64,000 bases of DNA from Nitrosopumilaceae archaeon. Its GTDB lineage: Archaea > Thermoproteota > Nitrososphaeria > Nitrososphaerales > Nitrosopumilaceae. The notes beneath the pieces were generated by a model, which made no database searches, had not been told where the DNA came from, and was given only the letters and a program-made list of their open reading frames with translations. A program made the position numbers and the translations under genes. The stretch spans positions 1,504,001-1,568,000 of the forward strand of contig OZ242274.1 in NCBI GenBank assembly GCA_965207375.1, given 5' to 3'. Of this stretch, positions 1 to 64,000 are shown one piece after another. How positions within the stretch are numbered: the stretch's first letter is position 1; each line of letters opens with the position of its first letter.

Positions 1-1465
1 AGACATGACAATTTTGGAAAACTTGCTAGATGAGGTCAAAAAGATAACAGTAGATACAAAAATAGACCGAGTAATTGAGACTATTCTGCGCGAGCAGGCA
101 CTATATACATTTAGCAAAAAAGTTCTAATATTTACCGAATACACTGCAACTGCCAGATATGTCACAAAAAAACTGCGGGAAAAATTCCCACAAAATGTAA
201 TTGAATGCATAACAGGCAACACAAGACAAGAAACAAGAATCAACTATATCCGAAGATTTTCACCTAATGCAAATCTGTTAGAAGATGAAACTCTAGATTC
301 TGATGAAATTGACATTTTGGTATCAACTGAGGTCTTATCAGAGGGGCAGAACTTGCAGGATTGCAACTATGTGATTAACTATGATTTACCATGGAATCCG
401 ATGAGAATAGTACAAAGAACAGGAAGGGTAGACAGGCTTACCAGCAAATATGATGTAATTCATACTAGGGCATGTTATCCAGACAAGGAACTAGATGGTA
501 TCTTGAAGCTTATGGGAAAACTATTAGACAAGATCAATGTGGCAAATGAGGTAATTGGTGTAGATTCTGAAATACTAGGAGAGACGCCAAACCCGAAACA
601 GTTTAACGGCACAGCACAGCGAATCGAAAAACTTGCAGGTAAGGGTGCAGACGAGCTAGTCAAACAACTAGAACAAGAATCAGACGTCATGCCTTCATTG
701 TCTCCAATTAATGAGCTTGGACGATTCATTAAAGAAAAGGGAATAGAAACTGTACAGGACATTCCTATTGGACGGCGCAGTGGCAAAACAGGCCAGGATA
801 AAAAGATGATTCTAGCATACCTGCAAGAAAAGCCTGAAAGGCGTGTATATTTTGTCCAGTATGACTTTAAGACAGATACGGCATGGGTTTCAGATGATGA
901 CTCTGAGGCAATACGTCTTGTGTCGTGTCACAAAGATACTGCGATATATTTGCCGATGGATACTGTAGGAAATCAAGAGTCCTTTGAGATGTTGCTTGGA
1001 ATTGATCCAAAGGCACGCCTGGCCATAAAGGAAAAAAATGATGCTGTATCAACATATGTTAAAGATCTTCAGAGAAACAATCGTAAAAAACATGACAAAA
1101 ACATTGAAGAGATATCAAAGTTGATATTTGATGCAATTTTGGAGGGTAAAATCATCAAAGATGAAGGCAAAAAGGCAATAAACATTGTAAAGTCAGAATA
1201 CATACAGCACTGGTCTGGTGATTTAGATTCTTTATTATCTGAGTACAGACGTGATCCTGATGTTGTCAGTCTAATATCTGGAATCAAAAAAATGGGTGCA
1301 TATATTGGAATACAGCAAAAGACTGCACCCATCAAGGCAAAAGAACAAGATGCAAGAGAGTCACTTGAATTAAAATTGATAGGTGCCATGTTTATTACTC
1401 CAAAGGATGAGAAAAAGTCTGAATTGGACGAGTTCATACCTTCATCTAAACTATCTAAATTATGA
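1..1465 (+). CDS. SF2/SNF2-like helicase, C-terminal part (runs off the window 5' end), defence-associated
   Basis: HELICc motifs KVLIFTEY..TA, LSEGQNLQ, INYDLPWNPMRIVQRTGRVDR; frame is open to the window edge. Confidence 0.85.
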   Translation, partial: DMTILENLLDEVKKITVDTKIDRVIETILREQALYTFSKKVLIFTEYTATARYVTKKLREKFPQNVIECITGNTRQETRINYIRRFSPNANLLEDETLDSDEIDILVSTEVLSEGQNLQDCNYVINYDLPWNPMRIVQRTGRVDRLTSKYDVIHTRACYPDKELDGILKLMGKLLDKINVANEVIGVDSEILGETPNPKQFNGTAQRIEKLAGKGADELVKQLEQESDVMPSLSPINELGRFIKEKGIETVQDIPIGRRSGKTGQDKKMILAYLQEKPERRVYFVQYDFKTDTAWVSDDDSEAIRLVSCHKDTAIYLPMDTVGNQESFEMLLGIDPKARLAIKEKNDAVSTYVKDLQRNNRKKHDKNIEEISKLIFDAILEGKIIKDEGKKAINIVKSEYIQHWSGDLDSLLSEYRRDPDVVSLISGIKKMGAYIGIQQKTAPIKAKEQDARESLELKLIGAMFITPKDEKKSELDEFIPSSKLSKL

Positions 1466-1510
1466 CAATTAAAACAAGTATTTAATGAAAAATAGCAGAT
1501 TCTATGGGAT

Positions 1511-2926
1511 TTATGGAAGACGTTTGGTGCCAAAACCACACGACAAGCATGTTTCATAATGTGTGTTTATTTCAGTAGCCCATCCGCGTCCTACGTTCAG
1601 TTTATCTAGGGACTTTTTCAAATCGTAAATGTCATTGTAATGTTTTTTGTTTCTTTTGATAAGAATATCCTTGAATTCTTCGTATGGGAGATAGTTATTC
1701 TTTTTGCGATTACATGACTGACATGCCAGAACTAAATTCCACGCCTCATCACGAAATATGTACGACCATGGAATAAAATGATCCACTTCCGTATAGTTTT
1801 TTTCTAGACGTGTCCTACAATAAAAACAACAGCAATCATACTTACCATACATGTTTTGGTATTTTTTCAATACTCCTCGTTCTTTATTTGGGATCTCTAT
1901 TTTTGATACCAAATCTGGTAATGAACCGTTTGCTCTTTCCAAGAATTTTGCCCATTCTGCAATTACTGCCTTGAACAGTATGGCATGATTACGTCTGAAA
2001 AAATCAACAGCCTCGGGACGCATGTAGATCATTTGTTTATCATCGTTATAGTCATAGAAAATACTGTATTCTACCATCTCACCATCATTACCTGGAATAT
2101 TTTGAAATCTTGGCACGACCATAGATTTTCTTTTTCTATCATGACCAAATACGTTTTTGAGTATTTCGCTTTTGGCTGTGACAATGTGTTTCTTATCGAT
2201 GTGTTCAAAGTCTGCAGGAGGATCATCACCAAATACCCTGTGTAGTGCCTTGATTACCTCTGGTTGTTTCTTCTTCTTAAAGTCCTGTTTTATCTTGTAT
2301 ACGTATTCTTGATACCAATAATGTTCTAAGAATTTTTCTGCAAGATAAGAATATGGTATATTGTATGTTCGGTTGTTCAGAGAATAGTCTAGGAGAATCT
2401 TGGCTAGTGTGAACTTGTAAGTGTTATCCTTTTCACCTCTTGGTGTTATTATGGATGTAAAGACACGCCTCATGTCGTTTTCTTCTCCGAATTTTATTGT
2501 GGCCTTTTCCTCATATGGAGGAGGATCAATTATCCATGTTTGAGTATCGATGGGAACTTGTGTTTGGGGTGAGGTTAATCTCAATGCAAGTCGCCACTTG
2601 TATTTTGATTTGTTCCATACTGAGACTAACCCGTCTTTTCGAAGTTTTTCTATTACTTCTATGGTTCTATCGTAAAAATCATTGTTTCTTCTATTTGGAC
2701 CGATTAGATCTGGACTGAGCTTGATCTCATCGGCTACTGCAATTCTAAGGTAATCAAGTGTATGCCATACATGTTTTGTTTTGTATGGTACCTGTAAGTT
2801 ATCTCCTGCAGGTATCTCGTTGTTTTTGTCTAGCTCTGCTATGGTTTTGCCTTTCATGCTGAGTTGATTTAATATGGAAATACGAATTATGTCTCTTGGG
2901 ATTTTTCTTTTGATTTTAAATGTCAA
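1511..2926 (-). CDS. HNH endonuclease with Mrr_N-like winged-helix N-terminus
   Basis: CFYC..EVDHFIPWS..WNLVLACQSCNRKK; central NTYKFTLAKILLD domain; N-terminal FYDR..L.K.GLV...W.L pattern resembles Mrr_N. Confidence 0.85.
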   Translation of the reverse strand: MTFKIKRKIPRDIIRISILNQLSMKGKTIAELDKNNEIPAGDNLQVPYKTKHVWHTLDYLRIAVADEIKLSPDLIGPNRRNNDFYDRTIEVIEKLRKDGLVSVWNKSKYKWRLALRLTSPQTQVPIDTQTWIIDPPPYEEKATIKFGEENDMRRVFTSIITPRGEKDNTYKFTLAKILLDYSLNNRTYNIPYSYLAEKFLEHYWYQEYVYKIKQDFKKKKQPEVIKALHRVFGDDPPADFEHIDKKHIVTAKSEILKNVFGHDRKRKSMVVPRFQNIPGNDGEMVEYSIFYDYNDDKQMIYMRPEAVDFFRRNHAILFKAVIAEWAKFLERANGSLPDLVSKIEIPNKERGVLKKYQNMYGKYDCCCFYCRTRLEKNYTEVDHFIPWSYIFRDEAWNLVLACQSCNRKKNNYLPYEEFKDILIKRNKKHYNDIYDLKKSLDKLNVGRGWATEINTHYETCLSCGFGTKRLP

Positions 2927-3905
2927 TGTTTTTCTCCCATATCATATGCCCATATTTTTTGGCATTATCATAGTGTGATTCTATGTCTTGATTACCATTT
3001 GTAAGAGTCTGTGTGGAATCATCAAGTTTTTTGATTTTTTTGCCATACCACTCATTACGTCGTATCAATCTTGCAACATATTCAGGTCTAGGAAGTGAAC
3101 TTGATTTTTCACAGTTACATTTTTGACATGCAACAACTAGATTCCACATCTCGTTTTCACTCACATAGTCAAATGGTAAAAGATGATCTACGTGGATCTT
3201 TCTTCCAGCAAGGGATTGTCTGCAATAAAAGCAAGTATCAAAGAAACATAGCAAAATCTTGCGGAATTGGGACAGATTCCGAGAGGGTTTGAAACGTCCA
3301 TCTATCTTTCTTGTCAGATTTGGCATTCCAAAATTACGATTCTCAAGAAATCTCACCCAACCCAAGATTGTAGCCCTGTACAAAGGATGATAATTCTTGT
3401 GTAGTACATTTACAGTATGTTTTTTCAACGTTATTCCGTCATCAGGATCTATTTCTTTGTTGTCTGCTGAATCCTTGTACTCTTTTGTTATTTTGTATGT
3501 GTATAGTTTATCTCCATTTTTTTGAAATCTTGGAATAACATCATCAAAGCATTCTTCTGAAATTTTTTTAATACAATTACGAACCTTGTTTGGGTGTTTT
3601 TTACATATCTTTTCATAAGATGGATACGTATCTTCTATTGGAAATTCTTTTCTTATGATATCTATTATAATCGGTGGTTGATTTTTTGGACCCTGACGCA
3701 ATCTGTACTTGCATTCTTGTTTCCAATAATACTCAAAAAAATCTTGTGCTATCTCATCATAGCTTACAAACAATTTGGAATTTTGTTCATTACAATGATC
3801 TAAGAGAGATCTTGCCAAGGCAAACTTGTATGTGTTATTAAATCTATTTTTGGAACTTGGAGTGATATTTGTGACAAAAGAATCTATGATGTTGCTTTCT
3901 TTCAA
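2916..3905 (-). CDS. HNH endonuclease, paralogue of the neighbouring gene
   Basis: NTYKFALARSLLD; CFYC..HVDHLLPF..WNLVVACQKCNCEK; overlaps the next gene by 11 bp. Confidence 0.85.
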   Translation of the reverse strand: MKESNIIDSFVTNITPSSKNRFNNTYKFALARSLLDHCNEQNSKLFVSYDEIAQDFFEYYWKQECKYRLRQGPKNQPPIIIDIIRKEFPIEDTYPSYEKICKKHPNKVRNCIKKISEECFDDVIPRFQKNGDKLYTYKITKEYKDSADNKEIDPDDGITLKKHTVNVLHKNYHPLYRATILGWVRFLENRNFGMPNLTRKIDGRFKPSRNLSQFRKILLCFFDTCFYCRQSLAGRKIHVDHLLPFDYVSENEMWNLVVACQKCNCEKSSSLPRPEYVARLIRRNEWYGKKIKKLDDSTQTLTNGNQDIESHYDNAKKYGHMIWEKNIDI

Positions 3906-4096
3906 AAGATATCATTTGTACATTAATTCTTGTTTGTTATATTCATGTCGAATAATTTAAGTTAAAATAATTTGTATATTTAACAAGATGAAAATGAATT
4001 TTCATGATTTATCAATGACACATAATGCTATCATGCATCTAAAATCAAATCCTTTACAGTAATCTATTTTAGATTATGATTTAAAATCTACATAAC

Positions 4097-4969
4097 ATGG
4101 TAAATCAGTATTGTATTTTAGTAGACAAAAGAGATGTCGAAAAATTACGTATATTTCAAATTGGCAAATTCAATATGCAAATAAAAAAAATTTTAGATGA
4201 CCATGGATACAAATTTATCTGGGGGTTTCACAAAAGTCAGATATCTGATTCATGGAAAAAAATACGTAAAAATGATCGTGTGTTTTTTTCCATTCCTAAA
4301 AATAACTTTGAAATTACATCATTGGTGGCAAAGAAGCTGTTTGACAAGAAGATCGGAAAACGTCTTTGGCCTGACAACTTGGACTCACAAGAAATAACTC
4401 ATTTTTTGTTGTTTGATTCTATCCAACATGTGAATTTGTCGTTTCTTCAGACAATTGAAAATGCATCAGACGAAATCAAAATTCTATTTCCTGGAATATA
4501 TGAGCTCAAAAAAAGTTTTAAAATAAACATAGATAAATCAGACTTGCAGAACAAACATAAATCGATCCCAAAACCCTTCATCGTGCCCTCTACCAAAGTT
4601 GGGCCTGCACAAAAGGATATCTTTGAGGTTATACGATTCATACGTGATTCCACAAAGGTGAAAAAACTAAAAAAACTATACAACAACAAATGCCAAATTT
4701 GTAACTATACATTTGAGTACAAGAAAAATCACTTTTATTCTGAAGTACATCATTACAATCCTTTGAAAGCAAATGCCGATGATGAATTAGATAACATGAT
4801 TGTGGTTTGTCCAAACCATCATGCAGAATTTGATTACAACATGATTGCAATTGCTCATGATGGTACAAGTATTATAGATAAAAAAGGTAACAAAATTGCA
4901 ACAATATATTTTAAAGATGGGCACAGATTAAATATTAAAAATATTACAAACCAATTACGAGAAATTTGA
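4097..4969 (+). CDS. McrA-like HNH endonuclease with putative EVE/PUA-like N-terminal domain
   Basis: RD..KV..LK.LY...CQIC, YSEVHHYNPL, NMIVVCPNHHAEFD; N-terminal IWG..W.KI.KND.VFF pattern. Confidence 0.8.
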   Translation: MVNQYCILVDKRDVEKLRIFQIGKFNMQIKKILDDHGYKFIWGFHKSQISDSWKKIRKNDRVFFSIPKNNFEITSLVAKKLFDKKIGKRLWPDNLDSQEITHFLLFDSIQHVNLSFLQTIENASDEIKILFPGIYELKKSFKINIDKSDLQNKHKSIPKPFIVPSTKVGPAQKDIFEVIRFIRDSTKVKKLKKLYNNKCQICNYTFEYKKNHFYSEVHHYNPLKANADDELDNMIVVCPNHHAEFDYNMIAIAHDGTSIIDKKGNKIATIYFKDGHRLNIKNITNQLREI

Positions 4970-4970
4970 T

Positions 4971-7073
4971 ATGTTATTTCATGAACTTGACATCAAACCA
5001 TCTTATGATTCTAAGAAAACAGATGTATTTAATGAATTCTTTAACACTGTTTTACCACATTCAAAATACTATCGCAGATTTGGAGGGGTGTTTTCGGCAA
5101 AGCGATTTGCACTGATGGCTGAAGGTCTTCAAGAATTTATCAAGGAAAACAATGGAATGATGGAACTTGCAATAATTCCAAATTTTTCTCAGAATGACCG
5201 AGAAGCATTGATGAGAGGTGTATCTGTTGATGACATAGTTGCAAAAAATTGGATAGATGATCTGTCAAAAATCAGAGAAAAAATACTTGAGGATCATATA
5301 AGGGCGATTTCATGGATGATAGCAAATCAATATCTTACAGTCAAGATTATTCTACCAGAACATGAAGACGGTTCAATGTTTACCGAGGCCGAACTAAACG
5401 AGGTAGCAATGTTTCGACGAGAGATTGGAATTTTTTACAACAAGGAAGATAATTCACAACTGTCTTTTCACGGGATTATTGACAGGGATGATTCTGAAAT
5501 GGGTGAGATATACTCCTTGGATGTGTCAAGAAATTGGATAGAGACAGAAACAAGTAGAGTTGCATCTGATCACGAAGATTTTACAAATTACTGGAATGAC
5601 GAAACCATACAAATGGGAACACTGTCATGTAAAATAAGACCATTATCACAAAAGTTAGTAGATCATTTTAAAGTGAACTCTCCTAAAACAAAATCTGAGA
5701 TTCCGGATCTAAAAAAAATACCTGTTTTAAGAAAATATCAAATCGAGGCTATAGATGCATGGTTGGAAAATGACGGACGTGGTATATTTGAAATGGCCAC
5801 AGGGACCGGTAAGACATTTACTGCCATAGGAGGAATAAGAAAAATCCAAGAGATGGAAGACAAGTTGCTTGTTATAGTTGCTGTGCCGTATAGAAATTTA
5901 ATTGATCAATGGAAAAAAGAACTTGCAAAATGGTTTATTGATTCTATTATTCTCGAATCTGGAAGTTGGAGACGTGATTTACATGATGAGATTTCATATA
6001 TGAACAGAGCTAGAGAGAAAACATACTCCGTATTAATAACATCCCATGATCTGTTTTCAGATAATAAATTTCTTGAACAGATAGAAAATTGTCAATTTTC
6101 TACAATGCTACTAGTAGATGAGGCACATCATGTTGGTACATTTATTGGAAGAAGGGGTCTTTTACCGAATTATTCATACAGGATGGCATTATCTGCAACA
6201 ATTGAACGATATTTTGATGATGACGGTACATGTTTTTTACGAGATTATTTCAAAGGTTCAACTGGCAAATCCACGGTGATGGAATATTCACTGGAAATGG
6301 CAATCAAAGACAACAGATTATGCGGATACAACTATTACCCATTCTTTGTAGACTTAACCCTGGAAGAAATGACAGAATATCAAATACTGACATATCGAGC
6401 AGTTAGGCTGTTACATTCTAAGAAAACAGCGACACGAGAAAAAGGAGAGATGTTAATTAAAAAAAGAGCAAAAATTGTAAGAGATGCAAAAAATAAAATT
6501 AAGTGCTTAAAACAGATACTTCCACAAATCCCACACCTCAAACATCTTTTGATATTTTGCTCTGAAAATCAATTTGAGGCAATCGATGAAATACTAAACA
6601 ACCCAATAAAACACTGTGGTATAGACAGGTCACTTTTGTTTAGAAAAATCACTTATGAAAATCCACCTGATAAAAAAGACAGAACTAAAATTCTAAATGA
6701 CTTTGCAAATGAAGATTGGGACATATTATTATCAAACAAAATACTTGATGAGGGAATGGATATTCCACAGGCAAGAAGATGTATAGTTATGGCATCTACT
6801 GGAAACCCCACACAGTTTATCCAAAGACGTGGACGGGTATTACGTACATTTGCAGAACCATACAAGGACGGAAGTAGAAAAACACACGCAGATATTTTTG
6901 ATATTCTAGTGAAACCACAAATTAACAACCTTGATGATCCTGACTCCATCAAAATGGAGCTTGGTATGATCAAAAGTCAGTTATCAAGAATTACTCAGAT
7001 GAGTGAGTTGGCCATGAACAGAAAAGACTGTATGGAAAAAATCAAAGAATTTACATATGGATTTGAATTTTAA
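4971..7073 (+). CDS. pbeA: PbeA-like DEAH-box helicase with degenerate PLD-like N-domain (phosphorothioate-linked defence)
   Basis: LRKYQ, MATGTGKT, DEAHH, LSAT, LDEGMDIP, QFIQRRGRVLR; followed by small protein, SMC ATPase and EEYAN protein next to dnd genes. Confidence 0.8.
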   Translation: MLFHELDIKPSYDSKKTDVFNEFFNTVLPHSKYYRRFGGVFSAKRFALMAEGLQEFIKENNGMMELAIIPNFSQNDREALMRGVSVDDIVAKNWIDDLSKIREKILEDHIRAISWMIANQYLTVKIILPEHEDGSMFTEAELNEVAMFRREIGIFYNKEDNSQLSFHGIIDRDDSEMGEIYSLDVSRNWIETETSRVASDHEDFTNYWNDETIQMGTLSCKIRPLSQKLVDHFKVNSPKTKSEIPDLKKIPVLRKYQIEAIDAWLENDGRGIFEMATGTGKTFTAIGGIRKIQEMEDKLLVIVAVPYRNLIDQWKKELAKWFIDSIILESGSWRRDLHDEISYMNRAREKTYSVLITSHDLFSDNKFLEQIENCQFSTMLLVDEAHHVGTFIGRRGLLPNYSYRMALSATIERYFDDDGTCFLRDYFKGSTGKSTVMEYSLEMAIKDNRLCGYNYYPFFVDLTLEEMTEYQILTYRAVRLLHSKKTATREKGEMLIKKRAKIVRDAKNKIKCLKQILPQIPHLKHLLIFCSENQFEAIDEILNNPIKHCGIDRSLLFRKITYENPPDKKDRTKILNDFANEDWDILLSNKILDEGMDIPQARRCIVMASTGNPTQFIQRRGRVLRTFAEPYKDGSRKTHADIFDILVKPQINNLDDPDSIKMELGMIKSQLSRITQMSELAMNRKDCMEKIKEFTYGFEF

Positions 7074-7084
7074 GATTTTATCTA

Positions 7085-7093
7085 TTTATATAA
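7085..7093 (+). promoter_or_regulatory. Putative archaeal TATA box for the pbeB-like gene
   Basis: TTTATATAA about 20-27 bp upstream of GTG at 7112. Confidence 0.4.
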
Positions 7094-7111
7094 CAATTGT
7101 GGACAACATAC

Positions 7112-7336
7112 GTGGTAGTCCTTAATCCGATAATTCTTGATGCTCTAGATACGTATTTCAAAGAAAAACCAGACACCCCAACAAAGATGCAGCAATTGAT
7201 TAAAAAATTATTGGAGCTTGAAAGCGTTGCAAGCGGTACCAATGAGGGAATGGACAAACTATACGATCAGGTTCTTGATCAGTTTGTTTCTGATGATGAT
7301 TTTATGCAATGGAGTAAAAAATATGTCAGCGGATAA
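7112..7336 (+). CDS. pbeB: Small acidic PbeB-like protein (GTG start inferred; ORF track starts at 7097)
   Basis: Small helical ORF between the helicase and the SMC ATPase; overlaps the next start; assignment by synteny. Confidence 0.6.
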   Translation: MVVLNPIILDALDTYFKEKPDTPTKMQQLIKKLLELESVASGTNEGMDKLYDQVLDQFVSDDDFMQWSKKYVSG

Positions 7337-9422
7337 AGAGCGTCTTTTTATTAAAAAAATAGAGATGTCAAACGTAGGACGATTTTACGGTTCGGGTCAC
7401 TCCGTAATGCTTTCTAGCTCTACAGAAAAAAATATCACCGTAATTATAGGATACAGTGGAAGAGGCAAGTCAACAATTCATGATTTAATTTATTGGTGTC
7501 TTTATGGGGAACATAAAAAACACTCTGAAGATGAGCGTCGTGGATTAGATTATGGATTAATCAATGTGGATGCATTATCAAATCTATCAAAAGGAAACAG
7601 TGTAACTGCATCCATCACATTGACACTACACAATGACAAAGAAAAAAAATATGTCCTTACTAGAGAATTAATTGCAACATATAATCGAGACTCTACCAAA
7701 CGTGAATTTAAACCTGAAAACAACTCTCAAGTTCAATCGGGAATTGATTTTGAATCAACTGTTAGACTTGAAATGAAAGATGTTTCAGGTCAATTAATAC
7801 CAGAACGAAATCCAACAATGATTAGAAATGAAATGAATAAATATTTTCCACAACATCTATCTGATTTTTTCCTCTTTGATGGTGAAAATCTGATCAAATT
7901 TCAAAATAATACCTCCTCTGATTTTATAAAAAATGGCATTACGAAAATCTCTGGACTGGGAATTTTAGGATCTCTTTCAAAATCTGCTGGAAATACTGCA
8001 ACAAAAATAAGTAATCATCTTGGTGGCAAAAGCGCCGAAGCCGCACCATATTCGAGTACCGTAAAACGATTGACAATTCAAGCAAAAACACTACAAAACG
8101 AAATTGTAGAACATAAGACAAAATCAGATCGTTTTAGAATATTGCATGATGAAATATCGGAAAAAATTAGGCAAAACAAGGAAGGCTCTAAACTAGTCAA
8201 GGATGAAAAGCAAACTAGAAGAAACAAGAGCAACGCATCTAGGGATCTTAGAGAGACAAATGACCAAATAAAAGATATGCTTTTTGAGAAAATCCCACAG
8301 TTATTGATTAGAAATACGCTTGAAAAATCAGAAGAAATTTTTGCAAGGCTAGAAGATGAGGACAAGATACCTCCTTCAATATCTAGAGGTGCAATAGACA
8401 AAATTCTAGGTTCAGATCCGCTAAGATGCGTATGTGGAAGAGAGTTTGAGAAAAATCAACATGATCCAGACTCACCTTGGATGATTTTGAACAGAATAAA
8501 GGGTACGATTATTGAAGATGATCTATCACAAGGGATATCATTAGGACGTGACTTGATCAGTAGAATAATTGACAATGCATCTACTGAAAAATCAGGCAAG
8601 GACTATTATGCTTTGATAGACAAACGCAGGGAAAAAACAAGAGAGATTCAGGAATATAATGCAGAAATTGAAGAACTTACGGCCAAAATGAAGGATCTAG
8701 AATATGAAGATATGGAGAATCTTGGCACCCTAAAACAAGAATATATGGAGAATATGCTAGAGGAAAATGGAAACATCCGCTCCAAGCAAGAAAAACTTGA
8801 TGAATTGGAAAGTACCATCAAGGAAAATGAAAAACTACAAAATGTTGCACTAGAAAAAGAAAGAATATACAGTACAGAGATAAATAAAATATCTCTGGCA
8901 AATGCAGTCAGCAAATTTTCAAAGATCTTAGAAAAGCGAATTGAAGAGATTTTTAGAGACAAGACAGAGAAAACCACAAGCGAATATTTCCTTCAAAGTG
9001 CACCACAAAAAGAAGAATTTGATCAGGTTAACATTTCTGAAAATTATGATATTGCAGTAAAGGACGTAAATAACTTAACGGCGGGTCTATCTAAAGGTCA
9101 GGCCCATGTGCTTGGTCTGTCATATGTAGCAGGAATCAGAGAAATCACACACACTAACACGTTTTTGATTATAGATTCCCCATTACACAATATATCTGGA
9201 ACAGCACGAAATGAAATATCCGAGGTATTTTCAAAGTATTTACCAAATGTTCAAATCGTACTGCTTGTAACTGATACTGAATATCTTCACAGTGATCCAA
9301 ATGGTGCCAAACCAGTAAAGGACATTTTACGAACCAATGGACGAATATGGAAAGAATATTTCATAGATGAGGTAGAAACAGATGGAATAAAGAGCAGAAA
9401 AATCACGGAGTATACATCATAA
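7323..9422 (+). CDS. pbeC: PbeC-like SMC/Rad50-type ATPase (start MSADKE inferred)
   Basis: Walker A GYSGRGKST, FFLFDGE, CVCGR hook, coiled coils, LSKGQ signature, IIDSP Walker B. Confidence 0.8.
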   Translation: MSADKERLFIKKIEMSNVGRFYGSGHSVMLSSSTEKNITVIIGYSGRGKSTIHDLIYWCLYGEHKKHSEDERRGLDYGLINVDALSNLSKGNSVTASITLTLHNDKEKKYVLTRELIATYNRDSTKREFKPENNSQVQSGIDFESTVRLEMKDVSGQLIPERNPTMIRNEMNKYFPQHLSDFFLFDGENLIKFQNNTSSDFIKNGITKISGLGILGSLSKSAGNTATKISNHLGGKSAEAAPYSSTVKRLTIQAKTLQNEIVEHKTKSDRFRILHDEISEKIRQNKEGSKLVKDEKQTRRNKSNASRDLRETNDQIKDMLFEKIPQLLIRNTLEKSEEIFARLEDEDKIPPSISRGAIDKILGSDPLRCVCGREFEKNQHDPDSPWMILNRIKGTIIEDDLSQGISLGRDLISRIIDNASTEKSGKDYYALIDKRREKTREIQEYNAEIEELTAKMKDLEYEDMENLGTLKQEYMENMLEENGNIRSKQEKLDELESTIKENEKLQNVALEKERIYSTEINKISLANAVSKFSKILEKRIEEIFRDKTEKTTSEYFLQSAPQKEEFDQVNISENYDIAVKDVNNLTAGLSKGQAHVLGLSYVAGIREITHTNTFLIIDSPLHNISGTARNEISEVFSKYLPNVQIVLLVTDTEYLHSDPNGAKPVKDILRTNGRIWKEYFIDEVETDGIKSRKITEYTS

Positions 9423-9925
9423 TGTCAGAAAAGACAACAAGAGGAACAAAAATTGACATATCTGCAAAAAAAATTGTTGCAGGATGGCCAAAAGTAGGTT
9501 ACGACGGAAACAATGAGAAGATTCGTAGTTTTTACTATAGGGAAGCTGGTACCACAAAAGACAGAAAGTCATTATTTGTACACAAAAAGCTTGCTGATGT
9601 GTTTATTTTTGCAATGACGCTTGGAAAAAGAGCAGGAATAAAAAAACCATATGCCAACAAAAAAGATAGACAAGACAGTATCGATAGTGAATACATTGCC
9701 ACTAGACCAGAGTATGTCTGGATGATGATTGCCATTGCCATAGATGAATCAAAGGGTGATCTTGAAATTTTCAGTGACCCCAAAACACGGATCATCGATG
9801 TATGTGAAGAGTATGCCAATTATGGAATAGAGTTGCTGATAGAGATGGAACAAGATGCTAGTACTTCTGATCCCTTTTCAGGATATGAAAAGAAATTTGA
9901 AGATCTACTAAAAGAACTAGAATGA
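9422..9925 (+). CDS. pbeD: PbeD-like / phosphorothioation-associated small protein
   Basis: DVFIFAMTLG and CEEYANYGIELL motifs; TAATG coupling to the ATPase. Confidence 0.7.
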   Translation: MSEKTTRGTKIDISAKKIVAGWPKVGYDGNNEKIRSFYYREAGTTKDRKSLFVHKKLADVFIFAMTLGKRAGIKKPYANKKDRQDSIDSEYIATRPEYVWMMIAIAIDESKGDLEIFSDPKTRIIDVCEEYANYGIELLIEMEQDASTSDPFSGYEKKFEDLLKELE

Positions 9926-12135
9926 TGCAGTGCCCAATATGTAACGAGTCATTTGACACCCAGAAATTGTTTTCTGAACATCTTGAATATCATAAAAAAC
10001 AATCTTTTCTAAATCAAATACCTGAACCCGCCCAAATTCAAAATTCTGACCAGTCACAACATCGTTTGATAGATGTTACTAATTTCTTTGGAAAAGAAAG
10101 ATTTGAGACTATGGTTTTACAAAAATTACAAAACATTCAAGATATGGAAGAGTTGTTTCATAGGAGAAATTTTGTTGAGCAGGTAAAGAAACTAATTTCT
10201 AGACATCCGTTTATACATATTCCATATTTTGTAGATGATTTGTTATATGGAAATGAATCTAAATTTTTACGTAAGAAATATTACATTTCACATTCGCTGG
10301 CTCTAAAAAACACAGTGCATAAAATATTAAAGTTTGATAGAACACGATACCGTCAAAAGCAATATGATGATGCATTTGCAATGAACATGAAGATTCCAAC
10401 ATGGAATGATAAATATGATATTTTAAAAAATAACTGTGATTTTTTCAAAGACGAACTAACAGAATTGTTGTTTCTTAATGTTCTAAGATCGTTTATACTC
10501 ATAATAGTAACTGACTATGTAAATACGGGAATTTCAAAACAGGATATTATTACCAAATCTAGGCAATTACAGAATAATTATAACTTATTTAAATTCATTG
10601 ACGAACCATTAAAAAATTCTTTTACAAAGTATTTTGAAAATGCTTTTGATGAAACAGTTCTTATGCTTGTAGATGAATTAATTCTAGCAAAAATACTGAA
10701 AAAGAAATTAGGTAATTCAGAAATGATTGTGGGGAGAATGTCTATTGACAATCTCAAGGAAAGCATAATACGTGAATTAGAGTACAATAATGGTTCTCAA
10801 AGCGAATATGAGATCAAAGACAGAATAAAGGAACAATATCCGAGTTTGAAACTCTTACCCAATCTTGGAATCTGGGAGACTGCATTAAATGAACTATATC
10901 ATGAACAGATGATCAGATTTAAAACCGACCGTAACGGTAGACGTTCTTCAATAATCTTTCTAAATGAAAATTATCAGAAAATACAGCAACAGATTCAAAT
11001 GTTTGGAAGTGGTGATGTCAAGTTTTATGGAAGAAAAATAACACCTGATCAATTCATTGACGAGTTGAAGGATCTTGAGCTAGGTGACTTTAAAGATGAT
11101 GATGACCAAGTAACCCGTATAGCTGGATTGGTGCTTGCTGAATCCGTTAATCTTCAAGCCCCACACGAGCATATTTCACAATTTGACTTTTTGATTGACA
11201 TTACCGACTATCATTTTAGAGATGAACAGATCGAGACTATGAAAAAACTTGATTTCAAAATAAATTCTAGAATATTTCACTGTAAAGTAATGCTACATGA
11301 TACATTGAGCATGCAAAAATATGAACAAATTAAAGAATATCTACCAAATGGAGAACAGGCAGTTGTTATTACATTTCGGAAAATTCCATCAGATGTAAAA
11401 GCAGAATTGGAAAAAGATGATTCTATTCAGATAATTGATGAGGAAGGCATACGTATATGGGTTTCAATAACCTCAAAGATTCCATCTAGAGTAGGTTCTA
11501 TCGCAAAATTACACAAAGATCCAATCAGTGGATTAGAAAGAAGGTTGGTAAGAATCAATCGGGTCAATTATGAGGATGGATTAGCAACAGTTACCGTCTT
11601 GCCAGATAAAAATGATGCTGTGGTGCTTGTAAGGTCATTAGAGGAGATTTCATTAAATGAAGAACACCCAAAATATTTTGAGACACTAACTTGTAATTAC
11701 ATGGAGTTTTTAGATGTACTAGCCAAACTCACCACATTAGAGGATCTTGTTAACGGATTGTTTAATGTGAATATGCCTGACTCTTATCCAAAATCCACTT
11801 CGGTCACTATGTATTTTGAAAACTGTACAACAGAACTATTCCTGTCTATGCACCATAAGGACCGTATGCTTGATTGTGGTTGTCTGAGATGGCTTGAAAA
11901 CAAATTTTATTTGTGTCCACATCTGATCTATTTGATTGATTATACAGTGAGAACCAAGTATTTAGACACTTGGAATGATAAGGGCAATTTGATGAAATCG
12001 ATATTGGAGAAAATTATAATAAAAAACATATCCACTATATTGGACAGACTCGGATTAGAATCACAACAAAATGATGAACTTTACAATAAAATGAAAGAAT
12101 TCATTTTGTGTGTATATGAAACTAGAAAAGATTGA
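9922..12135 (+). CDS. Uncharacterised 737-aa protein: C2H2 Zn finger, Mrr-like nuclease-fold region, SWIM Zn finger
   Basis: CPIC..F.....HLEYH; FDFLI..IFHCK..AVVITF..IQIIDEEGI; DCGC..LCPHL; ATGA overlap with pbeD. Confidence 0.6.
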   Translation: MMQCPICNESFDTQKLFSEHLEYHKKQSFLNQIPEPAQIQNSDQSQHRLIDVTNFFGKERFETMVLQKLQNIQDMEELFHRRNFVEQVKKLISRHPFIHIPYFVDDLLYGNESKFLRKKYYISHSLALKNTVHKILKFDRTRYRQKQYDDAFAMNMKIPTWNDKYDILKNNCDFFKDELTELLFLNVLRSFILIIVTDYVNTGISKQDIITKSRQLQNNYNLFKFIDEPLKNSFTKYFENAFDETVLMLVDELILAKILKKKLGNSEMIVGRMSIDNLKESIIRELEYNNGSQSEYEIKDRIKEQYPSLKLLPNLGIWETALNELYHEQMIRFKTDRNGRRSSIIFLNENYQKIQQQIQMFGSGDVKFYGRKITPDQFIDELKDLELGDFKDDDDQVTRIAGLVLAESVNLQAPHEHISQFDFLIDITDYHFRDEQIETMKKLDFKINSRIFHCKVMLHDTLSMQKYEQIKEYLPNGEQAVVITFRKIPSDVKAELEKDDSIQIIDEEGIRIWVSITSKIPSRVGSIAKLHKDPISGLERRLVRINRVNYEDGLATVTVLPDKNDAVVLVRSLEEISLNEEHPKYFETLTCNYMEFLDVLAKLTTLEDLVNGLFNVNMPDSYPKSTSVTMYFENCTTELFLSMHHKDRMLDCGCLRWLENKFYLCPHLIYLIDYTVRTKYLDTWNDKGNLMKSILEKIIIKNISTILDRLGLESQQNDELYNKMKEFILCVYETRKD

Positions 12136-13030
12136 AAATATCCTTGTATTTTGAATTCCTTGGAAGTAAATTTAGATAATCTTTCAAAAGTTCAAACATC
12201 TTTTCATGTGAATAATCTACGTAATTTTGCTCTGAATCAAGTTGTCTATAATATTGTCGTAACCAACTCTGTGTTCTTTCTATATTTATTTTGGTGTTAG
12301 GATCATCAGATATCTGCTGTTCATATTCTGTTGATTCGTTTATGGATTTGACAGAATCAGATGTGTTGTGTGCTATTTTTGAACTAGATTTATTTCTGTA
12401 CCATGGGTCATATCCTAACTTATCTAACATATATTCCCATGATTCAAATTCTGTATCATAATAGGATAGATTTATCTCAGAATATTTGTCAATATCTTGT
12501 TTTGTTGGAGTTTTCCCAATTATTTCTCGAATTCTTTCAAACTCTATTATTAGAGATATTTTGTTAGGTGGATTCATTGTTTGTGCAAAGCGAAGTATTT
12601 CGTCAATTGTTACATTAAATTCTATTTGAATATCTGTTACAGTTATTTTTTCTCTTGTTAGCATATCTTCGAATTTATTTACTGGATTATCATGTTTTTC
12701 AAAAATACATTTTGCAATCTTTTTGATAATTATGGCTCTTTGTTTACTGAGATATGACAGGTCAATTTGTGATTCATAATTGTGGTTTTTAGGATTTGAT
12801 TGATGTTTTGATTCTGGTTTTATTTTTCTTAAATATCGATAAATTATACCGTTGCAACAGTTACATAGCCATATTGTTGAATCATCCGCTGTTTTACTTT
12901 CATCCTCCAAATGACACATATTTTGTTCTATCCAAATGTTGCAAACAAAACACATACCATGTTTGGTTTTGTGTTGATTTTGTATCTGAAATTTTCTACA
13001 TTTACCTTTACAAAATTTAACAGTTTTCAC
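12122..13030 (-). CDS. Cys-rich Zn-binding protein with homing-endonuclease-associated repeat
   Basis: CKGKC, CFVC, CNCC; IGKTPTKQDIDKYS...YY..EFESW...L..LG. Confidence 0.55.
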   Translation of the reverse strand: MKTVKFCKGKCRKFQIQNQHKTKHGMCFVCNIWIEQNMCHLEDESKTADDSTIWLCNCCNGIIYRYLRKIKPESKHQSNPKNHNYESQIDLSYLSKQRAIIIKKIAKCIFEKHDNPVNKFEDMLTREKITVTDIQIEFNVTIDEILRFAQTMNPPNKISLIIEFERIREIIGKTPTKQDIDKYSEINLSYYDTEFESWEYMLDKLGYDPWYRNKSSSKIAHNTSDSVKSINESTEYEQQISDDPNTKINIERTQSWLRQYYRQLDSEQNYVDYSHEKMFELLKDYLNLLPRNSKYKDIFNLF

Positions 13031-13203
13031 ACTGCCAAATGATTATTACATCATATATGAAAGTGTAGATCCTAGGAAATACCATTTCTAATATTTAGTT
13101 CAGTTTTTGAATCTATATGAATTCTAGGTTGGCAAAATGGATAATCTAAGGCATATTTTCATACTTTTGAAAGCCTAAATAGTAACTAATGCATCATCAA
13201 ACT

Positions 13204-13371
13204 ATGACTGAAACTAAAATTGGAGGACGATCAGTTACTATAACAAAAGAAGACAACAGTATCAAGGTGACCTTTCATCCAATAGCAAAGGGGGCAAAAC
13301 ACCCCAAGGCAAATGTCTTTACCGTGAAACTCTCAAAATCTGATATCGATACTCTAAAAAAGGCACTATAA
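13204..13371 (+). CDS. Small basic hypothetical protein (start MTETK inferred)
   Basis: 55-aa ORF with protein-like composition directly upstream of dndB. Confidence 0.55.
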   Translation: MTETKIGGRSVTITKEDNSIKVTFHPIAKGAKHPKANVFTVKLSKSDIDTLKKAL

Positions 13372-13374
13372 AAG

Positions 13375-13426
13375 ACATACTTCCTACTTGAAATAACATA
13401 CTTCCAAATCTTTTTAACATACTTCC
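13375..13426 (+). promoter_or_regulatory. Three direct repeats ACATACTTCC at 21-bp period over the dndB promoter
   Basis: Exact copies at 13375, 13396 and 13417; TTTTTAA TATA-like box at 13411-13417; ATG at 13442. Confidence 0.7.
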
Positions 13427-13441
13427 ATTATATCTAATACA

Positions 13442-14530
13442 ATGGATGAGGAACGTGCTGTAGGCAGTGAAACGTACAGCTTTGATGCGTTACGTGGAAT
13501 CCAGGCAGGTCGTAGCTATTACGTTGCAATGTGTCCACTAAAGATAATTCCAAAGCTGTTTATCTTTAATGATTATGATTTACCACCGGACCTTCGAGCC
13601 CAACGAACTCTCAAGGACTCTAGAATCCCAGCACTAAAAAATTACATTTTACAAAACCCAAAAAACTACATATTTTCATCACTTACTGCCTCAGTTGACG
13701 GTAATATGAAGTTCATACCATCAGTAAATCTAGGTCCGGATGGTAAGCTTGGAAGACTTTACATCAACATGGATTCTCGAATGTTGATAAATGACGGACA
13801 GCACAGGCGCAAGGCAATTGAGGAGGCACTCAAAGACAAACCCGAACTTGGACATGAGACAATCTCTGTTGTCTTTTTTGAAGATTCAGGACTAGAGCGA
13901 AGCCAACAGATGTTTTCGGACCTTAACAAAAACGCCATGAAAACTACAAAATCATTGAACATACTTTATGATCATCGTGATGTATTTAGTAAATTCATTG
14001 TAGACATGACAAAAAAAATTGAGATATTCCGAGACAGGGTAGAACTAGAAAACACTACATTATCAAACCGTACAAAAAAAGTATTCACATTAAATGGTGT
14101 CACAGATGCCACAATGAGATTTCTTGGTAGCAAATCCATCAAAAAGATATCAACACAACAAAAAGAGGACATATACAAGTTTTGGAATACTTTGGCAGAA
14201 ACAATTCCAGAATGGAAATTATTACTAGAAGGTAACATTGAACCAAAGGATATACGTAAAGTGTACATTCATGGAAATACAAACATGCTCAATACGTTAG
14301 GAATTGCAGCGCATACCATCAAACAGGAATATCCAGATTCCTGGATAAAACAATTAGGTAAACTGCGTAATGTCGACTGGTCAAGACGCAACCCGATGTG
14401 GGAGGGAAACTTGCTGCAAGGTGGACGCATGGTAAAGACTACTATGGGGCTTGAACTTGGGGCAAATGTTTTATTGAGAAATTGTGGGATAAAACTGTCA
14501 AAGGCAAGACTGGGGTTTGAAAGTAAATGA
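13442..14530 (+). CDS. dndB: DNA sulfur modification protein DndB
   Basis: RAQRTL..SRIP, YIFSSLTASVDG, INDGQHR, QQMFSDLN. Confidence 0.93.
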   Translation: MDEERAVGSETYSFDALRGIQAGRSYYVAMCPLKIIPKLFIFNDYDLPPDLRAQRTLKDSRIPALKNYILQNPKNYIFSSLTASVDGNMKFIPSVNLGPDGKLGRLYINMDSRMLINDGQHRRKAIEEALKDKPELGHETISVVFFEDSGLERSQQMFSDLNKNAMKTTKSLNILYDHRDVFSKFIVDMTKKIEIFRDRVELENTTLSNRTKKVFTLNGVTDATMRFLGSKSIKKISTQQKEDIYKFWNTLAETIPEWKLLLEGNIEPKDIRKVYIHGNTNMLNTLGIAAHTIKQEYPDSWIKQLGKLRNVDWSRRNPMWEGNLLQGGRMVKTTMGLELGANVLLRNCGIKLSKARLGFESK

Positions 14531-15960
14531 GCGTTTTTGATCAAAAATCACTAGATACAATATATACAGAAATACAACAGGTGTACCTCAACGATGAGCG
14601 CCCATGGATTTTGGGATACAGTGGAGGAAAAGATTCCACATGCATGGTACAAATCGTATGGAAGGCGTTATCTGGATTACCTGCGGAACAACTGACCAAA
14701 AAAATCTATGTGATATCTTCTGATACTTTGGTAGAGTCGCCCCAAATTGTAGACAGAATTACTGGCTCTTTGTCCAGAATAGAAAAGGCTGCCAAAGACA
14801 CGAAACTACCAATATCTACAAATTTACTGCGACCACCAATTTCTGATACCTTTTGGGTCAGAATTTTAGGACTTGGATATCCTGCACCGACTTCAATGTT
14901 TCGCTGGTGTACTGAAATGCTAAAGATTGCAAATGCAGACAGATTCATCAAAGAAAGAGTTTCTGAATATGGTGAGGTTATCGTGCTTTTGGGAACCCGG
15001 AAAAGCGAAAGTACCACAAGACAGCAAACAATGAATCTTTTAGAGATAGAAAATAGTGTATTATCACATCACAAAAAGTTTGCACAGACATATGTGTATA
15101 CTCCATTAGTTGATTTTGATACACAAGATGTCTGGAACTATCTACTTCAAGACGATAATCCATGGGGAGAAAACAACCGTGATCTACTTGCGTTGTACCA
15201 GGATGCAAATGCTGCTGAATGTCCTTTGGTAGTAGATACTAGTACACCCTCTTGTGGTAGTGGGAGATTTGGATGTTGGACATGTACCGTAGTAGACAAG
15301 CAAAAGTCGTTGGATTCCATGATTGAGAGCGGTGCAGAATGGATGGAGCCACTAGCCGAGCTACGTCACGAATTAAAACTTACACAAGAGCCTGAAATGT
15401 GGCCAAAGATACGCCAGATAACTAGAAGAAACGGACATGTTGATCTCAAAAACAATGGAACAGACTATACTCCTGGCCCTTATACTCTAGATTTTAGAAA
15501 ACAATATCTCGAAAAACTGCTTTACGGTCAGCAAAAGATACAAAGACATGATCCTGCAATGGTTCTGATTTCAGAAGACGAAATACACGAGATACAAAGA
15601 ATATGGCGCATGGAGCAGGGAGATTGGCAAAATACCGCATATGCAATATATGAAAAGGTAACAGGCATACGCCTTGAATCAATATCTGATGACAGGGGTC
15701 AGTTTGGCAGAACAGAACAAAGCCTGCTCGAGCAAGTATGCAAAAACCACGATGTACCGTACAAACTAGTAAGTAATTTGTTAAATGCAGAGTTACAACT
15801 ACAGGGTGGTTCCAGACATTCAAAGATATTTTCAAAATTAAAATCAGAGTTTTCAAAGGAATGGAGAGATGACATTGATACTATACGAAAGGAACTGTTT
15901 GAACAACGTGATTTAGAAGAGGAGGTAAAGCCAAATGCTTTTACGGAAAATAATACTTGA
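14527..15960 (+). CDS. dndC: DNA phosphorothioation sulfurtransferase DndC
   Basis: PWILGYSGGKDS, DTLVE, GYPAP..FRWCT, ECPLV, SCG.GRFGCWTCTVV. Confidence 0.95.
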   Translation: MSVFDQKSLDTIYTEIQQVYLNDERPWILGYSGGKDSTCMVQIVWKALSGLPAEQLTKKIYVISSDTLVESPQIVDRITGSLSRIEKAAKDTKLPISTNLLRPPISDTFWVRILGLGYPAPTSMFRWCTEMLKIANADRFIKERVSEYGEVIVLLGTRKSESTTRQQTMNLLEIENSVLSHHKKFAQTYVYTPLVDFDTQDVWNYLLQDDNPWGENNRDLLALYQDANAAECPLVVDTSTPSCGSGRFGCWTCTVVDKQKSLDSMIESGAEWMEPLAELRHELKLTQEPEMWPKIRQITRRNGHVDLKNNGTDYTPGPYTLDFRKQYLEKLLYGQQKIQRHDPAMVLISEDEIHEIQRIWRMEQGDWQNTAYAIYEKVTGIRLESISDDRGQFGRTEQSLLEQVCKNHDVPYKLVSNLLNAELQLQGGSRHSKIFSKLKSEFSKEWRDDIDTIRKELFEQRDLEEEVKPNAFTENNT

Positions 15961-17935
15961 TGATTTTAAAACATATGGTGGAAGACATGAGATAGATCTT
16001 GTCACGACACCTGACAAGCCAATAATTTTATGTGGTGGAACAAATGGTGCAGGAAAAACTACACTGTTTGATTCAATATCCTTGTGTCTTTATGGTAGAC
16101 ATGCAACAGAATCAAAAATGACACTAAAGCAGTATAAACAACAAATTCTCAAATCCTTTCACAAATCACAGGGTGTAACGGCACAGGAGGCGTCAATTAC
16201 ACTAGAGTTTGACTATGCCCATGATTCACAGATAACCAGATACATGATAACACGTGGCTGGCAAAACGATAACGGCACACCTGTAGAGGATCTTCATATC
16301 AGCAAAAAATCACCAAAAGATGCAGAATATCAGAGTCTTGATTCAGTCGAGCAGTCACAGTGGCAGACATTTGTGGATCATCTTTTACCAAGTGGAATCA
16401 CAAAACTGTTCTTTTTTGATGGTGAAAAGATCAAAAAGATTGCAGAATCTGGCAAGGAAGACGAGCATATTCGTTCCTCTTTTGATACGTTACTGGGACT
16501 AGACCTGATTACACAGCTTTGTGAAGACATTGGATTATACATTTTGAGAAATTCTGATGACTCGGACCAAAACATACTAGAAGATATAGACAAAAAGATA
16601 CAGGAGAAAAAGGATGCAGAGTGTAAAATAGATGAGCTTGGAGAAAAGCAGGCATATTTGCGCTCTGAGATGGAAGGACTTCAAACAAAACTAAAAGTAT
16701 TAGAAGAAAAGTTTACGAAATTGGGTGGAAACTTTGCCCAGAGGAGACAACATCTAGTAGAGCAAAAGACATCCCTTGAGACTAGATTGCACGAAGTAGA
16801 AAAATATATTCGTGATATATGTACCGATACACTTCCACTATCACTTGTTCCAAGACAGATGGATATGCTCCAAAAAGAATTAAAGGAAGATACACAAAAA
16901 ATGCAAAGCAGATTCGAAAAGGACATTTTGAATAATTCCATACAAGACATATCTGATAACTTTGAGAAACTACTTGAAGGTAAAATACAAAACGATATAC
17001 TTGGGAAACTCCGTTGTGCTATACAGGATAAAATAAAATCGCTTCCCAAATCAGATAATTTACTGCACAATCTTTCACTCGATGATAATCGTGCAATGCG
17101 AGAATTAATTCATGATATTGCAACACATGATCTCAAGGAGATTGAAGAGTACACGGTACAACATGACAAAATACTTGCTGAATTAAGTCGTGTAAAGTCT
17201 GATTTGGATATTTCACCGCAACAAGATGAGATAGGACCTATATTTTCAGAAATAAAACAGAAAAGCTCTGATTTAGGTGAGATGCAAAAGGAACTTGACC
17301 AACTTGAGAATCTAGAGGCACAACAAAAGACGATAATAGTGCTCATAAACTCGCGCATACGTCAGGATCTTGCAAAGAAAAAGATACACTCTAGAGAGAA
17401 AATAGGATTAAACCTAGCACCTCGTGTTCAGGATACACTGGAGGAATATGCAAAAGAGATTCGTCTCAAAAAGATATCCCTGCTTGAGCAAAACATACTA
17501 GATGCAATAAAACGATTATTTCATAAAAAGGACTTTATCACAGGAATCAAGATAGATCCAGACACCTTTGAGATAAAACTGTACGAAAATGATGAAGAAA
17601 AAACACGAGATATGTTGTCCAAGGGGGAACTTCAGATTTACTCTACTGCAATTGTGTGGGGTTTGGCAAAAACTTCTGGCAGACCACTTCCATTTGTTAT
17701 TGATACACCACTTGCACGTCTTGATTTGAAACATCGGGAAAATCTAGTTAGTGGTTTCTTTCCACATGCATCACATCAGACAATAATACTTTCCACAGAT
17801 ACTGAGATAACTGCACCGTACCATATGGCTTTACAAGACTATACATCTAAAGAGTTGAAAATATCACAAAATAACGGAAAAACTGCACTAGAGGACGGAT
17901 ATTTTTCATTGGAGGAGCAAATTGAAGTTCGGTAA
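15935..17935 (+). CDS. dndD: DNA sulfur modification ATPase DndD
   Basis: GTNGAGKTT, LFFFDGEKI, LSKGE, VIDTPLARLD..HR, ASHQTIILSTDTEI. Confidence 0.93.
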   Translation: MLLRKIILDDFKTYGGRHEIDLVTTPDKPIILCGGTNGAGKTTLFDSISLCLYGRHATESKMTLKQYKQQILKSFHKSQGVTAQEASITLEFDYAHDSQITRYMITRGWQNDNGTPVEDLHISKKSPKDAEYQSLDSVEQSQWQTFVDHLLPSGITKLFFFDGEKIKKIAESGKEDEHIRSSFDTLLGLDLITQLCEDIGLYILRNSDDSDQNILEDIDKKIQEKKDAECKIDELGEKQAYLRSEMEGLQTKLKVLEEKFTKLGGNFAQRRQHLVEQKTSLETRLHEVEKYIRDICTDTLPLSLVPRQMDMLQKELKEDTQKMQSRFEKDILNNSIQDISDNFEKLLEGKIQNDILGKLRCAIQDKIKSLPKSDNLLHNLSLDDNRAMRELIHDIATHDLKEIEEYTVQHDKILAELSRVKSDLDISPQQDEIGPIFSEIKQKSSDLGEMQKELDQLENLEAQQKTIIVLINSRIRQDLAKKKIHSREKIGLNLAPRVQDTLEEYAKEIRLKKISLLEQNILDAIKRLFHKKDFITGIKIDPDTFEIKLYENDEEKTRDMLSKGELQIYSTAIVWGLAKTSGRPLPFVIDTPLARLDLKHRENLVSGFFPHASHQTIILSTDTEITAPYHMALQDYTSKELKISQNNGKTALEDGYFSLEEQIEVR

Positions 17936-18296
17936 TGTAAAGACAAGTTCTAGAACTACAAACTTGTTTGGACATCTAAAGCCCAGTCTAAATCTGACAC
18001 CTAACATTCTTGCCCGATTTGCAATTTGTCTTTCAATACAACAGAGGGGAATTCCAAATCCTGATGAATATAACAAGGATGGTTCAGAGTTTACACCTGC
18101 CGTTTTGTTCGGGAATCATGAACCATTATACCTCGCATTGATGATATCACGATTACGACAAGACGGCCTTGACCCAGAAGAGTATTTGGGTGAGATGACT
18201 AGGGCACATCTAAACCGTGGTGCAATTGCATTCAAGCAACGAGTAGATAGTCTGTCTGATTTTTACAAATTGGTAAAGGAGGCTAGATTGGGTTGA
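17922..18296 (+). CDS. dndE: DNA sulfur modification protein DndE
   Basis: LTPNILARFAICLS, LFG, RAHLNRG; overlaps the dndD stop. Confidence 0.9.
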   Translation: MKFGNVKTSSRTTNLFGHLKPSLNLTPNILARFAICLSIQQRGIPNPDEYNKDGSEFTPAVLFGNHEPLYLALMISRLRQDGLDPEEYLGEMTRAHLNRGAIAFKQRVDSLSDFYKLVKEARLG

Positions 18297-18332
18297 GTAA
18301 CTGTTTCTTTTGTGACTGCACATTAAACCGAG

Positions 18333-19505
18333 ATGAGTTTTTTAGATATGCCTGATTCAAAACCTCCGATATATCTTGACTCTCATGCTACCACGCCTGT
18401 TGATCCACGCGTGGTAGATGCAATGTTGCCGTACTTTACTAGTATTTTTGGAAACTCTTCAAGCCTTGATCATATGTTTGGTCATGATGCCTCTGAAGCT
18501 GTAAAAAAAGCACGTGCAGATATTGCTGGTGCCATAAATGCGGATTCCAGTGATGTGATATTCATGTCTGGTGCCACAGAATCTGATAATCTTGCGTTAA
18601 CCGGTGTCATGTTAAAAAGTAAAAAGAATCATCTCATTACATGTCAAACAGAACACAAGGCCGTACTTGATACTGCAAAGAATCTAGAATCACAGGGAAT
18701 ACATGTGACATATCTGCCTGTAGATGAGTTTGGTCTGATAGACACAGAACAATTAATTGATGTCATATCTGATGACACTGCTCTGATATCTGTAATGTTT
18801 GCAAATAATGAGATTGGTACCATACAGGATATTGCAGAGATTGGAAAGATTGCACACGAGAACAATGTGTTATTTCATACAGATGCTGCCCAGGCAGTAG
18901 GACACATTCCAATTGATGTGCAAAAGCTGAATATTGATTTGATGTCGTTTTCATCTCACAAGATTTACGGGCCAAAGGGAATTGGTGCCTTGTATATGCG
19001 GGGTATTATGCCTAGGGTAAAGGTTGCACCAATTATTCATGGTGGTGGGCAGGAGAAAAACGTCCGCTCTGGAACACTTAATGTTCCTGGAATTGTTGGC
19101 TTTGCAAAGGCTGTAAGTATAGCACAGCGTGAAATGGATGCAGAAAATATACGGTTTAGGCACTGGAGTAAACAGATGTTGGATGAACTGTTTGTGGTAG
19201 ATGCCAAGCTGAATGGACATCCTACAAGACGACTATTTCACAACCTTAACATCCGGTTTGAAGGAATAGATGGAAAGGCCATAATCAATTCTGTTTCCAA
19301 AATGTTAGCTATCTCAGCAGGATCTGCATGTACTACTCAAATGGTAGAACCGTCACATGTACTTCTTGCCCTAGGACTGACAGAAAAACAAGCGCATTCT
19401 TCAATTAGAATTGGATGCGGCAGGTTCAACACTGACGAAGAGATCAAAATTGCTACTTATGAAATATCTGAATGTATATCTTCTCTAACCCGAATTCAAA
19501 TCTAA
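18333..19505 (+). CDS. dndA: Cysteine desulfurase DndA/IscS
   Basis: IYLDSHATTP, SGATESDN, HTDAAQ, SSHKIYGPKG, SAGSACT; directly after dndE. Confidence 0.9.
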   Translation: MSFLDMPDSKPPIYLDSHATTPVDPRVVDAMLPYFTSIFGNSSSLDHMFGHDASEAVKKARADIAGAINADSSDVIFMSGATESDNLALTGVMLKSKKNHLITCQTEHKAVLDTAKNLESQGIHVTYLPVDEFGLIDTEQLIDVISDDTALISVMFANNEIGTIQDIAEIGKIAHENNVLFHTDAAQAVGHIPIDVQKLNIDLMSFSSHKIYGPKGIGALYMRGIMPRVKVAPIIHGGGQEKNVRSGTLNVPGIVGFAKAVSIAQREMDAENIRFRHWSKQMLDELFVVDAKLNGHPTRRLFHNLNIRFEGIDGKAIINSVSKMLAISAGSACTTQMVEPSHVLLALGLTEKQAHSSIRIGCGRFNTDEEIKIATYEISECISSLTRIQI

Positions 19506-19561
19506 TTGTAAATTATTTTGATAAAACACAACAATAGTTTTTAATTCATCTGATAATAATT

Positions 19562-20344
19562 TTGAATATGGATACCGATTCACCTGCAAAATTACTAGAA
19601 AACATAGGCGTAGGATTACGAGTAAAAATAGAAAGAAAAAGAATTAGAAAAATTATGGAGGGACATATCATAGAAATTTTGGATGATGGACCGTTTAATG
19701 AAAATGGGATAGAAGTTAAAATTACGGGTAATTATTCAGGTAATGTTAAACAAATTATAAAAGAAGGAGAATTAATCTCTGTATCAGAAATACTTGAGAA
19801 GATTCAAAAGCATGAAAGTAAACATTTTGAATTAAAATCCAGTTTCAAATATGATATTAATATATCAAAACATACTGGAACCCCAACCTCAAATGAATCT
19901 TTACGAAGAAAAATTGCTGAAGAAACTGCATCATTTATGAATTCTGATGGTGGAATTATCTGTATAGGTGTAGATAATGAAAAAAATATTTTGGGGCTTG
20001 AGAATGACTATAAACTACAAAGTAGTTATAGGCTAGACAAGGATCCGTCACTATTACAGGATCAACTTCGCCTAGAGATTACACAGACTCTAAAAGATTA
20101 TCTAGGGAATGAAATTCTTAGCCTGTATGAGATAGAGTTTGTCTCAATTAATGGCACATCTGTTTGTTGTATCATGATAAAAAAATCTCCTGAACCTGTA
20201 TTTGTTAAAATGAATATACTTGCTATAATAGATAAACAGAACAAAAAAGAGAAACTCTGGAAATGCTGGATACGTGTAGATAATGGAATTATGAATATCC
20301 AGTTTGATTCGTTTATGAAATATTGGCAACACCGAGAACAATAG
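19562..20344 (+). CDS. YwbE(DUF2196)-like domain fused to Schlafen/AlbA_2 domain
   Basis: EGHIIEILD..GIEVKI..G.VKQI; ESKHFELKSS, ASFMNSDGGIICIGVDN..ILGLEND. Confidence 0.75.
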   Translation: MNMDTDSPAKLLENIGVGLRVKIERKRIRKIMEGHIIEILDDGPFNENGIEVKITGNYSGNVKQIIKEGELISVSEILEKIQKHESKHFELKSSFKYDINISKHTGTPTSNESLRRKIAEETASFMNSDGGIICIGVDNEKNILGLENDYKLQSSYRLDKDPSLLQDQLRLEITQTLKDYLGNEILSLYEIEFVSINGTSVCCIMIKKSPEPVFVKMNILAIIDKQNKKEKLWKCWIRVDNGIMNIQFDSFMKYWQHREQ

Positions 20345-20375
20345 GATTTTTTAAGAGGAATAGAAAAAGCAATTC

Positions 20376-22172
20376 ATGCTAAAACCACCAATGGATCCAT
20401 CTCCCATTCAATATGAGGATCTCTATGATTATGATGCACGATATATCATACCTAAATTTCAACGCGATTATAATTGGAAGCTAGATCACATTGACGAGTT
20501 TTGGAATGATCTTATAGAGCAGTGGAATAATTGGAAAGAGAAAAAAAAGAAAAAAGAACGCACTCCTTATTATTTTGGTAGTATGATGCTGGTGAATAAG
20601 GATAAAGCAGATTCTACCTATCTAGTTGTCGATGGGCAACAAAGAATGACAACAAGCATGATTTTTTTTATTGCACTACGTGATTATTTTCTAGAATGTG
20701 GGAACAGAAATGATGTTGAATATTTCAATCGTATAATCTATTATGAAAACGAGGAAGAACAATTAGAGCCACGACTTGAATTGAACCGTTACAACAATCC
20801 CTATTTTAAAGAAAAAATAATTGAAGAAAAGGAAATAACCGCAAAGAAATTATCGATTGGTACAGGATATCGGGTTAAAGACCGAGAGTTGGCCAATTGT
20901 TATAAACAAATTGCCACAAAACTTGTTGATTTTAAGATAGAATCGGAAGATAAATCTGACCAACTCCGTGATCTAGGAGAGCATCTACTACGAAATTTTT
21001 ATGTGGTTAGAAATATTTTTGAAACCAAACAATTAGCTTATAGGATTTTTGAAACAATCAATCATAAAGGACTTCATCTTGATGAAAACGATCTAGTAAA
21101 AAATTATCTTATGGAATTAATTGACGATACAGGTTCTGTTGAAGAGTCTCAGGATGTCATTGATGCGGATGATAAATGGGAATGCATCATGTCAAAATTG
21201 GAAAGCGTTAAAATTAAAGAAGATTTCTTTCTGCGAACTCATCTTACAGCATTTGTTGGCAAGACTCCTAAAGATAAAATCTATGAGAACATATTGAAGA
21301 AAATAAAAACCAAAACACAGACACAGAGTTTTCTAAATGATCTAGAGAAAAGCACGGAGTTTCTATTCAAAATTAAAAATGCAGAAGATAGGGATTGGAA
21401 TTCGGATCAGGAGATTATTGATAACCTTAACGGATTAAATGCTCTAACTGATGGAGGAATGTATCCAATTCTTCTTGCGGCCTATGAAAAACTGAAACCA
21501 AACGAAATGAAAAAGTTGATTGAATTAGTTACAAAACTACATTTTCGTGCAAAAACTGTATGTGGTCTAAGCTATACATCGATTGAAGGATTAGTTGTAA
21601 AAATCTGTGATGGGTTGGCTAATCAGAATTATTCAATATCAGACATACAAAAAGAGGTGATTTCTTGGCCACAATATCCAACAGATGATGAATTTGAAGT
21701 AAAGTTCAACCAACTTGAATTATCATCATCTGCCAAAGCTAGATATGTTTTAACAGAGATAGAGTATAGCAAGACGGGTGGGCGTTCAACTGCATCAACC
21801 CACATAGTTCAAGACATACAAGTTGAGCATATAATGCCGAAATCAATTGATGGAGATTGGCATGATGAATTAAAGACACGTCCGGGTCTGGAAACACCAA
21901 CAAAAATTGATGATTATAAGAAAAGAAATCTCAACCGATTGGGGAATCTGACGTTATTGTCTTCTAATGCAAATGCAATCATTCAAAACGACGGTTATCA
22001 AAAGAAATTAAATGGAGATAGAAAATATTCAGGATATCGTAATGATAGATTGGAAATAACTTCCAGCCTAGTAAAATACAATCAGTGGAATGAAGAAGTA
22101 ATGAAGGCCAGAGAAGCTGATTTTTATGTTCATGCTAAAAAAATATGGGATTTGAAATTGTGCAGTATGTAA
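20376..22172 (+). CDS. DUF262-DUF1524 protein (GmrSD/SspE-like NTPase-HNH nuclease)
   Basis: IPKFQRDYNW, VVDGQQRMTT, IFETINHKG, VEHIMP, RLGNLTLL...N. Confidence 0.88.
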   Translation: MLKPPMDPSPIQYEDLYDYDARYIIPKFQRDYNWKLDHIDEFWNDLIEQWNNWKEKKKKKERTPYYFGSMMLVNKDKADSTYLVVDGQQRMTTSMIFFIALRDYFLECGNRNDVEYFNRIIYYENEEEQLEPRLELNRYNNPYFKEKIIEEKEITAKKLSIGTGYRVKDRELANCYKQIATKLVDFKIESEDKSDQLRDLGEHLLRNFYVVRNIFETKQLAYRIFETINHKGLHLDENDLVKNYLMELIDDTGSVEESQDVIDADDKWECIMSKLESVKIKEDFFLRTHLTAFVGKTPKDKIYENILKKIKTKTQTQSFLNDLEKSTEFLFKIKNAEDRDWNSDQEIIDNLNGLNALTDGGMYPILLAAYEKLKPNEMKKLIELVTKLHFRAKTVCGLSYTSIEGLVVKICDGLANQNYSISDIQKEVISWPQYPTDDEFEVKFNQLELSSSAKARYVLTEIEYSKTGGRSTASTHIVQDIQVEHIMPKSIDGDWHDELKTRPGLETPTKIDDYKKRNLNRLGNLTLLSSNANAIIQNDGYQKKLNGDRKYSGYRNDRLEITSSLVKYNQWNEEVMKAREADFYVHAKKIWDLKLCSM

Positions 22173-22191
22173 CAGAATGAATTTCCAAAAA

Positions 22192-22283
22192 ATAAACACA
22201 CATGTTGTCTGTGATTATGTGCCTGATTTTTTGAACAGGTATGCAAATCTCATGCCTGAAAAATTTACGACTAGAGTTTGTAC
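22192..22283 (+). repeat. MITE-like repeat copy 1
   Basis: Ends CATGCCTGAAAAATTTACGACTAGAGTTTGTAC, shared with five other loci; left boundary approximate. Confidence 0.7.
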
Positions 22284-22430
22284 GGATCGAGAATAATGAA
22301 TAATATAAAGGAGAAAAACACCAAGTGTAACATGGACGAAACTAGTAGTGAAGAAACTAACAAGACTACAGATAATACCAACATGGATAAAGAAAATAGT
22401 AAAACAGACAATACCAAAATAGATCCAATA

Positions 22431-23955
22431 GTAAGTGTTAACGTCGTTTTTACCCATCTAGAGGTATTTTACCATCTCTTCTAGATAATTTAATCCGGCA
22501 TTTCTCCACGTCATCACACATGAAAACAAATTGCCCAATGTCTCCATGCTTTTCTCAGATCTGATTCCACCTCGTATTTTTCTGTGTACGACAATCTCAC
22601 GCAGTGCACGTTCTGCTGTATTGTTGGTAGGAGGTATGGTAGAATCCAGCACAAACCTGAACAGGTTTGGTAGGGCTCGTCCCAGCTTTCCCATGAATCT
22701 TTTGAGATTGTGCAATGGAGTGTATGTGTTAATAATTCTCTTTACACGACGATACAGATTGCGCCGTATTTTTTTGCGCCGTTTATACGAGATACGTGCA
22801 GTTATGGTATCTTTTGCATCCTCATAGATTTTTTTGAGAGTTTCTAGTGCACCCAGACATTTTTTACATCCACATTTTTGTGTCTCGTGGTGCATCTCAC
22901 GCATGATGTGAGCCCAGCATCTCTGAATATCGTATACAATGTACGGTTTGTGTCCGTCACAGATGATGGTTCCCTTCCAGTCATCTCCCAGTATCTCTTC
23001 GAGTACGTCTCTTCCCCTGCTAGACCGTACCACATACAGTGCAGTATTTGTACCTGGAATGTAAAATACCCACGCCCATACGTTTTTGCCGTTTAGATGT
23101 ATTGATGTCTCATCTATGTGTAGCAGGACTGCAGCCCTGATTGCCTTTAGGAGTTGTTTTGTGGGTGCCGTTAGGCACGCACCAACCATGGTTATTATGT
23201 TGTGTGCAGAAGCTGGAGATATTTTGATTCCCCTCAAGGTCAGTGCTTCTGCGTTTCTGCGGTGGGGCAGTCTGTCGATATAATTTGCTACTGCCTGTGT
23301 CACTATATTGTTGCCATAATTGCCTTTTGTAGGAAAATCAGTCTCTGGGATTATGTCTTTTTTGCCACAGCTTTTACATGAACACAAATCTACATGATGA
23401 CGTGTTGTTTCAGGTTGTACCTGTGGTGGTACCTCTGTAATGTCACGTATCTGTGTTTTGATAATTTTAAGATCTTTTGAGCCACACTCTGGACATTTTG
23501 CTGGCGTGTGTTGTTTGAATTTTGTAGGTTTTGGCTTGTTTGTTGCACCTTTGTGTCCCTTTGGTGCTCCTCGCTCACCTGTTGTTTTCTTGTTTTTATC
23601 CTTGTTTTTATTCTCAGTTTTCTTTTCTGGCATCTTGCGTGATTATACAGTATGTGCGTTATCATAAAATTGGAGTTTTTTATTAAGATCAGTGGCAATA
23701 GTTTTCAAATTGTGTATGTTGTTTTCTAACTCCTTTACTAGATCTTTTAGTTTTTTTTCGTTGTCATCTTTTTTTTGGATCATGGCATCTTTCAACTCCA
23801 TCATCTGTTCGAGTTTTAGATTCTTAGTTTATTCGGCTTTGTAGAGTTTTTTGAAATCTGTCAATGTATGGTTTGACTATTTGACCTCATTTAGATCATG
23901 TTGCCAAAAATTTGATCGTAAATGGTCAAAATCTAGGCATGGCGTTAACACTTAC
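22431..23955 (-). mobile_element. IS66-family element (single-ORF type)
   Basis: Perfect 13-bp TIR GTAAGTGTTAACG at 22431 and inverted at 23943-23955; no target duplication seen. Confidence 0.9.
22458..23864 (-). pseudogene. IS66 transposase with two in-frame TAA stops in the N-terminal coiled coil
   Basis: RGAPKGHKG, CPECG, HIDET, CDG, QRCWAH, TNNTAERALR; upstream frame reads ..LYKAE*..FYDNAHTV*SRKMPE. Confidence 0.8.
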
Positions 23956-24340
23956 GCCAACTTTGAAGTTGTGTGAGTAACACAACATCAAAACCATAAA
24001 TTTTTACATCTAAATTAGAGACTATATTTCACAAACTTGATCAGCAGCCGTCAACTATATTCTTTACAAATTCTGTTCATGTGTTGTCTTTTTGTTCTCT
24101 TTGTCTTTTAATCTCTACTGCTACTGCCTCTTGAATTTCTAGAGGAAGATCCTCATGATGGATTAGCGACACGCGCAGGCCCATTATTATTGCCTGCACA
24201 TCTAGTTCCTCGTTTTTCATATGAGGAGCAAACGTGTTCTTAAATGTCCTGCTAGATGAATTCTGGAGAGTCATTGCCTTTTAACACCACTATGTATGCT
24301 TGGTCGTACTCTTGTTTATACTTTAACGCATCACCAGTAT

Positions 24341-24563
24341 CTATGTGCAGTCTTAATAAAGACTTGGTTGGATTTTGCTAGTTGGAGTATGACTTTCACT
24401 AGAACAATACTTTTTCAAAAATGAAGGTCGGAAATGTATCTATTCGGGCATTAAATCCCAGTACCATGCTTCATCCATTCATTAGGGTCAAAGTGTAGTT
24501 AGTTCCCCGGGCATCGAATCCCATACTGTGATCACACAAATCCCTAACCATAATGATATCATC
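24341..24563 (-). ncRNA. Putative IS110 bridge/seekRNA region
   Basis: About 220-nt NCR after the stop with two repeated hairpins GGGATTCGATGCCC / GGGATTTAATGCCC inside closing stems; conserved in a second copy. Confidence 0.55.
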
Positions 24564-25772
24564 TCAACTTCGCAGCTGACGTGCAGTGCTCTTTTGTCCC
24601 TCCTTTATACACGTCTCAAAATCAATCTGTTTAATCAACATCCAAAATACACTTTTTAATAATTTGGCAGCAGCTGCTACCCTGGCCTTTGACCTCCCAC
24701 GCCTTTTTGCAAGACGTTTGTAAAACACACTAACAGGCGTATATGATTCCCTTTTCTCGGTGACTGCTAGATGTGTAACTACTGCCTCGACAAGTGCGTG
24801 TCTTACTAGAGATGCGCCCATCTTTGTTATGTGTCCATGATGGACAGTATCTGCAGAACGTCTAACTGATGGAACCAATCCAAAATACGATGCCAGATGA
24901 TCTTCATCAGAAAACCTTGCAATATCATCTATTTCAGAAGACAACACAAGTGCAGTATAGTTGGCTATTCCGGGTATCGTGGTGAGAAGTTGTGCGTTTT
25001 TATCCTCCTGTACCTGTTGTTTGATTTGCAGGTTGGCATACGTGATACTGTCTGTAACAGAGGCTAGATTCTTTAGATGCTGGTCTATTCTCCAGTTGTT
25101 TAGCTGGAGCAGTCTCTTTGTATATGGTCCACAAAACGGCGTTCCAGGTATGTCAATGCCTTCCTGTAACAAGATTCCGTGTATCATGTTCTTAAAGCGA
25201 GTAGACTCTTGGACCATCTTGTGTCTGTATCTGACAAGCTGTTGCTTTTTTACAGTGTTTTCATCTGGTACATGGCATGCTGCAACATAATCTCCACGCA
25301 GGAGGTCTGCAAGTATTTGCGCATCTACCTTATCTGTCTTCTTTTTAGACTCTGCAATGAGCCTTGTTTTGTATGGGTTAGATAATGTTACGTCTAGTTT
25401 CAGCTTATCTGTGAGCATACGGTATATGCCGTACCATACAGATGATGATTCTAGTACGTATTTTGCATTCTTTGGCATTTTGGAAAACGCCTTTTTGATT
25501 GCAACCGGATTGCACTCTATCCTGCGGTTCTCATGCACCTTGCCGTCTTTATCCATTACTGCGACCTGCATGAATTTTTTGTGTAGATCTATTCCAACAA
25601 AGTATTTGGGTTTGGTTTTGGGGGTGTTGTTTTGGCCTGTCTTAGATGTCTTTACCTTTGAATTTGTTTTTTTGACAGACCTCACATTTTTTGGATTTTT
25701 TTTGCATAATCTGTTTGTTTGCTTTTTGGTAGCATTACCGGTACCATCTAAACCAGAGTTTTTTCGGGGCAC
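24564..25772 (-). CDS. IS110 DEDD recombinase/transposase, apparently intact
   Basis: YFVGIDLHK, LESS, KTDKVDA, TIPGI, YFGLVPSVRRSAD, GHITKMG. Confidence 0.92.
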   Translation of the reverse strand: MPRKNSGLDGTGNATKKQTNRLCKKNPKNVRSVKKTNSKVKTSKTGQNNTPKTKPKYFVGIDLHKKFMQVAVMDKDGKVHENRRIECNPVAIKKAFSKMPKNAKYVLESSSVWYGIYRMLTDKLKLDVTLSNPYKTRLIAESKKKTDKVDAQILADLLRGDYVAACHVPDENTVKKQQLVRYRHKMVQESTRFKNMIHGILLQEGIDIPGTPFCGPYTKRLLQLNNWRIDQHLKNLASVTDSITYANLQIKQQVQEDKNAQLLTTIPGIANYTALVLSSEIDDIARFSDEDHLASYFGLVPSVRRSADTVHHGHITKMGASLVRHALVEAVVTHLAVTEKRESYTPVSVFYKRLAKRRGRSKARVAAAAKLLKSVFWMLIKQIDFETCIKEGQKSTARQLRS

Positions 25773-26013
25773 ATATGGTTAGTTCCGATTATAGATCACA
25801 GGTCACTATTTAGACAATATTTTTTGACATACCGATCCAAATAACGGAATAATCCTACCCATCTTAACCTTGAGAGAAAAAGATGGGCAAGATATCCCAA
25901 TAAAATCCGGAACACGAGGGTTTAAAGTATTTCAATCTGCACTAGGCAGGCTGCCCATTTCGTTTGGAACAGGAAACAACACGAGGTATGGACTCTCAAA
26001 CGCAGTCAACATG

Positions 26014-27095
26014 AGAGGTGATCCGTAATTATTTGTCATGCGTGTCTGCTGCCATCCAGATGCCCTGCCTCAATCAGGCCATCTGATCTAACCGCCACAA
26101 TATGCTGCGGTTTACCAAACCGCACACAATATCGTTGATCCGGTCGTATTTTATGAGTGGATTCCTGTATACGTTTCCCATAATACGCCAGGTCTTGACC
26201 CTGCGTATTGCATGTTCTACATATACACGAATCTTTGAGTGGATTTTGTTGTATTCTTTTTGCTCCTCTGTGAGCTTTGCACCCTTTTTCTTTTTGATTG
26301 GGGTGCACAGTATCCCTCCAGGAACCTCAGGTGCCCCTTGGTATCCTCTGTCTGCATATATGGTGACCTGTGCCTCATCAGGTATTTTCTCTGGAAATGT
26401 TGGAGGTTTTTTCTTGTATACTGTAACGTCATGTATTTTTCCTGGCGAATGACGTGTCTTGTGCACTATTATTCCATGTGTGTTAGTCGTGTATTGCACC
26501 TTAGAGGTGTGTTCTCCTGCCTTGCCAGAATAGTGAGACTTTTCCATGTCCTTGCGTTCGGGCCTTTGTATTTCCTGTTCTGAGGCATCAACAAAACATC
26601 TGAGACCTGGAAGAATTTCTTCTAATTCCTCAATGGAGGAAATTCTTTGCATCTTGTCATGTATTTTGGTAGGTATTGGAATGCATAGTTTTAGGATGGG
26701 CTCTATATGTGTAATAGAGCGCGATACTGATGCTTGTCCTATTCCAAACATGACTGCTGCTACATCTTGTGTGCAGTATGTACGATAGTAAAACAAAAGC
26801 AGCATCACCTGGTCTCGTACATTTAATGCGAATCTGCGGCCTGCACCTATTGCGCGCACTCTGTTTTCTCTAGAGAGCCTCTTTTTTTCTGCTCTTGGAT
26901 ACTTTTTTTCCACCTTAGATACTAACAAATCAAATTCTTTGGCAGACATGCCTGTTATGGCACGAAATCTTCTGGTATTTTTTACCAGTTTTTCATAGGA
27001 CATCATGAGTTGTGGTAGATTCGGGTGATATTTGGATCTTTTTGGTATTGCTAGGCGTGAAATTTAGGGAAATTGGCTAATTACGAATCACATCT
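26014..27095 (-). mobile_element. IS5-family element copy A
   Basis: 18-bp TIR AGAGGTGATCCGTAATTA / AGATGTGATTCGTAATTA; 3-bp target duplication ATG. Confidence 0.92.
26074..27006 (-). CDS. IS5-family (HTH_Tnp_4/DDE_Tnp_4-type) transposase, intact
   Basis: VDASEQ, HYSGK, IHD, ADRGYQG, RVYVEHAI. Confidence 0.9.
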   Translation of the reverse strand: MMSYEKLVKNTRRFRAITGMSAKEFDLLVSKVEKKYPRAEKKRLSRENRVRAIGAGRRFALNVRDQVMLLLFYYRTYCTQDVAAVMFGIGQASVSRSITHIEPILKLCIPIPTKIHDKMQRISSIEELEEILPGLRCFVDASEQEIQRPERKDMEKSHYSGKAGEHTSKVQYTTNTHGIIVHKTRHSPGKIHDVTVYKKKPPTFPEKIPDEAQVTIYADRGYQGAPEVPGGILCTPIKKKKGAKLTEEQKEYNKIHSKIRVYVEHAIRRVKTWRIMGNVYRNPLIKYDRINDIVCGLVNRSILWRLDQMA

Positions 27096-27914
27096 ATGCT
27101 ACAGGTCATGTCAGTATACGGCGTGGCTGCCAACAGTGCACACCAATACGCTCCTTCAGGAATAGATATTCCAGGCGGAGACTGGCTTGTACAAAAGATA
27201 ACCCCAATCGATCATGACGACATGATAAAACATGGAGAAAAGATGTACACTGTACCGATGACATGGATTCAAACCCCTCCCTTACGGTTGATACAAGTAG
27301 AGTTACTACTGCTACTGTAGGCGATTATACAATAGTGTACAGATGTGTAGACTATTCTGGCAATCATGCCGAACCTCAGACTAGGACGATACACATAGTT
27401 GATACAGTTGAAAACAAAAATATTTCTGACAGATCATCTAGCCCGAGTACAACATCGTCTCGAGTCGGAGGTGGTGGATTTACCTTGGGTCCTGTAGCAG
27501 TTGCATACAATCAATGTGGTATACATAACAACTTTGTTCTTGTTGCAGCTACATATGGAGACAATCTTGCAGCATCTGTATCTTATGAGGAAACTACGAT
27601 TCTAGGACAAAACTACAATGTCGATATTTCAGAATATACCTCAAAGCGCACTCCAGCAAAATTGTATGCGTTTGATTTTGCAGATATGCCTACAGACGTA
27701 TACTCTTTTAAGATAAATGTGTATGATAAAAGTGGCAAAAAGGCCACATTGCCGTTATCCATGTCTGGTGAATGCTCAAGCGTGCATAGCTTTGATATAA
27801 TCAAGGGCATCTCAGTAGGTGATTCTTTGGGTGATATTGTATCTGGCACTGATGATAAACTATCCGGTGATACACTATCAGATGACATGACTGAACGAGC
27901 AGATGTTGATGTGA

Positions 27915-28083
27915 AACCTATAGAACCAATAGAGCCTACAGAACCAGTTGAACCAATAGACTCAGTTGAACCTGTCGAGCCTATCGCTCCTATAGAGCCT
28001 GTGGAACCTGTGGAACCTATAGAGCCTGTGGAACCAATAGAGACTATAGAACCCATGGATTTAGTTGAACCTATAGAACCTAT
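27915..28083 (+). repeat. Degenerate 9-bp coding tandem repeat, (P-I/V-E)n
   Basis: PIEPIEPTEPVEPID..PVEPVEPIE in translation. Confidence 0.85.
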
Positions 28084-28331
28084 CCGTGTTCAACAGATGA
28101 GTTCTTTCCCGTTTGTATTATCACAGGTATCAGATATTGTAGTATATGTCATACTTGGTGTATTTGTTGTAGTTGCTTTAGCATATTTGTTCAGGCGCAC
28201 GAAAATAACTATTCGCACGTAGCATATCGTAAGAGGCTATTGGGTCTAACATGACAAGTTTACGTAAATTGTGCATAGAATTGAATATACAGGAAACAGT
28301 GAATCTAGTCTCTTACTAGCATATCTGGACT

Positions 28332-28422
28332 GCACATATTCATGTCGCCTCTGATTCTATGTCTATCTTTTGAACATATCTGAAATTTTCATGCCTGAAA
28401 AATTTACGACCAGAGTCAGTAT
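28332..28422 (+). repeat. MITE-like repeat copy 2
   Basis: GTCGCCTCTGATTCTATG...CATGCCTGAAAAATTTACGACCAGAGT. Confidence 0.7.
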
Positions 28423-28600
28423 CTATGTGCAGTTTTAAAGACTTGGAGTATGGCTTTTGCTAGAACAATACCAAGTCAGAAATGTATCTATTATATCATC
28501 AAATCCTAGTACCATACTTCATTAGGGTCAAAGTATAGTTTTCTAGGGCATCAAATCCCACACTGCATCCACACAAATCCCTAACCATAAAATAATCTCA
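28421..28600 (-). repeat. Solo diverged copy of the IS110 3' non-coding region
   Basis: Aligns with 24339-24566 (ATCTATGTGCAGT..AAATGTATCTATT..TTCATTAGGGTCAAAGT..CACACAAATCCCTAACCATAA); no transposase. Confidence 0.8.
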
Positions 28601-28654
28601 ATAGCTTGAGCTAAAATTCGATCATTATTTATCAGTCAAATATAACGCTGTTTT

Positions 28655-29662
28655 ATGAAAATTCAATCCATAGCCTTTGTAGCAATTGCAGGTATAGCAC
28701 TAGGCGTCATGATAATGCTTGATGCAGGCCCAAAAGAGGATCAAAACAGGATAAGAGTAGCATATTTTCCAAACATAGGACATGCCATACCAATTATAGG
28801 GATTGAAAAAGGCATTTTTACAGATCACATGCCAGATGTTGAAATTCAAACGCGACTGTTTGACAGCGGTCCTCAAGTAATAGAGGCGTTTTTTGCAAAC
28901 TCGATTGATATTGCATATGTTGGTCCGGGCCCGGCAATTACGGGATTTTTAAATTCACATAATGGCAATCTAAAGATTTTAGCAGGGGCAGCTAGTGGCG
29001 GTGCAAGTTTCATAGTACATCCGGATTCAGAGGAAAAAAATTTTAGCTTTGATGGCAAAAAGATCGCAGCCCCTCAGATTGGAAATACACAAGATGTTTC
29101 TTTGAGGCATTATTTGTCGCAACACAATCTAAAAACAGCAGAAAGAGGAGGAAGCGTAACAATATACAATGTTGCAAATCCAGACATTTACACACTGTTT
29201 ACCAAAGGTGATATTGATGGTGCATGGGTTGCAGAACCTTGGGCCACCATACTAGAAAATGAGCTTGGCGGCACTAGATTATTTTATGAAAAAGACTTGT
29301 GGCCAGATAAACGATTTGCATCAGTGGTACTAGTTGCAAACAGCAATTATGTAGATAAAAACCCAGAAATTATCCAATCTTGGTTACAAGCTCACGATTT
29401 TACCGTCAAAGAGATAAATGCAGATAAAAAAGAGACAGGCAGAATTTTTAATGTTTTTATGGCTGATATATTTGGTAGAGGATTGGACCAACATATAGTT
29501 GACGAGTCACTATCCCACATTGAGATAACTGCTGACCCAATACCTGAATCTGTGCAACTGTTTGCCCAGCGTGCAGACAAGCTAGGTTATTTGGGACGAG
29601 ACGGTTACAATTTAGATGGAATTTTTTACAAGACGGATTCAAATTGGAGGCAGGACACCTAA
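28655..29662 (+). CDS. ABC transporter substrate-binding protein (SsuA/NMT1 family)
   Basis: RVAYFPNIGHA, FDSGP, IAYVGPGP, PQIGNTQDV, AWVAEPW; N-terminal anchor. Confidence 0.88.
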   Translation: MKIQSIAFVAIAGIALGVMIMLDAGPKEDQNRIRVAYFPNIGHAIPIIGIEKGIFTDHMPDVEIQTRLFDSGPQVIEAFFANSIDIAYVGPGPAITGFLNSHNGNLKILAGAASGGASFIVHPDSEEKNFSFDGKKIAAPQIGNTQDVSLRHYLSQHNLKTAERGGSVTIYNVANPDIYTLFTKGDIDGAWVAEPWATILENELGGTRLFYEKDLWPDKRFASVVLVANSNYVDKNPEIIQSWLQAHDFTVKEINADKKETGRIFNVFMADIFGRGLDQHIVDESLSHIEITADPIPESVQLFAQRADKLGYLGRDGYNLDGIFYKTDSNWRQDT

Positions 29663-30427
29663 TTGAGCAAATTAGAGGCGCAAAATATTGTAAAGTATTT
29701 CATGCATGATTCACACAAGCTCAAGGCCTTGGGAGGAATAAATCTAAAGGTAGAAGCAGGAGATTTTGTGTGTTTGGTAGGCCCGTCTGGATGTGGCAAG
29801 TCTACATTTCTTAGAATAGTGGCAGGCCTAGAATCCCCTGATGACGGGCAGATTCTCTTTGATGGCAGACCCGTTACCACTACAGGTCCTGAACGCATCA
29901 TGGTGTTTCAGGAAGGTGCGTTATTTCCGTGGTTAAAGGTTCAAGATAATGTTGAATTTGGTCTCAAGATGGCAGGTATTCCAAAAGACGAGCGTGTCAA
30001 GATATCAAACAGATATCTAGACATGATGCAATTGACAAAATTTGCAGATTCATATACGTATCAGCTATCCACTGGAATGAAGCAGCGTGTAGCTATAGCT
30101 CGTGCACTTGTAATGGACCCTGATGTCTTGCTTATGGATGAGCCGTTTGCAGCCCTTGATGCACAGACGCGTGATCTTTTGCTTGTAGAGATGCAGTTGA
30201 TTTGGGAAAAGACAAAAAAGACCATATTGTTTGTAACTCACAATGTTGCAGAAGCCGCAATACTAGGTACAAAGATTGCAATATTTAGCAACAGACCATC
30301 TGTAATCAAAAAGGAGGTAACTAATAATTTTCCACGACCACGAGTAACTGAAGATGATGCAATGAAACAGTTTCAACATGGTATTTTGGCCCAATTAAGA
30401 CCAGAGGTAAAAAAAAGTGATTCATGA
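29663..30427 (+). CDS. ABC transporter ATP-binding protein (SsuB/NrtD family)
   Basis: GPSGCGKST, LSTGMKQR, LLMDEPF, FVTH. Confidence 0.92.
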   Translation: MSKLEAQNIVKYFMHDSHKLKALGGINLKVEAGDFVCLVGPSGCGKSTFLRIVAGLESPDDGQILFDGRPVTTTGPERIMVFQEGALFPWLKVQDNVEFGLKMAGIPKDERVKISNRYLDMMQLTKFADSYTYQLSTGMKQRVAIARALVMDPDVLLMDEPFAALDAQTRDLLLVEMQLIWEKTKKTILFVTHNVAEAAILGTKIAIFSNRPSVIKKEVTNNFPRPRVTEDDAMKQFQHGILAQLRPEVKKSDS

Positions 30428-31185
30428 TGGTAAAAAATTACCTACCCTATAGAATTGCATTTTATGCTGGAATAATTGTACTATGGGGTATAATTGCAGC
30501 AATTGAGATATGGCCATCTAATGTCTTTCCATCCCCATACGAGGTGGCAAAAGATTTGATGTTTAGTGCATCTGATGGGAGTCTGTTTTATGGAATTGCA
30601 GTAAGTATGGGACGGCTGTTAATAGGACTAGCAATTGCCATCGGTGGAGGTATAGTTTTAGGCGTATTTATGGCTAGAGTCGAGGTTGTAAACCAGACTG
30701 TGGGTTCATTGGTACTTGGTCTACAATCAATCCCCTCTATTGCATGGGTCCCACTAGCAATTCTTTGGTACGGATTAAATGATGTAGGAATAATTTTCGT
30801 AGTAGCAATTGGTGCAATATTTGCAGTAACAATTAACACGTATACAGGAGTAAAAAATATCGACCCACACTATATTGAGGCTGCACGAAACATGGGTGCA
30901 AAGGGCAGTCAGCTAGTCACTAGTGTTTTGCTTCCTGCTGCATTTCCATACATGATTTCAGGATTCAAGCAAGGGTGGGCCTTTGCATGGAGGGGAGTCA
31001 TAGGTGCAGAATTACTCTTTGCATTTTTGGGTCTTGGGCATTTGCTGTATGCTGCACGCTCCCTTACAGATGTTTCCCAAGTTATTGCAATAATGCTTGT
31101 AATCATGGGAATTGGGTTGCTAGTTGATGGTATAATTTTCAAAAGACTAGAAAACAAGGTAATGGCGCGCTGGGGCCTGCGCTAG
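30424..31185 (+). CDS. ABC transporter permease (SsuC family)
   Basis: IPSIAWVP, EAARNMGA loop, multiple TM segments. Confidence 0.9.
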   Translation: MMVKNYLPYRIAFYAGIIVLWGIIAAIEIWPSNVFPSPYEVAKDLMFSASDGSLFYGIAVSMGRLLIGLAIAIGGGIVLGVFMARVEVVNQTVGSLVLGLQSIPSIAWVPLAILWYGLNDVGIIFVVAIGAIFAVTINTYTGVKNIDPHYIEAARNMGAKGSQLVTSVLLPAAFPYMISGFKQGWAFAWRGVIGAELLFAFLGLGHLLYAARSLTDVSQVIAIMLVIMGIGLLVDGIIFKRLENKVMARWGLR

Positions 31186-31445
31186 AACAGCTTGGAGGAG
31201 GGGTGCATGCCAATACCTTTGCAACATTAACTGATGCACAACGTGCAGAAAATATGAAAGTGGAAAAAACAGGTAGGATACGGTAGAAGATGGCTAGTTG
31301 AGATAATGTTTTCGGCATTCAAGTAAATGTTTGGAAGCGCTGTAATGGCAGTAAAGATGGAAAACATAGTTCGGGAGATTTCATTTAAGGTATTTGCATA
31401 CAAAAAGATGCTAGACATAGCGCAGGAGGCCATGGCTAGAGATAA
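31186..31445 (+). pseudogene. 3' remnant of IS5-family transposase related to 37996-39156
   Basis: QLGGGV...KWKKQVGYGRRWLVEIMFSAFK*MFG with frameshift and stop. Confidence 0.75.
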
Positions 31446-32013
31446 TGACTGTAAACTGTACCGTACAAGTCAATCAGACTTGGATCAAGTTAGATTTGGA
31501 CCAAGTCGGAGTTGCGCTACTGTCTATCGAGATCTGGGAATTTTTATAGTATGAGATACAATAGATTGTATCAGGATCTGAATTCCCTAGACTAACGTAA
31601 ACCTTATGGTATAACGATGGTACGTGGGCGAAATGTGGATTCTGGGCACGCATTTTAGCATATCCTGCCGCATTTCTGCGCATATCTTACCTGCAAGATC
31701 AGTATCTCTGCATTGATCGATTTTGATGTCATGCAGAGAGTTGATTCGTAATTAGAAAATCACACCTAACAAGAGCAAAAATCTGTGCCCAGATCTAATG
31801 ATATCTCTGAAATCCAAAGAAAATACGACCAGCTAAACTATATTGTGTGTGGTTTGGTAAACTATACCATATTGCAGCAGTCAAATCAGATGACCTGACT
31901 AAAACAAGGCATCCCGATGACAGCATACACGCATAAAAAATAATTACAGAACGCCTCTCTGATACAATCTATTTTGCTATACCAATAAAAGATAGCTAGT
32001 ACAGCAACTGTTT

Positions 32014-32973
32014 GTGGATAAAGAATCTTTCCTAGATGCCATCAAACGAAAAATATTACTTTTTGATGGTGCAATGGGCACCGAAATTCAAAAATATGAT
32101 CCAAAACCAAAAGATTTTCCAGACTGCAAAGACGGCTTTAATGACGGTCTAATCATAACTCATCCCGAATGGATAGAACAGATTCATCATAGTTATTTAG
32201 ATGCAGGTGCAGATTGTATTGAAACTAATTCTTTTGGCTCTAATAAAATAAAATTAGATGAATACGGATTTGGCAGTCAAACCGTAGAGTTTAACAAAAA
32301 AATAGCAAATCTTGCTGCAAAAGTTTGCTCCAAATATTCTGATAAAACACGCTATGTGATTGGCTCTATGGGGCCTTCAGGATATCTGCCTAGCTCCGAT
32401 GATCCTGATTTGGGACTAAAGCCACTAGATGAGATTCGCAAATCCTTTGAGCTTCAAGCCCAAGGCTTAATCCTTGGAGGAGCAGATGCCTTGTTAATTG
32501 AAACAAGTCAGGATATACTTGAGGTAAAGCTTGTAATTGAGGCATCTCACAATGCAATGCAAAAAACTAGAAAAAAAATTCCCATAATTGCAAACACAAC
32601 ACTAGACCAATACGGTAAGATGTTGCTTGGAACCAACATTGAGGCAGCATATACTACGGTTTCAGATATGGGAATTGACGTGTTTGGTCTGAATTGCTCT
32701 ACGGGCCCAATTGAAATGACTCCTAGTGTGAGATGGCTAGATGAGCAAAAAGGACACAGTTTACTAGTTGTCCCAAATGCAGGTATGCCTGAAAATCAGG
32801 GAGGGCAGGCCATATACAAAATGCAGCCCGAGGAGCTAGCAAAGGCACTAGGCGAATTTTTGGACAGCTATGACAAGGTGAGAATTATTGGCGGATGTTG
32901 CGGTACAAATCCGGACCATATTCGTGCATTGCGCAAAGTAATTGACGAAAAGGTCGAATCCATCAAGGGTTAA
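32014..32973 (+). CDS. metH: Cobalamin-dependent methionine synthase, homocysteine-binding part (split MetH)
   Basis: LFDGAMGT, ETNSFG, GLNCSTGP, IIGGCCGT. Confidence 0.92.
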   Translation: MDKESFLDAIKRKILLFDGAMGTEIQKYDPKPKDFPDCKDGFNDGLIITHPEWIEQIHHSYLDAGADCIETNSFGSNKIKLDEYGFGSQTVEFNKKIANLAAKVCSKYSDKTRYVIGSMGPSGYLPSSDDPDLGLKPLDEIRKSFELQAQGLILGGADALLIETSQDILEVKLVIEASHNAMQKTRKKIPIIANTTLDQYGKMLLGTNIEAAYTTVSDMGIDVFGLNCSTGPIEMTPSVRWLDEQKGHSLLVVPNAGMPENQGGQAIYKMQPEELAKALGEFLDSYDKVRIIGGCCGTNPDHIRALRKVIDEKVESIKG

Positions 32974-33002
32974 GTATTTAGAAAAATCCCTATCATCACA
33001 TA

Positions 33003-35501
33003 TTGTTGACTGCACCAAGGGTAAGCTCTGCACTAAAGGCAATAGAATTAAGACAAGAGCCTGCACCTCTAATTATCGGCGAACGCCTAAACACACAAGG
33101 CTCTAGAAAAGCAAAGAGTTTGGTTTTAAATGATGATTTTGACGGATTAATTGAGCTTGCAAGAGACCAGGTTGAAAACGGGGCACATTGTCTTGATGTC
33201 TGCGTTGCTACAACTGAACGCTCTGATGAAAAGGATTTCATGCTAAAGATGATAAAACGATTAAGTTTAGAAATTGATGCCCCCCTAGTAATTGATTCAA
33301 CAGATCCTGATGTAATTGAATCTGCCATAACTCAGACTCCGGGCAGACCAATAATTAATTCTATAAATTTAGAAGGTGACGGGAACAGATTTTCTAAACT
33401 AGCCCCAATAATGGCAAGGTACGGCGTTCCTGCAATTGCATTGTGTATTGGACCAAAAGGTATGGCAAAAACACCTGACCAAAAACTAGAAACTGCAAAA
33501 CTACTTTATGAATCTGGAAAAAAATACGGATTAAAACCAGAACAGTTTATTTTTGATGTTTTAACATTTACATTGGCAACAGGAGAAGACGAATTTTGCA
33601 ATGCCGGAGTCAACACTTTACAGGGAATAAAAAAGGTCAAAAAACACTTTCCTGCATCGTACACAACTTTGGGATTGAGCAATATCAGTTTCGGCCTAGT
33701 TCCTTTTGCACGAAAAATTCTCAATTCGGTATTTTTGTATCACGCAGTAAAATACGGTCTGGATTCGGCAATAGTAAACTCTAAAGAAATAATTCCCTAT
33801 GGACAGATAGATAAAAAAGAACGCAATCTAGCAGAGGACTTGATTTTTAATTCTAATCCTGATGCACTAGCTAATTTAATTGCACATTTTGAAAAACACA
33901 GTTCCCAGGAATCTGCATCTATTAAAAAAATCAAAGTTGATCCTAGCTGGCCTGCTGCAAAACGTGCCAACTTTCGTATTGTGAACCGTCTCAAAGACGG
34001 CATTGCTGACGACGTTGTAACTGCTATAGCTGAGAAAATATCAAAGATGTCATCACTAGTTTCAGGGGATGTGCTTTTTTTAAACGAACCAAAGGAGACA
34101 ACTCATGATGGAGCCATTGCGGTACTAAATGAGAGTCTTTTGCCTGCCATGAAGGAGGTAGGTGACAAGTTTGGTGCAGGTGAGCTTATCCTTCCCTTTG
34201 TCTTAAAATCTGCTGAATGCATGAAAGCTGCAGTTACAGAACTTGAAAAATATCTTTTAAAGAAACAGGGAACAACTAAGGGAAAACTAGTATTAGGGAC
34301 AGTGTATGGTGATGTTCACGATATTGGCAAAAATCTAGTAAAGACAATTTTTGAAAATAACGGCTATACGGTGTATGATCTAGGAAAACAGGTGCCTATG
34401 CAAGAGTTTTTAGAAAAAATCAAAGAGACTGATGCAGATGCAGTTGGACTGTCTGCACTTTTGGTGCATACATCACAGCAAATGAAGTTTTTTGTGCAGC
34501 ATGCAAGAAAAAACAACATGACTGTTCCAATTCTTTGCGGCGGTGCAGCAATTAACACCAATTATATCAACCGGATAGCAAGAGAAGATAAAATTTACGA
34601 ATCAGGAGTATTTTATTGCAATACCATGTTTGATGGATTAAAAACAATGGACAAGCTTGTCTCAGATCAAAGACTGCAATTTATACAAACTTGGAGACAA
34701 AAATTAGAAAACTGGAAGGACGTTTCTATATCTAATGGTTCAGATACAAAATTACCTCACAGCAAAATAACACCAGTGTCCCCACCTAGGCCTGCAAGAG
34801 TCAACATTCCTATACGTCTGAATTCTGCACAAATTGATACCTCTGAGGTTTGGAAACATGTTGATAAAAATTCACTTTTCAAGTTATCCTGGGGACTGAG
34901 AGGAAAGGCAGGTAAACTGCAAGAATCAGAACACGAAAAATTATTGGTAGAGTGGAAAAAACGAATATCAAACGAAGATTTGTTCCAGCCAAGTGCAGTA
35001 TATGGATTTTACAACTGTCATGCACATGACAATATACTAACAGTTGATCACCCTACAGGAGAATCTATAACATTTGATTTTCCGCGTTCTACAAAGCCAA
35101 AACATCTGTGTCTTGCAGATTACTTTGGAAAAGATGACATTGTTGCATTTCAAGCAGTAACTGTTGGCAACAAAGTAGCAGACATTATACAACAGTGGAA
35201 TAAAGAAGACAAATATGCAGATGCATACTATCTTCACGGTTTGGCAGTAGAATTTGCAGAGGCAATGGCTATGTGGATTAATCAAAGAATCAAAAGTGAG
35301 TTAAATATCAAAGCTGGAGGACTGCGATACAGCTGGGGCTATCCAAGCTGTCCAGATATTTTACAGCACAAGCTAGTTTGGAAGCTACTCTTACCTGAAA
35401 AATCAGGCATGACATTGACAGAGGCTGGACAAATTGTGCCAGAGCAGTCCACTGCAGCAATTGTGATTCATCATCCTGATGCAGAGTATTTTGTAATCTA
35501 A
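33003..35501 (+). CDS. metH: Methionine synthase pterin-binding, B12-binding and activation part
   Basis: IGERLN, GLSNISFG, GDVHDIGKN, RYSWGYPSCP, PEQST. Confidence 0.92.
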   Translation: MLTAPRVSSALKAIELRQEPAPLIIGERLNTQGSRKAKSLVLNDDFDGLIELARDQVENGAHCLDVCVATTERSDEKDFMLKMIKRLSLEIDAPLVIDSTDPDVIESAITQTPGRPIINSINLEGDGNRFSKLAPIMARYGVPAIALCIGPKGMAKTPDQKLETAKLLYESGKKYGLKPEQFIFDVLTFTLATGEDEFCNAGVNTLQGIKKVKKHFPASYTTLGLSNISFGLVPFARKILNSVFLYHAVKYGLDSAIVNSKEIIPYGQIDKKERNLAEDLIFNSNPDALANLIAHFEKHSSQESASIKKIKVDPSWPAAKRANFRIVNRLKDGIADDVVTAIAEKISKMSSLVSGDVLFLNEPKETTHDGAIAVLNESLLPAMKEVGDKFGAGELILPFVLKSAECMKAAVTELEKYLLKKQGTTKGKLVLGTVYGDVHDIGKNLVKTIFENNGYTVYDLGKQVPMQEFLEKIKETDADAVGLSALLVHTSQQMKFFVQHARKNNMTVPILCGGAAINTNYINRIAREDKIYESGVFYCNTMFDGLKTMDKLVSDQRLQFIQTWRQKLENWKDVSISNGSDTKLPHSKITPVSPPRPARVNIPIRLNSAQIDTSEVWKHVDKNSLFKLSWGLRGKAGKLQESEHEKLLVEWKKRISNEDLFQPSAVYGFYNCHAHDNILTVDHPTGESITFDFPRSTKPKHLCLADYFGKDDIVAFQAVTVGNKVADIIQQWNKEDKYADAYYLHGLAVEFAEAMAMWINQRIKSELNIKAGGLRYSWGYPSCPDILQHKLVWKLLLPEKSGMTLTEAGQIVPEQSTAAIVIHHPDAEYFVI

Positions 35502-36235
35502 GTTGTATCTGATTTTTTTTCTAAAAACTCTTTTAATCCTTTAAAATCACCTGGCGATGTAATCAAAACATCTCCTGAAATTTGATGAATTTGTTCTAAA
35601 AAATCTTCAAAATTTTCCGAATATGACTCTAAATTCAGGTTCAAAAATTTTGCTGATTTTTCATTTTTTTGTGATGGAAACAAGACAATTGGTATGACCG
35701 AAAAGCCTTTTAGATTTTTTACTAGATTTTGAACCTGCTCTACAGATTGTACTACCTGAGTCACAAATCCAGTAGGTTTTGCAGATATTTTTTTGCCAAT
35801 TTTTTCAAAATTTGGCGTATTAGATACAGACAGATAAAGGTCAATTTTTGAGTTTAATTTGTCTAGTTTTTTTACGATTTGACTAGGAATTTGTTTTGAA
35901 TCATATTTTGTATTTTGTGAAGGATCACCCATTAGAATCAATATTCCTGAAAATCCTGCCTCAATGCACTCTTTGACGGATTTTTGAATTTGTTTTTCTG
36001 TCTTGTCTCGGGTTCTCAGGCTTGTAGTGATTGGGAGTCTGGGAATCTCTTTTTTGATGATTTTTCCTACGAGTATAGGAGATGCTCTTTCAAATCCCAG
36101 TACATTTTCAGTTATGTGTATGGCATCACAGTATGGTGCAATTGTTTTGATTTTAGTAACAAATTGTGATATTGATTCTTCCAAGTTTAAATGAGGGAGA
36201 ATTTTTGGAGGATTTGCCTCATATCTGATGGTCAT
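35498..36235 (-). CDS. Methylenetetrahydrofolate reductase-like protein
   Basis: YEANPPK, DAIHITEN, LRTRD, LILMGDP, FVTQ; adjacent to metH. Confidence 0.75.
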   Translation of the reverse strand: MTIRYEANPPKILPHLNLEESISQFVTKIKTIAPYCDAIHITENVLGFERASPILVGKIIKKEIPRLPITTSLRTRDKTEKQIQKSVKECIEAGFSGILILMGDPSQNTKYDSKQIPSQIVKKLDKLNSKIDLYLSVSNTPNFEKIGKKISAKPTGFVTQVVQSVEQVQNLVKNLKGFSVIPIVLFPSQKNEKSAKFLNLNLESYSENFEDFLEQIHQISGDVLITSPGDFKGLKEFLEKKSDTT

Positions 36236-36311
36236 GTTGTAATTTTCACAAATCTTGGTTAAAACCTTTGAATATTAAAACCCATATGGAAAGGTAGGAA
36301 AAGATACTAGT

Positions 36312-36869
36312 ATGATTTTAGATGATTTTAGATATGCGTTGCGAACAGAGATTAATCCAGATGTTGCCTTTGATCCTAAAACAAAACCTTCATCTGTTTT
36401 AATTGTAATTTATGACAATCCTCCAAAGATATTGATGACTAAAAAATCAGCACATCTTAAAATTCATGCAGGAGAGATTGCATTTCCCGGAGGCAAGTTA
36501 GATGATGGAGATTCTGATTTGCTTCATACTGCTTTGCGTGAAACAAAGGAGGAAATCAATTTAGAGATTTTGAGATCTCAAATAATTGGACAGTTAAACC
36601 CTGTGATAACACTAAATTCTAACTTTACAATCATTCCATTTGTCTGTGTTTTGGACTCGCTGCCTGCACTTGAACACAATTATGAAGTAGAGCAGGTACT
36701 AGACATTCCTGCACATTCGTTTTTGAGTACGCTTCAAAGTGATCCTGATCCTGAACATAATTCTATACAAGAAATGTATGTCTTTAAATTTAAAAATCAT
36801 ATAATATGGGGTGCCTCAGCTAGAATGCTCAAACAAATAGTTGATAAACTTGCAAGAAATTTGCTCTAA
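36312..36869 (+). CDS. Nudix hydrolase (CoA pyrophosphatase-like)
   Basis: HAGEIAFPGGK..ALRETKEEI, IWGASA. Confidence 0.9.
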   Translation: MILDDFRYALRTEINPDVAFDPKTKPSSVLIVIYDNPPKILMTKKSAHLKIHAGEIAFPGGKLDDGDSDLLHTALRETKEEINLEILRSQIIGQLNPVITLNSNFTIIPFVCVLDSLPALEHNYEVEQVLDIPAHSFLSTLQSDPDPEHNSIQEMYVFKFKNHIIWGASARMLKQIVDKLARNLL

Positions 36870-37038
36870 ACTTTGAGCATGAGTTTCTACATGTTGTGTA
36901 ATCTGTAAAAAATATGTGAATTGAATTACGTGTACACATCTCAGGCCTTTATTACAATTCAAAGTATGTTCTATACAAACTCATCACAATAAACCATCAT
37001 GATACCGTTCTTGTGATTTACCTTCATATCATAAATTC

Positions 37039-37132
37039 GTACATTGCTCAAGTCGTTGATTTTTCAAACATAGGATTTTCACTTAGGTTTGAGAATTAGG
37101 TGTTTGTTCACGTAGCAGAGACGATTTGTGCC
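37039..37132 (-). repeat. MITE-like repeat copy 3 (inverted, degenerate)
   Basis: GTACATTGCTCAAGTCGTTGATTTTTCA..CAGAGACGA matches the reverse complement of the family. Confidence 0.5.
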
Positions 37133-37207
37133 TAAATGATGAAACAGTAATTAAAAAACTATGTATGACGTAAACAAGTATCAATTAACTAATCGGTAGC
37201 TAAAGTA

Positions 37208-37473
37208 TTAATTCTGATCTGATGGAAATTCATTATGATTTTTTAAATGCATATAGACTGATTTGAAGAAAACAACAGGCAGTCCTAACGGTTCAAACAA
37301 AATTTTCAAACATCTTCTAAGACACCATTCTGTTTTTTTGGAATCCATACTTCATCTTTTGTTAATGTATGTATACAAAACATTGTCGTTCCACCATCAG
37401 GATCACGTACATTGAATCCTAAAATCTTTAATGCTTTAGATGTGTCTTTGGAATTATAACGTGTAGGATCCAT
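37208..37473 (-). pseudogene. Possible frameshifted HicA-like toxin
   Basis: MDPTRYNSKDTSKALK / LGFNVR.. across a frameshift; starts 7 bp after the HicB-like gene. Confidence 0.3.
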
Positions 37474-37480
37474 AATGTCT

Positions 37481-37693
37481 TTATCTTAAATCAACTTTTG
37501 TTGTTGTGCTGTTGAATATTTCATCACGTTTATCTGGATATATTTTCAGATATTCCAGTATTGATTTTTTAAGATTGTTTTCTACTTCAATTTTGGTATT
37601 TCCAAATGCTGTCACCTTGGGGTTTGTAGAACAACGTGCAACAAACCCTTCTTCTACTTCTTTCAATGTATAATTAATGAGATTACTTGCCAT
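37481..37693 (-). CDS. Short HicB-like antitoxin
   Basis: EEGFVARC...VTAFGNTKIEV..NL...I..YL. Confidence 0.65.
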   Translation of the reverse strand: MASNLINYTLKEVEEGFVARCSTNPKVTAFGNTKIEVENNLKKSILEYLKIYPDKRDEIFNSTTTKVDLR

Positions 37694-37741
37694 GGAATCT
37701 ATCTATTAGAAATAGACAACATGAGTGCATATAAGATTTAC

Positions 37742-39239
37742 TTGTGCAATAGTTTGTGTTATAACCCTGCCTAGAATTTTTCAAAATTTGCAATTTTCAG
37801 GCCAGATTCGGTCTGGGAGAAATCAATTTGATGATACAATAGACAAAGTTTGACCTTTCAGATCCAAATAGTAGGATTGCCTACTCATCTCAGATTGCAC
37901 ATAAGAGATGAGCAAACAATCCTGATACAATACAAACCAAGGAGGTATAAAATCTTCGGCAACGCCTGGTACATGATTTACAGGAGGTCACAATATTGAC
38001 AGAGCAAAAAGTTTCGAGTAAACCAAAGCAAAAATCACGTCTAAAGATGACCAATGCACAAAACGATGCAAGATATCTAGCAGTTGGACGCATGATATAT
38101 CCCAAAAAAAATCCAGATCATGACGATGAACTCAAAAGAGCCAACAAAAAGAAAAACGGTCACCCTTACAGATACGCAGAATCTACAATACTAGCTCTTG
38201 CAACAATGAGGGCATTTTGTGGATTATCCTATCGTATACTAGAAGGCTTTGCAACAGAGGCACTAGGCCAAGAGTATGTTCCAAGCTTTAGTCAGATCCA
38301 AAAAAGAATGAAAACCGTCAAGGTGTCAATCAAAGATGACCTCATTACGGCACAAGGCAAAAAGAGTGCACTTCATCTTGCACCTGATGGTACTGGTCTC
38401 AGTCCCAGTAAGAGAAGCGAATACATCAGGTACAGGCACAAAGTACAGCACGGATTCATCAGGTTTGTCATTGTTGTAGATACTGACACGCGTGAGATAC
38501 TCTCCTTTAGCGTAACAGATGAAAGGATAGGTGAGGCCCCACAGTTTGAGGAACTTACGTGTACTGCACTAGAAAACTGCGGTATAGATGTTGCAGACAG
38601 AATTAACCAAGCAGAGAAATCAAATGAGGATCAATCAGCATGTCAAAAAGCAGATGACCCAGAACACCCAATTGCAGATTCACAGAAAGATGAAGACGAC
38701 ATGCAAGAATATCAATCTCTGAATAATGAATTATTGGATGAATTAAAAATAGTCGTGCGAGCAGACGGTGGGTTTGACTCGCGTAAAATATTTGCATTAT
38801 GTAAAAAGCTAAAAATCAAACCATGCATCAGAATAAAACACAATGCAAATACGCGTTCAGATGGTGTCAGTAGGGATCGTACTCTTGCAGCCATTGATCA
38901 ACTAGGTGGTGGTGTATCAGATCCTAAAAAATTTGCACAGCTGACAAAAGAAGAACGCGAGGCAAACAGGAAGGTCTGGAAAAAAAGGGTGCAATATGGC
39001 AAAAGATGGATAGTTGAGATAGTAATATCATCAATTAAGCGATTGTTTGGTGATTCGGTATCTGCTGTAACGTGGGAAAACATCATACAAGAGATTAATC
39101 TCAAGGCACACATCTACAACAAGATGTTACAGGTACAAAGGAGGGCAATAGCATAAACATACGACTTGAACATTGGTGTACTATGTACCTCACTTGGAAA
39201 TATGGAGGGGTTATAACACTAACTATTGTGCAACGGCGC
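37742..39239 (+). mobile_element. IS5-family element (left terminus eroded)
   Basis: Imperfect IR TTGTGCAATAGTTTGTGTTATAACCC at 37742 vs GGGTTATAACACTAACTATTGTGCAA at 39208-39233. Confidence 0.75.
37996..39156 (+). CDS. IS5-family DDE transposase (start uncertain)
   Basis: GHPYRY, LSYRILEG, PSFSQI, DGTG, ADGGFDS, YGKRWIVE. Confidence 0.88.
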   Translation: MTEQKVSSKPKQKSRLKMTNAQNDARYLAVGRMIYPKKNPDHDDELKRANKKKNGHPYRYAESTILALATMRAFCGLSYRILEGFATEALGQEYVPSFSQIQKRMKTVKVSIKDDLITAQGKKSALHLAPDGTGLSPSKRSEYIRYRHKVQHGFIRFVIVVDTDTREILSFSVTDERIGEAPQFEELTCTALENCGIDVADRINQAEKSNEDQSACQKADDPEHPIADSQKDEDDMQEYQSLNNELLDELKIVVRADGGFDSRKIFALCKKLKIKPCIRIKHNANTRSDGVSRDRTLAAIDQLGGGVSDPKKFAQLTKEEREANRKVWKKRVQYGKRWIVEIVISSIKRLFGDSVSAVTWENIIQEINLKAHIYNKMLQVQRRAIA

Positions 39240-39753
39240 TGTCCACATTTTTTTCAAAAAAGCAGCGAAAAGCTTAAAGATCATGACGTAAGTGCAGGAT
39301 AAAGCTTATCGATCATGAACTTTTGCGTTATACCGATGAGTTCCAAAACAAAAAGACGACACAGAAAGAAAAACCATGATTCTCATGTAAGGACATACAA
39401 AAAGGAAATTCGTAGACTCAAAAATAAGGAATACAGAAACTATACAGAATATGAAAGGAAACGAAAAAACGAAGGTAAAACAAAATTGGTGAGGATCTCC
39501 AAACTCAAAAAGTTGATCCTCGCCACGTATCCTGAAATATCCAAATCAGAGCTTGCAATGTTTTTGTGCATCCTTGACATGGTATTTCGCGACCACTCGT
39601 TGCGTATACATGTAGCATACATGCACGAGCACTCTGGTTCTGTAAACACATATGGCCTAAAAAACATTCCCTCAAAATCAGGACTGCACGATTTCATAAA
39701 ACACCACTCTGATGATTTGGAGATGATACAAAATATCCTGCTCATTCAGGCAT
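39236..39753 (+). mobile_element. 5' remnant of another IS (truncated transposase N-terminus from 39315)
   Basis: End sequence CGCTGTCCACATTTTTT recurs inverted at 52280-52303; S.R..LKNIPSKSGLH HTH-like motif; cut at an IS110 end. Confidence 0.5.
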
Positions 39754-39978
39754 CTATGTTAACCACCCCGGCGCGTACCTTGATGTATCCCTATTGCGTT
39801 TCCGTTCCGTGCCTAATTATTTAGTATATCATTTATAGCTAACGCTAGCAAGCTTAATACCGGATTTGACATGTACAAATCATTTCTGACGTGCCTTTTC
39901 CAATTTAGCAAGCTTGCGCTGATACAATCTTGTATTGTGTGACGAATATGGTGTCTTTGTGTTCAGAATATGCCATGA
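39752..39978 (-). mobile_element. IS110 3' remnant (C-terminal codons plus non-coding end)
   Basis: Minus strand reads WHILNTKTPY..RLYQRKLAKLEKARQK*; ends ..AACATAG|AT like the intact IS110. Confidence 0.6.
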
Positions 39979-39980
39979 TA

Positions 39981-41294
39981 TAGCAGATCTAACTAATAAT
40001 CAATAGTTTTTCTACATATTTTAAAAAACAAAGTCGTGACCTGACATTGACACTTGCAACAGTTGCGATCAAAGCAACTAAACATGAAATGCACAAAATA
40101 TTACAGCATATTATCTGATAGTTACAAACAAAAGAATCAAAGAACAAAATTACGGTATCAAATAGTCGAACATTTTTACTATTGGAATAGTTTTGTTTTT
40201 TATTGATCGAGCTATGATACGTTTGAGCTCAGCATTTGTAGCTATAATACCTGCAATACTCTTTTTCATGACCGACCATTCAGGCTCAATCGGATTGAGT
40301 TCAGGAGTATATTTTAGATAAAACTCAAACTGCATCTGACCACCTGTCTCCCTTGTGATACGTTTTAGCTCATCTTTTTTGTGATAAGCTGCATTGTCCA
40401 TAAACATCAGAACCTTGCCGAATTTCTTGTGTACACCCTGCAAAAAGTTTTCCACGTTAACCCAGTTTCCTGTATCGTAAAACCTAAAGTAATATTCTTT
40501 CTCTGCGCCAATAGCACCTATAATCGTGAGACTCTTGGATTTTTTAGATTTATTTTTTGCGGATTTTTTCTTTGGTTTTTTCTTGCCTGTGATAAATACA
40601 GAACGTTTTTCAAAAAACCAGCCCTTTTTGGGCACTGATGCCACCAGCTTGTGAGCAGCATCCATGGTCATAATTGTGTGTCCTTTGTCGCTATAGTATT
40701 TTACCTTGCGGTGAGCTTTTTTTTTGAACACTGCGATTTCCTCAGGGGTTGCTGCCTTGTCGTTTCTAGGTCTAGGTGCAACTAGATGAAGATCAAGTCT
40801 AGTGATCAATGCCCATACCGAACTTACATTGTAATCTGTCTTGAATATTTTTTTGATGTGTCTTTGTATTATGGGTGATGTCCACAAATTAGTATCATAA
40901 CCACATTTTTGTGGTCCTTTTTTCAAATCACGTATTAGCTTGTTTATCTGCTTCTTGTCCAGCTTACACTGTGCACCAGGTTGCTTCTTATCGTATCTAG
41001 CATCAATGCCTTCCTTGTTGATTCTGTCTATCCAATTTTGAACCGTGGTGTACGGTATCTTTATGGAATTTGAAATTTCCCACAATGTTTTGCCCTCCTT
41101 TTTTAACATGTATGCAGTAATTCTCTGTACAACCTTTGGATTTTTTTCTTCTTTTTTGAGTTTGTACAATTTCTTCATGTTTGTATCTGGTAGGAATTTA
41201 TCCATTGTAACCATCTTGGAACAAGATCGACATATAGATCTTTTAGTTGACTTTAATTGACAAATTTGCTATCGATTATTAGTTAGATCTGCTA
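39981..41294 (-). mobile_element. IS630-family element
   Basis: Perfect 21-bp TIR TAGCAGATCTAACTAATAATC flanked by TA on both sides. Confidence 0.93.
40150..41214 (-). CDS. IS630 transposase, single frame
   Basis: HTH, LWT, MDAA, MDNAAYH, KYTPELNPIEPEW. Confidence 0.9.
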   Translation of the reverse strand: MVTMDKFLPDTNMKKLYKLKKEEKNPKVVQRITAYMLKKEGKTLWEISNSIKIPYTTVQNWIDRINKEGIDARYDKKQPGAQCKLDKKQINKLIRDLKKGPQKCGYDTNLWTSPIIQRHIKKIFKTDYNVSSVWALITRLDLHLVAPRPRNDKAATPEEIAVFKKKAHRKVKYYSDKGHTIMTMDAAHKLVASVPKKGWFFEKRSVFITGKKKPKKKSAKNKSKKSKSLTIIGAIGAEKEYYFRFYDTGNWVNVENFLQGVHKKFGKVLMFMDNAAYHKKDELKRITRETGGQMQFEFYLKYTPELNPIEPEWSVMKKSIAGIIATNAELKRIIARSIKNKTIPIVKMFDYLIP

Positions 41295-41354
41295 TAGCAT
41301 GTCGTTTCTCTATCAAATACACCAAAAGTAAGATTCACAGATAACCTACAATAT

Positions 41355-41448
41355 ATACACATTTAAGACTTGAGTAATGCAACTTTGTCTAAACTAGTAA
41401 AGTATGATAAAATTTTATGCCTGAAAAATCTATGACCTTAGTGTGTAC
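41355..41448 (+). repeat. MITE-like repeat copy 4 (degenerate)
   Basis: ATGCCTGAAAAATCTATGACCTTAGTGTGTAC; left boundary approximate. Confidence 0.5.
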
Positions 41449-41694
41449 GAACAAGTACTTGGAATTTATTTATAGTATTATGTATAATGTAATAGTGTCA
41501 GATGGCAGTGCACCATATTGGTGAGTCAGTATGCTGCCTATTGGGTGTGTATCAGAGGGTTCTCGGCTACACATTCTTGACGTTTATTATGGATATTCCT
41601 TATGGCCGTATCCTTTAATTGTTCCAAAGTTGTTTTTTCGAAGCTTGTTGTATATGATTTTCCAATACCTCTATTCAAAAAGTATCTTACAGGG

Positions 41695-41765
41695 AAAGTA
41701 TACAAAGTATACAAAATCCACGCCTGAGCCGTGTAAAGTATACAAAGTATACAAAATCCACGCCT
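41695..41765 (+). repeat. Exact 31-bp direct repeat x2 at 40-bp period with internal AAAGTATAC 9-mers
   Basis: AAAGTATACAAAGTATACAAAATCCACGCCT at 41695 and 41735. Confidence 0.85.
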
Positions 41766-41963
41766 AGCTCTTGTACAAAAAATCTACAAAGCATACATCT
41801 AAGCAAAGCCGGTCTGCAGGAATCAGGTAATGAGAGTCATGAGTAGTTCCAGATAACGGGACTGCAATATCAGTTGCTAAATTTGAGTGCATTTAGCAAA
41901 ATAAGATCGAGTGGATTGATTTTAGGAATTTTGAAAAATCCTGACTTGTTATATTTTAGAAAC

Positions 41964-42212
41964 TTACATGAATGTATTAGATTGTGCCTTGCATATGCTT
42001 AGTAATTTAGAAAAATCTGGCAAAGTAATCCCAAGCCTATCTAGAATTGTATCCGTATAAGTAGGATGATATTCATGTGATTTTTGCAATACTACAATTG
42101 GTTCGCCCTCTTTGTAAAATGATATGTGTTGATCGTCATCAATTACAAATTCAAACTCTTTCTTGGGTAGAACCGTACGAAAACAATGCCAGTTGTATCT
42201 ATGCTCAGTCAT
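41964..42212 (-). CDS. Putative HicA-like toxin
   Basis: 82 aa; F.F...DQHISFYK..IVV...IL..LGIT..DF pattern; overlaps the HicB-like gene. Confidence 0.5.
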   Translation of the reverse strand: MTEHRYNWHCFRTVLPKKEFEFVIDDDQHISFYKEGEPIVVLQKSHEYHPTYTDTILDRLGITLPDFSKLLSICKAQSNTFM

Positions 42213-42447
42213 TGTATATTACATCACACTTTATCGTAGACATTCTCTCTTTTTGTGTGAGAGGATACTTTTCCTTCTCTATCTTTGCACGTACCGTAAA
42301 GAAATAGGTCAGTGCAGATAGAAATTCCTTTTTTGCCTCTTCTAGTGTCTTTCCCTGAACAATGACATTTGGAAATTCCAGACCCCGTATTACAACAACG
42401 TCATCTTCCTCTGTGATTCTAACATTCAAAACAGCCATTACTCTCAT
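42205..42447 (-). CDS. Short HicB-like antitoxin
   Basis: EFPNVIVQGKTLEEAKKEF..AL..F. Confidence 0.75.
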   Translation of the reverse strand: MRVMAVLNVRITEEDDVVVIRGLEFPNVIVQGKTLEEAKKEFLSALTYFFTVRAKIEKEKYPLTQKERMSTIKCDVIYND

Positions 42448-42638
42448 TCTTCCTATTTACATCATGTTTAATTGGTTAGTTATAATCTTTACATATTTTG
42501 CTTAAATAATACAAGTCAAGATCGGTACAAACCTCTAGATTTGTAATTTTTGGAATTTTACAGATAGATTTTAGGAATTTTATCCGTTTTTGGCCTTTAG
42601 GAATTTTGTAATCAATGTACCGTCCTTGATATTATAGT

Positions 42639-45600
42639 TTATAATTTAGATTGAAAGTCTTTTGTATCATAAAAAGCATCTAGACCGGTTTCTTTAGGTT
42701 GCCAGTTCTCTGGTTCAAATTCTTTTGGTAATTGGGATATTAGCCGGTCTGATTCTGTACTGACAAAAAGCAGTCGTTCTATTAACGGTATGATGTCTAC
42801 GTTTGTTACATCATTTGTAATTCCACTGTCATTGTCTCTATGGATTTTGTATCTGTCAATTGCTCATTCAAGCGGTGTCCTGCCGTTGACTTTGTAATTT
42901 GTCTCTGGAATGTTGTCAAATACTTCGATACCATTTATTTTGAGTTTTGTATGGTCTATCACCTGTTTGTCATCTACTTCCTTTTTGACAAAGACCATTT
43001 TGGTATATTTTTCAAACTTTGCTTTTGGTTTGCCTAGATTGTATCTCTTGCAGGTCTCCCATGACAGGTGCAGATCTGCTAACTGTTTACCGATTTTGGA
43101 TAAAGTATGAAAGTCTGGGGCCATTGGAATATGAGGTAGTTCATGTGATAGGTTATTTGCATACTTTTTACGATATTCCAGATGATGTAAAAGACCATAT
43201 ACGTAATAAAAGATGTCTTCTTTTGTTATCTTTTTGTCCTTGTAATATTCTTGATATTCATTTAGTGTAATGTTGGTAATGTTTTCTTGTTTTTTACCAT
43301 TTTCATATATGTATAGAGGGAAGCATTGAGATTGTGCAATCAGATGAAGATCAGGAGTAATATCGGACATTAACACAGAGAATCTTTCCCCAATCCCTTT
43401 ATCCGGTACAACAATCACCAAATTCTCCGAGTCATTTTTGGGAAAGGTTTTTGACAACAGGCCTTGCATGTTGTTAAAAATATAATCAAAATATAGCCAT
43501 TGTTTGAAAAATGGACGGTATAAAGATCTACGAATTTTATTATTGTTAAATTTTGAATTGTGTTTTTTTGATTTTAATCTTTTTAATGATTCTCTATCTA
43601 ATTTTCCTTTCTTTGGTTCTATTTTTAGATTATTGAAATCTTGAGAATTGGCATAGATTATACATCTTTGCATGTTTTTTGAAAGTTCTTTTCTTGATGA
43701 ATTATATGCCCAAACATCCCTGTTTGTTTTTATGCCACTGGAATAAATTCCAAATATTGCATTACCTTTACCTGCCTTTGCATCCTTACTACCCATTGGG
43801 AAATAATCTGTAAATTTGTCGTGTCTATGATCAATCCAATCATGATGCCTGTCTGGTTTGATTTCCTGCCAATCTTTGATGCCTTTAATGGAGCTGACTG
43901 TCTTGATGATTTCAAGTTTCTTTTCCCTAGAATGATAGTCACCTATATCGCAATATCGTATAGTGTGAGATTTTTTGTTTGGGTTTTTGACTAGGATTGT
44001 TATTGCCACGGGTGTTTTTGAACCTGAACCAAAAATATTACCCGCCTCTTTTTTCCGTATTTCTCCCTGGGTCATTGCATTACCTCTCAAATCAAACACC
44101 CACACGTCTGTAAACTCCTCTTGTAGGCATGCACGCAGGCCTGCTGCTGCATCCGATTTTATGAAACTTGCATTTGTTACAAAGCCGATTGCTCCTGAAT
44201 TTCCAATTCTGTCTGAGGCCCACCTGAGAGAACGAATATAGGAATCATAAAGTGAACCAACATGACCTATTTTGGGGTTGAGTTCTTTTGTTTTCTTGCG
44301 ATATGTTTGTTCAATTCTTTTATCAATTTCTGGATAAGATGCATTTTGATTTTGATCGTTAAAATTACTTTGTCCTACAGAATATGGTGGGTTTCCCATA
44401 ATTACATGTAGATGCGACCCACGCTGATGACGTACTCTACTATGAGCTTCTTTGAATATTTCATCAAGTTTTGTGTCCGTCTGTCTGTGTTGTCTCCCTT
44501 GACGATATAGTGGATTCATCTCCAAAGTATCTGTATAATTTATTCCATCAAACGGTACATGCTTGTTTCCCTGTCTCATACTAGAATAAGCAGTTTCTAT
44601 GTTTATAGTGGCAGTATAATATGCAAGCAAAATCATCTCGTTGGCATACAGATCATGTTTGTATTTTTCATACAAATTTGTCGTTATAAAGCCGGATTGT
44701 AGCAATCTTACAAGAAACGTACCGGTTCCTGTAAACGGGTCTAACACCTTTACATCTCTATCGTTAAACTCCTTACCAAATTCCGTTTTTAGAACATGTT
44801 GGACAGAATTTATAATAAAATCTATTATTTCAACTGGGGTATATACAATTCCGTGCTGTTCTGCTCCTTTTTTGTCAGCAGATTCAAAGAAATTACCGTA
44901 TAGTTTTTTGATAAAATTCTGCTTTGCTACATCAGATTCAATTAAAGATATTTCTTTTTTTACATCATTATAAAATTCGTCAAGAATATCAAGTTCTTCT
45001 TTAAATCCTATTTTTTGTATCATTTTGTTAAAGGCAACAGATATTGGATTCTGCGAACTAAACTCTTTAGAAAACAGTTCATCAAATACAAATGAAAGTA
45101 CAACATGTTGAGATAATGCTTTTATTGTATCTTCAAATGTTACTGATTCATTTATAATTTGTTTTAGTCCTTCATGAAATGTATCCATTTCTTTTTTTAT
45201 TGTATCATTTGATTTTATTTTTATTCGAAGACGTGCCTCTATTGTATTTGCTCTCTCGCCTAGTTTTTCACCATATTTGTCATAGTAATTTATGTCTCCT
45301 ACCTTACGCACAAGTTCTGTGGTAACACCTTGTATGATTTTTTTTTCTAGTTCCTTATAGGAGATAAGATCATGTCCATAGGCATGACGAATTATTATTC
45401 TGTTGGTAATAGCGTTATCAGGTCCGTGACTATCAATTGCAAGTGTGTTTATTTCAGAGTCAAGTTTTGGATCATGGGATCTTAGTGCGTTGAGAACCTG
45501 CCAAACTACCTTAAAGTATTTGCTATCTTTGAATGCTTCATCCACACTAATTCCGGCAGGTATTGCAACCGGAAGTATTACGTAGCCATATTCTTTTCCA

Positions 45601-46945
45601 GGGGATTTTCGCATCACTCGTCCTACTGCTTGTACTACATCTACTACTGACCTGCGAGGATTCATAAACACAACACCGTCAAGTGCAGGCACATCTACCC
45701 CCTCAGATAAGCAACGGGCGTTTGAGAGAATTCTGCACTTGTGTGGATTTACTTGACTGTTTTTAAGCCAATCTAATCTACTTCTTCTGTATTGTGCATT
45801 GTCTCCACCATCGACGTGTTCGACTTCCACATTATGTGAATCTGTATCCTTAACTACCGTCTTTATGTGACCAACAAGTTCACCAAATGATCTATGTTTA
45901 TCTATTTCGCGATTTTTTTCTAATAGTTCCGGATTTTCACGTATGTCAGCCTTGTATTTGATCTCTTCTCCTGCCAATATCTTTGAAGAGTTTATCATGT
46001 CACAGAACATAATTACTCTTTGAAGAAGATCTTTTTCTTCACCTACACCGGGATATTGTAATGCATGCCAAACAGATGCCATGAGGGATTTTTCATCTAG
46101 TGGGATTTGGTTGTCATCTCCTTTCTGTGCCCTTTGAATCAAACCATCCATGGTATCGCCATCCATAACAGCTACTCTCACCTTAAAGTCACATAGTGCA
46201 TGGTATTTGTGAACTGCATCATAAAATGACAGATTATGAAATTCAGGTCCGTATATCTTGTCATCCATTGATATTACAGTTTTTTGTAACTGCATGGCTT
46301 TACCTTTGATATTTGGAGTATAGATTTTTGGTGTTGCAGTCATGTAGAGTCGCTTTAAACCATTGACGTTTTTGTTGTGATGAACCATGGTGTAAAAAGA
46401 TTCAGAATCTTTCTCTTCAATACCAGTTGTGCGATGTGCTTCATCACAAAATATCATATCAAATTTTTTGCCTTTCATGGCATCACATACAATTTCAATT
46501 GAATGATGTGTTGAAAATATCACATTCATTGTATTATCTTTTCTTTGTTTGATTCTCTCGTTTAGTGTATTTAGATCAGTAGATGCAGGAGCTTCTAGTT
46601 CTGTAAGTGTCCCTTGTTCAGTGTTTCTTACACTCTTATCTGAACAAACCGCCATGTAGTAATGTGGTATGTTTGCATTTTCAGACCACTCTCGCATACT
46701 CTGTAAAATAAGAGATATTGATGGAACTAAATACAGTATAAAACTACCCTTTCCTGCAATTTTTTCTGCTACATGTAATGATACTAGTGTCTTACCTGTA
46801 CCGCATGCCATTATTAACTTGCCACGATCACTTGTATTGAAACCATCAAGTACATCATTTAGAGCATATTCTTGATAATTCCTAAGTTTTTTTGGAATTG
46901 GAGGTGCAATCTTTTTTGGATATTCACTCCAATCAAATCTATCAG
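42639..46945 (-). pseudogene. Type ISP (LlaBIII/LlaGI-like) restriction-modification enzyme, 5'-truncated with a late nonsense codon
   Basis: MACGTGKT, DEAHRT, LSEGVDVP, VYTP, DPFTGTG, GNPPY, YRPF; GRTPLE*AIDRY continues in frame to 42639; IS5 abuts the 5' end. Confidence 0.88.
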
Positions 46946-48029
46946 AGATGTGATTCGTAATTAGCAAATTTCCCTAAATTTCACGCCTAGCAATACCAAA
47001 AAGATCCAAATATCGCCCGAATCTACCACAACTCATGATGTCCTATGAAAAACTGGTAAAAAATACCAAAAGATTTCGTGCCGTAACAGGCATGTCTGCC
47101 AAAGAATTTGATTTGTTGGTATCTAAGGTGGAAAAAAAAGTATCCAAGAGCAGAAAAAAAGAGGCTCTCTAGAGAAAACAGAGTGCGCGCAATAGGTGCA
47201 GGCCGCAGATTCGCATTAAATGTACGAGACCAGGTGATGCTACTTTTGTTTTACTATCGTACATACTGCACACAAGATGTAGCAGCAGTCATGTTTGAAA
47301 TAGGACAGGCCTCAGTATCGCGCTCTATTACCCATATAGAGCCCATCCTAAAACTATGCATTCCAATACCTACCAAGATACACGACCAAATGAAGAGAAT
47401 TTCCTCCATAGAGGAATTAGAAGAGATTCTTCCAGGTCTTAGATGTCTTGTTGATGCCTCAGAACAGAAAATACAAAGGCCCTGACGCAAGGACATGGAA
47501 AAGTCTCACTATTCGGGCAAAGCAGGAGCACACACCTCTAAGATACAATATACGACTAACACACATGGGATAATAGTACACAAGACACGTCATGTATCAG
47601 GAAAAATACATGACGTTACAGTATACAAGAAAAAACCTCCAACATTTCCAGAGAAAATACCTGATGAAATACAGGTCACCATATGTACCAGACAGGAGAT
47701 ACCAAGGGGCACCTGAGGTTCCCGGAGGGACACTGTGCACCCCAATCAAAAAGAAAAAGGGTGCAAAGCTCACAGAGGAGCAAAAAGAATACAACAAAAT
47801 CCACTCAAAGATTCGTGTATATGTAGAACATGCAATACGCAGGGTCAAAACATGGCGTATTATGGGAAACGTATACAGGAATCCACTCATAAAATACGAC
47901 CGGATCAACGATATTGTGTGCGGTTTGGTAAACCGCAGCATATTGTGGCGGTTAGATCAGATGGCCTGATTGAGGCAGGGCATCTGGATGGCAGTAGGCA
48001 CGCATAAAAAATAATTACGGATCACCTCT
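46946..48029 (+). mobile_element. IS5-family element copy B with frameshifted transposase
   Basis: Same TIRs as 26014-27095; ORF broken near 47135, 47483 and 47690; flanks CAG/TAG differ. Confidence 0.9.
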
Positions 48030-48080
48030 TAGTAACTCAGAGTGTAAAGACGTTTTAATTCAACAATTACAGTACATACA

Positions 48081-48635
48081 ATGGATATCTTACAGTTAGC
48101 AGAAGAAAATATTCTAATCAGCATGGGTGTTGTTTTAGGAATAGGCCTCATACAGGGTGCCGTTTTAGGCAGAGGGATTCGCAATCGATTTCCAAGGCTA
48201 AAGATACATGCTAAAATCGTCTCCACAATTTTACTGATTCTTTTTACAATCAGTGCTGTTGCAAATATTTTAAAATTTGCAAATCCAGACAAAGTGGTAC
48301 TTTCAGACATTGTAATTCCTGAAACCGTTGATCAGGGAATAGATTTTGTATTTACAATCCTTGGACTCAACACAGGATTTGGTTCTGTTCTTGCATTGTT
48401 TGTATCTGTCAGTCTGATTTTGATATTTAGACAGGCAAGGCTACCGCGCATAGCAAGATATTTTATTTTTGTATTAAGCCTAGCTATACTTGCCTTGGCA
48501 ACTCTTGGCAGATTTACTGATTACATTCCTGCATTTTTTGAGGTGATGATGTATGCAGGATATCAGTTTGGAATTACAATTGGAATATTTGCAGTAACCC
48601 ACAGAAAAGAAAAGACCTTGGAGGGTTTTGATTAA
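48081..48635 (+). CDS. Hypothetical multi-pass membrane protein
   Basis: About 5 hydrophobic segments, ATG start. Confidence 0.7.
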   Translation: MDILQLAEENILISMGVVLGIGLIQGAVLGRGIRNRFPRLKIHAKIVSTILLILFTISAVANILKFANPDKVVLSDIVIPETVDQGIDFVFTILGLNTGFGSVLALFVSVSLILIFRQARLPRIARYFIFVLSLAILALATLGRFTDYIPAFFEVMMYAGYQFGITIGIFAVTHRKEKTLEGFD

Positions 48636-48723
48636 AGTTGGGAGGGGTTCTTTACAGTCTTTTTTATGCTCATATACCACTATACAATATTGCATTTTAA
48701 ATGATATAATATAATAAAAACAT

Positions 48724-49626
48724 CTAGTCCTGGATGATTTTTCTCAATCCTGCACACCTGTTGCGGATTGTAACCTCAGTTACACCTGATGCAATGGAGA
48801 TGTCTTTTTGAGACTTTATCTCTCCTGTACTAATACATGCAAGGTATAGTGCTGCTGCTGCTATTCCCATTGGATCCTTTCCTGCAACTATGCCAATCTC
48901 TTTTGCCTTGTTCAAAATGGCAATAGCCTTTCTTTTGCTTTTCTCACTTAGTTCTGCAATGCTTGCAATTCTTGAAACACCCTTTACTGGATCAACTACT
49001 GGCATTTTTAGTTCTAATTCCCTGAAAATTAGCCGGTAGCATCGTGCAACATCCTTTCTTCTAATGTTGATTCCATTTGCAATATCATCTAGCGTTCTAG
49101 GAGTTTCAGTATTCCTACATGATGCATAAAGACATGCTGCCACTAGTCCCTGTATTGAGCGTCCACGTACTAGTTTTTTCTCCATGGCCTTTCGATATAT
49201 GTAGGCTGCCTTTTCAACAACTGCATCAGTTAATCCCAATTTGTCTTTGAGTTTGTCCATTTCGTTTAGTGCTTGGCGCAGATTTCTATCTGCAGATGAA
49301 TGTGCCTGTGTTCTGCTGTCCCATGTTCGCAATCGCTCAATTGAGCTTTTCATACTTGCAGACAGAGGTCTTCCTGTTGAATCCTTGTTTGCTTGACCAA
49401 TAATTGTAGATAGCCCCATATCGTGCATTGTAAGTGATGTTCCGGCACCTACCCTTGTTCGATTTGCATCATCACTTGAAAAGGAACGCCACTCTGCTCC
49501 TGTATCTTCAATCTTGTCGGTTATAACAAAACCACAATTTGCACAAAATACCTCACCGGAATTATCATCTGTAACCATCTTCTTTTTTCCACATGACGGG
49601 CATCGATGCTCAGCAATCGAATTCAT
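48724..49626 (-). CDS. tfb: Transcription initiation factor IIB
   Basis: CPSCG..CANCG Zn ribbon, GAEWRSF, two cyclin repeats, GVTEVTIRNR. Confidence 0.95.
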   Translation of the reverse strand: MNSIAEHRCPSCGKKKMVTDDNSGEVFCANCGFVITDKIEDTGAEWRSFSSDDANRTRVGAGTSLTMHDMGLSTIIGQANKDSTGRPLSASMKSSIERLRTWDSRTQAHSSADRNLRQALNEMDKLKDKLGLTDAVVEKAAYIYRKAMEKKLVRGRSIQGLVAACLYASCRNTETPRTLDDIANGINIRRKDVARCYRLIFRELELKMPVVDPVKGVSRIASIAELSEKSKRKAIAILNKAKEIGIVAGKDPMGIAAAALYLACISTGEIKSQKDISIASGVTEVTIRNRCAGLRKIIQD

Positions 49627-49739
49627 AATACTAGTATAGTGTACAATATGTTTGTTTATTATCCTTTTACAATTATTCTCAGGGTGATTTGGGGGTAGGT
49701 TAAGCTAATACGTTCTTGTTCTATAGAATTAGAATGATT

Positions 49740-51161
49740 TTAGCCCAAAAGACAGTATGCGTAGATAGGAGCATATGAGGGATACATTATGCTGTTTCTA
49801 TCATCAGTATGAGTCAATCCTATAGAGTGTCCAAGCTCGTGTCGCATTATTTGCTCTACAGAATCCACATCATAAAGCTGAAAACTTCCATCACAGGCAT
49901 AATCTCCTAGTGTCACCTCAACTATGCCCTTACCCAAATGTGCATGTCCTAGTACCCCGTCTCCCAAGCTTCGTACTACCCAGGTAACCCAGACATTTGC
50001 ATCTGCTTTGAGATTTGTAAATTCAAAGTTTACCCTAGCTTTTTGATTATTAGCCGATAACTCCTGTGCCTCCCAAAACGCAATCGAATCTTTTAGAGTA
50101 CTTGCGTGATCAAGTGGTAGTCCTGATGGTTGCTCGTTTACATAAATTATATATTGCAAAATTATAGTATCGCCTTCCATCACAAATGTAGGATCCTTAA
50201 AACTTGTAGATGCTCTTGTTGCCTCAGTTTCAAAATTCCATTTGATATAGTCTCGCAGAAATTTCTTGATTACATCCTGGCTGGGATTTGGAAATTCTAT
50301 GTATCTTTTTTCATCTATCATATTTTTTGTAATTTTTCTAACGTACGTTTTAAAATATGCAAGTTCTGCATCTTTTTCTTGCAACAGTTGTTCTTGTGTT
50401 TTAGAGTTATCTATATGAATTGCTCCGTTTTCTATCATATATTTTAGGCCTAAAACAAAATCATCTTGTGTGATGAGGTCATCAGACCACAATCCTGCAT
50501 TTGTTTTTACCCATGACGGTATATCTCGTTGAAATGATTTTGTAAAGGTATCTGATATTACAATTATCTGATTGTGAATTAAAAACTTGATTGCATGTGT
50601 AAATTCTGAATCTGTAATTTTACCTTGTGCCCACAATCCTGCATTTGTTTTTACCCAAGGCGGAATCTCTGCAACTGTAGGTTTTGGTAAAAGTTGTTTT
50701 GGTTTTTCTGTTGCCATGTATGGATATTTTGCAAGTATGTTTTGTATGTGAGAATTGTAATTTTGAAGCACCTTACTTTCAGGTTGTAATTTCAATGCAC
50801 GCTCAAAATATTTTTTTGATTCTTTGTATTCTCCCAGGTATCCCATGCCGATTCCCATTCCTGATAATGCATAAATGTCATCTGGTTTGAATTGCAAAAT
50901 TCTAAAAAACTGTTCTAGTGATTTTTCATGTTGTCCCAAATTACTTTGGGCAATCCCTTTCATTTTTAATGTAGATATGTTATCTGGCTCAATCTCTAAA
51001 ATATCATCATAGATTGCAATCGCACTAGCATATTGACCGTTTTGAAAATGTGTTGTAGCAGAATCAAACATTGCAGAAGCCTCATCTACTTGCGCATGTA
51101 TTTGCGGCATGATTGAAAGTATGCCTATTGCCAACATGATAATTATAGTACCCTGTATCAT
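49740..51161 (-). CDS. Secreted TPR-containing zinc metalloprotease (matrixin-like)
   Basis: Signal peptide, TPRs, IP.WVKTNAGLW x2, HELGHSIGLTH, SIMYP Met-turn. Confidence 0.85.
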   Translation of the reverse strand: MIQGTIIIMLAIGILSIMPQIHAQVDEASAMFDSATTHFQNGQYASAIAIYDDILEIEPDNISTLKMKGIAQSNLGQHEKSLEQFFRILQFKPDDIYALSGMGIGMGYLGEYKESKKYFERALKLQPESKVLQNYNSHIQNILAKYPYMATEKPKQLLPKPTVAEIPPWVKTNAGLWAQGKITDSEFTHAIKFLIHNQIIVISDTFTKSFQRDIPSWVKTNAGLWSDDLITQDDFVLGLKYMIENGAIHIDNSKTQEQLLQEKDAELAYFKTYVRKITKNMIDEKRYIEFPNPSQDVIKKFLRDYIKWNFETEATRASTSFKDPTFVMEGDTIILQYIIYVNEQPSGLPLDHASTLKDSIAFWEAQELSANNQKARVNFEFTNLKADANVWVTWVVRSLGDGVLGHAHLGKGIVEVTLGDYACDGSFQLYDVDSVEQIMRHELGHSIGLTHTDDRNSIMYPSYAPIYAYCLLG

Positions 51162-51277
51162 TACTAGACGAAAAATTTTAAATTTAGATATACTTTGCCA
51201 TGTAGACAGATGCTAATTGTGCAGACCCCGCTAGGAAACCGATCATCAATGCACACTTTAGCAATAGGAGACCATAC

Positions 51278-51650
51278 ATGAAAGACAAAAAATCAAAATG
51301 GAGCACAGATGAGAAGGTACGTATCGTACTGCTGACCTTTAATTCTGAGACCAGTATGGCAAAATTATGCAAACAGCACAACCTACAACCCCGAACAGTC
51401 TACACCTGGAAGAAAAAATTCCTTGATGCAGGCAAAATCTCATTTGATAGCTCCAATATCTCATCGCTTACCAAACGTCACAAAAAAGAGATCTCCTCCC
51501 TTAAGAGAATAATAGGAGAGTATGCAGTGGCAAATGACGCTTTAAAAAAAACGGCAGGAGACAACGAATGAGTGCAGTATCTCTCATGTACAATATCGTA
51601 GGACTCAAGTCCTTGCGACTCTAATGTATCAAAAAAGGCATCTTGTAGAT
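51278..51650 (+). pseudogene. IS3-family remnant: OrfA plus truncated OrfB start
   Basis: KWSTDEKVRIVL, LCKQHNL...VYTWKKKFLDAG, EI..LKRIIGE, ALKK; ATGA overlap at 51568. Confidence 0.7.
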
Positions 51651-51839
51651 GGGATACAACACAACCTTGTGACTTTTCTAAAACAGTCCAGTATTCTAGA
51701 TTATGTGATTATGGGGCATTCAGAGATCAAGCTACAATCTATCCCTTTGATTTTTCATATGATATATCTGAATCAAATCCTGAAACCTTGGATTATGTTT
51801 GGCCTTTTATATGGTGGGACTAGATGGTTGCTTGACGGC

Positions 51840-52052
51840 ATGACAACTATTAAATCACTTTTTTTGTTTTCACTAATCTTTGTAATTGGTTTTTTTTGTG
51901 GATTATTTTTTCCGCTTGTTTCTAATTTGATTTTTTATGGTGCACTTTCAGGACCATGTGTGTGGCCTACAGATTACGAAGCAATGGGGTTTGGCTCTGT
52001 TGAAGATTTGGAATATTCTGAATTATACCAGTGTTATTTGAAACCTTTTTGA
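51840..52052 (+). CDS. Small membrane protein (start inferred inside ORF 51624-52052)
   Basis: TTTTATAT about 30 bp upstream; hydrophobic N-terminus. Confidence 0.4.
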   Translation: MTTIKSLFLFSLIFVIGFFCGLFFPLVSNLIFYGALSGPCVWPTDYEAMGFGSVEDLEYSELYQCYLKPF

Positions 52053-52203
52053 ATTATCTGAGAAAAATAGCAACATTTTGACTTTAAGTTGCACACAGAA
52101 AAAAATACCAAACCTATGATTTTCACACTAAATCCAGGCATGTCACTTTATAAAATCGATCAGCTACTAAAAGTTGAACTTTTGCTTGTATGAATATCTG
52201 GTG

Positions 52204-52279
52204 ATACATACTCAGGTCGCCTCTGATTCTATGCCTAGTCTTTGATCATGCCTGAAAAATTTACGACTTGAGTTTGTAC
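52204..52279 (+). repeat. MITE-like repeat copy 5 (clearest TIRs)
   Basis: ATACATACTCAGGTCG ... CGACTTGAGTTTGTAC, 13/16 inverted match. Confidence 0.75.
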
Positions 52280-52351
52280 TTTTTTGAAAAAATGTGGACA
52301 GCGTCGTGCAAAACAGTTTATTTTTATAATACTTTGTTGCATTATAATCAT

Positions 52352-52415
52352 CGTCTATATTTGAATCCCTAGTGCGAGCTGTCGCTGGTAACTAGGGCTC
52401 ATGTGAGTATAGGCG
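52352..52415. ncRNA. Nested stem-loop beside the DUF3800-like gene
   Basis: CGTCTATATTT/GAGTATAGGCG, CCCTAGT/ACTAGGG and GCGA/TCGC helices. Confidence 0.45.
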
Positions 52416-52419
52416 TTTT

Positions 52420-53002
52420 TCATTTAAAATCATGTAATAGTACAGACTTGATACTATCACTAAAATCTAATGCAACTGCCACATTTGGCTCTAATCCTCG
52501 ATTATTACACCATGCAACAATATCTGACAAATCATATGCTGAACCCTTGTAAGAATATTTCAAATTAACATCTTTTGCAAACCTTATGCAATCACTATCA
52601 CATTGGAAAAGTATATCCTCTAATCTTTGACCATGACTTAATACAAACAGTTGAAGTCTTTTGGCAATGTGTTGAAATACCGTTAGATAATATGCACGAA
52701 AAATTCTTTCATTTGAAATATTTTTTTTCTTAACACGTCTAAGTTTTTGGATTTGGTTTGTGATTCTGTTTTTGTCAACTCATACAAAACGCAATATTGT
52801 CCTTGCCGTTAAACTTTAACCTTGATATTATTGCATTTTTTTCTTTGTGATTTATCTTTCGCATGTGAATGTGATCATATCCAATAGAATCAAAAATTGC
52901 AGATATACTCTTGTCTGTTCCAATTACAATTGCAATAAATTTGTCATAAGAATCATTATTTCCTGAAAAGTCCATTCCACCAACAAGCGTCGTCATTCTC
53001 AC
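52420..53002 (-). pseudogene. DUF3800-like protein, frameshifted near 52780
   Basis: N-terminal GMDFSGN; second frame open to ..YDLSDIVAWCN..HDFK*. Confidence 0.45.
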
Positions 53003-53161
53003 CTGAGATGAAATAATTCGTGATTTACAAATGTTGGCTTTGGTATGGTTTTGATAACTAACATCTATCTCAAATTCTTCGTAATTGCAGCTTTCTTTTC
53101 CTGTATAAACTCTGCTGCACGTACAATGTTTTTAACAGCATATTCAATATCATTTGATTAA

Positions 53162-53731
53162 GTGTGTTATCCCAAAGATATCCTGATGGATTCATCAGTT
53201 GCTGTTCTATCAAGACCCATAGCACAAATAGCACAAGGCAATGATAGAGTAAAACTACTCATGTCAATACCAGGAATCAGATACATTACAGCACTGACAA
53301 TAATTTCTGAGCTTGTAGATATTACAAGACACTCTACTGCAGAAAAGTTTGCTGCAGGTGGTGGTGTAATACCATCATACCGTAACAGTGCATCCACATA
53401 CAAAGGAGGAGGAATAACAAAGGAGGGTTTCAGTATGGATGAGAAACGCCATAGTTGAGGCAGCTACAATAACCATACAGCATGATCCCAGAATACAAAG
53501 AATCTACGAGAGAATAAAAAAGAGACGCGGTGCACAAAAAGCAAAGGTTGCAGTAGCACGACACATGCTGGAGATAATTTGGTACATGCTGACTAAACGA
53601 AGAATACAGAACACAGAATTGTGAGCTGACACAGAGAAAACATAAAAAACTAGACTACCTAGCAAAGATGTCCTGATCTGCAAATGCACGCTGTATAGGA
53701 TCCGGCACGTAGCCAGGGGATTTTTCATATG
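53162..53731 (+). pseudogene. IS110 transposase C-terminal remnant with right end
   Basis: LMSIPGI..TALTIISE, VIPSYRNSA..GGITKEG / MRNAIVEAA..AKVAVARHML. Confidence 0.8.
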
Positions 53732-53880
53732 GGAGTTAATTTGTTCCCAGATGATAATATAATTGCAAAATTAGATATGAGATAAACAAGTACCATGCAG
53801 CAATTATAACTATATAAAGAATTTTAGAATCAAAATGCCACAAAAAAACTTTAACAATAGAAATCTATGAAAAGATAATC

Positions 53881-54204
53881 GTGAATACACAGGGTGCAGG
53901 AAGAGGACTAGCAGAATTAAAAAACAAAATATCTCAGATAAAAGCAGGACTTGACCAATTGGGACCCATACCCATAGATATGCCTGAGATGATAGAATCT
54001 GCAAATCTATTGCGCAAAAACGAGCATCTAGTAAAATCAGACACTGCAAAGTCTGAGTTGATTGCAAGTTATACAGCATATACAGATAATTTAGAAACCT
54101 TACTACAGTCTGTTTTTGAGATTCAAAAGGAGCTCAAGGACATAATACATGATCAAAACAGGCTGATTTCAGCCAAGCGCAGGGTCCGGCGCAAGGCAAA
54201 GTAG
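53881..54204 (+). CDS. Hypothetical coiled-coil protein
   Basis: 107-aa ORF convergent with birA. Confidence 0.65.
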   Translation: MNTQGAGRGLAELKNKISQIKAGLDQLGPIPIDMPEMIESANLLRKNEHLVKSDTAKSELIASYTAYTDNLETLLQSVFEIQKELKDIIHDQNRLISAKRRVRRKAK

Positions 54205-54206
54205 AA

Positions 54207-55205
54207 TCACCTAACATGTGAAACATCCTCTGCTAGAATCTTTTTGTTTCCGTCCTTTGTTTTGATAATTAAAGCGCCATCTTTGTCTATTTTAACAGCA
54301 GTGCCCAAAATCTTTTTACCATCTAGTGTGGTTGATATTTTTTTTCCGATTGTAGAGGACTGTTGTGTCCATTGTTTTATGACTGATTCTGTTTTTCCAG
54401 ATTCTAGCTGCTCTATTATACATTCTAGATCTACAAAAAACGTCTGAACTAGTCTCAAATTATCTGCATCTGCATCATGTTGTATAATAGAGGCAATTCC
54501 ATAAAAATTCTGGGTTTTTTTTAATATTTTTTGAGTTTTTTCAATATCAATGTCAAAATTAATTCCTATTCCTATAACTGCACATTCTAGACGATTTGAC
54601 TCAATAGAGGCATCAACAATTATGCCTGCTATCTTTTTTGCATCAACTGTTACATCATTGGGCCACTTTAATTTTGTATCAATTTTTGTGGTTTTCTTTA
54701 TTGCGTTACATAATGCAACTGATACTGCAATTGGGACTAGTGAGATTTTTGAGCTGTCCAATTTTGGTCTTAACACAACTGAAAACCAAATTCCTCCGGC
54801 AGGAGACTCCCATTTTCTTTGCAATCTGCCTTTTGCATGTGTCTGCTGCTCTGCAATTATTACTGAACCGTTTTCAGAGTTTGCTTGATTTTGTGCAAAA
54901 TTTTGTGTCGAATCAATTTTGTCAAAATAGTATATTTTTTTTCCAATTTTCCTAGTTTGCAGACCAGATACGACCTCCCATGGTAGCAGTTTTTTTGTAT
55001 CTGCGATGAGCCGATATCCTAGTTTTTGCTTTGTTTGGATTTTATAACCTAATTTCTTTATTGTTTTGATGTGTTTCCATACTGCTACTCTGCTAATTTT
55101 TAACACGTCACTTAGATCCTGACCTGACAGATATTCTTCACGATGTGATTTTAAAAATGACAAAACTCGGACTAGTCCAATATTATCATATGAGGTATAA
55201 AACAT
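54207..55205 (-). CDS. birA: Bifunctional biotin protein ligase/repressor
   Basis: YLSGQ..ISRVAVWKHI HTH, DSTQ, GRLQRKW.SP, KWPND, KKIAGI. Confidence 0.93.
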   Translation of the reverse strand: MFYTSYDNIGLVRVLSFLKSHREEYLSGQDLSDVLKISRVAVWKHIKTIKKLGYKIQTKQKLGYRLIADTKKLLPWEVVSGLQTRKIGKKIYYFDKIDSTQNFAQNQANSENGSVIIAEQQTHAKGRLQRKWESPAGGIWFSVVLRPKLDSSKISLVPIAVSVALCNAIKKTTKIDTKLKWPNDVTVDAKKIAGIIVDASIESNRLECAVIGIGINFDIDIEKTQKILKKTQNFYGIASIIQHDADADNLRLVQTFFVDLECIIEQLESGKTESVIKQWTQQSSTIGKKISTTLDGKKILGTAVKIDKDGALIIKTKDGNKKILAEDVSHVR

Positions 55206-55350
55206 ACCAATGCCATAGTTTTAGGGCAATTTAACCAATTTTGTTTTAATGTTTAGTTTTGTGCAGTGTACGACGTTATACTTGGCAGATATTTGCATGT
55301 AAAACACACTAGGACATAATTTACAATTGTATTTTTAGATACAATACAAC

Positions 55351-55869
55351 TTAGAATCCCATGTCAAAATCAAATCCGCCTCCGTCATCCATTCCTGGAT
55401 CACTGTAATCCTGACCTGATTCTTCCATGCCTCCAGGCATATCCTCTGCTGGGACATAGCTTCCCATACTAGAACCAATCATGCTAAACATCATTGAAAA
55501 CATCATCAGATCCATGACGCCAAAAAACATCATCATTGGAAGAAATGATCTGTTATCATCCATGAACCCTTGTAATTTCTTTTTATCCTTTAGTTCATAA
55601 AGTGTTTTCATTTCCCCCCATTTTGACTGGGCTTCATTTATGCTGTCTTCTAGTTCCTTGATTCCTTTTTGGGTGTTTTGAATCTCAATTTTTTTGCCAA
55701 AGAGTCCTTTTTTCTCTACAACCTGAATTAAGCCCTGTTTTTCTAGATCCTCTAAAATTTGGTTTAATTCTTGGGGTTCTACATTTGCAATTCTTCTTAT
55801 CTTGTCAAATTTTTTTGCATTACCTTGTATTGCTCCTAAAACAATCATTTGCTTTGGTGGATATTTCAT
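55351..55869 (-). CDS. Winged-helix protein with Met/Gly/Asp-rich tail
   Basis: ILEDLEKQGLI..T.KG..EL; low-complexity C-terminus. Confidence 0.7.
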   Translation of the reverse strand: MKYPPKQMIVLGAIQGNAKKFDKIRRIANVEPQELNQILEDLEKQGLIQVVEKKGLFGKKIEIQNTQKGIKELEDSINEAQSKWGEMKTLYELKDKKKLQGFMDDNRSFLPMMMFFGVMDLMMFSMMFSMIGSSMGSYVPAEDMPGGMEESGQDYSDPGMDDGGGFDFDMGF

Positions 55870-56024
55870 ATGTTTGGTTTTTAACTCCTATTAAAAAATT
55901 TTATGAAATGCAATATAGAACAAATACGCCTATAGAGCAATTTATACACAAATCAGTCACAGTATACCTGTCCAAATTATAGAGATTTTTAGAAATTTAT
56001 ACAGGACAGTATTTCATTTCAAAT

Positions 56025-56444
56025 GTGCTACATGATGAATTTACTGATGAACAAATTCGTGTAATTTTGTCATTAAAGAAGGTTGCAGTTGTAGGCATGT
56101 CTAAAGATCCCAAAAAGGCAGCACACTATGTTCCAAAATATTTGCACGAATCCGGATATGACATAATTCCAGTAAACCCCACAGCTAAGACAATACTAGA
56201 CAAAAAATGTTATAATGATATCTCTGAGATAGATACTCAAATAGACATTGTAGATGTCTTTAGACCCTCAGAGGATGTTTTGCCTATTGTCAAAAATGCA
56301 ATCAAGACAAGGCCCAAAGTAATTTGGCTACAGCAAGGAATACACAATATTTCAGCAGAAGAGCTTGCACGTAAAGCAGGCATTAAAATAGTTTTTAATC
56401 GGTGCATGCTAGCCGAGCACCAGAGACTGGTCAAAAATGAGTGA
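56025..56444 (+). CDS. CoA-binding protein (YccU-like)
   Basis: VAVVGMS, IIPVNP, DIVDVFRP, IWLQQGI, NRC. Confidence 0.9.
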   Translation: MLHDEFTDEQIRVILSLKKVAVVGMSKDPKKAAHYVPKYLHESGYDIIPVNPTAKTILDKKCYNDISEIDTQIDIVDVFRPSEDVLPIVKNAIKTRPKVIWLQQGIHNISAEELARKAGIKIVFNRCMLAEHQRLVKNE

Positions 56445-56781
56445 CTTTGCAGATTTTCACAAGGCATTGGCCGAACTTGTCTCAAAATTTGAGAATATTA
56501 AACTAGAGACAGAATCTGAAAACAATGATATCATCAAAATTTTTGATCATAGTATCAGCTCCCTTTCTCGTGCAAAAAGCGGACTAGATGAGGTTACAGA
56601 GTTTGCAATAACTGTTGCCGAACATCACCCGTACTGGGGTCTGCTGTATCAGTGTTGCCAGATATGCCAGATAGCATTGGAAAAATGGGACAAAAACATA
56701 TCAAAAGAGGAAATAGAGGAGATAAAATGGTCAATTGCCCAGTTAGATGATACATGTGAAAAATTAAAATCCACTATCTAG
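56437..56781 (+). CDS. Hypothetical protein
   Basis: 114-aa helical ORF overlapping the previous stop. Confidence 0.7.
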   Translation: MSDFADFHKALAELVSKFENIKLETESENNDIIKIFDHSISSLSRAKSGLDEVTEFAITVAEHHPYWGLLYQCCQICQIALEKWDKNISKEEIEEIKWSIAQLDDTCEKLKSTI

Positions 56782-57232
56782 TGCTATAATGCGTGTGCGT
56801 ATTTTTGTAAAATGTGGAACGTTGTCTTTACCAAGGTATTCTGCTAATCCCAAGTACACGATATTATAATCCGCACATTGAACGTACTAGTGCTAGGGCA
56901 ACAAACAACGAATCAGAATATGTTTTTCTTGTTCATACTGCGTAACTCTTCTTGTATTTGTGGATAATTGCGACTTTTGTTGGTCAATGCAAGCTGTCTT
57001 CCACGTTCGATGTATCTTGCATCGTTTTGAGCATGAGTAATTTTAGTTCCATCAGCTAGTTTAGGCACAAGCATACAAGTGATATCATGATCAAAAAGCA
57101 CGTAATGTAAAAAATCCTGATGGATTAGTCTAATATGGGTCATTTTGCATGATTTTGAAGAATTTTAGGCAGGGTTGCACTACTGTCTAGCACATCATAT
57201 ATGTTTATAAGATTATTCCGAGAATATATTGT

Positions 57233-57517
57233 ATGGATGCTAATGCGCCGGTAACCCGAACCGAATTTCACGACTTTATGGAAAAGTTTGCATGCGATCT
57301 CAACAAAGCATTTAACCATATCTATAAACGATGTGACGGTATAGAGCAAAAACTGCATAGTTTAGAATTGAAAATAAACGAAATGGGTTCCGATATACAT
57401 TCGGTCAAGAATGATGCACGGTTGATCCAACCAATATTCGAAATGACTAGAATGGATAGTGAGGAGATAGGACAACTCCAAATCTGTGTGGATAATCTAG
57501 AGAGCACCAAAAAATAA
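57233..57517 (+). CDS. Hypothetical coiled-coil protein
   Basis: PVTRTEF start, heptad pattern; TTTATAA at 57204 upstream. Confidence 0.6.
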   Translation: MDANAPVTRTEFHDFMEKFACDLNKAFNHIYKRCDGIEQKLHSLELKINEMGSDIHSVKNDARLIQPIFEMTRMDSEEIGQLQICVDNLESTKK

Positions 57518-57569
57518 TCTACCGATACTTTTCACAGAGAATTATCTACCGATAACTTACTAGTTCCGA

Positions 57570-57597
57570 CTGAAAAATTTACGACCTGAGTTTGTAC
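57570..57597 (+). repeat. MITE-family terminal sequence, copy 6 (right end only)
   Basis: CTGAAAAATTTACGACCTGAGTTTGTAC abutting a 5'-truncated transposase. Confidence 0.7.
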
Positions 57598-58809
57598 CTG
57601 GTGCCAAAAACTTGCTTGCATGCACTACTTGGTCAGTCCGTAGCAATACGATATATGGGGTCGATGATCTTAACACCGGAATGTTGAGTGCTGCCATCAT
57701 GGACTCCTCCGTAGGAGGATGTGCAAATGCAGTAAAACAAAAAAACAACAATATGCCATCTGACAGGTGGTATGCATCTGCAATCAAGGGGATTACACAG
57801 GAATCAGTACAGGACGTTTTCCAATCGCAGATAGCAAGACAGATTAAGATTCTCAAAAAAATGGGAAAGATTCCAAAGAAAGGGATTACAGTTGCAATTG
57901 ATCTGCACCTCATATGTCGTTATGATAGAACACACGGGGAGGAGCTGACCCGTTCCAAATACAAAAACGACACGACATACTTTGAGCGTTACATAACGGT
58001 TCACTGTGTGGATGATACAATGAGAGTAGTTCTTGCTGCAATACATCTCAAAATGCCTAGATTCCGTGCCTAAATCGGTGAATTTTCTGCTCAAAACACT
58101 GTCGGATTTGGGAGTAAGAGTTCGTCTGACATTATGTGATCGTGAGTTTTTCTCAGTAGACACAATGCAGATGCTGATTCAAAACGACGTATCCTTTTTG
58201 ATACCTTGCAAGAATACACCAAATGTAAAATCTGCACTAGACGAGTTTAGTCGTAAAAAACGCGATGTAACATCAGAGTGTATTTTACAAAACGACTGTC
58301 ATTCTGTACCGTATACAATGATGATGGAAAGAAGAAAGGGATCAAAGGATACTGATGTGCCAGAGGAAAAATACATTGGCTTTGCAACCAACTGTGATAC
58401 TGTAGATGTTACAGAATATGCAAGTAGATGGGGAATAGAATCAGGATACGGCAAGATGAAACAATGCAGGGCCAAGACACGAATCAAAGATGTTGTATCA
58501 AAAATGCTGTGTTTTTATTATTCGCTGATACTGTACAATGAGTGGATAATTATCAGGGCTATTCTTTGTGATGATATACAAAGACAGAGTATTATGACCA
58601 TACTAGTTTTCAAAGTACAAATGGATTTTGAATTGATGCGTCAGTTCAAGCCGCCGCCAGACTAGGATTTGGGTCACATTTCGCTTAGCTGTCGTAAGAT
58701 GTATGCCTTATCTAAAAACAACACTATCTTGTCCACCTTCTGGTACACTGTATAATGTGCTTCAAAAGCATTCGTGTTTATTTTGTCGGCATGGTTGAAA
58801 AAGGTCCTG
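57598..58809 (+). mobile_element. ISH3/IS4-like element remnant with frameshifted transposase (57612-58665)
   Basis: VAIDLH, LCDREFFS, GFATN, YASRWGIESGY; frameshift near 58060; right end approximate. Confidence 0.75.
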
Positions 58810-58814
58810 CTAGT

Positions 58815-59090
58815 TTAACATGGCATATCTGAGGTTTCTGTTACATTATTTTTAGATGATATTATATCAGTGGGTTGTTCTTTTGCCGTCGAAATTATCA
58901 GAGGTTTCTCTAGATTGGGATTATAATATTCGCTTGGTTCTCCAACTATGGCTGGATATTGTGCAAAAGCCTCGCAATTTTCATAAAAAACTAGAAAATA
59001 TATTAAAATAATTATAAAAATAGAAACAATAGAGTAAATTAAGAGTCGTCGATTCATTGTAGCGAAAGTGTCTCTCTTACAAGTTCCCAT
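58815..59090 (-). CDS. Small membrane protein, possibly truncated
   Basis: MNRRLLIYSIVSIFIIILIYFL TM segment coupled to the protease stop. Confidence 0.45.
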   Translation of the reverse strand: MGTCKRDTFATMNRRLLIYSIVSIFIIILIYFLVFYENCEAFAQYPAIVGEPSEYYNPNLEKPLIISTAKEQPTDIISSKNNVTETSDMPC

Positions 59091-60838
59091 GCACTAAATA
59101 CCTTGAAATGAGTAGCACCTGGAGTGCAGTAACTTGGATACTTACTCACATCAACTTTGAGGTTCGGAGTAGATACTGGTTGAAAAATACATACACCGCC
59201 TTGATGCACACCTACTATGTGTACAGTTCCACTATTGTTGTATGTTATTGGAGCCCCACTATCACCATTAGTGCTAGGATACAAAGCTATTCCTACATTG
59301 TTTAACACATATGTAGTATCAAGGGTTGTAGCATTTTTGTATAGTAAAGTACCATTACCATTTGTTTGACTTCCATAGATGGACAAAGTTTCATGAGGCG
59401 GCACACTACTCAAAGTTCCATTGACCACAGATATTACATCTCCAGTTAAAGATTGAACTTTGTTTTCTACTACTATGTTAGGCTCTGTAATTGGTATGAA
59501 TGCGGCATCTATTTGTGGTCCAAAATGAACTAGCACCATGCTATTTGAAAATAGAGTACTGTTAGCTCCAAATACATGACCTGTAAATGTGAAACCTGAA
59601 GGTAAGATGATGCCGTGACCACTTACTACAACACCTACAGAACCGGTACTGTTTGTTGCACCTATTGTAACTGTTGATAGTTTATCATCAACATGCGTAC
59701 TGTTTTGTGCTTTCAAATAGTATGGATTTCCACCATATATTGTAGTCGAGTTTGTCTCAACTGCGGGGGTAGGAGTTGGGTTTGGATTGGACTCTGGCGT
59801 TATCGTAGTTGTACCAGCAGGTACACTTACCACATTAGACCAAATATATCCGCCATAAATCGATGTCAGTTTCGCATTGCTCTCATAGTAGACATACACT
59901 CTAAATTTGTAATCTTTGCCTTTTTTTACCTCATCGTATGTGTAAGAGTTTACATAGACATATTCTCTATCAACACGTGTGTTATCTTCATATATGTGCA
60001 CCCTATACTTGTCAACTGCATATTGCGGTGTATTCCATGTTACTTTAATATCATCACCAGACAGTGTAGCCTGTAGGCCAGTAACTTTTGGTGGTGTAAC
60101 TTTGACTATTGTAGGTTTCGTAGTTGGTACTTCATATCCTGCATTTTTAATCTGGGTTGCATAGGTATCGCATCGGGATGTAGTTTTAGTTGGAATGCAT
60201 TTATCCTGGTATCGTTTGTAATAATAACAAGCCAGTGAATCGTCGTCTTCATCACATGGAGAGGTTGATTTTGTAGGTTTTGGAGTAACAGTGGGCGTAG
60301 AACCTAAAGAATCAGGATTAATTCCTTCCTTTCTTAGGTTATCTCCAAAAATTTTACAAACTGTCTGATAACCTGCTTTTACCGGAATGCAGTTATCCTT
60401 ATAGTACTGCTTCCAGCTCTCAATTCTTGATTGAGACACTTCTAAGACAAAGACACCATACTGAATATCAATAGGAACATCTGTGTTTAGTGCAATTGCA
60501 ATCTCTTCTTCTTCGTATTCGATGTTGGCTGTAGCAGCCATTGCATGCATAACTACAACAAGGTCACCCTTTTGCTCATCAACGGCTGTTAGGATGAAGG
60601 GATAATCGGGTGTATTAAAATTTCCAAAAGACTGTTGTTGCATTATATTAGTTAGTTTACTGTGAGCTGCATTCAAGTCATCAGCTCGTCCTACCGGACC
60701 TATACTATCACTAGGTGATAAAATGTGAGGATTATCTATTTCTTTTGTGTTTAATTCATTTGTTTGTTGTGCAAGTACACCTGCTGGCACCAAGAGAATT
60801 AGTGCAAACATTGGTATTGCTAATTGCATTTTATTCAA
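59054..60838 (-). CDS. Secreted S1 (chymotrypsin-like) serine protease with FN3 domain
   Basis: Signal peptide; VTW..Y.FRV FN3 pattern; catalytic VSGH, IDAA, GDSGAP. Confidence 0.8.
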   Translation of the reverse strand: MNKMQLAIPMFALILLVPAGVLAQQTNELNTKEIDNPHILSPSDSIGPVGRADDLNAAHSKLTNIMQQQSFGNFNTPDYPFILTAVDEQKGDLVVVMHAMAATANIEYEEEEIAIALNTDVPIDIQYGVFVLEVSQSRIESWKQYYKDNCIPVKAGYQTVCKIFGDNLRKEGINPDSLGSTPTVTPKPTKSTSPCDEDDDSLACYYYKRYQDKCIPTKTTSRCDTYATQIKNAGYEVPTTKPTIVKVTPPKVTGLQATLSGDDIKVTWNTPQYAVDKYRVHIYEDNTRVDREYVYVNSYTYDEVKKGKDYKFRVYVYYESNAKLTSIYGGYIWSNVVSVPAGTTTITPESNPNPTPTPAVETNSTTIYGGNPYYLKAQNSTHVDDKLSTVTIGATNSTGSVGVVVSGHGIILPSGFTFTGHVFGANSTLFSNSMVLVHFGPQIDAAFIPITEPNIVVENKVQSLTGDVISVVNGTLSSVPPHETLSIYGSQTNGNGTLLYKNATTLDTTYVLNNVGIALYPSTNGDSGAPITYNNSGTVHIVGVHQGGVCIFQPVSTPNLKVDVSKYPSYCTPGATHFKVFSAWELVRETLSLQ

Positions 60839-60895
60839 ATTATTGCAACCATCTGCCTTTTATTATGATATAAACTTTTAACTTTCGTTCAGTTA

Positions 60896-62168
60896 TGTGT
60901 GATCCCAAAAGTAGTTCACCCCCGTTAGACTCTTGATTAATTTGAATTTCATTAGAATTTCACACCTCTACATGTCATTGGATTTCTAGTACCATTTCCA
61001 CTCTGTTTGGGCAGTCATTTTGTGACCTCCTCGACGATATCATTTGGAGGCATCTTTCTTGCAAATGCCTGTGCAGGAGTCTCCAATTTAGAGGTATCAA
61101 GTGAGTCATGAGGGCGCTCATAATTGTACCACCTTACAAATCGTGCTATTACATCAGACTCTATTGGTTGTACACTCGTAAGATTTGCAGTTCCAAGAGC
61201 GCCTGCCACATCAACAAATTCGTGTAATTTTCTTTGCAGTTCTCCATGAAGTCGTTCCAGTTTACCGTTTGTCTGTGGGTGATTCACCCTTGCAAGTATG
61301 TGTTTTATGTCAAGTTCTACTAGTTTCTTTTCGTATTCTGAAACGCCTTTCCTTTTTACTTCAGCTGCATTTGCATAGAATTGAGAGCCACGGTCAGTTA
61401 GGATAGATGCTGGTTTGCCATAATCTTTGATGGCCTGGACCAGTACAGATATGGCATTTTAATTTAGTTGCATTGTACAAGACACCATATCCTGCAATAA
61501 ATCGTGATGCATCGTCCTGATACGACACAAACCACCTGCCATCATCTAGCTGTTTGTAGTCAGTGTGCCACATGGAATTAGAGTGCTCACACTCGTATCT
61601 GATCCATCTGCGTCGTCGTCTCTTTTTTTATTCCTCTTTTGCCATATCATTTTCTAGCAATATCTTGTGTATCGTATTGTGAGGTATATGTATGCCAGTT
61701 TGGTTCTCAATTATATCCTCTATCCTCTTTGCGGCAAGATGATTGGTTGCCCTTACAGAAAGTACTGCAGAGTGTTCCCTCCTGCCAGGCAGTCCTATTA
61801 TGGGTCTGCCCATGGCATATGGATACTGCACATTGTTTGCGTTCTTGTACCGGGCCCACAGTAACTGCACCCATCTAACAGATATGCCCATTGTTTCGAC
61901 TATCTCCTTGTTGGAGGTAAGCTTGCGCTTTTCCCGCAATATCCAGTCTACTTGGGATTCGTCTAGTTTACTCACTACCTGTAACATCTGCCTGCCGACA
62001 TGACGCCATCTTTTACTGCGTTTTCGTTTATGCTTGTTTTGTTTTGGAGAGCAAGGCACATACCATCATTTCTACTCTGTACCGAGCATAGAGACGTAAT
62101 GTGATTGTTGCAGTCTGCATTGGCACAGTCAAAACCGGAGGGGAGTGAACTACTTTTGGGATCCCACA
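60896..62168 (-). mobile_element. IS481-family element with frameshifted transposase (61015-62059)
   Basis: TIR TGTG(T/G)GATCCCAAAAGTAGTTCAC at both ends; WHTD, DDASR, TDRGSQF, HPQTNGKLER, YNYERPH spread over frames. Confidence 0.88.
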
Positions 62169-62219
62169 AAAATTAAAATCCACAGTCAAAGATAAATAAC
62201 AAAAAACAACATTGTCTTT

Positions 62220-63431
62220 GTGCCTGTTAAAATCGGACTCATTGGCAAGACAAATACTGGAAAAACTACATTTTTCAACTCTGCGACCCTGTCATCCTCT
62301 AAAATCTCCACATATCCATTTACAACAAAAATGCCTATTTCTGCCACGGCTAATGCAGTCACACTGTGTGTGCATTCAGAATTTAAGATTCAAGATAATC
62401 CAAATAATTCAAAATGTGTAGATGGTTGGCGCTATATTCCAATTGAATTAATTGACTTGCCTGGTCTAATCAAGGATGCATGGCAGGGAAAGGGTCTTGG
62501 AAATCAATTTCTTTCAATTGCTGCACAGTCAGATGCCTTGCTGCATATAGTTGATGCCTCTGGAGGAATTGACTCTACAGGAAAGATTTCAGAGATAGGC
62601 ACAGGCGACCCAATATCTGATTTTGCAGACATTGAAGAGGAGCTAATCATGTGGTATCACAAGATTCTTGAAGGAAATAGGGACAAGATTACAAAGCTTG
62701 AGCAAGCAGGATCTGAATTAATTGATGCAGTAACTGAGCTGTATAGGGGCGTAGGCGTCAACAAATCCCACGTAAGGGATGCACTACAGGCAACAAATCT
62801 AGAGGGAAAAACACTAGAAGAGTTTGGAATTGAAGAAAGTAAAAGATTTGCCACACAGCTGCGCAAAATATCAAAGCCCACACTTGTTGTTGCAAACAAA
62901 ATTGACATCAAAGGTGCAGATGAAAACTTTTCTAGGCTTCGTGAGCGCTATGCAGATACCATTGTAGTTCCTGCAAGTGCTGACAGCGAGCTGAGTCTGA
63001 GGCGTGCAGAACAAAAGGAATTGATCAAATACTCGCCAGGTTCTGAACGATTTGAGATTTTAAACGCATCAAAACTCAATGACAGGCAAAAAAACGCCCT
63101 TGATTTTATTACCAGAGATATTATGGGCGAATACATGAGAACCGGCGTGCAGTTTGCAATCAATATTGCAGTGTTTAAGTTACTCAAAATGAATTCAATT
63201 TACCCCGTAGCAGATCAGAAAAAAATGTCAGACAAAAAAGGAAATGTATTGCCGGATCTGATTCTGATGAAAAATGGTGCCACAATAAAGGATTTAGCAA
63301 AAGAGATACACACCGATTTGACCAAGGGACTGATTTATGCCCAAGACCTGCGATATAACCTGCGCCTGCCTGTAGACTATCAGTTACGAGATCGTGATGT
63401 GGTGTCACTAGTTAGCGCATCAAAAAAATAA
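62220..63431 (+). CDS. OBG-family translation-associated GTPase (YchF/Ygr210-like)
   Basis: GKTNTGKT, YPFTT, DLPGL, GLGNQFL, NKID, C-terminal TGS domain. Confidence 0.92.
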   Translation: MPVKIGLIGKTNTGKTTFFNSATLSSSKISTYPFTTKMPISATANAVTLCVHSEFKIQDNPNNSKCVDGWRYIPIELIDLPGLIKDAWQGKGLGNQFLSIAAQSDALLHIVDASGGIDSTGKISEIGTGDPISDFADIEEELIMWYHKILEGNRDKITKLEQAGSELIDAVTELYRGVGVNKSHVRDALQATNLEGKTLEEFGIEESKRFATQLRKISKPTLVVANKIDIKGADENFSRLRERYADTIVVPASADSELSLRRAEQKELIKYSPGSERFEILNASKLNDRQKNALDFITRDIMGEYMRTGVQFAINIAVFKLLKMNSIYPVADQKKMSDKKGNVLPDLILMKNGATIKDLAKEIHTDLTKGLIYAQDLRYNLRLPVDYQLRDRDVVSLVSASKK

Positions 63432-63464
63432 ATCAATAATAACGGCATGTTATAACCAATACAG

Positions 63465-64000
63465 ATGAGTGATAATAATTATTCCCAGTATGGAGTATAC
63501 GACATAACAGAGGAGATAGAGCTACAGTTTCCTAAAACCCAGATCAGAATCAAACGCATATCTGAGAAGGTATTTTCATATTATCGAAAAAATTCTGAAG
63601 ATAAAATAACTGAAAAAATCATTCCATTAAAGACTGAAAATATGAAAATTGAGCTAGCACCGATTCGTCCCCTGAATCATCCTGCCCGCAGGACACAACA
63701 CATGATTCTTAATTTTGACAGGGAAATACACCTAATGCAAGACTCTGCAGTCAAAATATTTGCCCAGTGTCCAATTGAGATAGGACTGTTTTTGATAGGA
63801 GAAAATATTAGTCCACTTGATTATTTTACGTGTGCCCCTATATCCTCTAGATTCGGCCTGCATGGTGCAACAGATAACGGCATGCTGTGCAAATACGCCT
63901 CATCTGAAATTGTAGAGTCACCTTCTGAATCTATTCCATATTACAACGGAGTAATGTCAGTTACGATACAAAACAACCTCAATACAGGTCAAAACATCAA
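63465..64000 (+). CDS. DUF432-like protein, 3' partial
   Basis: ATG at 63465, open to the window end; APIRPLNHPARRT, CPIEIG, YG/HG..GMLCKY. Confidence 0.65.
   Translation, partial: MSDNNYSQYGVYDITEEIELQFPKTQIRIKRISEKVFSYYRKNSEDKITEKIIPLKTENMKIELAPIRPLNHPARRTQHMILNFDREIHLMQDSAVKIFAQCPIEIGLFLIGENISPLDYFTCAPISSRFGLHGATDNGMLCKYASSEIVESPSESIPYYNGVMSVTIQNNLNTGQNI

What the first reader, a model, noticed from the sequence alone, without database searches (positions are those of the whole stretch)
9922..12135. Candidate fifth Pbe component: C2H2 + Mrr-like + SWIM multidomain protein
Seen: ATGA overlap with pbeD; N-terminal C2H2 finger; a segment FDFLI..IFHCK..AVVITF..IQIIDEEGI echoing Mrr catalytic domains (D..QxK read here as D..HCK); a beta-rich SH3/KOW-like stretch; a C-terminal CxC..CxH SWIM motif. 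I do not recognise this architecture from any named system. Inference: an effector or sensor dedicated to this Pbe variant.
Basis: partly seen in the sequence, partly recalled or inferred. Interest (0 to 1): 0.7.

Follow-up and report, generated by a model that had tools for sequence, protein, structure and literature searches.

The report
FokI/Mrr-like nuclease gene ending Pbe operon
This gene encodes a large, previously unnamed protein of ammonia-oxidising archaea that combines DNA-reading modules, a restriction-nuclease-type core and a SWIM zinc finger, and it sits as a conserved extra last gene of a phosphorothioate-linked (Pbe) antiviral operon.

Summary
ORF 9922-12135 (+, 737 aa) overlaps pbeD by ATGA. 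It carries an N-terminal C2H2 finger, the FDFLID/IFHCK/AVVITF/IQIIDEEGI segment, a five-strand beta barrel and a CxC..CxH motif.

No Pfam, NCBIfam or PADLOC model reaches threshold. The gene is nevertheless real: 99 unnamed homologue clusters, and 14 of 14 genome loci are Nitrososphaerota.

An AlphaFold2 model (pLDDT 84.8) best matches FokI as a whole chain. Its isolated core (residues 362-522) best matches MspJI, LlaBIII, EcoRII and HindIII, so a PD-(D/E)xK fold is predicted, with D422 and H453-x-K455 on the canonical strands.

Seven of 14 loci repeat the order HNH-pbeA-pbeB-pbeC-pbeD-X. Five form a sister clade beside an SNF2 helicase and a NOV_C nuclease.

Best reading: a FokI/Mrr-type reader-nuclease subunit recruited to the archaeal Pbe system, whose PbeA lacks the HKD motif (0 of 119). 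Catalysis, DNA target and binding partners are untested. I class it as a new variant of a known kind, of moderate interest.

The parts
9922..12135 (+). The gene itself: 737-aa multidomain protein (P0001), last gene of the Pbe-type operon
   Evidence: family; model (mean pLDDT 84.8, pTM 0.67)
9922..10002 (+). Residues 1-27: C2H2 zinc finger (beta-beta-alpha). Residues 28-51 form a disordered linker.
   Evidence: The finger occurs only in the window's clade. Other members carry Mrr_N (L008, P0129; E 4e-8) or DUF7662 (P0092, sub-threshold) instead.
10075..11004 (+). Residues 52-361: helical region ending in two helix-turn-helix units with beta-hairpin wings (E259-271, E331-347); presumed DNA-recognition part
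   Evidence: Secondary structure. Whole-chain matches to FokI (E 6.1e-4, 611 columns) and to tandem winged-helix proteins Stn1-C and YceH (prob 0.87-0.92) are. Which query residues those hits cover is not printed, so the assignment is inferred.
11005..11487 (+). Residues 362-522: restriction-endonuclease (PD-(D/E)xK)-type core. DDQVTR (394-399) lies at helix 1, D422 before strand 2, H453-C-K455 in strand 3, Q479 in strand 4 and Q503 in strand 5.
   Evidence: Pfam Mrr_cat is sub-threshold in 6 of 67 members and in 2 of 56.
11500..11646 (+). Residues 527-575: five-stranded KOW/SH3-like beta barrel
   Evidence: Pfam KOW sub-threshold in 14 of 67
11869..11961 (+). Residues 650-680: SWIM-type zinc finger (C652, C654, C665, H667), followed by two C-terminal helices
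4097..4969 (+). HNH nuclease gene, first gene of the operon (ends 2 nt before pbeA)
   Evidence: Pfam HNH E 2.5e-4. Weak hit to NF045808, a PT-DNA-binding restriction endonuclease, E 6.4e-8 and below cut-off. Homologue present in 6 of 7 Pbe loci.
4971..7073 (+). pbeA: SF2 helicase with a PLD-like N-terminal domain that lacks the HKD motif
   Evidence: PADLOC PbeA E 1.2e-164; TIGR04095 E 2.8e-111; HxKxxxxD present in 0 of 119 closest homologues
7097..7336 (+). Candidate pbeB (small protein, 79-aa ORF)
   Evidence: ORF. No family hit. Small ORFs lie at the same place in L001, L002, L004, L006 and L008.
7218..9422 (+). pbeC: CxC-type ABC ATPase. The true start is probably near 7329, because the models align from residue 44-45.
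   Evidence: PADLOC PbeC E 4.3e-62; the sequence holds RCVCG
9422..9925 (+). pbeD (DndE-like, 167 aa); its stop overlaps the start of the gene studied
   Evidence: TIGR04062 dnd_assoc_4 E 3.8e-8, below cut-off; homologues in 6 loci; overlap shown
13442..19505 (+). dndB, dndC, dndD, dndE, dndA: phosphorothioate modification genes next to the operon

Best explanation
The gene encodes a FokI/Mrr-type 'reader plus cutter' protein that lineages of ammonia-oxidising archaea have added as the last, translationally coupled gene of their Pbe operon (the CxC-ABC ATPase/DndE-centred system): HNH-pbeA-pbeB-pbeC-pbeD-X.

Shown:
- The operon position and its conservation.
- The domain order: C2H2 finger (replaced by an Mrr_N winged helix in some relatives), a helical/winged-helix region, a PD-(D/E)xK-fold core, a KOW-like barrel and a SWIM finger.
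- Strict conservation of D394/D395, D422, H453, K455 and the four SWIM ligands.

Inferred:
- The N-terminal modules read DNA.
- The single nuclease core, with its acidic residues on helix 1 and strand 2 and the lysine on strand 3, nicks or cuts DNA.
- The KOW-SWIM tail ties the protein to the SF2 translocase or to DNA. The Pbe machine (PbeA motor, PbeC-PbeD scanner) would then gain a cleavage/recognition subunit that acts on DNA lacking the host's phosphorothioate mark.

This would compensate for the PbeA of this lineage, which has no HKD catalytic motif.
For: Operon. The genes are separated by 2 nt to overlaps from 4097 to 12135. The same order is found in L001, L002, L004, L006, L007 and L013, and a rearranged but adjacent version in L008. 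That is 7 of 14 loci. dnd genes lie within 10 kb in 6 of those 7.

Shared contigs. 24 contig lengths are shared between the target-homologue table and the PbeA-homologue table, as compared. This is a proxy for the same contigs.

Fold.
- Whole chain: FokI, E 6.1e-4, prob 0.93, 611 columns; MspJI, prob 1.00.
- Core alone: MspJI E 3.7e-3, prob 0.99, TMq 0.49-0.51; LlaBIII prob 0.96, TMq 0.50, rmsd 4.6 over 156 columns; then EcoRII, HindIII, VC1899, AspBHI, NucS and EcoO109I.
- Secondary structure: D422 and H453-x-K455 fall on consecutive strands after a helix that carries DDQ.

Sequence.
- Mrr_cat is sub-threshold but co-linear in 6 of 67 members. The best is P0143, E 8e-4, 20.0 bits against 21.
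- Mrr_N is found at the N-terminus of L008 and P0129.
- Residue conservation is given.
- The closest 119 PbeA homologues have no HxKxxxxD in their first 260 residues (0 of 119), and none of the 120 proteins listed has a PLD Pfam domain.

Sister clade. It is again beside an SF2 (SNF2) helicase and a REase-type (NOV_C) protein. SWIM was first defined in bacterial SWI2/SNF2 ATPases (passage in PMC10236294 quoting Makarova 2002).

Literature. PMC10853773 (passages) states that CxC-ABC/DndE (Pbe) neighbourhoods recruit diverse nucleases, including REase fused to a HARE-HTH reader.
Against: - No sequence model reaches significance. hhalign of the family against E. coli Mrr gives only a 34-column match at E 0.3-0.5. 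The PDB sequence search found nothing.
- No fold match of the isolated core has E<=1e-3, and TM-scores are about 0.5. The whole-chain FokI TM-scores are 0.15-0.19.
- His at the (D/E) position of (D/E)xK is unusual.
- In the sister clade the motif is H-x-S (L009, L010) or Y-x-K (L011, L012, L014), so catalysis may not be the conserved function.
- The position of the lost HKD motif in PbeA was mapped by eye only.
- There are no experimental data on any family member.
Confidence: 0.5

Rival explanations
1. Non-catalytic sensor or adaptor. The REase-fold core is a DNA- or ligand-binding module. The protein recognises DNA status through its finger, winged helices and core, and it regulates or positions the real nucleases (the upstream HNH, and PbeA).
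For: His replaces the acidic residue in the strand-3 motif. The sister clade lacks either the Lys or the His (5 of 5 clade-B loci). The invariant positions across all 15 rows are DDQVTR, F-D, Q479 and Q503 rather than the lysine. PMC10853773 describes inactive REase domains in related systems (passages).
Against: H453 and K455 are kept in 135 and 138 of 148 members, and D394/D395/D422 in 142-145. That pattern is typical of an active site. The Pbe-linked clade keeps H-x-K in all 10 rows.
Confidence: 0.27
2. An autonomous Type IV (Mrr/MspJI-like) modification-dependent restriction enzyme that merely rides in the same defence island. It would cut foreign modified DNA independently of Pbe.
For: The best fold matches are the modification-dependent enzymes MspJI and AspBHI. 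Mrr_N heads occur in some members. The window is a defence island that also holds GmrSD, AlbA_2 and a Type ISP enzyme.
Against: - The ATGA overlap with pbeD.
- Fixed terminal position in 6 colinear loci, with gaps of at most 42 nt after pbeD.
- None of the 14 loci shows a full-length copy standing alone. The two outside both contexts are truncated, at 524 and 561 aa.
- The two clades of the tree each keep their own helicase partner.
Confidence: 0.13
3. A domesticated transposase-like or regulatory protein (zinc finger, catalytic core and SWIM, as in MuDR-type transposases) with no defence role.
For: The order N-terminal zinc finger, core, C-terminal SWIM recalls MULE transposases (recalled; SWIM in MuDR is stated in PMC10236294). 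The window is rich in IS elements.
Against: The core matches REases, not RNase-H-type transposases. There is a single copy in the window (tblastn). No match was found in plasmid or phage collections. The operon position is fixed.
Confidence: 0.04

Closest known systems
FokI (Type IIS restriction endonuclease; PDB 2fok, 1fok)
   Same: Best whole-chain structural match (E 6.1e-4, prob 0.93, 611 aligned columns). Same order: a multi-module helical/winged-helix DNA-recognition part followed by one PD-(D/E)xK cleavage domain.
   Different: - TM-score is only 0.15-0.19 and identity 10%.
- This protein adds a C2H2 finger, a KOW-like barrel and a SWIM finger.
- It has H-x-K rather than the acidic-x-K motif.
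- It is an operon subunit, not a solitary enzyme with a partner methyltransferase.
[quoted passage not shown] 12 in PMC3479186)
   Same: Top matches of the isolated core (prob 0.94-0.99, TMq about 0.5). Both have a reader domain N-terminal to the nuclease domain.
   Different: MspJI has no KOW or SWIM tail. Sequence similarity is not detectable.
EcoKMrr / Pfam Mrr_cat (PF04471) with Mrr_N (PF14338)
   Same: Mrr_N is significant in two family members (E 4e-8). Mrr_cat gives repeated co-linear sub-threshold hits (6 of 67). By eye, the motif layout D...(Q/H)xK...T/S-rich strand...hhD lines up with the E. coli Mrr sequence.
   Different: The profile-profile test was not significant. A roughly 25-residue helix is inserted between strands 2 and 3. 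The protein is 2.4 times longer than Mrr.
PbeABCD / CxC-ABC ATPase-DndE systems (PMC6459918; PMC10853773)
   Same: The gene is embedded in such a locus next to dndBCDEA. PbeA, PbeC and PbeD are recognised.
   Different: The described system has four genes. Neither paper's text mentions a SWIM, Mrr or C2H2 component or a pbeE. Here there are six genes, and PbeA lacks the HKD motif.
SWIM zinc-finger proteins linked to SWI2/SNF2 ATPases (Makarova 2002, as quoted in PMC10236294)
   Same: CxCxnCxH signature. The sister clade lies beside an SNF2 helicase and the window's clade beside the SF2 helicase PbeA.
   Different: Pfam SWIM does not reach threshold (best E 0.003). Fusion of SWIM to a REase core and a KOW barrel was not found in the papers searched.

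Membership tests
PD-(D/E)xK (restriction-endonuclease-like) fold | alpha-beta-beta-beta-alpha-beta core recognisable by structure comparison | tested here: met
   Core model pLDDT 82.2, pTM 0.81. Of the top 8 PDB rows, 7 are chains of restriction endonucleases (MspJI x4, EcoRII x2, HindIII) and 1 is the Type ISP restriction-modification enzyme LlaBIII, with prob 0.69-0.99 and TMq up to 0.51. No match has E<=1e-3.
PD-(D/E)xK (restriction-endonuclease-like) fold | Catalytic triad: D on strand 2 and (D/E)xK on strand 3 | tested here: inconclusive
   D422 is kept in 142 of 148 and K455 in 138 of 148, but the middle acidic residue is His (135 of 148). A conserved DD at 394-395 on helix 1 could substitute (inference). 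3D clustering was not checked because no coordinates were available.
Mrr family (Pfam Mrr_cat PF04471) | Score above the Pfam gathering threshold (21 bits) | tested here: not met
   Best 20.0 bits (P0143). 6 of 67 and 2 of 56 members score at E<=0.1 or E<=0.05. The window protein itself has no hit. hhalign against Mrr gave E 0.3-0.5.
Mrr family | N-terminal Mrr_N winged helix | tested here: not met
   The window protein has a C2H2 finger instead. Mrr_N is present only in L008 and P0129.
SWIM zinc finger (Pfam PF04434) | CxCxnCxH signature | tested here: met
   C652, C654, C665, H667. The pattern is in 144 of 148 members. CxH sits at the start of a helix in the model.
SWIM zinc finger (Pfam PF04434) | Score above the gathering threshold (19.6 bits) | tested here: not met
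   Best 17.5 bits (P0122). 5 of 67 members at E<=0.1. None for the window protein.
C2H2 zinc finger | Cx2Cx12Hx3-5H pattern with a beta-beta-alpha fold | tested here: met
   Residues 4-24. Beta-beta-alpha in the model. Pfam score is sub-threshold, 18.5 bits against 27.
Pbe (CxC-ABC ATPase-DndE) defence system component | Conserved operonic linkage with pbeA, pbeC and pbeD | tested here: met
   7 of 14 genome loci, plus the window. All 8 rows fall in one clade together with two truncated copies. ATGA overlap shown.
Pbe (CxC-ABC ATPase-DndE) defence system component | Required for, or contributing to, PT-dependent protection against viruses | not testable with these tools
   Needs genetics or biochemistry.
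KOW motif (PF00467) | Score above the gathering threshold (22.3 bits) | tested here: not met
   Best 22.2 bits (P0128). 14 of 67 members at E<=0.1 at the same position. The model shows a five-strand barrel at 527-575.

The most novel reading that the evidence does not exclude
The family defines a new class of helicase-tethered restriction subunit: a FokI/Mrr-like reader-nuclease whose KOW-SWIM tail docks it onto SF2 translocases. In ammonia-oxidising archaea it would have taken over DNA cleavage from a PbeA that lost its HKD nuclease. That makes it the actual effector of phosphorothioate-dependent immunity there. Its sister clade would play the same role in an undescribed system made of an SNF2 helicase, a NOV_C protein and two paralogous ~400-aa proteins carrying a DGNRR motif.
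Probability: 0.22. Interest if true: 0.7.

Novelty: new variant of a known kind. Interest (0 to 1): 0.52.

Why it matters
How Pbe-type phosphorothioate systems stop viruses is unsettled. The original report saw no DNA degradation, and a later analysis argued that the HKD nuclease of PbeA must cut (PMC10853773, passages).

In marine ammonia-oxidising archaea, which are globally abundant, PbeA appears to lack that motif. Two extra nuclease-type genes are fixed in the operon instead. One of them is this FokI/Mrr-like protein with a SWIM finger.

That handle could be used to test where discrimination and cleavage reside in Pbe systems. It would also assign a prokaryotic role to the SWIM finger next to SF2 motors.

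If it is only an accessory Type IV enzyme, the finding is an ordinary addition to a defence island.

Tried and rejected
Sequence routes that gave nothing:
- PADLOC and NCBIfam gave no hit for the protein.
- A profile search of PDB sequences gave only chance hits at E>=0.17.
- ESM Atlas features for residues 355-600 and 56-360 gave nothing usable.
- hhalign of the family against E. coli Mrr, and against a 16-sequence Mrr alignment, was not significant.
- An HMM built from enterobacterial Mrr proteins found nothing in the family. The Mrr homologue search had returned only proteins of at least 70% identity, so that profile was narrow.

Other searches:
- tblastn against plasmids and phages found no match.
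- The BFVD fold search had no match at E<=1e-3. Weak rows included several viral 'restriction endonuclease' models.
- The first genome scan, with the single protein, found no locus. The alignment query found 14.

Complex prediction: PbeA (full length) with residues 530-737 of the protein returned 'no answer', score 0.00. This is neither support nor evidence against binding.

Rejected or untested ideas:
- I first guessed that the sister-clade neighbours were sspABCD. PADLOC and Pfam rejected this.
- The ParB/Srx-like reading of the two ~400-aa neighbours rests on a recalled motif only. hhalign against DndB and GmrSD, and NCBIfam, gave nothing.
- The RPB5 chains among the fold hits are taken to reflect the REase-like fold of RPB5 (recalled), not a KOW match.

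Not available:
Its Supplementary Data S1 may list these archaeal neighbourhoods.
Full report
**Observation.** ORF 9922-12135 on the plus strand encodes 737 residues. Its ATG overlaps the TGA of the preceding 167-aa gene in the sequence ATGA.
- a C2H2 pattern at residues 4-24;
- the segment FDFLID / IFHCK / AVVITF / IQIIDEEGI between residues 421 and 510;
- a beta-rich stretch after residue 527;
- C652-x-C654...C665-x-H667.

None of them reaches a curated threshold in Pfam. NCBIfam and PADLOC give no hit at all.

**The gene is real and belongs to a family.** A word-indexed search found 99 clusters at E<=1e-3. Nearly all are 690-760 aa, and none carries a name other than 'hypothetical protein'. 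An exhaustive HMMER search of 1.84 billion representatives found 116. In 148 members of at least 480 aa, conservation is:

| Residue(s) | Members keeping it (of 148) |
|---|---|
| G370, R371 | 148 |
| D394, D395 | 145 each |
| Q396 | 146 |
| R399 | 146 |
| D422 | 142 |
| H453 | 135 |
| K455 | 138 |
| Q479 | 134 |
| Q503 | 143 |
| R523 | 146 |
| E575 | 146 |
| four SWIM ligands | 145-146 |

The C2H2 finger occurs in 65 of 148 members, all in the window's clade. Other members start with an Mrr_N winged helix (L008 and P0129, E 4e-8) or a sub-threshold DUF7662. All 14 loci recovered from one-genome-per-species contigs are Nitrososphaerota, mostly Nitrosopumilaceae. tblastn found nothing in the plasmid or phage collections. 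The window itself is archaeal, with a TFIIB gene at 48724-49626.

**Surroundings in the window.** The upstream genes are:
- an HNH protein (4097-4969);
- PbeA (4971-7073, PADLOC E 1.2e-164);
- a 79-aa ORF in the place of PbeB (7097-7336);
- PbeC (to 9422, E 4.3e-62, with a CVC motif);
- a DndE-like PbeD (9422-9925, TIGR04062 E 3.8e-8, below cut-off).

They are all separated by 2 nt to overlaps. Downstream lie a convergent HNH_repeat gene, then dndB-C-D-E-A, an AlbA_2 protein and a GmrSD/HEC-06 protein.

**Neighbourhood survey.** I called ORFs in the 14 loci. I matched them to the window's proteins with phmmer and clustered them.
- Seven loci (L001, L002, L004, L006, L007, L008, L013) hold PbeA, PbeC and the target together.
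  - Six are colinear with the window.
  - L008 is rearranged: the target is divergent from the HNH gene, and an IS630-type transposase sits inside the operon.
  - PbeD is degraded in L002. The HNH gene is present in 6 of the 7. At least dndA is within 10 kb in 6 of the 7.
- Five loci (L009-L012, L014; 26-29% identity) place the homologue beside a different conserved set: an SNF2 helicase, a NOV_C (PF13020) protein and two paralogous ~400-aa proteins. Three of these loci also hold a type II methyltransferase, and two a beta-CASP nuclease.
- Two loci (L003, L005) hold truncated copies of 524 and 561 aa in neither context.

A maximum-likelihood tree separates the SNF2-linked rows (100/100) from the Pbe-linked rows plus the two truncated copies (100/100). 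As a proxy for further co-occurrence, 24 contig lengths are common to the homologue tables of the target and of PbeA.

**Structure.** AlphaFold2 on the 56-sequence alignment gave mean pLDDT 84.8 and pTM 0.67. From the secondary structure, the domains are:
- a beta-beta-alpha finger (1-27);
- a disordered linker;
- a helical region (52-361) ending in two helix-turn-helix units with hairpin wings;
- an alpha/beta core (about 375-516);
- a five-strand barrel (527-575);
- helices and a small sheet;
- the SWIM unit (650-680), with CxC on a strand and CxH at the start of a helix;
- two terminal helices.

Foldseek of the whole chain against the PDB gave FokI as the only matches at E<=1e-3. These were 2fok_A (E 6.1e-4, prob 0.93, 611 columns) and 2fok_B. 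Next came 1fok, MspJI (prob 1.00 over 183 columns), the FokI-like nickase N.BspD6I, VC1899 and the tandem winged-helix proteins Stn1-C and YceH. TM-scores for FokI are low (0.15-0.19), as expected if domain orientations differ.

I then modelled residues 362-522 alone, with the 14 locus homologues as the alignment (pLDDT 82.2, pTM 0.81). Its best PDB matches are:
- MspJI (E 3.7e-3, prob 0.99, TMq 0.49-0.51);
- the Type ISP enzyme LlaBIII (prob 0.96, TMq 0.50, rmsd 4.6 Å over 156 columns);
- EcoRII, HindIII, VC1899, AspBHI, NucS, EcoO109I and Can2.

No match is at E<=1e-3, but the list is coherent, so the fold is of the PD-(D/E)xK type. On that topology DDQVTR (394-399) opens helix 1, D422 precedes strand 2 and H453-C-K455 lies in strand 3. 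A helix of about 25 residues is inserted between the two strands.

**Sequence-level support for 'Mrr-like' is weak but consistent.** Pfam Mrr_cat appears below threshold in 6 of 67 distant members, always covering the C-terminal half of the profile at the same family position. The best is 20.0 bits against a cut-off of 21. KOW follows it in 14 of 67, and SWIM appears in 5 of 67. Profile-profile comparison with E. coli Mrr was not significant. I therefore file the core under the REase fold. I call it Mrr/MspJI-like in how it looks, not a tested member of Pfam Mrr_cat.

**How it most likely works.** The layout is that of FokI, Mrr and MspJI: reader modules in front of a single nuclease domain. 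MspJI and FokI are described that way in PMC3479186 (passages). The variable N-terminal heads (C2H2, Mrr_N, DUF7662) fit a DNA-reading role.

The strictly conserved acidic residues and lysine fit an active site. The DD on helix 1 could supply the acidic ligand that His453 replaces (inference).

The SWIM finger was first defined in bacterial SWI2/SNF2 ATPases and is predicted to bind DNA or proteins (PMC10236294, passage quoting Makarova 2002). Both clades of this family sit beside an SF2 motor, PbeA in one and SNF2 in the other. A docking role for the KOW-SWIM tail is therefore plausible but not shown.

The closest 119 PbeA homologues have no HxKxxxxD motif in their first 260 residues, and none of the 120 proteins listed has a PLD Pfam domain. 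PMC10853773 argues that the HKD nuclease of PbeA is what cuts in these systems (passages). In this archaeal lineage that activity may therefore have passed to the two added nuclease-type genes, the HNH and this protein. I give this integrated reader-nuclease reading 0.5.

**Rivals.**
- A non-catalytic sensor or adaptor (0.27). It is favoured by the His and by the sister clade, where the motif is H-x-S or Y-x-K in 5 of 5 loci.
- An autonomous Type IV enzyme riding in the island (0.13). It is disfavoured by the ATGA overlap, the fixed operon position and the absence of intact solitary copies.
- A transposase-like protein (0.04). It is disfavoured by the fold, the single copy and the fixed position.

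**Comparison with what is known.** PbeABCD was described with four genes. The full texts of PMC6459918 and PMC10853773 contain no mention of pbeE, SWIM, Mrr or C2H2 in this context. A library search for DndE together with SWIM found only an unrelated paper. A search for 'PbeE' found 48 papers, of which the five listed use it as an unrelated acronym. PMC10853773 does state that these neighbourhoods recruit diverse nucleases, including a REase fused to a HARE-HTH reader, so the principle is known. What is new is:
- this particular family;
- its REase-KOW-SWIM architecture;
- its fixation in the Pbe operon of ammonia-oxidising archaea;
- the apparent loss of the PbeA HKD motif.

That paper's supplementary tables could not be opened and may already list such loci.

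**Verdict.** It is a new variant of a known kind, of moderate interest (0.52). Function is inferred from anatomy and context only.

Noticed in passing
window 4097-4969 (+): An HNH nuclease gene ends 2 nt before pbeA. A homologue is present upstream of pbeA in 6 of 7 Pbe loci, which makes it a second conserved extra component of this archaeal Pbe operon. Only its HNH part weakly matches the PT-DNA-binding restriction endonuclease model NF045808. Its N-terminal 180 residues are unassigned.
   Followed up: partly
window 4971-7073 (+), residues 1-260 of PbeA: None of the 119 closest PbeA homologues has an HxKxxxxD motif in the first 260 residues, and none of the 120 proteins listed has a PLD Pfam domain. 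By eye, the expected His position is Phe or Leu (residue 148). The HKD nuclease of PbeA therefore seems degenerate in this lineage.
   Followed up: partly
L009 1-9800; L010 7900-15000; L011 8300-17700; L012 9900-18600; L014 9900-18500: A conserved cluster not recognised by PADLOC as a system. It holds a homologue of the studied protein, two paralogous ~400-aa proteins with motifs YNIxNGRFAAEY, (V/I)DGNRR and LWKLEAGIQL, an SNF2 helicase and a NOV_C protein. Some loci add a type II methyltransferase or a beta-CASP nuclease. It may be an undescribed defence or restriction system of marine Nitrososphaerota.
   Followed up: partly
window 12122-13030 (-): A convergent gene with a 'homing endonuclease associated repeat' (PF18780) overlaps the 3' end of the studied gene by 14 nt. 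Relatives lie just downstream of the target in L001, L005 and L006, with a fragment in L002.
   Followed up: no
window 19562-22172 (+): Directly after dndA lie an AlbA_2/Schlafen-domain protein and a GmrSD-type protein. The latter matches PADLOC HEC-06 (E 1.6e-98) and also 'Orf5' models.
   Followed up: no
window 42864-46967 (-): A Type ISP restriction-modification enzyme of 1367 aa (coupler and C-terminal specificity domains). Its helicase domain starts at residue 26, so there seems to be no room for the N-terminal nuclease domain that such enzymes usually carry (recalled).
   Followed up: no
window 22458-27006, 37996-41214, 47108-47969, 51278-53458, 61015-61287: A very high density of transposase genes and fragments: IS66, IS110, DDE_Tnp_4, DDE_Tnp_1, IS630-type DDE_3 and rve_3.
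   Followed up: no
L008 5278-6291 (-); L002 9481-10136; L003 2638-4212; L005 9437-11593: Signs of decay in relatives. An IS630-type transposase is inserted between pbeA and pbeB/pbeC in L008. pbeD is reduced to a 63-aa ORF in L002. Copies of the studied gene are truncated (524 and 561 aa) outside any Pbe context in L003 and L005.
   Followed up: partly
window 5-3905: The window opens with the C-terminal half of an SNF2-type helicase (DrmD/BrxH-like), followed by two HNH-domain genes on the minus strand. The defence island therefore extends upstream of the Pbe operon.
   Followed up: no
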